Shown: in pieces, positions 1 to 47,189 of the stretch
How the letters are laid out: the number at the start of each line of letters is the position of its first letter
How positions within the stretch are numbered: the first letter of the stretch is position 1
Source: a virus
Lineage: Duplodnaviria > Caudoviricetes
Length of the DNA stretch: 47,189 bases
IMG/VR virus record: IMGVR_UViG_3300023283_000092
Span: 1 to 47,189 of that record
Reading direction: 5' to 3' (one strand)
Notes under the pieces: generated by a model
Told to the model about the DNA's origin: nothing
Database searches by the model: none
The model's input: only the letters and a program-made list of their open reading frames with translations
Translations under genes and position numbers: made by a program

Positions 1-127
1 ACCCTAGCAGGGAGCAAGAAAAATGGACGTACAAGGGATCAGGGACAGTTTGGCCATTCTGGCCAATAGCGCCCGTCGCCACACTTCGCCCCGCAGCCAC
101 TCCTACGTGATGGCGGAATGGTGCCTT
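1..127 (+). repeat. Terminal repeat segment A, identical to 46129-46255
   Basis: Base-by-base identity over 127 bp. Confidence 0.95.
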
Positions 128-394
128 ATGGACGCAATCAGGTATCGGATTTACACAGAGGATATCCAAGGTACAGAGGATATCGTCGCCCAACACTTCA
201 GCGCATTTACCATCATAAAGACTCGAGGATACTTTAGGGGCGAGCCGGAGCACTCGATCATCATAGAGATTGTCGGTTGCGTTGCGGATCGTCCCCTAGT
301 CAACAAGGTCGCGAGGATCATCAGAGAAAAGAATGAACAGCGCCTAGTGCTGGTGACGAGTGACAACGTTGACTTGAACCTAATCGAAAGGTAG
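128..394 (+). CDS. SAM lyase/DUF3574 (P-II-like fold) protein, left copy; in frame with upstream 23-127
   Basis: FTxxxxxGYFRGEPE...IIE...VARII....EQxxVLV pattern resembles phage SAM lyases; duplicate of 46823..47089. Confidence 0.5.
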   Translation: MDAIRYRIYTEDIQGTEDIVAQHFSAFTIIKTRGYFRGEPEHSIIIEIVGCVADRPLVNKVARIIREKNEQRLVLVTSDNVDLNLIER

Positions 395-400
395 GGCGCT

Positions 401-466
401 ATGTCTAGCCTGTTGCTGTTCCTGTTCATCATGTACGTCATCCATTCGTTCCTGGAGGCGCTATAA
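401..466 (+). CDS. 21-aa hydrophobic micropeptide
   Basis: MSSLLLFLFIMYVIHSFLEAL; purine-rich RBS; TAATG overlap with next ORF. Confidence 0.45.
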   Translation: MSSLLLFLFIMYVIHSFLEAL

Positions 467-549
467 TGTTCTGGAATAGGGTCTTCGACCTGTTGTACCT
501 TAGCACATTCCTGTATGTCGTATATCGCATTCTGGAGGTTATCCAATGA
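466..549 (+). CDS. 27-aa hydrophobic micropeptide
   Basis: MFWNRVFDLLYLSTFLYVVYRILEVIQ; GGAGG RBS; ATGA overlap with 546..752. Confidence 0.5.
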   Translation: MFWNRVFDLLYLSTFLYVVYRILEVIQ

Positions 550-752
550 TTGACGAGAACGCGCTAGTAAAACATAAGACGTTTCGCGGGGCGCTGGAGC
601 GCGAAGCGGAAAGCGAAGTCATTCAAGAGACCACCGTCATATATCGCGAAGGCGACCTAGACGTTTATGGTCGCGTCGTGGCCGTACTGGATCATGGTAG
701 GACTCGAGTCGTACGGTGGGAAGACGGGTCCGAGACACTGGAGGCAGTATAA
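546..752 (+). CDS. Hypothetical early protein
   Basis: GGAGG RBS, coupled to neighbours. Confidence 0.7.
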   Translation: MIDENALVKHKTFRGALEREAESEVIQETTVIYREGDLDVYGRVVAVLDHGRTRVVRWEDGSETLEAV

Positions 753-1378
753 TGTACCGTGAGCATCAGCCAAAAATCCAACACTTTACTGAACGTTCGC
801 CTGAAAACTTCGCAAGGGTCGGAACGTTCGTTCTCGCGACAATTCGCCAGCCAATTGAACGCGTACCTGAGAGTATGCGCGATATCGCGCGTAACGGGGC
901 GGAATCGCGCTTCCTGTACGGGAGCAAGAGAGACGGATACCTTTACCTTCAAGCGAACGCGGAACGCATACAGGTGGAAGCCACTACGCACCATCTAAAC
1001 GGAGACGATATAGCGCTAGCGTTATCCTTGCTGCAGATTCCCGGGTTAGGCTTGGTCAAGGCGGGATTCCTCGCTCAGCTAGCGTTCGGTCGCATAGGGT
1101 GTCTCGACATGCACAACATGAAACGATTCGACCTAGACCACAACGCATTTCGAACGGGAGGCCTTGCCGCCAGTACACTAATTGCACGGACAAGACTGTA
1201 TGTAGAAACCTGCCGCCTTTGTGGTGGGTCCGAAAAGCTTTGGGATTCATGGTGCCGTTATGTTGCGGCGCTGCGACCCAGTAACTTTGTTCAGGGAGGC
1301 CTATTCGACGAAAATTATCATGAAACGGCAGCGGAGTACGTCTCGTGGCTTCACTTGGAGGCGTTAGGGCTCGCCTAG
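752..1378 (+). CDS. HhH-GPD/Ogg-like DNA glycosylase-fold protein
   Basis: IPGLGLVKAGF helix-hairpin-helix followed by CLDMH; ATG at 752 with GGAGG RBS. Confidence 0.6.
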   Translation: MYREHQPKIQHFTERSPENFARVGTFVLATIRQPIERVPESMRDIARNGAESRFLYGSKRDGYLYLQANAERIQVEATTHHLNGDDIALALSLLQIPGLGLVKAGFLAQLAFGRIGCLDMHNMKRFDLDHNAFRTGGLAASTLIARTRLYVETCRLCGGSEKLWDSWCRYVAALRPSNFVQGGLFDENYHETAAEYVSWLHLEALGLA

Positions 1379-1502
1379 CGCCACACTCTAGCAACAGGGA
1401 AGGGGATCGGTAGCATGCACAAGTCTGTGGCGGTGGATCGCGTTATCGCGCTAGTAAGGGAAAGCAACTTCGGGTTACTCGCGACGTCGCGACCCACGCC
1501 AC

Positions 1503-1531
1503 TTGACGTCCCGTTCACTTGCAGGTAGTTT
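1503..1531 (+). promoter_or_regulatory. Sigma70-like promoter
   Basis: TTGACG-N17-TAGTTT upstream of 1576. Confidence 0.55.
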
Positions 1532-1575
1532 GGTGTGGTAATGGTAGAAACTGAACCTTAGATGGAGGCAACAGG

Positions 1576-2055
1576 GTGTACATATTCGCTGGTGACACTT
1601 ACTGTAACCGGTGCGCCTTGGAGATTCGGGAACAGTTGCGCGAGGAGGGGAAGGCGCCCGACGATCCTGACGATGAATGGTCGTTTGGGTCCGATGACTT
1701 CCCGAAGGGGCCGTACAACGACGCCGAGGAGGCGGACTCTCCGCAACACTGTGCCGCCTGTGGGCATTTCTTCCGCAACGACCTGACGGAAGAGGGAGTA
1801 AGGTATCTGCGGGAGCTCGCCAAAAAGGGTCGCATCTTGCCGAAGTGGGCAGAATACTACGCCGACCACCTGTCGCCCCCCGAGAATGATGAGCGTGTCA
1901 CCGTCCAGGACATCATTGCGTACGAAAACGGCGAGCTCGACATTGACGAGACGATCTGTCTTTTCCGCCTACTCGTGCGCACCGGAATGATCCACCACCT
2001 ACAGGGACACTACCAGCGGACGGCAAGGGTCTTCATGCGGGAGGGGCTAATCTAA
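1576..2055 (+). CDS. Hypothetical protein with two CxxC motifs
   Basis: CNRC and CAAC; GGAGG RBS. Confidence 0.75.
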   Translation: MYIFAGDTYCNRCALEIREQLREEGKAPDDPDDEWSFGSDDFPKGPYNDAEEADSPQHCAACGHFFRNDLTEEGVRYLRELAKKGRILPKWAEYYADHLSPPENDERVTVQDIIAYENGELDIDETICLFRLLVRTGMIHHLQGHYQRTARVFMREGLI

Positions 2056-2270
2056 TGAATGAGCGACAGGTACGAGCGTTCGCAAGGCGACTCCACGACG
2101 TTCGTGTCCACAGGGCGAGGGGAGCCGAGTCGGAAGAGCTCATCGCCTTCGGTGCGTGCCTTGGAATACTCGACACTGTGGATCAGGACGAACACTCCGA
2201 GTGGTACATCAGCAGGATTCGCGCCCTCGCGCGTGCTAGCGGACTATCTTCACCCTTAGAGGAGGAGTAA
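2055..2270 (+). CDS. Hypothetical protein
   Basis: Stop/start overlap, RBS. Confidence 0.65.
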   Translation: MNERQVRAFARRLHDVRVHRARGAESEELIAFGACLGILDTVDQDEHSEWYISRIRALARASGLSSPLEEE

Positions 2271-2272
2271 AG

Positions 2273-2512
2273 ATGAAAGTCAAGGTGCTGGTAACTCGAG
2301 ACACTTCCGAGTCCACATACGTCGAGGTGGAGATCCACGACAACCTTTCGATCAAGGAACCGGCCGGAATCGCGCGAGCCGTCTCCCTCGCAGTTTACAG
2401 GGCGGCACACGACCCGACCCTAGTGTGGACTCCTGACGAATATGCCGACGAACCGTATTGGTGTGAAGACCCAGCGACTATCATTCCAGTGAGGGAAGGC
2501 GGCGACAAGTGA
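2273..2512 (+). CDS. Hypothetical protein
   Basis: GAGGAG RBS, tight packing. Confidence 0.7.
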   Translation: MKVKVLVTRDTSESTYVEVEIHDNLSIKEPAGIARAVSLAVYRAAHDPTLVWTPDEYADEPYWCEDPATIIPVREGGDK

Positions 2513-2778
2513 GACTAATGGTGGAGGTGGCAGGGTCCCGCGGCATACTGGTGGCGGACCCAGAAACGGGGAATGTGACAGACAGGCACCCACATAGCGG
2601 AGTATACTCGGACATTGTGCGTCTTGACGTGAAAGAATGGGAGCGAACCTATCCCGGCGAGAGTGCCGCCGCTGGCATCCACGATATTCTAGACTTCGGC
2701 TATTGGCTGGACGACGGAACCTATGTCAAGGCGTCAGAAGACTTCCGACAAGAATGGGGGGACGAGAACCATGAATAA
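2509..2778 (+). CDS. Hypothetical protein
   Basis: GTGA overlap with previous gene. Confidence 0.7.
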   Translation: MRLMVEVAGSRGILVADPETGNVTDRHPHSGVYSDIVRLDVKEWERTYPGESAAAGIHDILDFGYWLDDGTYVKASEDFRQEWGDENHE

Positions 2779-3031
2779 CGCCAACGGTAACCGGCGATGG
2801 GGCGGACTTCCCCGCCGCCGCTCGATCCCCCACCGCGACACTCGCCCCGAGGCAATGGAGGAGTATATGAACGACCTGCAGAGGGACGCCCTGTCATGCT
2901 GTGACTGTGGCATGGAGGTGGACGGGTCCCTGTTCTGCGAGACCTGTGGAGGGAGCCTATGCGAGGCCCACTCGGACCATCCCGGCGAATGCCTGCACGG
3001 GAAGCCCTTGCCTGACCACGGGCGCCCATGA
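2771..3031 (+). CDS. Cys/His-rich putative zinc-binding protein
   Basis: CCDC..CETC..CEAH..CLH; ATG at 2771. Confidence 0.6.
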   Translation: MNNANGNRRWGGLPRRRSIPHRDTRPEAMEEYMNDLQRDALSCCDCGMEVDGSLFCETCGGSLCEAHSDHPGECLHGKPLPDHGRP

Positions 3032-3566
3032 TTGCTCGCGTCCTGCTTGTCCTGCTGTTGTGGTATTTCTACATATGGTACGGCTCCACACTGCTACCAC
3101 TAGACTACGGCGGGCCAACGCACCTGTGCGATGGCGTGATGCCCGGAGAATGCGTGCATCACCCGGGTAGTACGGGGTAGTACTAGTTTGTTCCTGCCAC
3201 CCTCGGGGGCGGGGAGCAATATCGGGGGTCCCCGCCCTTCCCGCCTTGCAACATAATGCTTGCGTCTACGTTCCCATCTTGTAAGCTGTAGCTTGCGCCC
3301 CAGCGCCCAACATACGCCCACTCAACCTGATACTACAGTACTCCCACACACTCCTCCTGCTACAGCTTTTGCGATACCGAAGGTATCGCGCCTGTACCAT
3401 AATGCCGGCGACTAGTTTACCGTTTTGTAGTATGAAGATAGTAGTGGATTGTAGTGAGTAGTAGGAACATAATTACGTGTAATTATCCGGCTCGCCTTGT
3501 CAATGTAATGCTGTTGGGGAATACTAGCAACCGCAATCGCGACCTCTCGCTGCGTTCGGGCAGGAC

Positions 3567-3595
3567 TTGACAAACGAAAGGGGAGCCGCTAACGT
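3567..3595 (+). promoter_or_regulatory. Sigma70-like promoter for replication block
   Basis: TTGACA-N17-TAACGT. Confidence 0.6.
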
Positions 3596-3780
3596 GGTGA
3601 CGTGCTCGGTGGGAATTGCCCTGATGGGCCGACTCTAGGGAGAGGGGGCTGAGCAGGAATATTGGAGGCAGCAAGACCAACGAGGCCAATTCGTTTCGCG
3701 TAGCAAGGATCGGAGGGGCTGCCTCGTGGGGCGGCCCTCTTGGCGGCCCCATCCGATCACACACACAGGGAGGTCGAGAC

Positions 3781-4089
3781 ATGATGTACGTGTCGTTACC
3801 GGAAGTGAGACGGAGACTCGAGGACATTGCGATCGATCGTGGTCCAAACAGGTTCTTCGTGGACGAGCACCCCCTCAAAGTGGTGGTCGAGCGCATGTTC
3901 CCGCGCATCAAGGTGTTGGATGTTCTCGAGGATGAGGTGGAGTATATCGGGTACAAGCGCGGGGGCGCTGTGAAGGCGCTGCCGCTGTCGGGTCCGGTGC
4001 AGGAGTTCGTTCATCAGACCTCGGCCCTGGGTCAGGATCGTATCAGTATCAAGCGAGCGATCGACATTGCTGAGGGTATCCTGCGATGA
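3781..4089 (+). CDS. Hypothetical protein
   Basis: GGAGGT RBS. Confidence 0.75.
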   Translation: MMYVSLPEVRRRLEDIAIDRGPNRFFVDEHPLKVVVERMFPRIKVLDVLEDEVEYIGYKRGGAVKALPLSGPVQEFVHQTSALGQDRISIKRAIDIAEGILR

Positions 4090-4235
4090 ACGTGAAAGTG
4101 GGCCTCGACGCGCCATCGCTTCAGAGGGCCGCTCCGCTCCTGTGACCATGATACCCTACCCCTACCCCTACTGCAGCGGAATATCGGCTCTTGTGGCCGT
4201 TTCCGCCCACGAGGAGGCCATTGTGGTGTCAGTCA

Positions 4236-4571
4236 ATGACTAGGAAGCCAGATAACGGTGAGGCTCCCGTCGTCGATGTCACCGGACCTCGGCCACCGGA
4301 GCCCTACAGATACCTTGCGGAGTGTCAGCCGGGCGACCGGGTGGAGACTCGGATGGCAAAGATTCGTTTCGAGGTGCTCGAGGTCGGGCGGGGGACCTGT
4401 CTTGTGCGGGAAATCGGCAAGCGCGAGGAGACCTTCCGCAACCGGTACTATGACAAGGAGGGAAACGTTCACGAGGACGAGGAAACATTCTCCGTGGGGT
4501 ACACGGGGCCTCGACATGCCGCGCCGGCGACCGAGGTGCGGGCACTTGACAGTGAGGACGAAAGCGAGTAG
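4236..4571 (+). CDS. Hypothetical protein
   Basis: ATG at 4236; beta-rich, acidic tail. Confidence 0.65.
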   Translation: MTRKPDNGEAPVVDVTGPRPPEPYRYLAECQPGDRVETRMAKIRFEVLEVGRGTCLVREIGKREETFRNRYYDKEGNVHEDEETFSVGYTGPRHAAPATEVRALDSEDESE

Positions 4572-4617
4572 CGTTGGTGTACTGGATTGCTGGAAACTGC
4601 AAACACAGGAGGCACAG

Positions 4618-5244
4618 ATGGCACTGATCGGAAAGAGCGGCGGCGACTTCACGCCGCACCCGAAGGGGGTGTTCGCAGCCACCGTGGTGGATGTGATTGA
4701 CCGCGGTATGGTCGAGAGCAACTATGGCGGCACCAAGAAGCTCAAGCACAAGTTCACGCTTCGCTTGTGGGGCGGGCAGGTCAAGGAGGCCGAAGACGAG
4801 AAGGGGGAGAAGTTCGAGGTCCCGTTGTTCGTGGATCAGTGGCTCACTCTGAGCTCTCACGAGCGCAGCAAGGCGCGTCAGCTGGTGGAGCAGGGGCTCG
4901 GTCGTAGCTTCACAGGCAAGGAGGTCAAACAGGGGTTCGATTACGAGAAGCTGCTGGGCCAGGACTTCCAGATGCTGGTGACGCACAACGAGACGAAGAA
5001 CGGTGTGTACGCCAATATCGGAGCCCTGATGCCCTTGCAGGAGGGTCAGGAGGGGCCCGGCACGCCAGACGATTACGTGCGGGAGGTCAAGAAGGACCCC
5101 GAGGAGTCCCGAGACGCTCGCGTGGCGGTGGAAGCCGAGAACCCCGGTGACAGCTGGGAAGGGGCCAGCGAGGCGTCCAAGAAGATATTGGAGGATGCCG
5201 GGTTGGGTCCGAATGGAGACGAGGGTGACGACCTTCCGTTCTAG
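4618..5244 (+). CDS. Phage single-stranded DNA-binding protein
   Basis: AGGAGG RBS; beta-rich OB-like core ending YANI; acidic tail ending DDLPF. Confidence 0.8.
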   Translation: MALIGKSGGDFTPHPKGVFAATVVDVIDRGMVESNYGGTKKLKHKFTLRLWGGQVKEAEDEKGEKFEVPLFVDQWLTLSSHERSKARQLVEQGLGRSFTGKEVKQGFDYEKLLGQDFQMLVTHNETKNGVYANIGALMPLQEGQEGPGTPDDYVREVKKDPEESRDARVAVEAENPGDSWEGASEASKKILEDAGLGPNGDEGDDLPF

Positions 5245-5312
5245 CGTTCACGGACGGGGCGGCTCGCAATGGGGCGGGCCGCCCACGGGGCAGTACAAAG
5301 GAGGCTTGCACG

Positions 5313-6233
5313 ATGAAACAGATTGATGTGCCGGATATTGAGCAGGCGTTCACGGAGGGCCTGCGGGCTCTCGGCGAGCAAGAGGAGAATCGGGATTGGG
5401 ACCCGACCCTGCTGCATGTCTCCGACCTTGCGGTTTCCATACCGCAGGATGATGGTGGCAAGTGCGCCCGCCAGCTGTGGCTCAGGGTTAACGGGGTGGC
5501 CGGTAAGGAACCCACGCCGGGCGTCGAGCTCATGTGGGATAACGGTAAGCGGATCGAGAAGCGGGTGCAGCAGGCGTTGGTCGCCGGATTCATGTTGCAG
5601 GGTGGCGACTGGACGGTTAAGGCGACCAACCTGGATATCTCGGAGCGTCTACCCGTGGGCGACGAGGGGGAGCTTGACATTATGCTCGTTGGCCCCAATG
5701 ACGAGAAGGTAATCGTGGATGTCAAGTCTGTGCGCGGGAATGCGTTCAAGTACCCGTTGCCCCGTTCGAGCAACGAGCTCCAAATCCAGACTTACATGAT
5801 GGCGGAACGGGCCGACCTCGGGGCGTTGTTCTACGTGGACCGCGAAGGGCAGAACCACGTCAAGGTGTGTTGGGTCGCCCGCAACGATCCTCGGGTGACG
5901 TCCGCGAGAAAGATCGCTCGTCGGGTGGTGGATTCGCAGACCACCCCGAGAGTGCTCGAGCCCAACGTCAAGGTGCGGGTTAACAAGGGTCCGAATGCGG
6001 TCTACGTGGATCAGCCATGGCAATGCAGCTACTGCAAGTACCTGGATCACGGTTGCCCGGGCGCCCTGCCGCCGGATGCTCGCAAGGCTACGGGTCTTGT
6101 GGGCCACATCAATGACGAGGGAGAGTTCACGCCCAAGAGCGATGACGAGGATCTTATGAAGCTGGTTGATTTGGCCGTGGACGGGATTGCCTGTCTACAG
6201 GTGCAGGCGCTGGAGGCCGACGATGACGAGTGA
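5313..6233 (+). CDS. Cas4-like PD-(D/E)xK exonuclease
   Basis: GELD..IVDVKS..QIQTY motifs; N-terminal Cys plus CxxCxxxxxxC. Confidence 0.85.
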   Translation: MKQIDVPDIEQAFTEGLRALGEQEENRDWDPTLLHVSDLAVSIPQDDGGKCARQLWLRVNGVAGKEPTPGVELMWDNGKRIEKRVQQALVAGFMLQGGDWTVKATNLDISERLPVGDEGELDIMLVGPNDEKVIVDVKSVRGNAFKYPLPRSSNELQIQTYMMAERADLGALFYVDREGQNHVKVCWVARNDPRVTSARKIARRVVDSQTTPRVLEPNVKVRVNKGPNAVYVDQPWQCSYCKYLDHGCPGALPPDARKATGLVGHINDEGEFTPKSDDEDLMKLVDLAVDGIACLQVQALEADDDE

Positions 6234-6246
6234 GGGAGGGCGAAGG

Positions 6247-6606
6247 ATGAGCGAGCGAGGGCTAGAGCCGCTACAGGGGACGGACAGCGATGACCACTGT
6301 ATCACAGAGTGTAAAACCGAGGAGGGGAAAGTGGAGAATGTGAAGCAGGCGATGGACGAGATCGCGAGTCGCGAGAAGTACTGGGACGAGCTCGACGACA
6401 GCGAGAAGATCGAACGGATGCGCGGGGAGGTGAAGAAGCTCCAGCGGAGTCTGGCGAGCACCCATCGCCGGCTCTCATTGGTCCAGAGGCACTCCCACGA
6501 CACCTCAGGCGGGATCGTCGTGCCCATCGAGACCTATGATGCCTATGACGCGACAGGCATGGGCGGCAACGTACCGCGCTCCGATTCGGGGCAGGTCTAC
6601 TTCTAA
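6247..6606 (+). CDS. Hypothetical coiled-coil protein
   Basis: ATG at 6247 (MSERGL), GGAGG RBS. Confidence 0.65.
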   Translation: MSERGLEPLQGTDSDDHCITECKTEEGKVENVKQAMDEIASREKYWDELDDSEKIERMRGEVKKLQRSLASTHRRLSLVQRHSHDTSGGIVVPIETYDAYDATGMGGNVPRSDSGQVYF

Positions 6607-6745
6607 CCCGCGCCCCCGGAGAGAGGAGAGAGGAGAGAGGCTGTCCGCATGAGCGTTGTAAAGGTAAAGCCTATTCCCTTGAACGAAACTTCTCGTTGGC
6701 GCTACGGCTCCTACGAGTTTGTTTGGGTCGAGGAGGAGCCTTACG

Positions 6746-6937
6746 ATGAGTGAGCGGGGGCTGGTAGGCGAGGAAAGGGGGTGGGGCCTCGTCCGCTCCC
6801 CGGAGGTGCAGGAAGCGATCCGCACAGCAACAGCCCTGCTAGAGCGGACTGAGTCCCGTTTCGATTCGGAGGGTCTAGCGAGTCGCCAAGCACATGCCCT
6901 CCGCACCTTACTCGTAGAGGAGGCCGACGATGAGTGA
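6746..6937 (+). CDS. Hypothetical protein
   Basis: ATG at 6746 (MSERGL), GAGGAG RBS. Confidence 0.6.
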   Translation: MSERGLVGEERGWGLVRSPEVQEAIRTATALLERTESRFDSEGLASRQAHALRTLLVEEADDE

Positions 6938-7109
6938 GCGGGAGTCGAAAAACCGCGTGAAGGACGGCCCATCCTGTCAAGGCTGCGGGCTGCCTAACTA
7001 TCAGGGCATCTGCACGCACTGCCGGGGTGATCGTGACGCCTACGAACGGGAGTTGGTGCCGCCGTTTCCGACCACACGCCCTCAGGAGGCCGACGATGAC
7101 CGTGGATGA
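6930..7109 (+). CDS. 59-aa zinc-ribbon protein (not in ORF track)
   Basis: MSERES...CQGC...CTHC; GGAGG RBS. Confidence 0.6.
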   Translation: MSERESKNRVKDGPSCQGCGLPNYQGICTHCRGDRDAYERELVPPFPTTRPQEADDDRG

Positions 7110-7275
7110 GGCGCGAGAGATCGTGGACCTACAGAGGCAATGGTACAGGGCTGACCAGTGGGGGCGGGAGTATCTGCGGAGGGGCGAACTGGACAAGCAC
7201 GAGTCCACTTACGTAAGGGCAGAGGGGCTGCGGCGAGAGATCGCCACCCTCCGCGCCCTCGCTGGGGAGCCATGA
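7096..7275 (+). CDS. Hypothetical protein
   Basis: ATG at 7096 with GGAGG RBS. Confidence 0.6.
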   Translation: MTVDEAREIVDLQRQWYRADQWGREYLRRGELDKHESTYVRAEGLRREIATLRALAGEP

Positions 7276-7763
7276 GGGGCTTGATCGTCGGTGTCGATCC
7301 TGGCAACAAGACGGGGTGTGCGGTGTGGAGCCGGGGCGACGACTCCTTCATCTACTCGGCCCTGCATGACAATACACCCACGGACACAGAGCTAGACACG
7401 GAACGCTGGGTATCCTATGTGAGGATGTTGAACACTGTGATAGACGAACGCATGGCGTGCCTTGCCCTCGAGGACGTGAAAGGTCATCGCGGTCGCAAGG
7501 CCGCCCAGGTGTATGGGGGGTACAGGGCTATGGCACTCTACTCGAGACACATCTATGCGCCTGATGCCGCGGTGTGCCTGATTCACCCGAACACGCTGAA
7601 GAAGTGGGCCACAGGGAACGCGCGGGCTACGAAGGCCGATATGGTGAAAGAGGCAAAAAGGCTCAAGGGGTTGACGTCTCACACTGGCAAACTGGATCAC
7701 AATGTGGCGGACGCGGCGCTGTTGGCCAAGTATGCGGACGAACACGAGGAGGAATGGCGATGA
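7272..7763 (+). CDS. RuvC-like Holliday junction resolvase
   Basis: VGVDPG..TG, LED, PxTLKKWATGNARATKADM, HNVADA. Confidence 0.9.
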   Translation: MRGLIVGVDPGNKTGCAVWSRGDDSFIYSALHDNTPTDTELDTERWVSYVRMLNTVIDERMACLALEDVKGHRGRKAAQVYGGYRAMALYSRHIYAPDAAVCLIHPNTLKKWATGNARATKADMVKEAKRLKGLTSHTGKLDHNVADAALLAKYADEHEEEWR

Positions 7764-7963
7764 GCAAGGAGCCCCGATTCATTACCAGGGCGAGCGGCAT
7801 CATTGAGCGTGTGTGTGAGCATGGTGTGGGTCACCCCATAGATCACCTGGACGGGCCGGAGGCGTTACCTCGCAGTTGGGGCATTCATGGATGCGACGGG
7901 TGCTGTAAGGATTGGCCAGTTTCCTACGGTGACGATATTCTTGAGCGAGAAAGGGGGCGGTGA
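7760..7963 (+). CDS. Small Cys/His metal-binding protein
   Basis: CEHGVGHP...HGCDGCC. Confidence 0.7.
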   Translation: MSKEPRFITRASGIIERVCEHGVGHPIDHLDGPEALPRSWGIHGCDGCCKDWPVSYGDDILERERGR

Positions 7964-8529
7964 TGCGAAACCTCGAGATTCTGTTCGATCTTGACGAGAC
8001 GTTGGTGGATCTACTGACCAAGTGGATCTACTACTACAACAACAAGCACGGCACCGACTACACGCGTGAGGATTTTGCGCCTGGCGGCAGGCTGGGGTAT
8101 GACGAGGACCTCGGCGACGACTGGATCGAGTTCCTCCGTATCCCGGGCTTCCATGCCGACCTGCCGTGGTTCGAGTCGATCACGCCGTCCGTGCTGCGCC
8201 GCCTCAAAAACGCGGGCCACACGATCCTGATAGGGTCTGCGCCCGTCACCTGGGAGAGCCCACGCGACAAGTACAGCTGGTGCCACACGCACCTTCGTAT
8301 TCCCGGGCTGATCGACAGCATGGATGAGGTCTACCTTTGCCGGGGCAAACACCGAATCCGTGCCGACGTGGTCGTGGACGATCGGCCGTGGAAGTTCGCT
8401 GGCGCCCACGAGCATGTTCTTGTATACTCTCAGCCGTGGAACATGGACTACGAAGGCGGCATCAGATGCGCGAATATACTTGACGTAGAGGAGGCGATCC
8501 ATGACATTGCCGAACACGCCGATGTATAG
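7960..8529 (+). CDS. 5'(3')-deoxyribonucleotidase (HAD, NT5C-like)
   Basis: FDLDETLVD, K..W, VVDD, PWN motifs. Confidence 0.88.
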   Translation: MMRNLEILFDLDETLVDLLTKWIYYYNNKHGTDYTREDFAPGGRLGYDEDLGDDWIEFLRIPGFHADLPWFESITPSVLRRLKNAGHTILIGSAPVTWESPRDKYSWCHTHLRIPGLIDSMDEVYLCRGKHRIRADVVVDDRPWKFAGAHEHVLVYSQPWNMDYEGGIRCANILDVEEAIHDIAEHADV

Positions 8530-9097
8530 GATGGTACACAGGCCCGTATCGCCGGAAGACCTCGGGGTGCCGTTAACCTTCCGTGGACTCGGTGTCTCAG
8601 GCCCGGCGGGGGTTGGTAAAAGCACGCTTGCCGGTTATCTTGCCGATATCACTGGGGGTGAGGTAGTCAGTTTTGCTACGCCGCTCAAGGCTGCGGCCAG
8701 GCTTTTGGGTTGGGATGGGGGCAAGGACGACCGCGGTCGCGTGATGCTACAAAAACTGGGCCAGGTGATGCGAGGTTACGACCCTGAGACCTGGATAAGG
8801 CTGGCGCTCCAACCCCACGGTTTTGACATGGAGGAGCCCTCTCGGAGACTGCACGGGGGGCCATACTTCATCGACGGCATGAGGTTTCCCAACGAGGCAA
8901 ACTTCCTGGCGGTGGCCGGGTTCGGGTTGGTGCGAATGATGCCAAACGGGTTCCCGCTTTACGAGGGGTGGCGCAGGGACGAGAGCGAGGTCGCGCTCGA
9001 CGAGACGGAGCACGACTTCTACGTACGATCGGTTGCTGGAGACCTGGCCCTGCTGAGACAGTCTGCTGCAGAGCTGGCCTCCTATGTCTCTACCTAG
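8501..9097 (+). CDS. Deoxynucleoside monophosphate kinase
   Basis: GPAGVGKST P-loop, FATPLK, LQKLG, DGMRFPNE, ESE. Confidence 0.88.
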   Translation: MTLPNTPMYRMVHRPVSPEDLGVPLTFRGLGVSGPAGVGKSTLAGYLADITGGEVVSFATPLKAAARLLGWDGGKDDRGRVMLQKLGQVMRGYDPETWIRLALQPHGFDMEEPSRRLHGGPYFIDGMRFPNEANFLAVAGFGLVRMMPNGFPLYEGWRRDESEVALDETEHDFYVRSVAGDLALLRQSAAELASYVST

Positions 9098-9380
9098 TCT
9101 GCTGTTGACACCGCCCGAGGAATGGCCTGGGGTAATTGGGCCTCGGGTCAAACTGATTGAGGCCTGGCGCAACGGCACCCTGCGGGTACTCAATCCATCG
9201 TGCAAGGTTCTGGACATCATCGAGGCCTACGAAAACGGGGGCGTGGTGTGTTGGCACGAAACCTATGAGGAGTTCCAAGAGCTGTCCCCCGACATGTTGG
9301 TTTACCCGGTCAGTGAGGACTTCAAGTCCACTACAGGGCAGCGCCTTGAATCCACAGTCGGAAGGCAGGAGCAGTTTTGA
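9084..9380 (+). CDS. Hypothetical protein preceding helicase
   Basis: Overlaps both neighbours. Confidence 0.6.
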   Translation: MSLPSLLLTPPEEWPGVIGPRVKLIEAWRNGTLRVLNPSCKVLDIIEAYENGGVVCWHETYEEFQELSPDMLVYPVSEDFKSTTGQRLESTVGRQEQF

Positions 9381-10711
9381 GCGAGAAGTTATACTCTCAG
9401 GAGGCGGAAGTATCCGTGATTGGTGGTTGCTGGATCAAGCCGGATGCGTTTGACGATGTAGCGGAGGTTGTCTCCCCCGAGGATTTTCATGTCCAGGCAA
9501 ATCGGATAATCTTTCGTGCCATGAGGCGCCTACGCAACGAGGGGAACGCGCCTGACCCGGTGGCGGTTCGTGACCGGCTTGTTCGTGACAACGACCTGGA
9601 GGCGGCGGGGGGCGAGGACTATATGGCGGGCATTGTTGATGTGGTGTCCACCGCGCAGAACCTTATGCAGCACGCCCGCATCGTCGCCGACTACTCAGTG
9701 CGCCGATCCGTGGTCATGGCCTGCGATAACATCCGGGGCCGCGTCGGGGGCGGCGGTCTCTCGGCTCAGGAGTCACTCGAGGTAGCGGAGTCAGAGATCT
9801 TCGGCATCGTGAAGCGCCTGGGTAAGCCCACCGCCCTCAAAGGTGCGAGGGATATGACCCGGGATGTCGTGGCGCAGATTATGGCGGGCCCGCCCCGTGC
9901 GTTCGGCACGGGGTTCCCCGACCTCGACTACTACATCAACGGGTTTCGGCCGCGCGAGCTCACCGTTCTCGCTGCCCGCCCCAGCATGGGGAAGACCGGG
10001 ATGGCCCTACAGATGGCGGCGCATGCGGCCGTCAGGGAGAAGAAAAGGGTGGCCATATTCAGCCTGGAAATGGGCGACGAGGACGCGCTCAAGCGCATCG
10101 TGTCCATCGTGAGCGGGGTTGAGGTCACGCGCATCATGCAAGGCCCGCCGGAGTTTAGCGATGACGAGCTCGAACGCATCGACAGGACCGTGGGGAGGGT
10201 GGAGGGCTCCGAGCTCTACATCGACGGCACGGCAGCCCTATCAGGGTTCGATGTTCGCGCACGCAGTCGCCGGCTGGCCCGCAAGGGCGGGCTCGACCTG
10301 ATCGTGGTGGACTACCTGCAGCGTATGAGGGGGAAGTCCAACCGGGAGGCCAATCGGAACGTGGAGATCGGGGGCCTGATTCAGGACCTCAAGTCCGCCG
10401 CTAAGGAGCTCGAGTGCTCCGTGCTCTGCCTGTCGCAGCTGAGCCGGCGCGTGGAGGACCGGAACGACAAGATGCCTGTGCTCTCAGACCTTCGGGAGTC
10501 GGGTGACATCGAGCAGGAGGCCGACCGCATCATTATGATGTACCGGCCCGGATACTACATGGCCCCCAATGACGCGGCAGCCATGGGGGCGGACAAGGTC
10601 ACGGAGGTCTCCGTGAGCAAGAACCGCAACGGACCCACGGGGCGTCTCAAGCTATGTTTTCACGCCCCCACGGCGTCCTTCACCTCTTATCAGGGAGGGT
10701 TCAGTGGGTAG
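9377..10711 (+). CDS. dnaB: Replicative DNA helicase
   Basis: AARPSMGKT, FSLEM, VVDYLQ, LSQLSR, DLRESGDIEQEAD, KNRNGPTG; TTG start. Confidence 0.97.
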   Translation: MSEKLYSQEAEVSVIGGCWIKPDAFDDVAEVVSPEDFHVQANRIIFRAMRRLRNEGNAPDPVAVRDRLVRDNDLEAAGGEDYMAGIVDVVSTAQNLMQHARIVADYSVRRSVVMACDNIRGRVGGGGLSAQESLEVAESEIFGIVKRLGKPTALKGARDMTRDVVAQIMAGPPRAFGTGFPDLDYYINGFRPRELTVLAARPSMGKTGMALQMAAHAAVREKKRVAIFSLEMGDEDALKRIVSIVSGVEVTRIMQGPPEFSDDELERIDRTVGRVEGSELYIDGTAALSGFDVRARSRRLARKGGLDLIVVDYLQRMRGKSNREANRNVEIGGLIQDLKSAAKELECSVLCLSQLSRRVEDRNDKMPVLSDLRESGDIEQEADRIIMMYRPGYYMAPNDAAAMGADKVTEVSVSKNRNGPTGRLKLCFHAPTASFTSYQGGFSG

Positions 10712-10997
10712 GAAAAAGTCGGCTCCGAATCGGGTGCCCCTTAAGGTGTGGTCTCCCAAGCTATATGAGGCATGGGATGAGAAGATCGACACCTTGTTCC
10801 TGAAGGCGTACCCACCCGACAACCGGCCCAATCGTGATGACTGGAACATCAGGCGTGTCGGGTTGTTCGAGACACGGTACTGGACGCAGAGCGATTTCGA
10901 GAAGGCAGATAGGTTCCTGCAGGCCCGTTTGCGCCCGGAGCGCAGGAAGGTTAGTTTCAAGCGAGAACAATTGGCCCTGTTCAACGAGGAGGTGTAG
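10704..10997 (+). CDS. Hypothetical protein
   Basis: GTG start with GGAGG RBS. Confidence 0.6.
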   Translation: MGRKKSAPNRVPLKVWSPKLYEAWDEKIDTLFLKAYPPDNRPNRDDWNIRRVGLFETRYWTQSDFEKADRFLQARLRPERRKVSFKREQLALFNEEV

Positions 10998-11582
10998 GTG
11001 GTTCCCAGGGAGGCTATAGCACATACGATCCGCCACTCCAACATCGGAACGGAACGTTTTAGGCGTGTAATGGAGTGGATCATTGTGGAGCACGAGGGGG
11101 GGTTCGCCGACGACGCTCGAGATCCTGGCGGTAAAACACGATGGGGGATCACGGAGGCCGTGGCTCGGGATTGGGGCTACCCTGGGCCGATGCGGGAATT
11201 CCCACTCCCAAGGGCTTTGTTCGTCTATTTTGACGCCTACTGGCGCCCGTTGCGGCTGACTCAGGTCGCGTCCACTGATGTGGCCGCAGAGATCATGGAC
11301 TCGGGGATCAACACAGGCGTAGCGCAGGCCTCGAAGTTTGCACAGGAGGCGGTGAACATCCTATATGGCGGTGAGGACGGGGAGGGGGTTGCCGTGGATG
11401 GGGTGATCGGGCCCCAGACCCTGCACGCTCTGGGCTACTGGACCGCTAAGGACGAGGCGGCGCTTCTTGCGGCCCTGAACGGGTTCCAGTTCATGCACTA
11501 TCTCGGTCTTTACAGGCGCGGCCCCCGGCTTCGTTATGCAATTAGGTCGTGGGTGCGACGAACCCAGGCAAAGGAGTTTTAA
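10998..11582 (+). CDS. Endolysin, glycoside hydrolase family 108
   Basis: HEGGFADDARDPGGKTRWGIT; VDGVIGPQT peptidoglycan-binding motif. Confidence 0.92.
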   Translation: MVPREAIAHTIRHSNIGTERFRRVMEWIIVEHEGGFADDARDPGGKTRWGITEAVARDWGYPGPMREFPLPRALFVYFDAYWRPLRLTQVASTDVAAEIMDSGINTGVAQASKFAQEAVNILYGGEDGEGVAVDGVIGPQTLHALGYWTAKDEAALLAALNGFQFMHYLGLYRRGPRLRYAIRSWVRRTQAKEF

Positions 11583-12470
11583 GTGGAACTCATTGACCAC
11601 CAGTTGAAGTATGGCGGTGACCTTGGCACCAGGCACACCTTCATCGCCCTGGGCGACACGCATGTCGGTGCCAAGGGGTGCGACATGAAGAAGCTTAAGC
11701 AGGACATTGCCTGGCTCAAGGAGCAGGACCCCGAGACAACACACCTCATCTTGATGGGGGACCTCGGGGACTATGTGGACCAAGGCGATGGCCGCTTCGA
11801 TCAAGAGGATATCGACCGTGACGTGATCGACCTCTACAGCGGGGAGCCCGTCCACGAGCAGGTGCTCAGGGCGCTCATGGACCCCTCGCTGTTCGGCGAG
11901 TTGGACCCGTGGCTGCGCTGTGCTTTACGTGGCAACCACGGCCAGCAGAACAAGAAGGACGCCACCTGGCAGCGGTATGATCGTGTGTTGGCCCAGCGCC
12001 TGGGGTGGGCCCCCGAGGTGCGTGGTGCCGACCCGGACAGGCCGGGCTGGGGTTTGCATGGCGGGTATGACGCGTTCCTGCGGTTCCGCTTTGAGCACAC
12101 GGGCGGAGGTAAGCGTCGCACAGTGATGTTCCACGTTCACCACGGCTGGCAGTCGGGCCGCACGGCGGGCGCCAAGGTCAATCAGTTACAGCGGGAGATC
12201 GGTATGTTCCCGGGCTGTGACTTCCTTCTACGGGGGCACTCTCACGAGCACTTCGCGTGGAAGTACACGGCCCTGGGGACCAACCAGCGGTTCACCGATA
12301 TCCGGCACCGCAACATTGTGGTCGGCCACACGGGGACCTACTTGAGCGCGTACATGTTAGGTGGGGAATCATACGGGGAGCGTAAGCTCTATCCGCCCAC
12401 GGCGCCCGGGTACCTCAAGCTGTGGGCTGATATGACCGAGGATGGCTACGAACTCTGGGGAGGTGTGTAA
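11583..12470 (+). CDS. Calcineurin-like metallophosphoesterase
   Basis: GDTH, GDLGD, GNH, HHG, GHSH. Confidence 0.9.
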   Translation: MELIDHQLKYGGDLGTRHTFIALGDTHVGAKGCDMKKLKQDIAWLKEQDPETTHLILMGDLGDYVDQGDGRFDQEDIDRDVIDLYSGEPVHEQVLRALMDPSLFGELDPWLRCALRGNHGQQNKKDATWQRYDRVLAQRLGWAPEVRGADPDRPGWGLHGGYDAFLRFRFEHTGGGKRRTVMFHVHHGWQSGRTAGAKVNQLQREIGMFPGCDFLLRGHSHEHFAWKYTALGTNQRFTDIRHRNIVVGHTGTYLSAYMLGGESYGERKLYPPTAPGYLKLWADMTEDGYELWGGV

Positions 12471-12601
12471 TGGGCCTGGTTTACGACATGGAAATCACCG
12501 GAGGTATGGCTCCCGAAACCAATCTTGACCTGTTTATTATATGGGGTGCAACTGCCGTCGTGATGCTGGTCTTGTTGTATGCCAGCAAGCTGAGAAAGTA
12601 G
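12470..12601 (+). CDS. Small single-TM protein
   Basis: LFIIWGATAVVMLVLLY followed by KLRK; GGAGG RBS. Confidence 0.5.
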   Translation: MGLVYDMEITGGMAPETNLDLFIIWGATAVVMLVLLYASKLRK

Positions 12602-12692
12602 CTATGCTCTGGCTCCTGGTGTCCATTGTAATGTTTACCACGGTAATGTTGCTCTGTAGGATGAAATAGTTCACTTCACAAGGAGGTAATAC

Positions 12693-12890
12693 GTGTTGAT
12701 GGAACTATTAATGTTGGGGGTGGCGTTCTACCTCGGGGGATGCGTGACCCTGGTGCTCTCGATCAACCTGGGGTGGAACTGGAGGACCCCAACCCCGCTA
12801 ATGGAGGTAGAGCTCGGGGACATTTTGTCGATGGTTCTGTGGCCGTACTGGGCCGCGCTGGGTGTTGTGAGGAGGTGGCGTAATGGCTAG
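12693..12890 (+). CDS. Small membrane protein
   Basis: AGGAGGT RBS, two hydrophobic segments. Confidence 0.7.
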   Translation: MLMELLMLGVAFYLGGCVTLVLSINLGWNWRTPTPLMEVELGDILSMVLWPYWAALGVVRRWRNG

Positions 12891-13014
12891 GCGGCTGTCG
12901 GGCCCCGGGTTCCCCGATCCGGGTACACCTAACTGGGACGACTTGTGGTATGCCGTTATGGTTGCCGTGGCTGCGGGCGCCATTGTTGTCGGGCTTATTG
13001 GAGGGAACCTATGA
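12883..13014 (+). CDS. Small single-TM protein
   Basis: GGAGGT RBS; LWYAVMVAVAAGAIVVGLIG. Confidence 0.55.
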   Translation: MARRLSGPGFPDPGTPNWDDLWYAVMVAVAAGAIVVGLIGGNL

Positions 13015-13262
13015 GCGGCACGACCCCGATCAAGACATGTATGTTGGAGCCAGGGCATGATAAGTTCAGTGCGAGTCGCTTGCTTGCGATAGCGGCCACC
13101 ATCGAAATGTTAGTGCTCGCGCCCGCCGTGCTTGGGTTTATGATGTTCGGACCACTCACCGTGGCCATGCTGGAGTCGTGGGGTGCCTGGGCCATCAAGC
13201 TGTTCGCGGGTGCTGTGTTCCCGTTGGTGGTCAACTACGTGCAGCGGGCCTTCCGTGACTAG
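13011..13262 (+). CDS. Putative holin
   Basis: Two TM segments, SASRLL motif, downstream of endolysin. Confidence 0.5.
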   Translation: MSGTTPIKTCMLEPGHDKFSASRLLAIAATIEMLVLAPAVLGFMMFGPLTVAMLESWGAWAIKLFAGAVFPLVVNYVQRAFRD

Positions 13263-13881
13263 GCTTCGCTGGGCCCTCGTGGCAGCTGCCGCCCTTGCCA
13301 TCGTGTACATTCTTGGGCGCGTGTCAGCCCCCACCCCACCCCCGACCTTCCCCGAGGTGCAGGTGGCCCCGGAGGCGCTCGGGCCGCTCAAGCCCAAGCT
13401 GGACGACTCCTTTATCACGAACCTTCTAGACCGTACCCTGCAACCGTCCCAGGTTGCCACAGCACCAGGCGCCGAGGTTGCGTTAATAGAGCGGTTCTGT
13501 GCCCCACGCAACTCCGAGGGTAGGCTACCCCCCATCGGGGGTGCCGAACCGCCCCAGAGGCCCGTTTCTGTGGCTCTGGCCCCCGTTCTATACACGGGAG
13601 GGAAGTATGACAGGACGACACTGGAACTGTTTACTGCGACTTCGCGCGGCGCTGGCCAGAGGTATCTGTTCGAAGGCGTCCACCGACCACTCGAGTTCGG
13701 ACTCGATAAAGAAGGAAGACCCTTCGTCGAAACCAGCCGAATCTGGTGGCTCGAGCCATCGCTCAGGGTTGGGGCTGGATCAGCTGCCGGCGCAGCAGTG
13801 GGCGGCCTGGCTGCGGGCACGGGCGGGAGCGTCGCGGGAGCGGCGATCGGGGCGATCCTAGGCGTACTGCTGACATACTGA
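13255..13881 (+). CDS. Membrane protein with N- and C-terminal hydrophobic segments (spanin-like candidate)
   Basis: GTG at 13255; N-terminal TM, Gly-zipper C-terminus. Confidence 0.5.
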   Translation: MTRLRWALVAAAALAIVYILGRVSAPTPPPTFPEVQVAPEALGPLKPKLDDSFITNLLDRTLQPSQVATAPGAEVALIERFCAPRNSEGRLPPIGGAEPPQRPVSVALAPVLYTGGKYDRTTLELFTATSRGAGQRYLFEGVHRPLEFGLDKEGRPFVETSRIWWLEPSLRVGAGSAAGAAVGGLAAGTGGSVAGAAIGAILGVLLTY

Positions 13882-13926
13882 CCATATCGGTCACATATTT
13901 CGGACACAACCCATTATAACGGACAC

Positions 13927-13969
13927 AAAAGGCCCCCGAGTGGCGCTAGAAGCGCACACCCCGGGGGCC
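13927..13969 (-). terminator. Intrinsic terminator of tRNA operon
   Basis: GGCCCCCG stem followed by TTTTGT on minus strand. Confidence 0.7.
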
Positions 13970-14004
13970 TGTCTACATGATAGCCTCGCACGAAGCGAAG
14001 CAAG

Positions 14005-14080
14005 TGGTAGCCCCTGCCGGGTTCGAACCGGCGATCTCCGCCTTGAGAGGGCGACGTGTTGCCCGCTACACCAAGGGGCC
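14005..14080 (-). tRNA. trnE: tRNA-Glu(CTC)
   Basis: Cloverleaf, loop CT-CTC-AA, ACCA end. Confidence 0.95.
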
Positions 14081-14085
14081 ATTGA

Positions 14086-14156
14086 TGGCACAGGGACTAG
14101 GAATCGAACCCAGCACGACAAGCTTTGGAGGCTCGTCTGAGCCCAGCCCTCCCTGC
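14086..14156 (-). tRNA. trnW: tRNA-Trp(CCA), miniature D-arm
   Basis: Loop CT-CCA-AA, TTCGATT, GCCA end; D-arm GGGC-TGG-GCTC. Confidence 0.85.
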
Positions 14157-14162
14157 ACAGGA

Positions 14163-14239
14163 TGGTAACGACGGCGGGGCTTGAACCCGCTAGGGACAGC
14201 TTGAAAGGCTGCCTGCTCGACCACTTTGCATTCGCCGTT
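14163..14239 (-). tRNA. trnE: tRNA-Glu(TTC)
   Basis: Loop CT-TTC-AA, ACCA end. Confidence 0.9.
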
Positions 14240-14243
14240 ATGA

Positions 14244-14320
14244 TGGGGCATCGGGCGGGAATCGAACCCGCAACCTCGACGTTGGCAACGTCGCGTTCTG
14301 GCCGATTGAACTACCGATGC
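14244..14320 (-). tRNA. trnG: tRNA-Gly(GCC)
   Basis: Loop TT-GCC-AA, CCCA end. Confidence 0.95.
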
Positions 14321-14324
14321 ATAT

Positions 14325-14399
14325 TGGGGCGGCGCTCGGGACTTGCACCCGATCCACATGGTTGGAAGCCATGCATGCTGCTCGTAACACCTGCACCGC
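14325..14399 (-). tRNA. trnG: tRNA-Gly(TCC), atypical D/T loops
   Basis: Loop CT-TCC-AA; T-loop TGCAAGT; no D-loop GG. Confidence 0.85.
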
Positions 14400-14403
14400 A
14401 TGA

Positions 14404-14482
14404 TGGTGGGTCCGGCTGGAATCGAACCAGCGTCCACCCGCTTAAAAGGCGGGAGCTCTACCTGGCTGAGCTTACGGAACCC
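14404..14482 (-). tRNA. trnK: tRNA-Lys(TTT), bulged acceptor stem
   Basis: Loop CT-TTT-AA; GGGTTCCG/CGGACCC. Confidence 0.88.
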
Positions 14483-14486
14483 ATGA

Positions 14487-14562
14487 TGGTTGGCCCGGTG
14501 GGAATCGAACCCACAACCCTCGGTTTAAGAGACCGACACTCTACCTGTTGAGTTACGGGCCG
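14487..14562 (-). tRNA. trnK: tRNA-Lys(CTT)
   Basis: Loop CT-CTT-AA; C1xA72. Confidence 0.93.
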
Positions 14563-14566
14563 TCGA

Positions 14567-14649
14567 TGGTGAGCAGGGGTGGAGTTGAACCACCACAGCC
14601 TAAGCGGGAGGGTTACAGCCTCCGGGGCTCGCCAATGCCCAGCCTACCC
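14567..14649 (-). tRNA. trnY: tRNA-Tyr(GTA)
   Basis: Loop CT-GTA-AC, variable arm. Confidence 0.92.
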
Positions 14650-14725
14650 ATTGTATGATGGCGACCCAAGCGAAGTGTCGAGAACGAGTCTCGACGTTAC
14701 GCCAGCACGGATGGTCGCCATGTGA

Positions 14726-14811
14726 TGGGGGAAGGCTGAGGAATCGAACCCCTGCCCAAGTGGGCCCCTCCGGGTTCAAACCGGATTGCCGACCATTCGG
14801 CGGAGCCTTCC
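14726..14811 (-). tRNA. trnS: tRNA-Ser(TGA), 8/4 fold
   Basis: Loop TT-TGA-AC; 8-bp acceptor, 4-bp T stem, variable arm. Confidence 0.88.
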
Positions 14812-14817
14812 CTGATA

Positions 14818-14892
14818 TGGACGCCCTGACTGGATTCGAACCAGCATTTACGTGGGTTGCAACCACGCGCCTTCCCGCTTGGCTACAGAGCG
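14818..14892 (-). tRNA. trnC: tRNA-Cys(GCA)
   Basis: Loop TT-GCA-AC, U73. Confidence 0.93.
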
Positions 14893-14899
14893 TTGGTGA

Positions 14900-14991
14900 T
14901 GGCGGCGGGGCAAGGATTCGAACCTTGGCACCCCGTTAGAGGTGGCCTCCGGTTAGCAACCGGGCACCGTTACCTGCTCGGTCAACCCGCC
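14900..14991 (-). tRNA. trnS: tRNA-Ser(GCT)
   Basis: Loop TT-GCT-AA, long variable arm, G73. Confidence 0.93.
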
Positions 14992-14998
14992 TTGAGAA

Positions 14999-15075
14999 TG
15001 GGGCGAGGCTCGGGGATCGCACCCGAATCTCCAGCGTCACAGGCTGGAATCTTGGCTGATTAGACTAGCCTCACC
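14999..15075 (-). tRNA. trnH: tRNA-His(GTG)
   Basis: Loop CT-GTG-AC, G-1:C73; T-loop TGCGATC. Confidence 0.9.
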
Positions 15076-15080
15076 ATGTA

Positions 15081-15150
15081 TGGGGCCCCCACGACGAATC
15101 GAACGCCGCTACCAGCCGTACAAAGGGTGGCTGCTCCCAGAGCTAAGGGC
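15081..15150 (-). tRNA. trnT: tRNA-Thr(TGT), miniature D-arm
   Basis: Loop TT-TGT-AC, D-arm GCTC-TGG-GAGC, TTCGATT; one C-C mismatch in anticodon stem. Confidence 0.72.
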
Positions 15151-15154
15151 CTGA

Positions 15155-15229
15155 TGGCGGAGACGAAGGGAATCGAACCCTCATAGGACGCCTCGACAGG
15201 GCGGTGCATTGCCAGTCTGCCACGTCTCC
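15155..15229 (-). tRNA. trnD: tRNA-Asp(GTC)
   Basis: Loop CT-GTC-GA, G73. Confidence 0.92.
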
Positions 15230-15235
15230 GTAAGA

Positions 15236-15311
15236 TGGTGTCTCAGGGAGGGGTCGAACCTCCGACGCGCAGGGCTTCAACCTGCCGCTCTACCTGCTGA
15301 GCTACCGAGAC
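15236..15311 (-). tRNA. trnF: tRNA-Phe(GAA)
   Basis: Loop TT-GAA-GC. Confidence 0.95.
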
Positions 15312-15316
15312 ATATA

Positions 15317-15394
15317 TGGTCTGTCGGGCAGGATTCGAACCTGCGGCAACCTGGTTCCAAACCAGGGACTCTGGCCTGACTGAGCTACCGACAG
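15317..15394 (-). tRNA. trnP: tRNA-Pro(TGG)
   Basis: Loop TT-TGG-AA, C1-G72, A73. Confidence 0.93.
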
Positions 15395-15398
15395 AAGA

Positions 15399-15474
15399 TG
15401 GTACAGGGCCTAGGAATCGAACCTAGCTGTGCCGCTTTGTAAGAGCGGTGCATCTGCCACTCTGCCAACCCTGC
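15399..15474 (-). tRNA. trnV: tRNA-Val(TAC)
   Basis: Loop CT-TAC-AA, A73. Confidence 0.92.
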
Positions 15475-15476
15475 AT

Positions 15477-15546
15477 GCAGAACACCGGGCGTGCTGCCAT
15501 TACACCACCACGTGGGCTCGGAATCGAACCGAGGTCTCCCGGCTGA
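15477..15546 (-). ncRNA. Circularly permuted tRNA-like RNA (YrlA/Y-RNA-like module)
   Basis: Order: CCGGG stem - T arm - closed mini acceptor hairpin - D arm - CCCGG stem. Confidence 0.75.
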
Positions 15547-15547
15547 T

Positions 15548-15641
15548 TGGTTGCGCCGCCCGGAATCGAACCGGGGCTAACCGCTCATCTGGCGTATCAG
15601 GGTTATAAGCCCTGTCGTGCTTCCAGTTACACTACGGCGCG
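15548..15641 (-). tRNA. Initiator-like tRNA with TAT anticodon and long variable arm
   Basis: CAGGG-CT-TAT-AA-CCCTG, C1xA72, ACCA end. Confidence 0.85.
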
Positions 15642-15719
15642 AAGCTGCGGCCCCCAGGATTTGTTGGCCAACCCCACCGTATACGCGTGGGCGAGGGCCT
15701 CACCGGCCAGGGGGCATGT

Positions 15720-15794
15720 TGGTTGCCGCCGTGGGAACCGACCCCACACTGTCCGCTTATCGGGCGGATGGTCTTCCAGTTAACCTAGGCGGCG
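15720..15794 (-). tRNA. trnI: tRNA-Ile(GAT), atypical
   Basis: Loop CC-GAT-AA, T-loop GTCGGTT, C1xA72; other stem pairs intact. Confidence 0.75.
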
Positions 15795-15798
15795 AAGA

Positions 15799-15875
15799 TG
15801 GTAGCGGTGCCGGGAGTCTAACCCGGGTTACCGGCTTATGAGACCGGTCAGAGAAACGTCCCTAGCCCTACCGCT
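15799..15875 (-). tRNA. trnM: tRNA-Met/Ile2(CAT), atypical D-arm
   Basis: Loop CT-CAT-AA, T-loop TTAGACT, ACCA end. Confidence 0.75.
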
Positions 15876-15926
15876 ATGATTCAGCCCGGCGAGTGCTGCG
15901 CCAGCAGGACCACCGGGAAGATTAAA

Positions 15927-16002
15927 TGGGACCCTCGGTAGGACTCGAACCCACACCAGCGGGGTAGAAACCCGCCGCTCTATTCCGTTGAGCTACGAGG
16001 GC
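15927..16002 (-). tRNA. trnR: tRNA-Arg(TCT)
   Basis: Loop TT-TCT-AC. Confidence 0.93.
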
Positions 16003-16006
16003 ATGT

Positions 16007-16082
16007 TGGCTGTAGCGGCTGGATTCGAACCAGCAACCCTCCGGTTAACAGCCGGGAGCTCTGCCGATTGAGCTACACTACA
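16007..16082 (-). tRNA. trnN: tRNA-Asn(GTT)
   Basis: Loop CT-GTT-AA, U1-A72, G73. Confidence 0.95.
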
Positions 16083-16087
16083 ATAGA

Positions 16088-16164
16088 TGGTGGGCGCGGT
16101 GGGAGTCGAACCCACAAGAGATCGGGTTTGAGCCGATCATGTTTGCCGATTACATCACGCGCCT
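16088..16164 (-). tRNA. trnL: tRNA-Leu(CAA), short variable loop
   Basis: Loop CT-CAA-AC, A1xC72. Confidence 0.9.
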
Positions 16165-16170
16165 ATGGAA

Positions 16171-16246
16171 TGGTGGCCCCGGAGAGATTCGAACTCTCAC
16201 CGCACAGGGTCTAAGCCTGTCGCCTCTACCGTTGGGCTACGGGGCT
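16171..16246 (-). tRNA. trnL: tRNA-Leu(TAG), short variable loop
   Basis: Loop CT-TAG-AC, A1xC72. Confidence 0.9.
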
Positions 16247-16270
16247 GTGTGCCAAGATAGCGCATTAAAA

Positions 16271-16345
16271 TGGGACCCCCGGCGAGATTCGAACTCGCAC
16301 CCGGATGGTTCGTAGCCACCTGCACGTCCATTGTGCTTCGGGGGT
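16271..16345 (-). tRNA. trnR: tRNA-Arg(ACG)
   Basis: Loop CT-ACG-AA. Confidence 0.92.
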
Positions 16346-16352
16346 ATGTCGC

Positions 16353-16401
16353 TGGATGTCTCACGAACGTTAGTGAGTGGGTGCCTCACGAACAGAGTGA
16401 G
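16353..16401 (-). repeat. Two tandem 24-25 bp hairpin+CCA units
   Basis: CTCAC-loop-GTGAG-(G/A)CA(C/T)CCA twice on minus strand. Confidence 0.75.
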
Positions 16402-16475
16402 TGGATGCCACCCCTGGATTCGAACCAGAAACTCAAGGTTCAGAGCCTCGCGTGATGCCGTTTCACCAGGTGGCA
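16402..16475 (-). tRNA. trnQ: tRNA-Gln(CTG)
   Basis: Loop CT-CTG-AA, U1-A72. Confidence 0.93.
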
Positions 16476-16497
16476 TTGATTTCACAAAACTGTGAAA

Positions 16498-16573
16498 TGG
16501 ATGGGCCGGCTGGATTCGAACCAACATCTTCGAGGTTCAAAGCCTCGCGTGTTGCCGATTACACCACAACCCA
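16498..16573 (-). tRNA. trnQ: tRNA-Gln(TTG)
   Basis: Loop CT-TTG-AA, U1-A72. Confidence 0.93.
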
Positions 16574-16625
16574 TCGGGTCGCCGACGTGGGATAAGCCCG
16601 CTCGAGCACGGAACTGCCGGCGTCT

Positions 16626-16642
16626 TTCAGTTGTCAGAAAAC
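16626..16642 (-). promoter_or_regulatory. boxA-like antitermination site
   Basis: GTTTTCTGACAACTGAA just after tRNA-Ala, resembling rrn boxA GTTCTTTGAAAACTGAA. Confidence 0.55.
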
Positions 16643-16649
16643 GCGGTCA

Positions 16650-16724
16650 TGGTGGACCACCAGGGATTCGAACCCTGACCTAACTGCTTGCAAGGCAGCC
16701 GCTCTCCCATTAAGCTAGCAGCCC
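16650..16724 (-). tRNA. trnA: tRNA-Ala(TGC)
   Basis: Loop CT-TGC-AA, G3-U70, A73. Confidence 0.95.
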
Positions 16725-16765
16725 ATCACGACCGTTCTACCGTGTTCTGCGACGGTAGGAGCCCA

Positions 16766-16795
16766 ATTATAACACCACGCCAAGGCTTAGCGCAA
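16766..16795 (-). promoter_or_regulatory. tRNA operon promoter
   Basis: TTGCGC-N18-TATAAT with extended -10 TG. Confidence 0.8.
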
Positions 16796-16799
16796 GTCC

Positions 16800-16838
16800 A
16801 AAAAGAAACGGGGCCAGCATAAGGCCAGCCCCGCTTCG
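16800..16838 (-). terminator. Intrinsic terminator ending structural block
   Basis: CGGGGC stem followed by TTTCTTTTT on minus strand. Confidence 0.75.
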
Positions 16839-16879
16839 CGTAACCGCTTACGCGGCAACGTTTTGCGCGTCCCTGCTAT

Positions 16880-17599
16880 TTACCCCATGGCGCCATCTGC
16901 CGGCCTCACTCGCTCGGCGTCGGGGTTGTCCACCGGCGTATAGCGCACCTCGAGCACACTGCTTGGACCGAACGGACCGGCCACGCCATCGCACACCTCG
17001 CGCGGCAAATAGCGCACCCGATGCTGCACGGGTGACGTCTGTGGGGCCACCCAGTCAATGCCTGACGCCTTGTTCACGACGTAAAACTGGAAGCCCGCCT
17101 TGTCGAAGTCGTCGAGGTCGAAGTTGAACGCCTGCTCGATGGTCGCCACACGGAACGGCTGGGCGCTCGACGGATCTTCGTCAAAGCCGAACTCCAAAAT
17201 CTCCACGTCGCAATCTCCGGCATAGCTGACGGAGACAATGGCGCTCGTGTTGAAGCCGGTAATCACCGTGCCATCACCGAAGACCACGTTGGACTGTTCG
17301 AGCCCCGTGATTTGTGGCACCGACACCGCAGGCGCCGGCTGGGGGTCTGGCCCCACCTGGTTCGTGGTACCCGGCGCCACTGGCTGCGCTGGGGCCTGTG
17401 GCGAGGCTTGTGTGTCGCTCTGGGGTGTTACAAGGATCGTGCCAGGCGCAGGGCCTGGCTCCTTGGGCTCCTCGGGCTGCAACTGTAGCTCCGCAGGCGC
17501 CGGCTCGTCTACCGGGGCGGTATCACAGGCCCCAGACCCCAGGCTGGCCGCCATCAGGCCCGCCAACAGCATTGCTGACGCGAATACCCTCTTGTTCAT
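16880..17599 (-). CDS. Predicted lipoprotein with Pro-rich linker
   Basis: Signal peptide ending ..SGA-C; GGAGGT RBS. Confidence 0.75.
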   Translation of the reverse strand: MNKRVFASAMLLAGLMAASLGSGACDTAPVDEPAPAELQLQPEEPKEPGPAPGTILVTPQSDTQASPQAPAQPVAPGTTNQVGPDPQPAPAVSVPQITGLEQSNVVFGDGTVITGFNTSAIVSVSYAGDCDVEILEFGFDEDPSSAQPFRVATIEQAFNFDLDDFDKAGFQFYVVNKASGIDWVAPQTSPVQHRVRYLPREVCDGVAGPFGPSSVLEVRYTPVDNPDAERVRPADGAMG

Positions 17600-17639
17600 T
17601 CGTACCTCCCATACATGGGTTTGTTGGTGACTCTATAAT

Positions 17640-17954
17640 CTAAGATCTTTCGGTCAGCCGGTCAACTCGCTCCTCGATTCGCGCGAGAGACCGCTGCATG
17701 TCCTCGAGGACGCGAAACCTGGCGACCGCCTCGCCACGAGGCATCATCTTCTCGCGTTGTATCAGGAGCTCGGATCTTACGCTCTCACGGTCCTGGTTCA
17801 CTTGCAACTTGCACGAGTTTAGGTCCGACTCGAGCATAGAGACCCGCCTGTCTATCTGGTTTCCACGACGGAAGTGGTACCCAATGGCACCCAGGCCCGC
17901 ACCTGCCAACAGTATGATTACGCGCACAAGGAGGTCAGACATGAGAGGGTCCAT
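17640..17954 (-). CDS. TM plus coiled-coil protein (holin-like candidate)
   Basis: N-terminal TM, heptad-rich remainder. Confidence 0.6.
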   Translation of the reverse strand: MDPLMSDLLVRVIILLAGAGLGAIGYHFRRGNQIDRRVSMLESDLNSCKLQVNQDRESVRSELLIQREKMMPRGEAVARFRVLEDMQRSLARIEERVDRLTERS

Positions 17955-17955
17955 G

Positions 17956-20900
17956 TTATCTCCTTCCCGATGCGCGCTTCTCTCTCCGCGACCTGCGCAC
18001 TTCTCTCCGGGCGTCCCGAAGCACGCGATTGGCTGTTCTCAAATAACGCTTCTGTAGTAACACAATCTCTCGCGCCTCCTCGGGTCCAACCTCGCGCAAC
18101 AGGGCCTGAACATCATCGTTCTGGCGCCAGGCGATGGCATTCGTGATCGGACCAAGCGGGGCATTGGAGCGGAGTGACGCCTCCACGGATCGGCGCACGG
18201 TCTCTCGTTCCTCCTGGGTCTCGGGCTGCTCGAGCACCGACACGAGGTAGTTTCTGGCGGCGCCAAGGTCTCCCGAGGCCACGTTGTCGAACGCATACTG
18301 GAAGCGCAGGCTCCGCTCGGTGGGCTCTCGGGCGCCACGACCACGAATCACGTCCCCAATGGCACCGGCGACCAGGCTCTCGCCTCGCTGCTGCGCGGCA
18401 AATTCACGCGCACGATTGCGTGTCCGGTTGTATTGGGGGAAGAAGTTGTCTTTGCTGAAGCCCTGTTCCACCTGAGCCACGATGTCAGCGCCCAACTGCG
18501 CAGCGGGCACAGATGACTGTAGTGTCTCGTTGGCGGCGGCCAGCATTTGCTCGAGCGATTGATCCTTGGTGACCTGCTCGATACCCTCGCCAAATTGTTG
18601 CAGTTGACTGTAGAGAGGACCCCCTGCGAAATTGTCCCACCCCCAAACGAGGTCGGTGACGATGCCCACCACGGCGCCATCGGCCATATGGTTGAGTGTC
18701 TGCAGAGCCCACTCCTCAGTCGAGTCTAGCTGCGAGGGGTCGGTCAGAAGTTTGGAGGTGATGGACTCTTGCCGGTCACGGAACACGTCTCGAGCGACGT
18801 TCCATATCTCGGCGATGATACCACCCGCCAGGATGATCTTCGCCGCCGGGGCTAGGTTGCCCTTGACGGCCTCTTGAAACACGGCCTTCCGAACAAACTC
18901 GAACTGCTTGGCCATGAAAGGCTTAAACTTAAACAGTGTCCGAAAGGCGCCGCTCTGACCCCACAAGATGGGCTGGGTAAGAACATCCATGGCGAAGTTG
19001 CGGTCCTCGTTGGCGCGGATAGCGAGTGCGCTCAGGTCGTCCGCAGACATGCTGTCCCCACGCCTCCAGGCCTCGACAAGCTGGGCCTGGAGCTCGGGAT
19101 CATCCGTAAGTCGTTGAGCGCGGTCAAGCGTGGAGCGAGTAACCTGGCCAGGCTGCAGGTTCCGCACCTCGCCGCCCACGTCTTCAAGCGCCCGACGACT
19201 CTGTATCAGCCTATCGGCACCACCCTCGCCGCCAGCCAGGCGCTCCAGGGTGCGCACGCGCTTAGCTCTAACCGCGCCAGTCGGATCGGCAACAGGCAGC
19301 CTACGACCCCCGAGCAATGGCACGCCGAACGGAATCTGACGACCCTGGGCCTGCAGGGGAATCACACCCTCTCCCAAGGCCTCGAAGTATTGCGCCAAAC
19401 GGGACCCTGTGGGGTTGTTCTCGGAGCGAATGATTCTGTGGGTCAAGAGCTCGACCGCACGCTTGGCCGTGATTGATGTGGCAATCTGGTTGCCAGCCTC
19501 TCCGGGCAAAAACCCGGTGGCCCGCAACACGGCGTCCGTAACACCCTCAAGAGGCGCACCCTCGATGATGTCCTGTGTAGCTGTGGCGCGGGCACGCACG
19601 CCTCCGGTGCGGATGGCCTCGTCGGTCAGTTCAGCGATCTTCTGCGCCCGCTCACCGAGCTTCCTAGACACACGCTCGAGTCCGGCCTTCTCGCTGATGC
19701 TAGCTGCGCTACCCATAAACCGAGACGCCACGGGGGGTAGGTCGCGCGCAAGGGTGTTAAATTGCACCGATATTGGCAGGTCCACCGTGTTTACGAATCT
19801 CTGGCCGACCTGGCGAACCGTGGTGAACGGGCTGGACAGCTTTGCCGCTGTTAGGGCGTTTGAGACGAGACCCCATATCTGAGTCGAGGCAAGCGGCTCG
19901 GCATTCGAGCTACCGAACGTCATGCGGTGGACGTTCTCCACAAGATCCGCCGCGCCCTCATCGACACCCCGCATTCTTTGGATAATGGCATCCGCCTGCG
20001 TGCCGTTCACACCAAACTCGTTAATGCCTTCGATAAACAGGGCCTCGCGCTCGAAGAAGTCTTCGGCCCACCTTATGTAGTCCTTCTCGATGAAGGGATC
20101 AGGTAGGCGTATACGTTCACGCGTGTAGTAACCCAGGTCGGCGTGGAGGTTTCGGTCATAGAACGATTTAATCATGGCGAGCGCGGTGTCCACGTCAGGC
20201 GCATTGCCTTGCTGCACCATAAATTCTGCGGTTGCACGGACGCCCCCATCACCCAACCCCTTGTTCTGAGCGTCTCGGATCAGCTTGATACCATCCTTGT
20301 TGACGATCATGGGCAAGAATCGACCAGAGCCAGCGGCAGCCCTACCGTTACGCTCGCCGCCCATGGCTATAAAGTCCTCAAGACCGCGGTCAAAGATGGG
20401 ACGGTGATCCTCGATGGCGTTTCGAATGCGATCCGTGGGTGCGTTCTTCTCGCGCAGCAAAACCCCGTCCCCATCCACTTCGTCTCCAAACTCGTCAACA
20501 AGGTCCCAGATTATCTCCCTGTCCGCTCTGGACAGCTTGTGCTTGGCAACCACGTTCTTAAGGTCTTCAAAGTTTCTCGACTTGCGTGGAAGTGCCCGCC
20601 CGATGGCCGCACGCATCTTGGTGGCGTACTGCCCACCCAGGTTCTCACCGAAGATGGCCGGCACCGCGTTCTCGAGACGGGAGAAGTTCAACTTGGCGAA
20701 CTGTGTGGCACCAGACAGGCCCTCCTGAATAGCAGACATCACGGTCCCACCCAGGGCCTCCGCAAGCTCTTCGTCGGGCGTGAGCTCACCGGCCCTCTTC
20801 TTGCCCCCGATCGCACGGGAAATGCCATCCTTGATGCGCTCGGCACGGTTAAGGTTTCTCACGTCCGCCGCGTTCTGCTCCGTAGCCGTGCGGGCTGTGT

Positions 20901-23900
20901 TGGCTGTGCTCCGGGCTGCGCGAACACTCCCCTCGCCTGCGCCCGTAACATCGTCAAAGATTCGCGTGGCGCCCGCCTCGCTGCGCAGACGCCCTCTTGC
21001 TGACTGTGCGTCCAGTTGCGCCTCACCACGGACCTCGGCAACCTGAGCGTCAAACTCGTCGAGAAGTCTCTCGGGTAGGATGCCACGGATAGAGGCGACC
21101 ACGCGGTCATCCTTGAGCCTCTCCGCTCTCTGGCGCACGTTATCGAGTGCCGCCTGTGTCTCGGGGTCCAGTGTTCTTCTGGCGGTCCCCGTGGCGCCAC
21201 GCTGTGTTGCGAGATTGGCCTCGATGCGGGGGTCGGGGATTGCGCGTGGGGGCTGGCCGAAGGTGGTTTCTATGCCACCGCCCTCCTCAAACCTTTCCAC
21301 AACCTGGATGTCTTCGGGCGCAAAACGAAGCTCGGCCTCGTTTGGAATATGGATCGCTTGCCCGCGAGACCCTCTCGGCGCGTTCCCGCCAAGGATAGAC
21401 CCGGACGCCGAGGATCTGGCCTCCACGTCAACAACACCAATGTTGTCAGGGTCCATATCGCGGAACCTACCAAACGACCCATCGACGTCTGAGAGGATCG
21501 TGGTCTGCTTGATAGCCCTTGGCTCGCCACCCACGTTCCTTGACACGCCAAGCTGATCCAAAGACCTGGCGAGCCTGTACGTGTTCCTGGGTGATTCGTT
21601 TGCAATTGCCAGGATGTTGTCTATGAAGTTGTCCGCTAGCAAGGCCCGGTCCACAATTCCCGTGCTATCCACACTATTGTCCAGCGCATCCTGGAACGCA
21701 CGGTCCACCTTGTCATCGCCGAGCCTTAGTGTGCCCGTGAGGCCTTCCATGAGATCTGGATCGTTGATATCGCGGCCCCACTTGTTCTCGAAGTGACGAA
21801 CCACGTCTTCCGCAGTCGCCTCACCGCGAGCCGCCCTTGCAGTTATGCGCAGGTCATCTGCGATCGTTTCGGCCTTGGCCCTGCTGTACGTCACGCTGAC
21901 CGTGTTGTGGGTCCCCCCGGCAAGAACCCCATCATCAGACTTGAGTTGCCCCCTTGACGCCAGACCCTTTCGACGTACGTTGTTAAGATCTGTTGTGGCG
22001 TGAAACAGGCCGTCGTCAACAAACTCTTCAGGGATGGCCAGGTCAGCACGAGCGATCCACACGTCAGGGTTGCCCGTGAATTCTGTCTGCGTTGCCACGC
22101 GAGAGGTCACCCCGGCCGCACGGGTCGATCCCTCGCCCGCCCCGGTGACGCCCTCAAAGACGCGGGCGGCACCCCGACGATTGCCGATGACGCTGGCCTG
22201 GTCCTGCATCACACGTTCAACAGCCGTCAGTAGGGTGTCGCTCTTTCGCTGGGCCACGACAATTGTCGGCTTGTCTCCGGGTAGTCTGGCCACGATCTCG
22301 CCAGAGCCGTTGATGACAACCCGGTCCCTGCCTGGCGAGTCTACGACATTGAACGTTTCACCGTTGATTGTTACTTCGCGGTCCGCAACCCTCGGGCCCC
22401 TGTCGGCCGGTGTCTCTTGGCGTGCGCGGAGGGACGCCTGTGGTCCCACATCGGGTCGCACGACATCCGGTCTTCGGCTGGCGTCTATGGCCGCTTGCTG
22501 GGCCGGCGACAGGATGGCGTCAGGTCCCACCTCGGGGCGCACCTCTGGCGGCCTCAAGGCCGCGTCACGTGCAGCCTGCTCGGCTGCAGACAATTGTGCG
22601 ACCTGCTCTGGCGTCTGGAGGGCAAACGGTTCTGTTATAGGGTCGAACCTGGACTCGGTTGCAAGATCAGCAAGGGCGCTGTTGACATTGATCTCCTCCC
22701 CTGTTGGGAAGCGCCATACGCGCACCCCTTCAGGGGTCGTTATGATCTCAGCGCCCTCGGCAATCTGCCTTGACACGCGCTGGAGACGCTTCGTTGGGAT
22801 GAGCTGTAGGATGCGGGCCTCGTCGCCAGAGGCGAGGGCGTCCCGTAGCTGACCCGCCCGCCCCCCACCACCCAAGGCACCACCGAAGACGGCCACGATA
22901 CCGGCCATGGCCGCCGTGCGCTCGTTGATCTCGCCCTCCTCAAGCGCCTGTGAAAGGGCACCCAGGGCTGCGCCCTCTGGCCCAAATCTTGCAGCGCCCT
23001 CAGCAAACGCTGTGCGGAACGGAGCCCTCACCGCGAACTGTTCGGCTGCACTCGCGGCGCCCGCCCGTCTCACGCCACGGGCGACCTGGCGACCCACACC
23101 CACGCTCGCGCGTACGGGCCCGAGACCCGCGAGCTCGATCGCCGCTTCACGGTTGATGAGGCCGGCCAGGTCAAGCGCAGCAATCACGTTAGGGTTGAAC
23201 CCCTGCTCCACAGCACGCTCGATGCCCTTCTCGGACACCTCGCGACCACCTGCGTCGGGTGGCAATACCCCGCCCGAGAACACGAGACCCGCAGTCTCGG
23301 CGGGCTCGCCAACGACGTCGGGGATCGCTCGCGACAGGGCGAGTGTCACACGCGATTCCGTGCTCCCCGGCTCGGCACCCTCGGTAACCACGTCGCGCAC
23401 GCCCCCGAGTACCCTGTCAAGGGTCAGGTTGGCGTTGGCGAGTGCTCGCTGCAAGGCGTTCGGCGCCAGCGTCTCGAGCTGATCCTCCTTTGGCGCCGGG
23501 AACACGGGCCTGCTGCGATCGGGCTGTAGGCGCGACTCCCGGGTCTCGCGGGGCGGACCCTCAACAGAGAACGTAGACGGACCACCAGGAGTGTCTTCCG
23601 GTGTGCCCTCAACTACCCCCTGGCGGGACGTGAGCTCGAGTAGCTCTGCCCGCGACTTCTGACGCTCCACGCCCAACCGCTCAGACGGACGCCCCGTCTC
23701 CGGTGTACCCACAAGGATGCCAATACGACCGCGGGGGATGAACGAGGCGTCGGGTTGGGACTCGGGTTCAGGCGCAGGCGCGGGCGCGGGCTGACCCCGG
23801 TCGGGTCCCCGCACACCGAAGGCCTCATCCAGGATCCGGTTGCCCGATCCGGCCCCTGCATCGAACGCCTCATCGAGCACGCCCGAAACTCCGGTGCCCC

Positions 23901-23961
23901 GGGAGGGGTCGCCCTGGGCGCGGCGGACTCTGTCTCTTAGATCGTCAGAACGTGTCGCCAA
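17956..23961 (-). CDS. Large internal virion/DNA ejection protein with probable ADP-ribosyltransferase-like domain
   Basis: 2001 aa, Ala/Gly-rich helical, last of three ejection-like genes; FHATT..SVT..EAE motifs; TTG start. Confidence 0.75.
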   Translation of the reverse strand: MATRSDDLRDRVRRAQGDPSRGTGVSGVLDEAFDAGAGSGNRILDEAFGVRGPDRGQPAPAPAPEPESQPDASFIPRGRIGILVGTPETGRPSERLGVERQKSRAELLELTSRQGVVEGTPEDTPGGPSTFSVEGPPRETRESRLQPDRSRPVFPAPKEDQLETLAPNALQRALANANLTLDRVLGGVRDVVTEGAEPGSTESRVTLALSRAIPDVVGEPAETAGLVFSGGVLPPDAGGREVSEKGIERAVEQGFNPNVIAALDLAGLINREAAIELAGLGPVRASVGVGRQVARGVRRAGAASAAEQFAVRAPFRTAFAEGAARFGPEGAALGALSQALEEGEINERTAAMAGIVAVFGGALGGGGRAGQLRDALASGDEARILQLIPTKRLQRVSRQIAEGAEIITTPEGVRVWRFPTGEEINVNSALADLATESRFDPITEPFALQTPEQVAQLSAAEQAARDAALRPPEVRPEVGPDAILSPAQQAAIDASRRPDVVRPDVGPQASLRARQETPADRGPRVADREVTINGETFNVVDSPGRDRVVINGSGEIVARLPGDKPTIVVAQRKSDTLLTAVERVMQDQASVIGNRRGAARVFEGVTGAGEGSTRAAGVTSRVATQTEFTGNPDVWIARADLAIPEEFVDDGLFHATTDLNNVRRKGLASRGQLKSDDGVLAGGTHNTVSVTYSRAKAETIADDLRITARAARGEATAEDVVRHFENKWGRDINDPDLMEGLTGTLRLGDDKVDRAFQDALDNSVDSTGIVDRALLADNFIDNILAIANESPRNTYRLARSLDQLGVSRNVGGEPRAIKQTTILSDVDGSFGRFRDMDPDNIGVVDVEARSSASGSILGGNAPRGSRGQAIHIPNEAELRFAPEDIQVVERFEEGGGIETTFGQPPRAIPDPRIEANLATQRGATGTARRTLDPETQAALDNVRQRAERLKDDRVVASIRGILPERLLDEFDAQVAEVRGEAQLDAQSARGRLRSEAGATRIFDDVTGAGEGSVRAARSTANTARTATEQNAADVRNLNRAERIKDGISRAIGGKKRAGELTPDEELAEALGGTVMSAIQEGLSGATQFAKLNFSRLENAVPAIFGENLGGQYATKMRAAIGRALPRKSRNFEDLKNVVAKHKLSRADREIIWDLVDEFGDEVDGDGVLLREKNAPTDRIRNAIEDHRPIFDRGLEDFIAMGGERNGRAAAGSGRFLPMIVNKDGIKLIRDAQNKGLGDGGVRATAEFMVQQGNAPDVDTALAMIKSFYDRNLHADLGYYTRERIRLPDPFIEKDYIRWAEDFFEREALFIEGINEFGVNGTQADAIIQRMRGVDEGAADLVENVHRMTFGSSNAEPLASTQIWGLVSNALTAAKLSSPFTTVRQVGQRFVNTVDLPISVQFNTLARDLPPVASRFMGSAASISEKAGLERVSRKLGERAQKIAELTDEAIRTGGVRARATATQDIIEGAPLEGVTDAVLRATGFLPGEAGNQIATSITAKRAVELLTHRIIRSENNPTGSRLAQYFEALGEGVIPLQAQGRQIPFGVPLLGGRRLPVADPTGAVRAKRVRTLERLAGGEGGADRLIQSRRALEDVGGEVRNLQPGQVTRSTLDRAQRLTDDPELQAQLVEAWRRGDSMSADDLSALAIRANEDRNFAMDVLTQPILWGQSGAFRTLFKFKPFMAKQFEFVRKAVFQEAVKGNLAPAAKIILAGGIIAEIWNVARDVFRDRQESITSKLLTDPSQLDSTEEWALQTLNHMADGAVVGIVTDLVWGWDNFAGGPLYSQLQQFGEGIEQVTKDQSLEQMLAAANETLQSSVPAAQLGADIVAQVEQGFSKDNFFPQYNRTRNRAREFAAQQRGESLVAGAIGDVIRGRGAREPTERSLRFQYAFDNVASGDLGAARNYLVSVLEQPETQEERETVRRSVEASLRSNAPLGPITNAIAWRQNDDVQALLREVGPEEAREIVLLQKRYLRTANRVLRDARREVRRSRREKRASGRR

Positions 23962-23971
23962 TAGTCACTCC

Positions 23972-25276
23972 CTAGAGTTCTTGCGCGGAGTCAAACTCCT
24001 CCATGAACAACTCCTCCTGCTCGGGCGTAAGGCCACGAGTTGAGAGGTCACGCAGAACATCCTCCCTGCTGAGACCATTCTCATCAGCGAGACGTGCCGC
24101 TGCTTGGGCGACAGCGCGAATGCCTGCGGGGCTCCGCTGAGGCTCTTCGCCCCGCGCCTCGTCAAACGTCTTGCCGGCTTCAGCAACCGCACGCACGGCC
24201 CTGTCAGCTGTCACAGTGCCGCCCTGCTGGTCGCGTCCGCCGATCAGGTTATCAATGGCCTCTTGTCGTGAGAATCCAGCCGTAAGGAGGTTGAACGCTG
24301 CCGCGAGATCGTCAGGACTGACCGCGTCAGGCCTGTTGCTGGCTCGACGGTCACGACCGGCCTCCTGAATGTTTGTTCTCTGTGTTCGGCCACGCTCCTG
24401 GATTTGTGTGCGCTTTGTCTGTGCACCCTGCTTGAATCTCTCGAGCTCGAGGTCTGCAGCCCTCTCAAGCTCGTTGCCGAACTCCTCGACGTAGTTGACG
24501 CCCGGTAGGAACTCGCGGAAATTGGGATCATCAGGGTTCGCCGCGCGGAGACGCTCGAACACCCGCTGGTTAAGGTGCACCTGGCGTTCTTCGGCCTCCT
24601 GGGCCTGTAGGCCTTCGAATGCCTCGCGCGGAGTGATGACCCCGGCACGGATCAGGCGCTGCGTACGCGGCGGCAGGTCGCCTACGGCCGCGATCTGATC
24701 ACTCAGGGCGCGTTGTCTCTTGCGCTGCTCGATCAGGGCCTGGGTAGTGTCGCTGTCGCCGAAGTTGACCTGGAAGTCGCGGATGCGTTGATCGACTTCG
24801 GGGTCAAACCTGCCGGAGCGATCATTGGGGACCAGGCCTGCGCCCGCTGGTCCCAGGGCACCCCCCGCAGCGGGCCTCGCGCCTGTTCTCAGTCGCGGAT
24901 CGGGCTGCTGCACACCGCCGCCGGCGCCGCCTGTGCGGGGGTCACTGGCGTTCGGATTGAACGCTGGGGGGAATACTGGACGACGGAAGTTGCCCGAGCC
25001 AGGGTCGAATGATCCAAGCGTCGGAATGTTCGCACCGGAACGGCCAGCCTCGCCGGCACGACTGAGGGTCTGTCCGAACGGGTTTTGGTCCTCATCGAGG
25101 ATGCCCTCGCGGATTCTACGTTCTGCTCTTAGCTGGCGGATATCATTGATGCCTGCGATAGCTTCTTGTACACCCTCCCCCGTAAACAGGCTCTTGTCAC
25201 GTCTCTCAGCATCAAGGCGTGCGGTAAACGCCGCAGTGCTGGGCGCTTGGGCAATAACTCTAGGACCGAATGGCAT
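23972..25276 (-). CDS. Putative internal virion protein
   Basis: Position; Q/R/A-rich helical composition. Confidence 0.65.
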   Translation of the reverse strand: MPFGPRVIAQAPSTAAFTARLDAERRDKSLFTGEGVQEAIAGINDIRQLRAERRIREGILDEDQNPFGQTLSRAGEAGRSGANIPTLGSFDPGSGNFRRPVFPPAFNPNASDPRTGGAGGGVQQPDPRLRTGARPAAGGALGPAGAGLVPNDRSGRFDPEVDQRIRDFQVNFGDSDTTQALIEQRKRQRALSDQIAAVGDLPPRTQRLIRAGVITPREAFEGLQAQEAEERQVHLNQRVFERLRAANPDDPNFREFLPGVNYVEEFGNELERAADLELERFKQGAQTKRTQIQERGRTQRTNIQEAGRDRRASNRPDAVSPDDLAAAFNLLTAGFSRQEAIDNLIGGRDQQGGTVTADRAVRAVAEAGKTFDEARGEEPQRSPAGIRAVAQAAARLADENGLSREDVLRDLSTRGLTPEQEELFMEEFDSAQEL

Positions 25277-25285
25277 TAATCCCCC

Positions 25286-26020
25286 TTAAAACGGCAGCAG
25301 GCCGCCAATACGAGAACCAATCTCGGCTCCGCCTGGACCACCAAAGATCCCACCCGTCACCCCACCGATGAGTGAGCCGAAGAAGCCGCCCTTCTTTTTC
25401 TGCTCTGCCTCGCGAGCCCTGCGGCGCTCTTCGAGCTCACGGATCACATTCTCGCGGCCCTGCTCGCGATCGGCCTGGCCGCTGAGCAGCTGGAGTTCGC
25501 GGTCACGAGTACCAAACGCCTCCTGACGGTCTTGTGAGGCCACGCCTCCAAGACGGTCAATGTTCTGGCCCTCAAGCTCGGCTGCGCGGAAGGCGTTGGC
25601 GCTCAGGGCATTCGCAAGCTCATCATTGAAATCTCGGCGCTCTCTACTGCCCCCAATGTTGGAAGCGAACAGGCCGCGACGGTTCAGGTTTGCGCGACGG
25701 CCCGCGAGGCGACGATCGAACCCCTGGCTCAGGCTGCGGAATTGTGCGCCCGCAGCCTCGTTGGCGAACTCCTGCGGGTCGAAGCCGCGAATGTTGCGCA
25801 ATGTTTCCTGGCGCGTAAAATCGCGCTCGTCTCGGCGCTCGTCGGCCGCTCCGCGCTCGCGTCTGATCTCGTCGGGGATCTGGCGTCTGGCTCTTGCGTC
25901 ACCACGAAAATCGAGCCCGCCGGCCACTTCGCGTCTCCGTCTTTCGGAGCGGATTCTGTCCTGGTCTCGCCTCAAGGCTTGTCCCAGCGCGACGTCTCCT
26001 ATTCCACCAAATCCAGGCAT
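25286..26020 (-). CDS. Putative DNA ejection/pilot protein
   Basis: Coiled coil with C-terminal Gly-rich hydrophobic GGFFGSLIGG segment. Confidence 0.65.
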   Translation of the reverse strand: MPGFGGIGDVALGQALRRDQDRIRSERRRREVAGGLDFRGDARARRQIPDEIRRERGAADERRDERDFTRQETLRNIRGFDPQEFANEAAGAQFRSLSQGFDRRLAGRRANLNRRGLFASNIGGSRERRDFNDELANALSANAFRAAELEGQNIDRLGGVASQDRQEAFGTRDRELQLLSGQADREQGRENVIRELEERRRAREAEQKKKGGFFGSLIGGVTGGIFGGPGGAEIGSRIGGLLPF

Positions 26021-26035
26021 GTGCTCTCCTTCTGG

Positions 26036-27103
26036 TTATACCGTGCAGTAGAGTGAATCTAGATCATGCAACGGTTCGTCTTCGACAGTGGGCGGTACAG
26101 GCCCCTTTACCGGGCCAGACCATGGACCAAAGTTGCCACCACCGAGGTCCCATCGGCCCCGCCACCACAGGATAAGATCGGGGTTTGTGGTCGGTGTAGT
26201 CGTAAACCTTGATGGCCAGCAATCAGTGCCCGAGAGGCTGCCCGCCAATGTTACCTCTACTATAGGCGGATCAGGGAAAGGAGACGCGGCCGGGCTGTGC
26301 GTGGAAGTGCAGCCCCAGGGTGGGGTAGGAGAGCCCCCTGTGGTGTCTGGGTCGAAGTCACGGCATGGCCCACCACTGATCTGTATTCCGATGACCCCTG
26401 CGCCACTAATTGGTGACTGCCACTGAAGTGTTGTTCCCGACGACCCCACAGACTGACTGTCGGGCGGGTCCTTCAATGCACCGTGAGTGATTCGCTGGAA
26501 TGTCCCCAACACAAGCACGGGTGCATCAATCACGGTGAACGTGCAGTCCTTCTCCTGCACAGAAACCAGAGCGCCTTCGCTATCATAGTCCTCGAGCCTG
26601 AACCTTGCTGTCTGCTCGTCGAATGTCCCGTTACCAAAACCGCGGAACTCGATGCGCCACCCAATCACCTGGCCTTCGGCATTCAGGATTGGTAGCTGTT
26701 CCGCGTTGATCTGGTTGGGATCGCTGCTGCTCCCCAGACCTATGCCGGGAATCCCCTGGGCATTGAAATTGGTCCCACCCGTCAACACACCACCTATACC
26801 GCGACCAAAGTCCCCAACGTTCTGCAGATCGCCACGATCCACACGAATCACACGGTGAATACCGGGCGGAGGCCTCGGAATCGTGATACGCGGACCCATC
26901 TGTGGGTCGTCTGGCGGTACATCCGGAGGCGGCAGCTCGGGCGTGCAACTGAGCGGCCCCGTGGGGCCAGGTGGAGCCTCGGGGTCGCCTTCGTCGGGTC
27001 CGAAGATGCGTGGGCCGGGCACAAAGTCTTCCTGCGGCACAAACGGGATAGGCGTGCAGCCGGACACCGCCTCAAAGTCCTCCTCTTTGCAGCTTGTTAC
27101 CAT
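26036..27103 (-). CDS. Pro/Gly/Cys-rich putative tail-associated protein
   Basis: Position in tail module; beta-rich. Confidence 0.6.
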   Translation of the reverse strand: MVTSCKEEDFEAVSGCTPIPFVPQEDFVPGPRIFGPDEGDPEAPPGPTGPLSCTPELPPPDVPPDDPQMGPRITIPRPPPGIHRVIRVDRGDLQNVGDFGRGIGGVLTGGTNFNAQGIPGIGLGSSSDPNQINAEQLPILNAEGQVIGWRIEFRGFGNGTFDEQTARFRLEDYDSEGALVSVQEKDCTFTVIDAPVLVLGTFQRITHGALKDPPDSQSVGSSGTTLQWQSPISGAGVIGIQISGGPCRDFDPDTTGGSPTPPWGCTSTHSPAASPFPDPPIVEVTLAGSLSGTDCWPSRFTTTPTTNPDLILWWRGRWDLGGGNFGPWSGPVKGPVPPTVEDEPLHDLDSLYCTV

Positions 27104-27115
27104 GGTATGCCCTCG

Positions 27116-27415
27116 CTATACATTTGTGGCGATGGTCTTGATGGTTCCGTTTTCGAAGATGATCTTGAGGGCCCCATCCGCCTTGTCGATAAACACCGTG
27201 TTACGCCCCACCACAGCCACAGGAACCGCCGCCTCGGGTAGCCCAATAGTGCCGGCGGCGATCTCGGGCCCGATTACGCCCACACGTTGGAGCTTTCTTT
27301 CCATTTCCCTGAGCACGTCCATCACCCTCTTGAAGTTGCGTCCGATCTCATCGGGTGTGCGCGGGTACTCGTGAGGCAGGCCCTGTTGCGAGCCCGGCCT
27401 TAGCTTAATTGCCAT
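27116..27415 (-). CDS. Putative structural protein
   Basis: Coupled stop/start in tail module. Confidence 0.6.
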   Translation of the reverse strand: MAIKLRPGSQQGLPHEYPRTPDEIGRNFKRVMDVLREMERKLQRVGVIGPEIAAGTIGLPEAAVPVAVVGRNTVFIDKADGALKIIFENGTIKTIATNV

Positions 27416-27885
27416 TACTCTTGCTCCACTCTGCCCCGAGACCCCTGCAGTCGAATGAACTCAAACTGAATAGACTCTAAGTTGAATCCGCCCTCTGGCA
27501 TATCCGCTCTCAACACGAGGCCGAATGTTGTTGCACGCAACCCGCTAGTGAAAAACCCGTTTTCCCGCTCCTCCTGCAGGGGGATCAGGAACGACTCACG
27601 CCTTGCCTCTCCAGGCGAGGCGGGTCGTGAGAAGAACTGACGCATAGGGAACCGTGCTGCGCCGTCACCAACGGGGATAGCCTCGAAGGAAATCCCCCTG
27701 TTGTGCTCTGCGGAAATAAACAGCCTCTTCCCCACGGCCTCACCGGCGGGAGCCTCCACGACGTGACGCTTCGTGCGAATGCGCATGCTGACTCCACTCT
27801 CGGGCGAGTTGCCGAACCCCTCATTGGCATCCTCTTGAAAAACGCGACCCGCGCCCCCCATGAGTAGTAGTTCCTTTTCAGCCAT
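27415..27885 (-). CDS. Putative tail protein (resembles nozzle C-terminal region)
   Basis: Beta-rich; coupled to upstream nozzle-like gene. Confidence 0.55.
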   Translation of the reverse strand: MAEKELLLMGGAGRVFQEDANEGFGNSPESGVSMRIRTKRHVVEAPAGEAVGKRLFISAEHNRGISFEAIPVGDGAARFPMRQFFSRPASPGEARRESFLIPLQEERENGFFTSGLRATTFGLVLRADMPEGGFNLESIQFEFIRLQGSRGRVEQE

Positions 27886-29783
27886 TACACAAGACTCCCA
27901 GTGTCAACAGTGATCCAATCGGTCCATGCGGACACCTTGCCGTCTGGTTCGCCAAGAAAGTCCCCGGCGAAGAACTCGGTGTGACGGGCCCTGAACCTGA
28001 TAGGCCCGGTGTCCAGGTCTATGTTTGGCTCGCGGTGCTGCGTGTCGTTCAGATCCTTGTTTCTGATCGATGTGGTTGTAGGTGTGCTTTCCCTGTTGAA
28101 CTCCACAGTGGTGTAGCTGTTGATCTGCCCCAACCCCCAAACGACATACGCGACCGCCATCGGCGACCCGTCCGGCCTCGATTCCTTACGAAGCTCCACG
28201 TTGAAGTTTTGTGGCGCCACGAAATCATCATCGCCGAAGGTGACGAAGTTGGTATCGGCGCTGGTTGACCTGCGGCCCGTAGTGCTGTCTCTGTGCCACA
28301 GGCGTACATGATAGATCGTCTCCGCCTCCAGATTATCTACCACGAACGTCTGGACCCCCGAGTCTAGCGTAGCTACCTGACTAAACTCCCCGTCATCGCG
28401 ACGCAGGAATAGCTCCGTGGTGATCGAGGGCCCGGTCTCTCCATTAAACCAGACGACCTGGGCGTCATGCGGGCCACCAGGGAACACGAACACACCCTCC
28501 GGCGGCAACATGTCAGGGTCGATCTCGTCAAGCTCCTCCGGCAGCGGGTCGCCGCCAGGCCCGGGCGTCAGGATCGTGCCGGGTTTCGTCAACCCACCAC
28601 AGAACACCCTGGTGCCAAGCTCCCTCGTCTTGAACTTGTCGTAGAGGTAGTTGTACTCGAGTGCCTCGAAGGGGTCGCCCTGGTCTGGCGAATGGTACCA
28701 CCTCACCTCGTACTCGTCGGGCTGATGCGCAAAGAAGATAGTATCGAAATTGATGCGCCGGTGCAAGGGCGTGATCCGACGCTCAAGGCCCTCCGCCTGG
28801 GCGCCACCACGCCACATCGTGGGCCCTAGAGGGCTGTACCAGAACGCAAGCCCATTGGCCTCACCGGCCGCCCTGCTGGCCACACAGCCCCTCTGGTTGT
28901 CCAGAAGGTCGGCCTGGAAGGAGAAGCGATCGTAGCCGAACAAAATGAACGCGGCAAACCGTGTAAGTATCAGTAGGCGGGCGCCGGCCGTGACCATCGA
29001 CATAACGGGCTGGCCACGAACACCGATTCCGAAGACATCCTCGATGTCGAAGAGGCCGGCGCTTCCCGGAGAGATCTCGGCGGCGGCGTCATACCCCGCC
29101 TCGCCGAAGATCGGCGCACCGTCCTTACCGGCGTCACCCCCGCCCTCGATGTCGGGCTCGAAGCCGAGGTATGAGAACCTGACGATCTCTGGCCTATCAG
29201 GGTCGGCCTCCGAGCCATAGCCAGCAACAAACAAGAAGTTATTGAATGCTGCCACCGTGCGAGCGCGAATGGGCGCCGCAGGAGTGCTCAGCCCAGACTC
29301 AAACTTAAACAGCGGCTGGAACAGCTTCCCCGCCTCGAACCTCTCGTTCGGATCGTACACTGTCAAGCCGTGGAGCTTGCCCTCATCCACAATCCATAGG
29401 GCCTCCCCAAGCACGGCCGCAATGGTCTTGGGTCTCTCGCTCACCGAATCCCAGCCCGCAAGCGTGCCCACAAGCGCGGCATTGCGCCCCTTGCCGTCTG
29501 CCGCATAGATGTCAACACGACCGCCCGTGTGCGTCAAAACCACCACACCGGTCGCGGACCCACTGGCGGTGTCTGAGCCGTGAGGCATCGAGTGGATGCC
29601 GCAAATCTGCCCCGGCAAGTTGGCCACCGTAGCCATACTGTCCCGTGGTGACCAACGGCCCTCGCCAGTAAACTTCACGTTCACGAGCTCGAGCGCGTCT
29701 CCGTCAGGGATGGTCTCCGGGGCGTCGGCCAGGTTCAGCCCACCACCCAAGGGGAACGCTCTCGCTGCAGCAAAGTCAGGCAT
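27885..29783 (-). CDS. Tail nozzle/stabilization protein-like (P22 gp10/T7 gp12 class) with C-terminal FN3-like domains
   Basis: GGLN..NV N-terminus, propeller-like core with RFS and GCV; LEAETIYHVRL FN3-like motif. Confidence 0.65.
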   Translation of the reverse strand: MPDFAAARAFPLGGGLNLADAPETIPDGDALELVNVKFTGEGRWSPRDSMATVANLPGQICGIHSMPHGSDTASGSATGVVVLTHTGGRVDIYAADGKGRNAALVGTLAGWDSVSERPKTIAAVLGEALWIVDEGKLHGLTVYDPNERFEAGKLFQPLFKFESGLSTPAAPIRARTVAAFNNFLFVAGYGSEADPDRPEIVRFSYLGFEPDIEGGGDAGKDGAPIFGEAGYDAAAEISPGSAGLFDIEDVFGIGVRGQPVMSMVTAGARLLILTRFAAFILFGYDRFSFQADLLDNQRGCVASRAAGEANGLAFWYSPLGPTMWRGGAQAEGLERRITPLHRRINFDTIFFAHQPDEYEVRWYHSPDQGDPFEALEYNYLYDKFKTRELGTRVFCGGLTKPGTILTPGPGGDPLPEELDEIDPDMLPPEGVFVFPGGPHDAQVVWFNGETGPSITTELFLRRDDGEFSQVATLDSGVQTFVVDNLEAETIYHVRLWHRDSTTGRRSTSADTNFVTFGDDDFVAPQNFNVELRKESRPDGSPMAVAYVVWGLGQINSYTTVEFNRESTPTTTSIRNKDLNDTQHREPNIDLDTGPIRFRARHTEFFAGDFLGEPDGKVSAWTDWITVDTGSLV

Positions 29784-30484
29784 TAACTACCCTGCCTCTC
29801 AGGAGGGCTCAAACCGCCCCCCGCAGCACGACCAAACCGCTTACTCACGTTCATGTCGGCATCCGTCACAGACACATCAAACTCGGCCAGCAGGGACACC
29901 TCCTCAGCCGTCAAGGCCTCAAGGTCGCCACGGGCCTTGTCTTTGCGGGCCAGGTATTTGGCCAGCTGGATGACGAGCAGTTCCTCGTTCTCGTCCGGCA
30001 ACCATTCGGGCAGGCAGCCATCCAGGCCGCTCACGCCAGGCGAGTCGTCGGAGAAATAGAAGCGGAGCTTGTCGCCCGTGTCCGCGCTGTCGGGGTCGCC
30101 GGTCTCACCCACCGTGTAATAGCAATTACCGAGCCTGTACACCCGAGGCGCGAGCTCCGCGTTCTTGCGGTCCTCGACGGGTACATTGTGAACCTCGTCA
30201 CCTGGCTTGAGTACGGCGGTTGCGCCTGTGTTATTCTCTGCCGCCTCGATAAGGATGACTCGCATGGCACCATCGGGGCGCTGCCACTTACCACCCGCCG
30301 GGCTTACGTCCTTAAATACGGCGGAGAAGAACGGGTTCAGCCTGTTCGCGCGACTGTACAGCACACGTAGGCGAGCACGGAGCACGTTGAGTAGCTCCAT
30401 TTTGGTGGCGGTGCGCCCAGGGTCATTGGCGCTAGACATCCCGAACGCCCTATTAATGACATGCTCTGCGCGAATCTTTGCCAT
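29783..30484 (-). CDS. Head-tail adaptor-like protein
   Basis: Helix-beta-helix organisation, position before nozzle. Confidence 0.55.
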   Translation of the reverse strand: MAKIRAEHVINRAFGMSSANDPGRTATKMELLNVLRARLRVLYSRANRLNPFFSAVFKDVSPAGGKWQRPDGAMRVILIEAAENNTGATAVLKPGDEVHNVPVEDRKNAELAPRVYRLGNCYYTVGETGDPDSADTGDKLRFYFSDDSPGVSGLDGCLPEWLPDENEELLVIQLAKYLARKDKARGDLEALTAEEVSLLAEFDVSVTDADMNVSKRFGRAAGGGLSPPERQGS

Positions 30485-32505
30485 TAGCTAATTGCCCTAC
30501 CAAGCTTGATCTTGATGAAATCGCCGCCACTTGGGAAATGCAGCACAGTGCCATCCGCAAGAACAACCTTGAACTGCGCCCGGTATGAGCCTACGGCTCG
30601 ATCGAGGTCAGTGGCCGCGAATCCGTACTCCACATTGTACTGGTCGCCATCTGCGTCCGTCTGCACGCTAGCAAAGCCCGTCGCCGACCCCGTGAAGATC
30701 TGGTCGCCATCGGCGTCCCCGAACAGAAACGTAACCGTCGCCCCGGACAGGTCGGGCAGGTTCCCGTCCTCGTCCTTGAGCAGCGCACGAATCGGGCGTG
30801 TATCGCCCTGCGTGGCCTCAAATATACTCTGTCCAGCCACCTCTTTACCTCCTGCGAGTGATAGGATGAGTGGGGCCTGCGTGAGCTCGGCTAGGAGCCT
30901 GCTCTCGCCGACCAGGGCCCCAAATGATGCGCCGGTCAGAACTGGAATGTCGCCTTCAGCAAACAACACGCGGGCGGCCCTGTCAAGCGTCGGAATGTCG
31001 CCCTCGGCGAAGAACACTCTGGCAGCCCTACCGCTGACGGGCACCTCGCCAGAAGCCCATGACACCCGGGCCCGCCTTGACTGTTTGGGCACATCGCCCT
31101 CGGACCAGTAGACCTGGGTATTCGCGATATCGAATTCGAGATCGCGCATTTCGTCCATGAGCGCCGCGTCAAGTGTGGCGCCATTCTCGGGTGCGGCCTC
31201 TTTGACGATCTTGACGGAGAGAAAACCAGCAAGCCCGTCCCTGTTCGCCCCCGTAGAGTTGAGGTCCAAGTGGGGCCAGTTGTCCGCCGGAAAACTAACA
31301 CTAGCGTCTTGATCGCCCACCGAGACAGAGCCCCCGTTTATTCTGACCCCCACGATGGTCACGGCGTTGGGTCTCAATATGGTGACCGTCTCAACCAACG
31401 AGCCAATAGGAGTGTTGAGCGTCAAGAGTGAGTTGGCGCTGCCCCCGCCTTCGTTGACCATAAGTGCGCGGTATTTGTCTGGGACGTTGAAGATTAGCAT
31501 AAATCTAGGGTTCCCACCCTCCGTACCCTGACCTATCTGCCAGAGACGACGTTGGTCACCTAGTTTGGCGACACCCTGCTCAATCCACGATGTATAAACA
31601 ATCATAGCCTCTGGCGGACCACTGTCATATCGCAACCGCTCCACCTCTTGCGTCGCGGCGCTCGCGCCCGTCACGATGGGCACGCCGGGGAAAGGCTCGA
31701 GAACGTGTTGGGCATGGTAGATTTCAACGGAATCGGTGTTGTCGGACGTGCCCGTGGGGTAGATCCAGATGGAGCGCGTATTGCCCGAGTTGGCGGGCGT
31801 ACCGGTCACAGAGAGTCGAACAAACCCGTTCCCAATGTCCTCGACGCCCGCGCGTGTGCTGGTGCCGACCCCGCTGTCTGTAATCGTTGGGTCGGCAAGG
31901 TCCCAGTTGTAGGACGCGCGAACGACCCAATCCCCGACAGTGTCGTCGCGGATGCCAAATACGATTGAGGTGGCGTCGACGTTGCGGACGATGATGCTGA
32001 GCGTCTCGGGCGCGGACGACAACGTGCCGACCACTTGGCGAACGTTTCGGTCGGTGGCCCCGCCCGCGTTGTCAGCCCGGAACCCGTTGACGAGCGTGCC
32101 GTCCGATTGTTCGAAGATCCCCGCCCGTGCTGTGAGCGTGATCTCGGCATTCTTGGTCCAGACCGCAGCGGTGAAGTCGTTCGAGTGGAGGATAATGTTC
32201 GTGTGCGCCACCGCCAGGGCCACGGTTTGACGAAAACGATTCTGTACGAGATCGAAGCCAGCCTGGAAATCCCTCGGAACGTCGTTTGCTAGCTCACGAT
32301 ACTTTGACGCCCCGTCAAGAACATAAGCCTTGCTTGCTCGGGTGAACGTGGCCCCGCTGCCGATGTTGGGCCCAATGCCATGTTCAGCGTCCATGAAGAA
32401 CAGGATGTCATCGGGCTTGATGCCTGTGTTGACTAGCCCCGGGATGTTGGGATCACCATACTTGTGACTATCGCTACCCCGTAGCCCGGTTCCTGGTCTC
32501 AGCAT
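30484..32505 (-). CDS. Tail fibre/head spike protein with BppU-like C-terminus
   Basis: TFTRAS..TN...SNDF..W, GNGFVRL, QGDT..DLSGATVTF..FPS motifs. Confidence 0.7.
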   Translation of the reverse strand: MLRPGTGLRGSDSHKYGDPNIPGLVNTGIKPDDILFFMDAEHGIGPNIGSGATFTRASKAYVLDGASKYRELANDVPRDFQAGFDLVQNRFRQTVALAVAHTNIILHSNDFTAAVWTKNAEITLTARAGIFEQSDGTLVNGFRADNAGGATDRNVRQVVGTLSSAPETLSIIVRNVDATSIVFGIRDDTVGDWVVRASYNWDLADPTITDSGVGTSTRAGVEDIGNGFVRLSVTGTPANSGNTRSIWIYPTGTSDNTDSVEIYHAQHVLEPFPGVPIVTGASAATQEVERLRYDSGPPEAMIVYTSWIEQGVAKLGDQRRLWQIGQGTEGGNPRFMLIFNVPDKYRALMVNEGGGSANSLLTLNTPIGSLVETVTILRPNAVTIVGVRINGGSVSVGDQDASVSFPADNWPHLDLNSTGANRDGLAGFLSVKIVKEAAPENGATLDAALMDEMRDLEFDIANTQVYWSEGDVPKQSRRARVSWASGEVPVSGRAARVFFAEGDIPTLDRAARVLFAEGDIPVLTGASFGALVGESRLLAELTQAPLILSLAGGKEVAGQSIFEATQGDTRPIRALLKDEDGNLPDLSGATVTFLFGDADGDQIFTGSATGFASVQTDADGDQYNVEYGFAATDLDRAVGSYRAQFKVVLADGTVLHFPSGGDFIKIKLGRAIS

Positions 32506-32514
32506 CAGTGACTC

Positions 32515-33288
32515 CTACAGGCTGTAGCGCAAGTTGAAATAGTCGAACAGTTCTGTGATTTCCTCAGAGGTCAGGGTGCGTGAGTAGATGACCACCTCTG
32601 CGACATCGCCAGCCCAGGGGTTTGTGAATGACGTGTTGTTCTCATCAGACAGTCGAAGCTGGTTGCGTCCGGCAAACGCGTCATTGAACAGCGACCCTGT
32701 GTCCAGCTGCGATGTACCGTTCACGAAGAACTCTGTCGCCCCATCAACCCCACTGGTCACCCAGCCCAACTTGTGCCACACACCAGCATCTACATTGAGG
32801 CTACCGCCATCCCTTGAGAAGCCACCCGCCGAAAACACCGCCGGGTCCCGCTGGTGCTCGTGGCCGTATCCCATGAAGTTATCGACGCCACCCTCTCGAG
32901 CAACCACCAGCCGGAACCTATTGCTGGTGGAGCTTGGTTTTGCTATCACGAACACCGACGCGGCCAACGGGTCCGGTGAGACCCAGGGCGCTGCCACGCC
33001 GGCGTCCGAATTAACGAATCGGTTTGCCTCAGCAATAGACACGGCGTCCGTCCCGTTGGGACCATCGCCCCTGCGTATCACCGGGGCCCCAGCCTCCACG
33101 TCCATATGGAACAGATTGTCCGATCTGTCGATCCAGGCGTCCGTGCCCGTAACGCCAGTGTCGTCGGCGCCAACCAGGTCGTCCGCGCGGTACCACGCGT
33201 GTAGGTCGGGGATAGCACTGGGACCCGCAGGCGGAACCCCCAACACGCCCGCATTACCAATAACCGCTGTCAGCAGCTTGGTTGGCAT
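32515..33288 (-). CDS. LamG/concanavalin-like virion protein
   Basis: AWYRADD, WIDRS, GDVAEVVIYSRTLT..EI..YFNLRY. Confidence 0.75.
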   Translation of the reverse strand: MPTKLLTAVIGNAGVLGVPPAGPSAIPDLHAWYRADDLVGADDTGVTGTDAWIDRSDNLFHMDVEAGAPVIRRGDGPNGTDAVSIAEANRFVNSDAGVAAPWVSPDPLAASVFVIAKPSSTSNRFRLVVAREGGVDNFMGYGHEHQRDPAVFSAGGFSRDGGSLNVDAGVWHKLGWVTSGVDGATEFFVNGTSQLDTGSLFNDAFAGRNQLRLSDENNTSFTNPWAGDVAEVVIYSRTLTSEEITELFDYFNLRYSL

Positions 33289-33932
33289 TAAACTGTGTAC
33301 CCTGTGATGACGCCCATGAAGTACAACGTAGACCCGTCCGAGTAGAACGATAGTAGATCAAACTTGTTGGCCGTAGTCGTGAGAACGGGCTCACCCAGGT
33401 CGCCAAAGTCGAAGTCCGTCCCGTCCCAAGTGATCAGGCGCGTGCCCGTTGAATCCTGGTTCACCCTGAACACTACAGCAGCCCCTGCTGGCGGAAAGTT
33501 CACAACATCCACCGTGCGATCTCCGGCCAGGGTCACCTCATTAACCCACTCGTCATTGAAGTCCAGGGAGATCGTGGCGCCGTCCACCAGCACCTTAACG
33601 CCCTGCATCTTACTGTGCATACGGTTCCAATCGCGGGCCTGGAACTCTGAGCCCGTTCCCTGGTAGTCAACTTCTATGGTTGTGCCAGCATCCGCGGGGG
33701 CGAAGATGATCTCGGACTGACCCTTCACCAGTGCGTACTCGCCAGCGGCGGGGTTGGACGCCACCTCAGTAAACGTCGGGGTGCCGCCTGAGCCTGTAAC
33801 CGTGATTGCACCACCGGGGCTTGGTAGCTGGTTCAGGAACACCCTATCGGCAACGTCCTCGCCGATGACGTGTATCTCATCGGTGATCTGTTCCGCTGGT
33901 CTCGCGTCAATGAACGTGGTAAGTTGGGGCAT
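33288..33932 (-). CDS. Putative tail fibre-associated protein
   Basis: QDSTGTRLITW..P.LTT....D.LSF domain typical of phage tail proteins. Confidence 0.65.
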   Translation of the reverse strand: MPQLTTFIDARPAEQITDEIHVIGEDVADRVFLNQLPSPGGAITVTGSGGTPTFTEVASNPAAGEYALVKGQSEIIFAPADAGTTIEVDYQGTGSEFQARDWNRMHSKMQGVKVLVDGATISLDFNDEWVNEVTLAGDRTVDVVNFPPAGAAVVFRVNQDSTGTRLITWDGTDFDFGDLGEPVLTTTANKFDLLSFYSDGSTLYFMGVITGYTV

Positions 33933-33935
33933 CGG

Positions 33936-34358
33936 TTACACCTGTGTGGGCGTCCAACGAAGACGCAGGTTCGAGTAGTCGGTAATCGAGTCGATCTCGA
34001 CCTGTGTGGGCGTCAGTGTGAACAGGGTTGGTGTTGACCCAATGTTCTGGTGTGTTACAGACGCAATAACCGTCGCACCCTCGAGCAGCTCCACCAACAC
34101 GTCGATCTGCCCCCCGCCCGGAGAGTTCTTGGATAGGCGGTAGCTGAACGAGTGGTCCACGGATGACAGCGGGTCCTCGACAGACGTAAGCTTCACCTCG
34201 AGCGGCTCTGTACCGTCCGGTGCACTCGAGCTCTGCGTGAAATCGTTGTCGTCTGCAACGGCCTCGTCAATCTTGTCGAAATGCGTGTTCGGCGAGCTCG
34301 GCGTGGGGGTCCATCCGGCCACCGTCACATCAAGAACGGGTCTCAGCTTCTGCGACAT
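33936..34358 (-). CDS. Putative structural protein
   Basis: ATG at 34358 overlapping upstream stop; beta-rich. Confidence 0.65.
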   Translation of the reverse strand: MSQKLRPVLDVTVAGWTPTPSSPNTHFDKIDEAVADDNDFTQSSSAPDGTEPLEVKLTSVEDPLSSVDHSFSYRLSKNSPGGGQIDVLVELLEGATVIASVTHQNIGSTPTLFTLTPTQVEIDSITDYSNLRLRWTPTQV

Positions 34359-35005
34359 TACCACACCTCTCTAATGTGTCCAACAGTGGCCGTGCGCTGG
34401 TTCCCCACGGCGGTTCTGAAGTCTGATCTCTCCCGGTCCCTCTCGCGCCTGAACTCAGACACGTTCACGCCAGGCCCAGTGCTCGAGTCGCGTGCCCGCT
34501 GCGCCATGTAGAAAGCGATGTCAGCCACGAGAGCCCCCTCAGCCAGGTCGGGCAGCCCCACCTCGGACGCCAGGTTGACGGGCTCGGTTGGGAGCTTCAC
34601 GTATTCCACGACAACCTCTGTGAACCGTGTCTCCCATTGCTTCAAGTTGTGGATCAGGAATATCCTCTGACCGCGTAGAAACCCTGACGGCCACTTCTCG
34701 GGGGACACCCTGTGGGCGCTATCCAGCAGGGAAAAGTTCTCCAGTGCGCCATCCTTGCGAACAGCCCAGCTGTCCACTACGTAGTCAAGGCCCTCGAGCT
34801 CCTCTCCGTCCTCGAAATCGAACAGCGGCAACTCGAACACACACCTCTCTGGCTCGATGGCGTCCGGATTGACCTGCGTGATCTCCGTATGGAGCTTCTT
34901 CGAGGCCCTGTGGATGGCCTTGAGCAGCGGCCTATCCGGCGTCTCCCAGCGGTCGAACGCCGGGTGCATGCCTCTGGCCTGCTCAATGATCTCTCCCACG
35001 GTCAC
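34358..35005 (-). CDS. Head-tail adaptor-like protein
   Basis: MTVGEII..AR N-terminus, EY..P...L......LP pattern. Confidence 0.6.
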   Translation of the reverse strand: MTVGEIIEQARGMHPAFDRWETPDRPLLKAIHRASKKLHTEITQVNPDAIEPERCVFELPLFDFEDGEELEGLDYVVDSWAVRKDGALENFSLLDSAHRVSPEKWPSGFLRGQRIFLIHNLKQWETRFTEVVVEYVKLPTEPVNLASEVGLPDLAEGALVADIAFYMAQRARDSSTGPGVNVSEFRRERDRERSDFRTAVGNQRTATVGHIREVW

Positions 35006-35008
35006 TGG

Positions 35009-35467
35009 CTAGTCCTCGTCCTCGCTGGGTGTGAAGTCTACCACCTCGTCGTCTGTCCGCTCAGGTTCTGTGTTCGTGAACGCGCTGTCTGAGTCCGTAG
35101 ACTCCTTGGCTTTCGCGTTAACGGCCGACTTCGCCTTCTTGAGCTCTGACTTGGCCTTGTTTTCAATTACGGCATCACCAATAAAGATGGCCGCGTGGAT
35201 GATTTCCTCGAGCGCCTCCACGCGTGCGCCCTCCTCTCTTGCCGACTCTGCGGCAAGAAGGTGGCGTGCAATCTTGGGGTTGTTCTCGAGCTTGGCCTTG
35301 ACCGACTCGATAGTCAGGTCTGCGACCTGACTAGCCATCACGTTGACCGGATCTTCGCCCGTCACCAGGGGCCCGAACTTGATCCGTCCGCGCTCGGCCA
35401 TTTCCTTTTCTTCCTCGAATTGGTCGTCTCCAATCACGAAGGGTCCAAAGTAACCCGCCCTAGGCAT
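35009..35467 (-). CDS. Hypothetical protein
   Basis: AGGAGG RBS before ATG 35467. Confidence 0.7.
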   Translation of the reverse strand: MPRAGYFGPFVIGDDQFEEEKEMAERGRIKFGPLVTGEDPVNVMASQVADLTIESVKAKLENNPKIARHLLAAESAREEGARVEALEEIIHAAIFIGDAVIENKAKSELKKAKSAVNAKAKESTDSDSAFTNTEPERTDDEVVDFTPSEDED

Positions 35468-35481
35468 ACCGCCTCCTATTT

Positions 35482-35985
35482 CTAAAGAAAGTGTTTGCGT
35501 CCACGCATGGCGTACGCCCACGCGTCCCTTGCTCTATAGGCCGCCTCATCCGCCAACTCGGCATCCCTTGCCGGGTCGTCGGGGTGCAGCATGGCCGCAT
35601 TGAGGTTCGCCTCAAACTTCTCGTCCCTGTTCTTGCGATACACGAAATCTGCGACACGGAAGTCTTGCACAGCGTATCCGCTGTCAAACTCCCGATAGGT
35701 GTAGGTGTTGATGATGCGAAACCCCTGCAGCGCCGCCTGGGCCAATCTGTATTGACCGGGGCGGCGCTCGTCTAGGGGCTTGGCCGACTCCTGCGCCATA
35801 ATCTTCTTGGCACGCAGACGTCGTTGCATCGTCGAGGGGGACCATGAACCCAGCGCCCACTGACCACCCTCCAGGTACACGATCTCGGCGTGCGGCTCGA
35901 TGTGTCTGACGGCCTCGAGCCAGGCATCCGGCGCCTGTGCATTTCCTGAGACGTGTACGTTGCGATACACGCTAGACAGCGACAA
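35482..35985 (-). CDS. Hypothetical protein
   Basis: Contiguous in head module. Confidence 0.65.
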   Translation of the reverse strand: MSLSSVYRNVHVSGNAQAPDAWLEAVRHIEPHAEIVYLEGGQWALGSWSPSTMQRRLRAKKIMAQESAKPLDERRPGQYRLAQAALQGFRIINTYTYREFDSGYAVQDFRVADFVYRKNRDEKFEANLNAAMLHPDDPARDAELADEAAYRARDAWAYAMRGRKHFL

Positions 35986-36202
35986 GCGTGAGAGTCGTAG
36001 TACCGTCTGACGCCTGGGCGACCTCAGCCTTGTGTGTGGGCTCTTGCGGTGTGGCTACCGTCAACGCATCGCCGATCTGTGTGGCACGGTTGTCGGCTGC
36101 CGTGCCGACAGCTTCTCCCTGAATGGCCACCAGGGCCTGAATCAAGGCCTGGACAAGCGCCTCGCCTTCCAGGTTGGTGCCCAGTGGATGTCTCTCTGCC
36201 AT
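35972..36202 (-). CDS. Small protein after capsid gene
   Basis: AAGGAG RBS. Confidence 0.65.
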   Translation of the reverse strand: MAERHPLGTNLEGEALVQALIQALVAIQGEAVGTAADNRATQIGDALTVATPQEPTHKAEVAQASDGTTTLTLVAV

Positions 36203-36227
36203 CTGCTACTCCTTCTGAAATGTGATG

Positions 36228-36247
36228 TGGGGCCCCGAAGGGCCCCA
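36228..36247 (-). terminator. UUCG hairpin after capsid gene (stabiliser or weak terminator)
   Basis: TGGGGCCC-TTCG-GGGCCCCA, no U tract. Confidence 0.55.
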
Positions 36248-36263
36248 ATCACTCTGCGCTAGC

Positions 36264-37658
36264 CTACGCCTGCGCCAGGTTGCGGATCACGACGTTCTTG
36301 CGCGGGTTGAGGCACGCCGTCTGCAGCCTGATGTAACCAACCGCGAAGAAAGCGTCCTTCATGCCCGTGCCGTCACCGACACGATTCCAGATGGAACCCG
36401 TTCTGTCGTCCCACTTCCAACCGACGTTGTGGAAACGCTTAAAGGTGTCCGGGCTCAACAGGAAGGTGATCTGGGGAGGGAGCTTGCGCGACGCACGAAG
36501 CGTCAAGCTTCTGTCGCCAAGGTGGATTCGAAGCCCCTTGTTGTTCAAGCCGCCATCGAACGTACCACGGGGGTCGTTGATCGAACGGTCAGACTTAAGG
36601 TCCTTCCAATACAGCCTCAACTGGTCACGCGAGCTCAGTACGATGCTAGGCAACCCCGCGCCCTTCTCGAACACCGCGTCGTCCGCAGCAACAAGAATGT
36701 CCTCGACCAAACCGCCGGCGGCGCTCTGAGCGTCATGGACAACCGCCTGCCACTTACGGTACGTGCCACGGTTGATATTCTGGAAGGTCTGCAGGATCGA
36801 GCCGTCGTCCACCATGCCGAGCAGCCCCATGACTTCACGGTCCTCACCACCGGCCGTCTGAGACGAGGCCACGTTGGTGTCACCCATGAAGATGAAGTCG
36901 TCGTCCACGACGCCCGTAGGCAGCGCATCCAGTGTCAGGATGTTGCCATCAGGGTTCACGTCGAGGATCTTTGCCATGCCCGCACGGAGGCCGGAACCAT
37001 CAGCATTCGGTCCGAATCTGACAGTCTCGTTCTCCTGGAACAGCGTCCACGCCTTGGTGTACCCGGCGATACCGAACGCGCTGTCGATGCCAATCGTGGC
37101 ATCGGGTGACGCATCGTTCACGCGGGCAACCACACCGGCGCCGTAGCCCAAAAGCATACGGTCCAGCTCGTTGTTCACAAGCTCCACGAGCAGAGGCATC
37201 GCCCTGCTGGCATAGTTCATGAACGCACCCTCAGCAGACTTCACCGTGTCCATCACGTCGCCAGTCATTTCGAGCACGCCCTGAACCTTTCTCAGGTTAA
37301 TGCGCGAGTTGACGACCGTGGGACCCTGCGGGATGGGGATGTACTCGCCTTCAGCGCGAGATCCGACACCCGCCGGCAGGTGGAACAGCTGGGCAGACTC
37401 GATGTATCTACCACCCGTTGTCTCGTCTACCTTGACGTTGGCGTCCTGCGTGAAGATGTCGAACGTCTCTGTGTCTACCACGAAGCTCTCCGTGATGGAA
37501 TCCTCGAAGATGATCTTCATGGCTTCGTCCATGTCCTGTGTCTGCGTCGTCACTCCGAACAGCGGGAATGCGCCGAGAGCGAAAAGCTCCGGCACACCAG
37601 CAAGAACGAGGAGTGCGCCGACCGCAAGACCAAGGACAACCTTCGTCCACTTGGTCAT
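36264..37658 (-). CDS. Major capsid protein with hydrophobic N-terminal leader
   Basis: Follows scaffold; HK97-like features (GSRAEG..P, MGLLG.VDD, INR...W, C.NPR). Confidence 0.85.
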   Translation of the reverse strand: MTKWTKVVLGLAVGALLVLAGVPELFALGAFPLFGVTTQTQDMDEAMKIIFEDSITESFVVDTETFDIFTQDANVKVDETTGGRYIESAQLFHLPAGVGSRAEGEYIPIPQGPTVVNSRINLRKVQGVLEMTGDVMDTVKSAEGAFMNYASRAMPLLVELVNNELDRMLLGYGAGVVARVNDASPDATIGIDSAFGIAGYTKAWTLFQENETVRFGPNADGSGLRAGMAKILDVNPDGNILTLDALPTGVVDDDFIFMGDTNVASSQTAGGEDREVMGLLGMVDDGSILQTFQNINRGTYRKWQAVVHDAQSAAGGLVEDILVAADDAVFEKGAGLPSIVLSSRDQLRLYWKDLKSDRSINDPRGTFDGGLNNKGLRIHLGDRSLTLRASRKLPPQITFLLSPDTFKRFHNVGWKWDDRTGSIWNRVGDGTGMKDAFFAVGYIRLQTACLNPRKNVVIRNLAQA

Positions 37659-37680
37659 GTTGTTGTTCTCCTTCTAGCGT

Positions 37681-38946
37681 CTACCGGGCGCCAAAGATTC
37701 CCTTCTCTCGTGCCCACTTGAGACGCTCTGAAACGGTCTGTCCTTTCGGCGGCTTAATACCAGTTGACGACTTGGCGCCAGCACCTGCCGGCGCGGCTGC
37801 GACAACCTTCTTCCGCTTCTTGGACTTAGCGGCTACTTTCTCCTGCCCCTCCTTGGCGTCTTCCAGGGTGGCGGTCTTCGACCGGGACCCCTTCTTCGCG
37901 TCTGAGGCTCCGTCCTCGCTCTCGTCCCCGGCTGCGTCCTCGGCCTTGTCTAGACCGTAGCGACGGAGGCGGTCCCTGAGCAGTTCTGGAACGGCTTGCT
38001 CTGTAACCTGGTCAGCACCATGCTTGTTGGCGACATATTCCAGGTACTGCATCGAATCCCTGAAGAATGCGTCGGCGTCTTCCTCCGGGGCATTCCCAGG
38101 AATCAGCTGGTTGACGGCCTGAATGACTCTGGCCGCCTGAGCTTCTGCGGCACGAATCTCGGACTGCCGCTGGTAAAGCTCCTGTTGTCTCTCAAGGCGT
38201 AAAGCCTTCGCTTCAGCCTGCGCTTTTTGGAACGTGGCCGGGTTCGTATCGAAATCTAGCAGTTCTTCTGAAACCTTCTCGCGTAGCTCGGGCTCGTTCA
38301 GCAACACCTCGCGAACGAGCGCCTCCTTGGTCTGAGGGTTCGCGTTGTCGATGAACAGCCCCACGGGGTCCGTCTGAACACGGGTAACGAATTCCTCGAC
38401 CTCAACTTGCTGCTCTCTCAATGAACCAAGCTGCCTATTGTACTCCTCGCGTCTTAGCCCGTTGTTTTTGAGCATCCGAACGATCTGCTCATCTTCCGGG
38501 TGAACGCGAACCCTGGAGGTTTCGCCCTCGCGTCGGCCAGGTGTTTCCACTTCGACAAACTCAAGCTTGGAAACATCCCCTACGTCATCTTCTTCAACAT
38601 CTGACTCTTCGCCCTCCTCAGCTTCAACCTCAGCCTCGGATTCCTCTCCACCTTCCCCAACTTCCGCTCCATCGTCCTCACCCTCCGCTCCAGCCTCAGC
38701 ACCCTCCCCTTCATCCGACACAACTTCTCCAGACTCATCATCGTCTGTAATTGTACCTTCGGTGCCCTCGTCTGTTGCGTCGGGGTCCTCGACATCTGGT
38801 TCCTCCCTGGCCCCCGTGAACTCCAAGCCATTCTCGCTCATTTCACGAATAGCCTTGGCGATCGGAGACTCTTGAACCTGCTGGTTCGGACGGGACTCGG
38901 TGGCGGCATCATTGCCGTCAAGCGAGTCGGTCTTTACCTCAGCCAT
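37681..38946 (-). CDS. Scaffolding protein
   Basis: Acidic N-terminus, coiled coil, between portal and capsid. Confidence 0.75.
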   Translation of the reverse strand: MAEVKTDSLDGNDAATESRPNQQVQESPIAKAIREMSENGLEFTGAREEPDVEDPDATDEGTEGTITDDDESGEVVSDEGEGAEAGAEGEDDGAEVGEGGEESEAEVEAEEGEESDVEEDDVGDVSKLEFVEVETPGRREGETSRVRVHPEDEQIVRMLKNNGLRREEYNRQLGSLREQQVEVEEFVTRVQTDPVGLFIDNANPQTKEALVREVLLNEPELREKVSEELLDFDTNPATFQKAQAEAKALRLERQQELYQRQSEIRAAEAQAARVIQAVNQLIPGNAPEEDADAFFRDSMQYLEYVANKHGADQVTEQAVPELLRDRLRRYGLDKAEDAAGDESEDGASDAKKGSRSKTATLEDAKEGQEKVAAKSKKRKKVVAAAPAGAGAKSSTGIKPPKGQTVSERLKWAREKGIFGAR

Positions 38947-38990
38947 TATTTTTCTCCCTTATCGTGGTTGGTTGTGTCACCTCTCACTGA

Positions 38991-41321
38991 TTACTGAAAC
39001 TCGGGGGGTGGTCCCTGTCCGGCCGTGACTGGCCCCACGGCCCCACCCGGACCACCAGGGCCCCGAATGGGTTGTCCGTCCGTCCCGATCGGCTGTTCGC
39101 CAGCCACAGCCTGTAGCTCAGGCAGCCCGGACTGTTGCGCGGCCTCCAGTTGTGTAACTTGTGCCCGTGTCTGGGCGCCCGCCTGCTCGGCCGCGATATC
39201 CAACAGCTGCGCCTGGCGGGCCTGTGTCAGCTTCTCGTAGAAGATGACGAACTCGTTGCGTACCTCTTGGTCGAACTCCAACCACTCCCGCCCAGTCATG
39301 AAGTGCGCAAACTCCTCGATCCACACCTGATAGTCGTACCACGGGAACAGGTCCCACTGGTCGGCCTGATCACCCTGGGCAAGCCTGCCCATGATAAAGC
39401 GGGCGGTCTCCGAGTTCTGACCACCCGTCATGAACGCGGCATCCAGGTGGGGGAAGTTGGCATTCTGGGCAAACTTGCGCTTTGCGGCTGGGTCCTCCGG
39501 ATTACCGAACAGCCCCATTGTGAACAGGCGCTCCATACGTTCCTGTCGTTCGAAACGGCTCTCGGGCAGCATGGACTCGAGGTCCGGCTTCACATGAACC
39601 TGACCCTCGAACATTTCCGGTGTTACTGTGAGTGTTCGCAACACGTTGTCCTGGCCGACCCAATGGATGATCTTCTCTTGGTCCCAGAGCACCGACAACG
39701 ACGCGATCACGGACTCCCACAGGCGGCCAGACTCCTCAGCTGCTTGACGCAAGGGGGCGCCAAGGTAACGGTCGGAGTTGAAGCGAAGCTCGCGAATGAG
39801 GGCGCCCGAGTTGTCGTCGGGTTGAGGGATTCTACCTGTTGCCCCGGCGATGTTACCGAGATCCTCGATCTCCCTGGCCAGGAGCGTGAGGATTCTATAT
39901 GGGTCCTCTGACAGTCTAGGCGGACTCGTGTACTCGAGAGCGGGCACACCGGGCCTGCGCGTCACCTTGAGGACCTGGCCGGGCTCGTTCGTGATCTGCC
40001 CGTCCCTGATACCAGACGTTGAGTCCACGATCGCGATAGGGTTGGTCACCAGGTTGTTATGCTCGAGTATCTGGGCCCACACACGGTTGTAAAGTCTCTG
40101 TAGTGGGTTCAGGAACTCGAGCGGGCTGGTGCCGTGCGGCCTACCCGGTGTGACCATGAAGTCGAACGCATGGATCGGGCTGGTGTAGGGGAATGGCGCG
40201 GGGCGAGTATCGTCGAACAACACCTCGCCCTGCTCGACGGCGACAATCAGCAACCTGCCGCCTGGGTCGTCATCGGTGCGGGCCGGCGTATTATGAGCAC
40301 CAGGGCGAACCCATAGCTCCCTGATCCTCAGCAAGCCCTCGGGGGCACCGTGGGGGTGGCCGAAGATCTCGGCGCCGCCACGTTGCGTGTCCGCCGATCC
40401 GAAGAACCCGGACCCGCGCAACATGCGTTCCATTTCCCCTACTGACTGCGTGTCAATTCCCGCATCAGCCTCGAGCTTGACGCCCCAGAGCTCCTCAACC
40501 TGCTGTGGTGTGAGGAAGGTCTCGTGGCAGTGCCATGACTTACGGTGCCACGGTGTGCCATGGCCCCATTCGCCCCGGCACTCGAGCGGCCCCAGCACAT
40601 CCATCGCCAGCCCGCCTTCGTGCTCTTTCCACGCCTCACCCGTGATTTCCACCTCACCCGTCTCCGGGTTCATGCTGACCTGGGGCCGCATCTGGCCCTG
40701 CTCATCAGGCGCGAACGGGACATCAGCCAACTGCCCCGTCTCCGGGTCAATCAGTGGGCGCTCCTCACCGGTGGTCGGGTCAACCAGCGCGGCAGGGCCA
40801 AAGTACTCATCCACGTCACCCTTCGACGGGTCCACGCGGAGCTTGATATAAGCCCTGCCGCCGGTGTACTCCCAGGCGAACATGTTATTGAACACGTCCA
40901 CCATGCCAAGCTCGTCCCATAGCGACTTCGACAGGATGTCCATGGTCGCCGCGAGGTCGATCGAGGTCTTGTCGCTGTTGGCCGGCTGAAACCCGATCAC
41001 CGGGGGGTTCTCGGTCATACGCGCGTGGTTGAGCACGTATGTGTAGAACAGGCGGTTAACCACGGGTCGCTGCGCGAACCGTTTGCCTGCCTTGCTCAGA
41101 TGTTCGTTGATATCGACGAAGCGATGTGTGCGCGGATGCCAGACCGACCACTGCTTGCCAACCAGCATCCGAACATTCTCTTCGACCTGTCGATCGCGCT
41201 CATGTAGTGCAGAGTCCTGAGACGACCACAGGTCGTCTACGTATTGCACCCGCCCGGAGTCCTGCTCATCCGGCTGGTTGTCCTGCCGAATGGGCGGAAA
41301 CTCACGAATCTCTCTCGGCAT
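38991..41321 (-). CDS. Portal protein
   Basis: 776 aa; G.QW, VVN, GTS...L..LQ..YN, EPG, SG.L motifs of P22-like portals. Confidence 0.88.
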   Translation of the reverse strand: MPREIREFPPIRQDNQPDEQDSGRVQYVDDLWSSQDSALHERDRQVEENVRMLVGKQWSVWHPRTHRFVDINEHLSKAGKRFAQRPVVNRLFYTYVLNHARMTENPPVIGFQPANSDKTSIDLAATMDILSKSLWDELGMVDVFNNMFAWEYTGGRAYIKLRVDPSKGDVDEYFGPAALVDPTTGEERPLIDPETGQLADVPFAPDEQGQMRPQVSMNPETGEVEITGEAWKEHEGGLAMDVLGPLECRGEWGHGTPWHRKSWHCHETFLTPQQVEELWGVKLEADAGIDTQSVGEMERMLRGSGFFGSADTQRGGAEIFGHPHGAPEGLLRIRELWVRPGAHNTPARTDDDPGGRLLIVAVEQGEVLFDDTRPAPFPYTSPIHAFDFMVTPGRPHGTSPLEFLNPLQRLYNRVWAQILEHNNLVTNPIAIVDSTSGIRDGQITNEPGQVLKVTRRPGVPALEYTSPPRLSEDPYRILTLLAREIEDLGNIAGATGRIPQPDDNSGALIRELRFNSDRYLGAPLRQAAEESGRLWESVIASLSVLWDQEKIIHWVGQDNVLRTLTVTPEMFEGQVHVKPDLESMLPESRFERQERMERLFTMGLFGNPEDPAAKRKFAQNANFPHLDAAFMTGGQNSETARFIMGRLAQGDQADQWDLFPWYDYQVWIEEFAHFMTGREWLEFDQEVRNEFVIFYEKLTQARQAQLLDIAAEQAGAQTRAQVTQLEAAQQSGLPELQAVAGEQPIGTDGQPIRGPGGPGGAVGPVTAGQGPPPEFQ

Positions 41322-41375
41322 GTATTAACCCTTTTGATGGATGCAGACGTGCCCATGGAAGGTACGAGAACGTAC

Positions 41376-41404
41376 AATCTAACAAGATTCGGCCTAAGTT
41401 GCAA
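41376..41404 (-). promoter_or_regulatory. Promoter upstream of portal
   Basis: TTGCAA-N17-TAGATT with extended TG. Confidence 0.6.
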
Positions 41405-41509
41405 GGCGTATGCCAGAGCGGGCGCGGCAGGCTGAGCCCGCTACCGGGGAGGCGCCGGTCGATCTCGCGCCCGTCTGGCTGGGGCCTCACTCGAGCACTC
41501 GCGAGAGGC

Positions 41510-41728
41510 TTAGATCACAACAATGGTCCAGGTTCCGCCCTCTGTCTCTGCCTCCCACTTATCATCTTCGACCTGCAGAAACCTTGGCATGAAGGTGTAT
41601 TCGTCCTCGAAACCCACCATGAAATTGAGTCCATTGACTTCGTGGACGAACTGTTCAGCGGCTTCAAAGGTGTCATAATGTCCCGTAACCTCACCGTCGA
41701 ACATTAGAATGAAGCTTTCACCGTTCAT
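41510..41728 (-). CDS. Hypothetical protein
   Basis: ATGA overlap. Confidence 0.6.
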   Translation of the reverse strand: MNGESFILMFDGEVTGHYDTFEAAEQFVHEVNGLNFMVGFEDEYTFMPRFLQVEDDKWEAETEGGTWTIVVI

Positions 41729-42090
41729 ACTGACGCCTTCCCGTCGAGCCCTGCCGCAAGAATAGCCCGGGCCTCTTCAAGTGCCTCGTCGGCTTCCATT
41801 GGTTGACCCTGCTGAGCTGCGATGGCTTGCAGGTCCTCGGTGATGATGGGCAGGAGTTCCTCTTCGAGCTCGGTGTCACGAGTATGCAGTTGGTCCACTG
41901 TGGTTTCACCAACCTCCGCCGGCGTTGTGCCCACAGGACTATGAGGGGACGGCATCGTGTCCCTGCCTGCCTGAAATATCTCCGCAAGCTCTACGGGACC
42001 GAGGCGACGAGACGATAAGTACATCCCCCACCCCAGACCTGCGGCCAATGCGAGCATGGCCAAGGCGACCACAAGAACCGTCATGGCCAT
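41725..42090 (-). CDS. Membrane-anchored acidic protein
   Basis: N-terminal TM. Confidence 0.65.
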   Translation of the reverse strand: MAMTVLVVALAMLALAAGLGWGMYLSSRRLGPVELAEIFQAGRDTMPSPHSPVGTTPAEVGETTVDQLHTRDTELEEELLPIITEDLQAIAAQQGQPMEADEALEEARAILAAGLDGKASV

Positions 42091-42365
42091 GCCCTCACGC
42101 CCTCGTACAGCAGAGCCACGCCCAGCCTGACCTTAACCACGGGCCACGAGTTCCACACGGCACGCAGGGCTCTACGATACCACTTGTTATATCTCACGGC
42201 CTCCTTGTAGGCCTCGAGATAGTACGGCAGCCTCGTGAGCGCCCAGGCGTGCAGCCTGTCGGGGGTGATGATCCCTTCGCGGTAGTCGTGCTTGATCGGG
42301 CCCGGCTTCGTCTTGGCCGGCAGGCTGCCCGGGTCTTGGGGCTTCGCCAGTCGATTACGTGACAC
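42081..42365 (-). CDS. Hypothetical protein
   Basis: GTG start with GGAGGT RBS. Confidence 0.6.
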   Translation of the reverse strand: MSRNRLAKPQDPGSLPAKTKPGPIKHDYREGIITPDRLHAWALTRLPYYLEAYKEAVRYNKWYRRALRAVWNSWPVVKVRLGVALLYEGVRAWP

Positions 42366-42607
42366 TAGGTCACCTCCGGCACGACGCCATCGTCCTCATG
42401 CGCTAGTTCCGAGTTGCCATGACTGGACAAGCGCCCCGCCAGCGCAGCCTCAAGCAGGGTCATGTAGTCAGTAGATGCGGCAGCATAACTGGTTTCCTCC
42501 GCAGCATGCCCGAATACCTCTCGCACATTGCTGGTGAACTCGTTCAATTGCGTCCGTGCCGCCATCGCCATGCTGAGCAACTGTCTCACCTGATCCTTTT
42601 CCGCCAT
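42365..42607 (-). CDS. Hypothetical protein
   Basis: GAGGAGG RBS before ATG 42607. Confidence 0.65.
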   Translation of the reverse strand: MAEKDQVRQLLSMAMAARTQLNEFTSNVREVFGHAAEETSYAAASTDYMTLLEAALAGRLSSHGNSELAHEDDGVVPEVT

Positions 42608-42669
42608 GTCCCCTCCTCGTTGAGTGTGAGGCGACAAAGTACTACATCGTACCAACTCATGCAACCCCG

Positions 42670-44148
42670 CTAGAAAAAGGCTCCGAACTCGGGGTGTGTC
42701 GGCCTGTCATCTTCATCCCCAACCACGGGCAAGCCGCGCTGCGACTTCTCGTAGTAGTTGTAGAGGGCCTCTTCTGAGAAGGCCCGTAGGGGCTGCTCGT
42801 CCTTCTCTTCCGGCGTCAACGGTCGGCTGGCCAGGGCGTAGCGGGTCTCATCGAACATGTCGTCGCCGCCGGCTCCGCTCTCGTCGGCGTTCAGCTTAGC
42901 TGGCCGCTCCGGATGCCTTTCATCGCGTGGCAGGGTCGCGCACTGGTCGTAACACTCACGGTTCCCGCTGGTGTTAAACCACTGGAAGCGTGGGCGCCAG
43001 CGGTTGCCGGCGCCGTCTTGCCACTGCACATACGCACGGAAGTTGTTGAGGCCCTGGATTCTGCTCTGGTTGGCACGGCGGAGTATCCACCCGGCGTTGC
43101 CAAGGTGTTCAGCAATTGTGGGCGCGTTTTCCTCACGGGCGCTATGCTGGGCAAAGGTTTCGGTGTCGGCCACAATGTAGTCGAGGGTGGACACCCTGAT
43201 GTTCCAATGGTGCTTGAAGTGTTCCTCGACCTCGCGCACGATGTCGCGCGGCTGCATCTGCCGCCCGGTTACCGTGTCCACCTTCACCACATACCCGTCC
43301 ACATTGGCCGCGTACACACCGAAGCTGAACGGGTGGTGGTAGCCCCAATCGAAGCTGCCGAACAGGCGCCAACGGCCGTCCGTCAGGCTAAACGGGTCAA
43401 TCAGGTGGATGGACTCCTCGAGCTCATCCAGGGCAAGGCCGCTGCCGGCCTCCCAGTTCCCGTACAGCAGCTGCTCTCGCTCGAGTTCGGGCAAGAGTAG
43501 CAGCTTCTTCACATACATAGGGTCGTTGTCCACGAGGTGAGGGTTGTCCGTGGCGAACGATTGCACAAACGCCCGTGTCATACCCGTTTCCTGGTCGGTA
43601 TATATGTACCCGTCAGGGTGGCACTTGCTGATGAACCGCTTCTTCACCCAGGGGTGGCCGGGGCCACCAGGGTTGCCGGTCGCACGCATGATGGGCTCGA
43701 TCCCGGGGTCGATGCAACGGTTCCAAGCCATCAGTTTCAGCCACCAACGCTCCTCTGGGATCTGGCCGAGCTCATCCCACCCGATAAACGCGAACTGACG
43801 TCCCTGGTAACGCATGATGTCGTTGTAGTTGTCGCAGTATCCGAACTCGATGTAGCTCTTGCTGGGGAACTTCCAACGTTTTTCTTCGGCGTGGAACTTG
43901 GCCCCAAGGTGAGGATAGATTTCGTGGGCCCGGTCCATGATCTCCTTGAGGTGGGGGAACTCTCGTCGCAGGATCAGAGCAGCATACTTCCGCCTGTCCA
44001 CATAGCGTGTGGCCGCCATGAGTAGGGCGTCAGACTTGCCTCCGCCAGCCGCGCCACCAAAGAAAGCCTCGTATGCGGGATTGGCCAACCACAGCGCCTG
44101 ACGCCCTGTGGGTTCCCACAACACCTTCTGGTCCTGTTTCTGTATCAT
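42670..44148 (-). CDS. terL: Terminase large subunit
   Basis: GGAAGGGKS Walker A, IGWDE Walker B, TGNPGG, FDWG nuclease, DDMFDETRY. Confidence 0.96.
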   Translation of the reverse strand: MIQKQDQKVLWEPTGRQALWLANPAYEAFFGGAAGGGKSDALLMAATRYVDRRKYAALILRREFPHLKEIMDRAHEIYPHLGAKFHAEEKRWKFPSKSYIEFGYCDNYNDIMRYQGRQFAFIGWDELGQIPEERWWLKLMAWNRCIDPGIEPIMRATGNPGGPGHPWVKKRFISKCHPDGYIYTDQETGMTRAFVQSFATDNPHLVDNDPMYVKKLLLLPELEREQLLYGNWEAGSGLALDELEESIHLIDPFSLTDGRWRLFGSFDWGYHHPFSFGVYAANVDGYVVKVDTVTGRQMQPRDIVREVEEHFKHHWNIRVSTLDYIVADTETFAQHSAREENAPTIAEHLGNAGWILRRANQSRIQGLNNFRAYVQWQDGAGNRWRPRFQWFNTSGNRECYDQCATLPRDERHPERPAKLNADESGAGGDDMFDETRYALASRPLTPEEKDEQPLRAFSEEALYNYYEKSQRGLPVVGDEDDRPTHPEFGAFF

Positions 44149-44153
44149 ATATA

Positions 44154-44372
44154 CTATCTACCCGTATGCATGAAGTCTGGGGTCCCCACGCATGGATCGC
44201 CCACAAGGATGTCCTCGTCCGCGAACTCACCACCTCGCTGGATCAACAACCCCCGAGGCATATCGCTACTCATCTTCACGTAGTACTGGATTGTCGTATC
44301 GAGCAAGGCGGGCTCCCCGAACAGGACCCGGGCGGTGTCGGGGTGACACAGGATCAACATGACTTGTTCCAT
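44154..44372 (-). CDS. Hypothetical protein
   Basis: AGGAG RBS before ATG 44372. Confidence 0.45.
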   Translation of the reverse strand: MEQVMLILCHPDTARVLFGEPALLDTTIQYYVKMSSDMPRGLLIQRGGEFADEDILVGDPCVGTPDFMHTGR

Positions 44373-44519
44373 CGGCCGAGCTCCTGTTGGAGGGGGTCCG
44401 GCCCGACGCCACAATGTGCCCCTGACGAGCAGAAACGGCCCTCTGAGGCGAAATTATCTCTTGTGAGGGGTAGGGGTAGGGTGTGGCGTTTTGAGGCCAT
44501 TAAAACGTCTTAGAATGGC

Positions 44520-44816
44520 TTATTTTGAGTCTCTGAAAGGACAAAGCCTGCGGAAACACATGCCACCAAAACACTTACAGCCGTCTGGGCGGTCCGGCCG
44601 GTTCGACCTCTCGCTGGCGCTCGAGCGTTTCCTACCCTCGCTACCCTGTGGGCTACCTGGGCGCGAATGTTCAACCACCAACATGTGGCCGATGGGTACC
44701 GAGGGCCGGCCTGGACGGGGGTCGGCCTTCTCGAGTACTGCGATGGCTGCGGCAACGGCCTCGTTGTGGGCGCGAATGATGGCCGCGCCTCGAGAGCTCA
44801 CGCGCCGTTTAGTCAT
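44520..44816 (-). CDS. Hypothetical basic protein
   Basis: ATG overlapping end of terminase small subunit gene. Confidence 0.35.
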   Translation of the reverse strand: MTKRRVSSRGAAIIRAHNEAVAAAIAVLEKADPRPGRPSVPIGHMLVVEHSRPGSPQGSEGRKRSSASERSNRPDRPDGCKCFGGMCFRRLCPFRDSK

Positions 44817-45528
44817 CCTCCACCTCGGCAAGACCGATCTCCTTCAGCTGAGGCAGACGGGCCGCGTCTCCGCGCTCCGCACCCGAACCACGCATGAACT
44901 GCTCCACGTTGCCCACCGGGGGCAACAGCACCACTGCGTGTTGGTGACGCACCTCCATCTGGTCCTTGCGGCCAAACTCGTCAGGATCTACCCTGGCGAG
45001 ATACTCGGCTGCGGCACGCCAGTCGTCGTCGAACCCGCGGCGCCACGACTGCACAGCGTCTAGCTTCGTGTAGGCCGTGGCCCGGTTGATTAGGCGCGTG
45101 GCAAGGACTCTCTCGGCGTCATTCCTCGAGATCACGCCGGCTTCCGCGTACTCCCGCACCGAGTCGTGGCTCTCGGATGACTCCCTGATGACGTCCATGG
45201 CATCATCTGCGACTGCACGCCAGTCGTAAATCGAACGCCTGCTCATACCCGCAAAGTCCGCAGCCAGCCTGTGAGGCGCCCCCACTAGCATAGCGAGCAC
45301 CAGCCGGCGCACCGTGGTGCGATCCCAACCGCCCACGTTACCCGCGCCCGCTGTGCGCTTGCGTAGCTGATCGCGGGTAGGTAGCTGGGACAACATCTGC
45401 TCAATGTCCGGTGGTAGGGCGATCTCACGGGTATCGCCCACTTCGGCAAGGTCCAGGCTGTTCAGGCGCTCGAGCATGTGCCTCGGGCGCTCATTCGTTG
45501 CGGCCACCAACTCCTTGGACTCTGACAT
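44809..45528 (-). CDS. terS: Terminase small subunit
   Basis: HTH (AADFAGMSRRSIYDW), DWRAAAEYLAR..PDEFGRKD; ATG at 45528. Confidence 0.8.
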   Translation of the reverse strand: MSESKELVAATNERPRHMLERLNSLDLAEVGDTREIALPPDIEQMLSQLPTRDQLRKRTAGAGNVGGWDRTTVRRLVLAMLVGAPHRLAADFAGMSRRSIYDWRAVADDAMDVIRESSESHDSVREYAEAGVISRNDAERVLATRLINRATAYTKLDAVQSWRRGFDDDWRAAAEYLARVDPDEFGRKDQMEVRHQHAVVLLPPVGNVEQFMRGSGAERGDAARLPQLKEIGLAEVEDD

Positions 45529-45535
45529 GGCCCAC

Positions 45536-45565
45536 AATATACACGCCGTCGCACCAGGGGTGCAA
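45536..45565 (-). promoter_or_regulatory. Promoter for terS, probably leaderless transcript
   Basis: TTGCAC-N18-TATATT, 7 nt before ATG, no RBS. Confidence 0.6.
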
Positions 45566-46077
45566 GTGTTACCAATTGTGTAAGATAATGGGGGCGGGTG
45601 AGTGACTCCGTTCAATGGGGCCCCAGGCGCGTACGGACTTGGTGGACCGCTTCCTTGCCCCCCCCGCCTGCGCACAAGGGGGGAAGCGACATCACCGGTG
45701 CTACCCCGGACCTGCGCTACATCTACATGCGTTCCCGCCGTCGCGCCCGGGTGGCGCCATCGCCTCGCGCTACGCCGGCATCCCACCGTAGCACCTGTTT
45801 GGCCACCACGACGCGACAATGGAGGCCTCGCCAAGGGGAAGCTCCCTCGCGTACGCGACCGAAGGCGCACCAGGGGAGTACGTCTAGGGCTCCCTCGCCG
45901 TCGCCCGATCCCATCATGCACGTCAACATCAGGCTACAACATGGGCCTTATCGCCTTCGCATATCATAGGCGACCCTGTTGCCACCCTGTTGCTACCTTT
46001 ACAACGGGAGGCGTTTCGTAACGGGCGTTAGCATACTATATATGGTAGCGAAGGGGCGAGCCGTCCTGTATCTAGTG

Positions 46078-46107
46078 TTGACAAGCGATTGCCATTCCAG
46101 CTAGACT
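46078..46107 (+). promoter_or_regulatory. Early promoter
   Basis: TTGACA-N18-TAGACT. Confidence 0.65.
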
Positions 46108-46150
46108 CGAAGGGCGAGATAAACGACGACCCTAGCAGGGAGCAAGAAAA

Positions 46151-46384
46151 ATGGACGTACAAGGGATCAGGGACAGTTTGGCCATTCTGGCCAATAGCGC
46201 CCGTCGCCACACTTCGCCCCGCAGCCACTCCTACGTGATGGCGGAATGGTGCCTTGGGAGATTCGAGGGGGCGCAACACTTGGTGATAGCGCATGTAGCC
46301 CACCGGGACACTTTCGAACAGGCGCGTAGGGTTGAGCGCCTTCTCAATCGTAGACTCGCCAGAGTGCACCCGCACCTGAAGTAG
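46151..46384 (+). CDS. Hypothetical early protein
   Basis: GGGAG RBS, first gene after promoter. Confidence 0.6.
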   Translation: MDVQGIRDSLAILANSARRHTSPRSHSYVMAEWCLGRFEGAQHLVIAHVAHRDTFEQARRVERLLNRRLARVHPHLK

Positions 46385-46578
46385 TGGAGGTAGTAGTGAG
46401 CGCAAGCCTGAAACTTTCCCCTGCGTTGTTGCGGGCGCTGTACGACCTGCTCAAGTACGGCCCATTCGCGGAGCCGGAGTCTTTCGACCGAGCGGAGAAA
46501 CTGGAAGATTTACTACGCTCCGCCGCCGCCAAAGCAAACATCACACTAGAAGGCGAACAGGAGGAGAGCGCACAATGA
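46384..46578 (+). CDS. Hypothetical early protein
   Basis: Tight packing; exact GTG start uncertain. Confidence 0.55.
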   Translation: MEVVVSASLKLSPALLRALYDLLKYGPFAEPESFDRAEKLEDLLRSAAAKANITLEGEQEESAQ

Positions 46579-46748
46579 TACTCGACGCAACAGCTGTGAT
46601 AATGGACGCCTTGAAACTGCGGCGCCGGCTAGAGCGCGGCAACAAGCCCACGGAAGCCGTCGAGGCCCTGATGACCCCGTTGGAGTACATCCATGGTGTC
46701 ACTGGCGACCTACTCGACGACATCGCCCGCTTGACGGACGACAGCTAG
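46575..46748 (+). CDS. 57-aa hypothetical protein (not in ORF track)
   Basis: GGAGGAG RBS, ATGA overlap. Confidence 0.55.
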   Translation: MILDATAVIMDALKLRRRLERGNKPTEAVEALMTPLEYIHGVTGDLLDDIARLTDDS

Positions 46749-46822
46749 CCCGCATCACTCGACGCCTGTTAGGGCGCGGCGCTACCATAGGTCGCGCCCC
46801 ACACCAATGAAAGGGGCGCACA

Positions 46823-47089
46823 ATGGACGCAATCAGGTACCGGATTTACACAGAGGATATCCAAGGTACAGAGGATATCGCCGCCCAACACTTCAGCGCA
46901 TTTACCATCATGAAGACTCGAGGATACTTTAGGGGCGAGCCGGAGCACTCGATCATCATAGAGATTGTCGGTTGCGTTGCGGATCGTCCCCTAGTCAACA
47001 AGGTCGCGAGGATCATCAGAGAACAGAATGAACAGCGCCTAGTGCTGGTGACGAGTGACAACGTTGACTTGAGCCTAATCGAAAGGTAG
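46823..47089 (+). CDS. SAM lyase/DUF3574 (P-II-like fold) protein
   Basis: GYFRGEPE and EQxxVLV motifs; own RBS AAGGGG. Confidence 0.55.
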   Translation: MDAIRYRIYTEDIQGTEDIAAQHFSAFTIMKTRGYFRGEPEHSIIIEIVGCVADRPLVNKVARIIREQNEQRLVLVTSDNVDLSLIER

Positions 47090-47189
47090 GGCGCTATGTC
47101 TAGCCTGTTGCTGTTCCTGTTCATCATGTACGTCATCCATTCGTTCCTGGAGGCGCTATAATGTTCTGGAACAGGGTCTTCGACCTGTT

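Follow-up and report, generated by a model that had tools for sequence, protein, structure and literature searches.

The window analysed here is 47,189 nt of DNA from an uncultured, podovirus-like phage; it holds a genome unit of ~46.1 kb, and since bases 1–127 are identical to 46129–46255, this unit is circular. Its minus strand carries 28 tRNA genes at 14005–16724, which amounts to 2.7 kb at 10.3 genes per kb, or ~6% of the 46-kb genome. ARAGORN at default settings predicts 26 minus-strand tRNAs across this interval; Met(CAU), detected at a relaxed threshold, and Trp(CCA), which surfaces only with -ps80 or through a 25-bit match to the tRNA-Sec model and whose manual folding gives a 7/7 acceptor, bring the total to 28. 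An earlier note, made from the sequence alone, had given the same count with encoded CCA throughout, spacers mostly of 3–7 nt and every amino acid represented if the CAT tRNA is Met, and these claims hold: CCA is encoded at the 3′ end of 28/28 genes, 19 of the 27 spacers measure 3–7 nt, and all 20 amino acids are covered as judged by anticodon, with Thr, Trp and Met each relying on a sole, structurally irregular gene. Acceptor stems are paired in most genes, position 1:72 excepted.

Read along the minus strand, the array begins with tRNA-Ala(UGC) (16650–16724; A73), a 76-nt structured spacer without an Rfam match (16574–16649), and tRNA-Gln(UUG) (16498–16573) and tRNA-Gln(CUG) (16402–16475), both with U1-A72. 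A spacer with two short similar hairpins, each followed by CCA and recognized by eye (16346–16401), precedes tRNA-Arg(ACG) (16271–16345), tRNA-Leu(UAG) (16171–16246) and tRNA-Leu(CAA) (16088–16164), the latter two with a short variable arm and A1×C72, then tRNA-Asn(GUU) (16007–16082; U1-A72), tRNA-Arg(UCU) (15927–16002) and a spacer hairpin (15876–15926). The central part comprises tRNA(CAU) (15799–15875), tRNA-Ile(GAU) (15720–15794; C1×A72, C33, atypical T loop), a tRNA-like remnant lacking CCA and the T loop (15642–15719; two strain SNPs inside), a long-variable-arm tRNA(UAU) (15548–15641), a circularly permuted tRNA mimic (15475–15547), tRNA-Val(UAC) (15399–15474), tRNA-Pro(UGG) (15317–15394), tRNA-Phe(GAA) (15236–15311) and tRNA-Asp(GUC) (15155–15229). 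After tRNA-Thr(UGU) (15081–15150) come tRNA-His(GUG) (14999–15075), tRNA-Ser(GCU) (14900–14991; long arm, G73), tRNA-Cys(GCA) (14818–14892), tRNA-Ser(UGA) (14726–14811; long arm) and a rod-shaped remnant whose outer stem resembles an acceptor and which is devoid of CCA, D arm and T arm (14650–14725). The remaining genes are tRNA-Tyr(GUA) (14567–14649), tRNA-Lys(CUU) (14487–14562; C1×A72), tRNA-Lys(UUU) (14404–14481), tRNA-Gly(UCC) (14325–14399), tRNA-Gly(GCC) (14244–14320), tRNA-Glu(UUC) (14163–14239; low score of 28.2 bits), tRNA-Trp(CCA) (14086–14156) and tRNA-Glu(CUC) (14005–14080).

The three irregular genes deviate in different ways. The tRNA(CAU) is a Met-like elongator (29.6 bits in Rfam, flagged 'possible pseudogene') without U8, with a poor D arm and a replaced C56; an initiator signature is not present in it. 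The Thr gene possesses a 3-nt D loop, a C×C opposition in the anticodon stem and an ambiguous acceptor register, and the Rfam search gave it no tRNA-model match at E ≤ 5. The Trp gene combines a shrunken D arm with a 7-pair anticodon stem.

The block is flanked by transcription signals, all on the minus strand. An intrinsic terminator listed by the consensus scan (16805–16837; 14-pair stem, T run) closes the late structural operon upstream; it is followed by a probable sigma70-type promoter (16766–16795) with an extended −10 element TG-n-TATAAT at 16774–16766, an 18-nt spacer and a weak −35 (3/6). Downstream, a long G+C-rich hairpin and a short T run (13925–13970) form the probable array terminator. 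The promoter and this terminator come from visual reading and folding and are absent from the consensus-scan list; the single promoter and single terminator claimed earlier stand to the extent that these signals fit one transcription unit.

The array is real, and misassembly is rejected. In four runs of a single study, one 31.5-kb contig, which may come from the source run, covers 9500–24500 with 0 differences and flat depth, and contigs from two further runs extend across both edges of the array, so the check for read continuity came out positive in three runs. The phage host probably lies within Gemmatimonadota and is putatively Gram-negative; we used as its proxy the Gemmatimonadales genome G044, which is only a class-level stand-in. 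That genome has tRNA clusters of its own, and the read support is limited to one study; however, it is barely conceivable that the array is a misassembled or captured host tRNA island, as host-class tRNAs lack CCA, have canonical structures and reach global alignment scores of only 35–52 of ~75 against the array, and in no phage record does the share of the array exceed 6%. Together with the bridging contigs and flat depth, this largely refutes such an origin.

The capsid protein matches 13 other phage records at 20–26% identity, and 40 of the 41 capsid relatives, including 3/3 near-complete ones, show no tRNA (the positive control gave 25 matches). The array is thus lineage-specific: ~6% of a 46-kb genome is devoted to tRNA in a family where nearly all relatives show none. 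The earlier note regarded arrays this large as typical of much larger phages, which is true of the 2019 survey by Morgado and Vicente, where clusters of at least 15 genes at no fewer than 2 per kb, eight of them with all 20 isotypes, came from genomes of 72–617 kb at densities of ~2–10 per kb (PMC6409571). The present array likewise exceeds 15 genes (26 by default, 28 in total) and has 20 isotypes by anticodon, but at 10.3 per kb and in 46 kb. Counterexamples to the size claim exist: five 46-kb podovirus genomes of cluster BF carry 16–21 tRNAs (PMC9753666), and a complete 67.9-kb phage gives 27 Rfam tRNA matches. The closest precedent is Streptomyces phage RosePharie (OP021678; cluster BF, Beephvirinae), a 46,026-bp podovirus with one compact array of 22 annotated tRNAs plus Phe at a relaxed threshold, making 20 amino acids; it also shares the short-arm Leu(UAG). 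The array is at the extreme of the known range, and Streptomyces phages of the same size nearly reach it.

Membership in cluster BF is not borne out by gene content: none of 24 window proteins matches RosePharie at E ≤ 1e-4. Gene order differs as well, the cluster has 16–23 tRNA genes against 28, the long-arm UAU tRNA and the permuted mimic are features of this phage, and the cluster infects Streptomyces, unlike the probable Gram-negative host here.

Judged against the table in PMC9976931, several identity elements are kept (G3-U70 in Ala; encoded G-1 and C73 in His; U73 in Cys; G73 in Asp, Asn and Trp; C1-G72 and A73 in Pro), whereas others are lost: the two Gly, the two Arg and Ser-UGA carry C73, and the two Leu have short arms. 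Anticodon loops differ from those of the class-level proxy G044 in 16 of the 26 comparable cases; among the changes, A37 replaces G37 in Pro, Leu-UAG, His, Arg-ACG and Gln-UUG. The other ten loops are the same, both Lys among them. PMC10264068 proposes such changes as a signature. However, loop differences from G044 are as frequent in RosePharie (15/19) and in G165 (14/23), so they mark phage tRNAs generally, not defence specifically. Encoded CCA sets the array (28/28) apart from the Gemmatimonadales genome (0/60) and RosePharie (3/21).

Median Rfam scores are lower in the array (54.6, n = 25) than in the host-class genome (68.2, n = 61), and these scores, with the two CCA-less remnants, fit partial decay too. 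The array might then be a recently captured, partly decaying cassette that combines a working core with debris, the latter made up of Thr, Trp, Met, the remnants and the permuted unit; its patchy presence among relatives agrees with this, as do two SNPs on the phage's own contigs which, among the 40 of 72 listed, fall in the array within a remnant. We consider this unlikely: CCA is kept in every gene, most genes have acceptor stems that pair everywhere but at position 1:72, the 3-nt D loop with extended anticodon stem recurs in the His tRNA of another phage array (1/5 matches), and permuted units with paired closing stems are found across 33 sequence clusters.

With superwobble and I34 the array reads 59 of 61 codons, and 47 without them; CGG (157 of 12,573 phage codons, 14% of Arg) and UUA are unread. 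It contains no CAU initiator tRNA. The array is consequently a near-minimal supplement, and the 'self-contained' pool of the earlier note is overstated: besides these gaps and the three irregular sole isoacceptors, all processing, modification and charging enzymes have to be supplied by the host. As that note had observed, no RtcB, ligase, CCA enzyme or synthetase was found, nor was TROVE, among 63 ORFs (PHROGs, Pfam) or among 39 ORFs compared with NCBIfam and PADLOC.

Compensation for codons favoured by the phage over its host would predict matching anticodons, and 12 of 18 degenerate amino acids do have the exact one for their most-used codon; in cluster BF, moreover, capsid codon use shows a closer correlation with the joint pool of tRNAs (PMC9753666). 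Yet Thr, Arg, Pro, Leu, Ala and Val lack it, four-codon boxes favour C- or G-ending codons while mostly having one U34 reader each, and the rare AAA (12%), CAA (19%) and AUA (10%) have their own tRNA when CGG has none, which makes this explanation very unlikely. The breadth of the array would rather fit a replacement or top-up pool, a part of the earlier proposal that survives.

With about even confidence, and from sequence comparison, we favour a lineage-specific, horizontally acquired operon that would top up host tRNAs over nearly the whole code during lytic growth, the likeliest purpose being to insure against losing tRNAs to host anticodon nucleases or toxins. Host sigma70 polymerase would transcribe it as one ~2.85-kb RNA, from which host RNase P and 3′ nucleases would release the tRNAs; the encoded CCA would make the CCA-adding step dispensable, and host synthetases would charge most of the products. 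Altered loops and sheer dose may let these tRNAs outlast cleavage, whereas initiation and the decoding of CGG and UUA would still depend on host tRNAs. In PMC11555353, phage tRNAs are described as rescuing infection in the face of retron-Eco7 and PrrC.

A general translational booster for hosts that grow slowly or starve and whose tRNA pools are small, with no part for anti-phage nucleases, is a possible but less probable purpose. Breadth argues equally for it, ten loops are the same as in the host-class genome, and bacterial L-arrays, which reach 43 genes, pass between genomes by horizontal transfer and aid survival under translational stress, as stated in PMC8421152. The Anabaena trn operon described there is likewise a supernumerary, near-complete tRNA operon; L-arrays, though, are inducible and bacterial, while this array is phage-borne and no repressor or leader attenuator was detected for it. 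Simple boosting would require neither systematic loop changes nor encoded CCA. The major capsid gene uses neither CGG nor UUA, which fits any scenario where phage tRNAs alone remain.

Bacterial initiator tRNAs are marked by a 1×72 mismatch, G2-C71, C3-G70, A73 and three G-C anticodon-stem pairs, and further by the CAU anticodon, purine 11-pyrimidine 24 and a short variable loop. The long-arm tRNA(UAU) has all of the former (its mismatch is C1×A72) and fails the latter, with anticodon UAU, U11-A24 and a long arm. It belongs to a family of phage long-variable-arm tRNA-Ile(UAU), such as that annotated as tRNA-Ile in Stenotrophomonas phage DLP6 (83.5% identity over 83% of the gene), which has the same D arm and 22-nt variable region and A73 in 27/28 copies; C1×A72 occurs in 0/28 other copies. 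Being a 7/5 tRNA, it differs from the 8/4 or 9/3 allo-tRNA(UAU) of PMC5389517.

The additional RNAs that the earlier note viewed as decoys or processing RNAs do exist as tRNA-like units (one permuted mimic, two remnants). In the mimic, the T arm (stem 5/5) leads through a 9-nt sealed acceptor to the D arm (stem 4/4), and the closing stem is a helix resembling an anticodon stem (5/5); the unit has no anticodon, CCA or Ro60 motif. Its cloverleaf (−19.3) is not the minimum-energy fold (−25.0); T-arm probabilities are equally low in several ordinary array tRNAs. Arm order and tRNA-invariant elbow bases recall the YrlA Y RNA (RF02553; Chen et al. 2014, PMC4201824), but the acceptor has only ~2 pairs, and the GNCGAAN(0-1)G motif and outer Ro60 stem are missing. 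As RF02553 gives no match over 15475–15547 at E ≤ 5, short of the 69-bit mark, and no TROVE (Ro60) gene appears in the phage genome at E ≤ 10, we reject this identity; in the probable host class such a gene turns up in 1 of 121 genomes. Processing of its two neighbours would release the unit as a ~70-nt uncharged elbow mimic, whose most likely action would be to bind or titrate a host protein, other than Ro60, that recognises tRNA.

We speculate that the near-minimal CCA-ready set, the Ro60-free permuted decoy and the initiator-like tRNA(UAU) could jointly form an anti-tRNase kit, although this combination is decidedly improbable. If so, late translation would be carried almost by the array alone, in keeping with the capsid gene avoiding both unread codons, the mimic would be a decoy for host tRNA-targeting enzymes, and tRNA(UAU), with its C1×A72 and three G-C pairs, would replace host tRNA-fMet once cut. 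The compact 2.9-kb cassette makes it possible to separate, gene by gene, models that treat phage tRNAs as replacements, starvation boosters or decoys, and the limits of bacterial identity rules are probed by its irregular members (those with 3-nt D loops, the short-arm Leu, the long-arm UAU, and Gly and Arg with C73). Permuted units similar to the mimic occur in other phages and make up a recurring phage RNA class missed by Rfam in the loci tested; of 42 such units, 26 have a paired closing stem, against 5.9 after shuffling.

The window carries a compact minus-strand block of 28 tRNA genes (14005–16724), 26 of which are called by ARAGORN. The other two are a CAU gene (15799–15875), called at a relaxed ARAGORN threshold and scoring 29.6 bits in Rfam, and a Trp gene (14086–14156), which ARAGORN calls at -ps80 alone and which otherwise shows as a 25-bit match to the tRNA-Sec model; hand folding of the latter gives a fully paired acceptor and G73. 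CCA is encoded at the 3′ end of all 28 genes, and 19 of the 27 spacers measure 3–7 nt, so ARAGORN, Rfam and hand folding together confirm this part of the earlier note. The density is 10.3 tRNA genes per kb. The note had also ascribed to the array one promoter and one terminator. Both are legible by eye: an extended -10 element (16774–16766) with a weak -35 lies behind the terminator that closes the late operon (16837–16805, found by consensus scan), and the far end has a long hairpin and then a short T run (13970–13925, read by eye and folding). However, the consensus scan reported neither of the two, which makes both an interpretation rather than the output of a tool. No leader-peptide attenuator was found upstream of the array, where three short ORFs (17–23 codons) contain 8–13 distinct residues against a null mean of 13.7, and none begins in the short leader past the -10 site. 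Spacers 16346–16401 and 16476–16497 contain similar short, minihelix-like hairpins, two of them followed by CCA. An HDV-like ribozyme in spacer 16574–16649 was rejected, having no fitting P1 by eye and no Rfam match.

The window is the entire virus record, and its genome is circular with a unit of ~46.1 kb and a variant tail appended, since bases 1–127 are identical to 46129–46255 and bases 128–494 recur at 46823–47189 (98%). The 567 bases between both terminal repeats (46256–46822) resemble an insertion at position 127/128 of the circular genome that varies between strains and that the assembler placed at the end. Misassembly of the array itself is unlikely, to the point that we give it hardly any weight: the proposed check of read continuity found 9500–24500 spanned by a single 31.5-kb contig with no differences and flat depth, and both array edges bridged by contigs of two further runs, one with strain SNPs. 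This support comes from four runs, all of one study, and the long contig may be from the source run. PHROGs and Pfam assign genes for terminase, portal, capsid, DnaB, RuvC, a Cas4-like nuclease, dNMP kinase, NT5C, metallophosphoesterase and a GH108 endolysin. Among the 63 ORFs searched with these two databases there is no ligase, RtcB, CCA enzyme, synthetase, TROVE protein or integrase, which bears out the previously noted lack of tRNA repair and charging genes; 39 ORFs compared with NCBIfam and PADLOC gave no relevant match. An early ORF of 208 aa (752–1378) has no match in Pfam, PHROGs, NCBIfam or PADLOC.

The array is clearly not a trait of the phage family. Only one of 41 virus records with 40–53% capsid identity, many of them fragments, contains tRNAs (two genes), while the same search returns 25 in the window; none of the three members of this set that are at least 90% complete has any, nor do two additional relatives. 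No close relative carrying the array was found. L003, a relative at 98% capsid identity, is fragmentary and derives from the opposite genome end; the sequence of the 84% relative (L008) stops 10 kb beyond the capsid gene, before the array position; and the flanking phosphoesterase as query gave no locus in viral contigs. No RNA record with the array was listed, which has no bearing on its expression. The host phylum is probably Gemmatimonadota, because five of the 13 genome loci with capsid relatives bear that title, one of them within a 1.18-Mb contig.

A 2019 survey reports clusters of 15–37 tRNAs in 228 virus genomes of 72–617 kb, with all 20 isotypes in eight clusters and a density of ~2–10 per kb (PMC6409571). 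The claim that arrays this large are typical of much larger phages is nevertheless not supported: podoviruses of cluster BF (~46 kb) are reported to have 16–21 tRNAs (PMC9753666), and the Streptomyces phage RosePharie of this cluster (L001, OP021678; 46,026 bp) has 22 annotated tRNAs for 19 amino acids. An additional Phe(GAA) tRNA, missing from the annotation and atypical in its T loop (L001 17506–17578, ARAGORN -ps90), brings its set to 20, so the same genome size reaches all 20 amino acids under the same relaxed standard. Phage Shaeky (45.6 kb) has 16 tRNAs, and the uncultured phage G165 (L088; 67.9 kb, 100% complete) has 27 Rfam tRNA matches, with encoded CCA in 25 of 29 tRNA genes according to our own parser. 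In tRNA count per genome length the window exceeds RosePharie, cluster BF, Shaeky and G165, a comparison of named cases and not a systematic census; passages of PMC13015707 contain no size-versus-count data. The count is rare for this genome size, but precedented; given the same-size precedent, specialists should not find it very surprising. The G165 array of ~29 tRNAs also has short-armed Leu genes, and its anticodon loops are unusual.

Ordinary wobble lets the array anticodons cover 47 of 61 codons; the figure rises to 59 if U34 serves every codon of a four-codon box and A34 is present as inosine. The two codons left without a reader, CGG and UUA, are used 157 and 19 times among 12,573 codons of 49 hand-picked ORFs and are both absent from the capsid gene; a CAU initiator tRNA is absent from the array. 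Codon compensation, the supply of tRNAs fitted to phage codon preference, finds an exact anticodon for the favourite codon in 12 of 18 amino acids, but not in Thr, Arg, Pro, Leu, Ala or Val. Since U34/A34 readers sit at these six while the phage prefers C-/G-ending codons there, the set is designed as a minimal broad set, and codon compensation is very improbable.

We hypothesize, with about even confidence, that the array is a host-transcribed and host-processed operon topping up nearly the whole code after host tRNA depletion. Defence nucleases or toxins would deplete host tRNAs; the host would transcribe and process the operon, whose tRNAs could then supplement almost all codons. This follows tRNA-loss models outlined in PMC10264068 and PMC11555353. 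Layout, encoded CCA, breadth and loop changes are present in the sequence, and we infer transcription, processing, charging and benefit. The interpretation in the earlier note is thus supported in part: breadth, CCA and layout favour a replacement pool, but calling it self-contained goes too far, given the missing CAU initiator and the unread CGG and UUA. The main rival, a starvation booster akin to bacterial L-arrays (PMC8421152), seems to us possible if rather doubtful. Among the compared cases, the combination is new: a higher count, full CCA encoding and a near-minimal design, in a probable Gemmatimonadota phage, gained in an otherwise tRNA-free family and with an embedded Ro60-free mimic.

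Identity elements (as listed in Table 1 of PMC9976931) are retained in Ala (G3-U70), His (G-1/C73), Cys (U73), Asp, Asn and Trp (G73) and Pro (C1-G72), and lost in Thr, Ser-UGA and the two genes each of Gly and Arg, all with C73. Both Leu tRNAs lack the long arm, as do those of RosePharie and G165, and five genes, including Ile-GAU, Lys-CUU and both Leu, have a 1×72 mismatch. Thr, Trp and Met each have a sole gene, and all three of these genes are irregular. Partial decay of the array appears improbable. The form with a 3-nt D loop and an extended anticodon stem may be functional, recurring in one of five pattern matches, a His tRNA encoded by a different phage array. This tRNA-His (L247 1484–1552, in a 182-kb phage array) has a 7-pair anticodon stem and is built like the Thr and Trp tRNAs of the window. 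The host class was represented by one Gemmatimonadales genome (G044; 20 stretches covering 60 of 61 Rfam tRNA matches), in which none of 60 tRNA genes encodes CCA. Anticodon loops differ from this genome in 16 of 26 comparable array genes, in 15 of 19 of RosePharie and in 14 of 23 of G165, that is, as frequently as in the window. Many tRNAs of G044 itself are grouped, 18 genes in one cluster and 12 in another (L226, L227), again without encoded CCA.

The array also includes two CCA-less remnants (15642–15719 and 14650–14725) and a long-arm tRNA(UAU) (15548–15641). The latter belongs to a phage family and has an 83.5% match in phage DLP6, annotated as tRNA-Ile. Of 48 loci matching a D-arm pattern, 28 contain the family, in 15 different sequences and with A73 in 27 copies. 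These 28 loci (L070–L115) outline a widespread family whose members share an invariant D arm, A73 and a variable region of 22 nt with conserved loop. The window tRNA is the sole family copy with C1×A72, and its anticodon stem has three G-C pairs; such a mismatch and three such pairs are initiator marks. An initiator-specific reading is weakened by the 1×72 mismatch being shared with Ile-GAU, Lys-CUU and both Leu. Three pattern matches to initiator-like UAU tRNAs elsewhere proved to be two ordinary short-arm tRNAs and one non-tRNA. There is no sign of AUA recoding by the long-arm tRNA: 13 of 41 AUA columns align to Ile, a share similar to that of AUC (282 of 817). Literature searches outside subscription papers listed no title or abstract describing long-arm UAU tRNAs in phages. 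A 439-base contig (record 3 of sequencing run X1) contains a diverged homologue (window 15560–15634; 8 differences, 1 gap), and since its differences recur in runs X2 and X4, another organism or phage in the samples carries one.

The unit at 15475–15547 is a permuted tRNA, back half first, with two perfect arms, T and then D, on either side of a 9-nt sealed acceptor, and a 5–6-pair closing helix in the place of the anticodon arm. Its arm order matches the YrlA topology (PMC4201824); unlike YrlA, a bacterial Y RNA (RF02553), it has no Ro60 motif. By analogy, it is best described as a putative counterpart of the Y RNA tRNA domain, not a YrlA member. Its cloverleaf lies 5.7 kcal above the minimum-energy fold, which counts against the mimic reading; genuine tRNAs of the array behave similarly. 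A pattern of a T arm closely followed by a D arm, with the closing helix left out, matched 109 stretches in viral contigs (110 with the window), the T arm falling within an ARAGORN tRNA in 40 and the D arm in 6. Fifty have good stems in both arms and lie clear of tRNAs; 42 of these are distinct, and 26 of the 42 have at least 4/5 pairs in the closing helix, compared with 5.9 for shuffled partners (maximum 13 in 2000). When each cluster is represented by a single unit, the figure is 17.7 of 33 versus 4.7, with 0 of 2000 shuffles attaining the observed value, and several pair types occur at each position.

Weak YrlA matches in the array (18–31 bits) were dismissed, being positioned over other tRNAs and their junctions, and tLRNA families (skipping-rope, DUF2693-FD, salivarius-1) have a different topology, with the acceptor helix kept and non-canonical elbows. 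At the Rfam gathering score, 20 permuted-unit loci gave no YrlA, and one gave a weak tRNA match over the unit. Literature searches outside subscription papers listed no title or abstract describing Ro60-free permuted mimics in phages; the supplements of PMC4201824 list phage YrlAs and may bear on this point. TROVE, the domain of the Ro60 partner protein, was not found in the phage genome and occurs in one of 121 host-class genomes; DUF2828 occurs in 0 of 121, a count made uninformative by a control search equally without a match. Among 41 other records with permuted units, TROVE is present in 6 and DUF2828 in 10 others (6 above cut-off), and we infer that DUF2828 may take a Ro60-like role. Many permuted units of large phages (L129, L139, L152, L158, L170, L174, L195, L215, L217 and L223) sit within a longer outer stem, and a CAGCAA-like word, sometimes repeated, occurs on its 5′ strand in 16 of the 42 units (loose pattern). 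Records of outer-stem units often contain DUF2828/DUF7788, not TROVE, and could possibly represent a Y-RNA-like system with another protein.

Follow-up and report, generated by a model that had tools for sequence, protein, structure and literature searches.

TilS-independent tRNA-Ile species with a UAU anticodon have been described in Mycoplasma mobile (PMC3575796) and in Bifidobacterium and Neorickettsia (PMC8450103). In the tRNA-Ile systems presented in the available text of these and the other papers cited here, one and the same loop serves the synthetase and the codon alike, so that decoding of AUA needs either lysidine or an altered isoleucyl-tRNA synthetase (IleRS). As reported in PMC3575796, the E. 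coli IleRS charges a UAU tRNA 360-fold worse than an LAU tRNA, for which its Trp905 is largely responsible; the same paper also mentions a UAU tRNA of Lactobacillus in genomes that have tilS as well. Here we describe a phage tRNA-Ile(UAU) in which a second arm displays GAU, the ordinary Ile anticodon, and the widespread tRNA type to which it belongs.

The window, i.e., the whole stretch of DNA that was analysed, is a phage record of 47,189 bases, in which PHROGs matches identified a terminase, portal, major head protein, DnaB-like helicase and endolysin. A search for related loci found no close relatives of the phage; its terminase matches reach only 40% identity. AUA accounts for 36 of the 384 Ile codons in 19 ORFs of the record. 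The tRNA genes are gathered in one array, on the strand of which no promoter-like site was called. The sequencing runs listed comprise four DNA runs of one study, with no RNA run among them; a related strain in the DNA sequencing run X4 covers the UAU tRNA gene. The relevant features are as follows.

14005 to 16724, minus strand: phage tRNA array (ARAGORN: 26 genes by default, 28 with a lowered threshold)
15548 to 15641, minus strand: tRNA gene of 94 nt, including an encoded CCA, with a UAU anticodon and an additional arm showing GAU (ARAGORN: tRNA-Ile(TAT))
15635 to 15641, minus strand: acceptor stem, 5' strand; C1 unpaired with A72; G2, C3 and G4 are E. coli formylation determinants (PMC9976931)
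15617 to 15632, minus strand: D arm with U11-A24, which defines a subfamily of the 17 closest members
15598 to 15614, minus strand: decoding arm; 5-bp stem with G29-31:C39-41, UAU anticodon at 15605-15607
15582 to 15594, minus strand: second, anticodon-like arm; CGC/GCG stem, 7-nt loop CAGAUGA, GAU at 15587-15589
15559 to 15575, minus strand: T arm
15548 to 15558, minus strand: acceptor stem, 3' strand; A72, discriminator A73, CCA
15720 to 15794, minus strand: tRNA-Ile(GAU), neighbour of the UAU tRNA; C1xA72, G2-C71, C3-G70, A73; C33; aberrant T loop
about 15799 to 15877, minus strand: degenerate tRNA(CAU) (ARAGORN -ps80: 'possible pseudogene'; Rfam: 29.6 bits)

The gene at 15548 to 15641 (hereafter the phage copy) is a real tRNA, scoring 48.5 bits against Rfam RF00005 (E 2e-7). 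It has a UAU anticodon, A37, A73 and an intact cloverleaf with all four stems and CCA; the D stem and the anticodon stem are 2 nt apart, the variable region spans 22 nt, and 9 nt lie between the end of the second loop and the T stem. The minimum-energy fold differs from the cloverleaf (-36.2 vs -33.9 kcal/mol), and the cloverleaf was assigned because covariation in relatives supports it.

Several other elements of the array, all on the minus strand, are unusual in their own right. Both tRNA-Leu genes (CAA and UAG; 16088-16246) combine an A1xC72 mismatch with variable loops of the short class I kind, and a degenerate Trp(CCA)-like gene at 14086-14156 falls below default thresholds. Permuted tRNA pieces lie at 15476-15546, where a 3' half with a perfect T arm precedes a 5' half containing a D-arm-like part; they have a CCGGG/CCCGG closing stem, almost no acceptor stem, a fold z of -0.14 and no Rfam match. 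Between Ser(UGA) and Tyr there is a strong branched hairpin (14650-14722; z -4.56), whose acceptor-like stem terminates in CCA and which drew no tRNA call from ARAGORN or Rfam, and between the two Ile tRNAs a long GC-rich hairpin (15643-15716; z -0.78).

The first-pass annotation had taken the phage copy to be initiator-like, listing the C1xA72 mismatch, three G-C pairs closing the anticodon stem, the UAU anticodon and a variable region of about 22 nt with a CGC/GCG stem, and all of these could indeed be read from the sequence. It was also correct in noting that purine 11 is absent, this position being U11-A24, and that the array of 28 tRNAs has no canonical tRNA-fMet gene; the sole CAU tRNA, missed by ARAGORN at its default setting, is degenerate, with an A1-U72 pair and without the three G-C pairs, and is not initiator-like. 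Moreover, the acceptor stem of the phage copy (C1xA72, G2-C71, C3-G70, G4-C69, A73) holds all five acceptor-stem determinants for formylation given in PMC9976931, namely, a 1:72 mismatch, A73, G2-C71, C3-G70 and G4-C69. These fMet hallmarks are nonetheless not special to it, as they recur on elongator tRNAs of the same array: C1xA72 is also found in Ile(GAU) and Lys(CUU), and the three G-C pairs in Arg(UCU). The neighbouring tRNA-Ile(GAU), for which BLAST found no relative among cultured phages, has four of the five determinants and a D loop identical to that of the UAU tRNA, suggesting a trait common to the two Ile tRNAs of this phage. C1xA72 and the three G-C pairs are local to the tRNA array in which they occur here.

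The second arm presents a different picture, since it recurs throughout the type; its GAU loop, the feature with the highest conservation, was overlooked in the first-pass annotation. A scan of phages by anticodon, T loop and ACCA only, in which the extra arm was not asked for, returned at least 122 loci, of which 74 were parsed as UAU tRNAs (70 distinct: 33 short, 2 intermediate and 35 long). Among the phage scan matches listed, 34 of the 35 long tRNAs form a hairpin whose 7-nt loop has GAU at its centre, whereas shuffles averaged 2.6 such cases and never exceeded 8 of 35. Conversely, when the scan was made by arm and T loop with no requirement for the anticodon, UAU was found in 120 of 120 matches (117 by script, 3 by eye). 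In a covariation alignment of 51 of 74 diverse representatives, the three pairs of the core stem are held in 50, 51 and 51 of the 51 sequences, with two-sided changes in 4, 27 and 8, respectively. Judged from these alignments, the extra arm is a conserved part of the tRNA type, composed of a covarying 3-bp stem and a GAU-centred 7-nt loop.

The geometry of the arm was equally regular. In 44 members found without requiring the arm, the consensus of its loop is Y, A (42/44), G, A, U, a variable base and A (37/44), the first A being the equivalent of position 33; at the equivalent of position 37, U occurs in 22 and A in 13. The end of this loop lies 9-10 nt from the T stem in all 44, which matches the anticodon-loop spacing of 31 out of 33 short UAU tRNAs, whereas the spacer between the UAU arm and the GAU arm varies from 5 to 12 nt. 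After the extra arm come 6-7 nt, which in many cases form a class I variable loop; in the Actinomyces members the extra loop is CUGAUAA, which we take to be the usual Ile(GAU) anticodon loop, and a class I variable loop again follows it. The acceptor branch of the type is 7/5, with A73. A two-arm molecule thus runs as a canonical tRNA from its 5' end to the UAU loop, and again as a canonical tRNA from the GAU loop to its 3' end. A relaxed UAU loop in the long tRNAs was only partly seen: the 31:39 pair of the UAU arm is present in 25 of 34 long vs 33 of 33 short tRNAs (p 0.002), and A38 in 16 of 34 vs 21 of 33, a difference that is not significant (p 0.22).

To describe the type as a whole, the loci from several scans were pooled with the phage copy, giving 262 distinct UAU tRNAs parsed among the matches listed; 222 of these have a long variable region, and 220 of the 222 have the GAU hairpin, it being noted that several of the search patterns required the GAU arm. 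An intron between the two loops was considered and rejected, as its excision restores all five anticodon-stem pairs in only 2 of the 220 members, the mode being three of five. Five further loci (L175, L237, L238, L202 and L267), outside the parsed set, are UAU tRNA-like, with long variable regions, no GAU loop and unusual D arms; four others (L548, L553, L569 and L585) are GAU-arm members with non-standard T loops.

The two-arm type is widely distributed. A GTDB scan returned at least 120 loci, 92 of which were parsed as members, from 11 phyla, located in tRNA arrays or alone; among the matches listed, the type thus occurs in phages, in tRNA arrays and in bacterial genomes of 11 phyla, and it makes up about half of the sampled phage UAU tRNAs. 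Cultured carriers include Stenotrophomonas phage DLP6 and Actinomyces oris, and BLAST with one member as query gave matches, assigned by their tRNA-Ile annotation, in 43 records of Vibrio phages and in one Acinetobacter phage. Ten Xanthomonas plasmid records (H71-H80) gave unannotated, unparsed partial matches covering 72-77% of the query at about 85% identity. Few forks were resolved in a tree of 105 short sequences, from which only organism labels and the nearest subfamily were taken.

With this family at hand, the homologue search proposed in the first-pass annotation could be read: relatives were found, and the initiator marks are not conserved among the 220 members. Among the matches listed, C1xA72 occurs in the phage copy alone (1/220), any 1:72 mismatch in 4 and G1-U72 in 130, and the three G-C pairs 29-31:39-41 are present in 15; the 2-4 string of the acceptor stem (G2, C3, G4) likewise belongs to the phage copy only, among the 220 members parsed from the matches listed. 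Purine 11 is found in 2 of the 127 members that could be scored for it. C1xA72 and the three G-C pairs are both missing from all 16 closest relatives, and Stenotrophomonas phage DLP6, the sole cultured-phage BLAST match of the phage copy, keeps the D arm and the extra arm but has G1-C72 and lacks the three G-C pairs. A metagenome scan for A38 and C39-41 members, which is biased to C39-41 (26 of 39 loci parsed), produced 14 distinct sequences, neither mark being present in any of them, and a metagenome scan for near-identical copies of the phage tRNA found none. The exact three-G-C UAU arm, used as a search pattern, matched 10 viral loci, none of which was a tRNA, and was discarded.

It follows that the earlier proposal of an alternative initiator that escapes VapC is not supported as a property of the family, the two marks being so rare and missing from the 16 closest relatives. 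The phage copy by itself could still have turned into such an initiator: it would accept Ile or Met, undergo formylation and enter the P site at start codons AUA or AUG, and it might evade initiator-specific nucleases; we consider this very unlikely. The joint presence of the five formylation determinants and the three G-C pairs, its being alone in C1xA72 among the 220 listed members, and an array without an fMet gene all speak for it, as do the reports that formylation is independent of the amino acid (PMC9976931) and that an unmodified UAU reads AUG on E. coli ribosomes (PMC3575796). However, R11:Y24 is missing from the phage copy, neither mark appears in the closest relatives or in the 14 metagenome sequences, and MetRS identity depends on the CAU anticodon according to PMC9976931. 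Within the array, Ile(GAU), which is unable to read AUG, has C1xA72, G2-C71, C3-G70 and A73, and the two marks are also borne separately by Lys(CUU) and Arg(UCU). All 19 main ORFs start with ATG, GTG or TTG, most after a purine-rich stretch, an observation that does not test AUA starts. A 1:72 mismatch may weaken EF-Tu binding of the phage copy, which is a point against the elongator reading.

The first-pass annotation had offered a TilS-independent Ile tRNA as its other option, and this one gained support from the genomes that carry the type. tilS is kept in 18 of 20 carrier genomes and is missing from Actinomyces G001 and G002, each of which has only two CAU tRNAs. Across 151 genomes of the order, tilS was found in 143, none of which has the two-arm type, and the three carriers are all without tilS. 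Of the other five tilS-negative genomes, tilS is partial in two, while the remaining three, which are probably incomplete, contain three CAU tRNAs but no UAU tRNA; a missing tilS match alone can therefore mislead. In 91 genomes of the family, four lack tilS, and all four are carriers with fMet, Met and the two-arm tRNA only, among the matches listed. Extension to 401 Actinomycetales genomes revealed seven carriers (G001, G002, G043, G077, G234, G362 and G402), in all of which tilS is absent and the only two CAU tRNAs are fMet and elongator Met. The CAU tRNA that was retained lies beside tRNA-Thr(GGU) and has G2-C71/C3-G70, and the body of the two-arm tRNA of this clade closely resembles the Ile2(CAU) of tilS-positive relatives. 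The site of the loss could also be located: a Zincin_2 gene stands directly before hpt in the four carriers checked, and tilS lies between the two in the tilS-positive G245. Weak matches to the tilS model in G234 and G362 were GMP synthase and were rejected. Two genomes with short UAU tRNAs keep tilS; in G334 (C3:1222-1252), tilS and a short UAU tRNA are accompanied by no more than two matches to the CAU pattern. As all the losses fall in one clade, they count as one evolutionary event; no report of tilS loss in Actinomyces was found in the literature searched.

The meaning of AUA in these organisms was then read from 800 kb of each of three carriers, using a frame filter against antisense reading frames. 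AUA persists in the tilS-less carriers (103 of 359,000 codons in matched genes), and at 46 aligned sites, 34 of them from one genome, it corresponded to Ile in 20, Val in 10.5, Met in 4.5 and Leu in 3; a first alignment on half the data had given Met at 8 of 30. Ile is less dominant here than at AUU (255/369), and in the tilS-positive control G226 AUA aligns with Ile at 12 of 27 sites. This pattern is what would be expected for a working AUA-Ile elongator and argues against a Leu or Met identity. Given that the carriers lack both tilS and tRNA-Ile2(CAU) and that their AUA codons align mainly with Ile, in the Actinomyces clade the type serves as an elongator for AUA that does not depend on TilS.

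The same data bear on the idea that the phage copy resembles class II tRNAs and is charged by LeuRS or MetRS, placing Leu or Met at AUA in the manner of the nematode nev-tRNA-Ile(UAU). Its long variable arm and A73 would suit such an identity, and the C. elegans nev-tRNA-Ile(UAU) was leucylated in vitro (PMC3333845). Against it stand, as indirect evidence from the Actinomyces clade, the few Leu (3/46) and Met (4.5/46) correspondences at AUA, to be compared with Leu at 98.5 of 115 CUA sites, the 6-7 nt that follow the arm and often form a class I variable loop, and the closeness of the Actinomyces-clade body to Ile2(CAU) of tilS-positive relatives. We regard this identity as extremely improbable.

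Taken together, the phage copy is probably an elongator tRNA-Ile for AUA, TilS-independent and belonging to the widespread two-arm type, its expression and charging with Ile being predicted from its architecture and its relatives. In the mechanism that we propose, the UAU arm, with U33 and a 5-bp stem, would pair with AUA on the ribosome, while the GAU arm, placed at an anticodon-like distance from the T stem, would act as an identity element for the host IleRS. IleRS reads G34-A35-U36 well and U34 poorly, and the GAU loop would supply the missing determinant. The two arms may swap stacking on the D stem, such that the GAU loop swings into the anticodon position, and the A at the equivalent of position 33 may keep this loop from decoding. 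That the GAU arm is an IleRS identity element is, in our estimate, about evenly balanced; that the molecule is a natural two-anticodon tRNA with split labour, the GAU loop being read by IleRS and the UAU loop by the ribosome, falls slightly short of an even chance.

In the proteobacterial carriers, IleRS has Trp at the wobble-site motif in 5 of 5 checked, and none has the Arg or Lys of the M. mobile route. In the Actinomyces clade, four translated Actinomycetaceae enzymes are without the type 1 zinc finger, and the Trp argument therefore does not apply there; a type 2 IleRS of P. megaterium is reported to be stricter than type 1 in its reading of the anticodon (PMC13752280). The GAU loop differs from a genuine Ile loop in having mostly U at the equivalent of position 37 and A at that of 33, which counts against the mechanism; for comparison, the S. 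aureus IleRS1 is said to use U33 (PMC13752280), and t6A37 is given as a determinant for bacterial-type IleRS (PMC9976931).

It is also conceivable that the phage copy does not decode at all and is a decoy or a decayed gene that binds a nuclease, an acetyltransferase, IleRS or Fmt, the GAU loop serving as bait or as a folding element. Such a bait could target an anti-tRNA defence enzyme, and the Ile/Met block of the array is degenerate, with C33 and an odd T loop in Ile(GAU) and a pseudogene-like CAU tRNA. The tRNA-Ile(UAU) of L. plantarum has reportedly been found uncharged, which would favour a decoy, as would the retention of tilS by most carriers. Furthermore, six allo-tRNA(UAU) variants gave no suppression in E. 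coli (PMC5389517). On the other hand, the phage copy has four intact stems and CCA, no candidate AUA reader other than this type was found in the Actinomyces clade, where AUA is still in use, and the solitary chromosomal copies share no common protein neighbour in the ORF listing of 40 loci. We therefore judge a decoy or decayed gene to be unlikely, and retain the elongator tRNA-Ile as the preferred reading.

If the division of labour is real, a tRNA that splits the two jobs would constitute a third route to AUA decoding. It would allow phages and mobile arrays to decode AUA in any host, without TilS or a matching IleRS, and it would have let the Actinomyces lineage delete tilS, which is a way to lose a normally essential gene. 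The design would also be portable, in that the meaning of a codon could be changed without changing the synthetase.

In the literature searched, the coverage of which excluded studies of the Lactobacillus tRNA-Ile(UAU), Hamashima 2016 and supplements, no description of the GAU arm was found, and the portions available of PMC8007984, PMC13602947, PMC11571807 and PMC5766645 have nothing on it. Comparison with tRNA-fMet gives a mixed result: the phage copy shares C1xA72, G2-C71, C3-G70, G4-C69, A73 and the three G-C pairs, but differs in having UAU rather than CAU, no R11:Y24 and a 22-nt variable region with an extra arm, and its initiator marks are not conserved in the two-arm family. The nev-tRNA-Ile(UAU) (PMC3333845) likewise combines UAU with a long variable arm; however, as described there, it is eukaryotic, derived from tRNA-Leu and leucylated, whereas the two-arm type has a fixed GAU loop and AUA aligns with Ile. 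The allo-tRNA(UAU) of PMC5389517 is similar in its UAU, its long arm and its occurrence in soil bacteria, and the paper mentions forms with a five-stem junction; by its account, these tRNAs have an 8/4 or 9/3 acceptor branch, a tRNA-Sec-like D arm and mostly G73 or U73, in contrast to the 7/5 branch and A73 seen here. The Lactobacillus tRNA-Ile(UAU), the sequences of which were not part of this comparison, resembles the type in occurring in genomes that have tilS as well, as many carriers do. Overall, the closest known kind to the two-arm type is the tRNA-Ile(UAU) of M. mobile, Bifidobacterium and Neorickettsia. The available text of PMC3575796, in which the word 'variable' does not occur, makes no mention of an extra arm in the M. 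mobile molecule. The two share UAU and A73, and each stands in for tilS and Ile2(CAU), which in the present case applies to the Actinomyces clade. They differ in how charging is solved, since M. mobile relies on Arg865 of its IleRS, whereas the two-arm type has a GAU arm and an IleRS with Trp in all five carriers checked.
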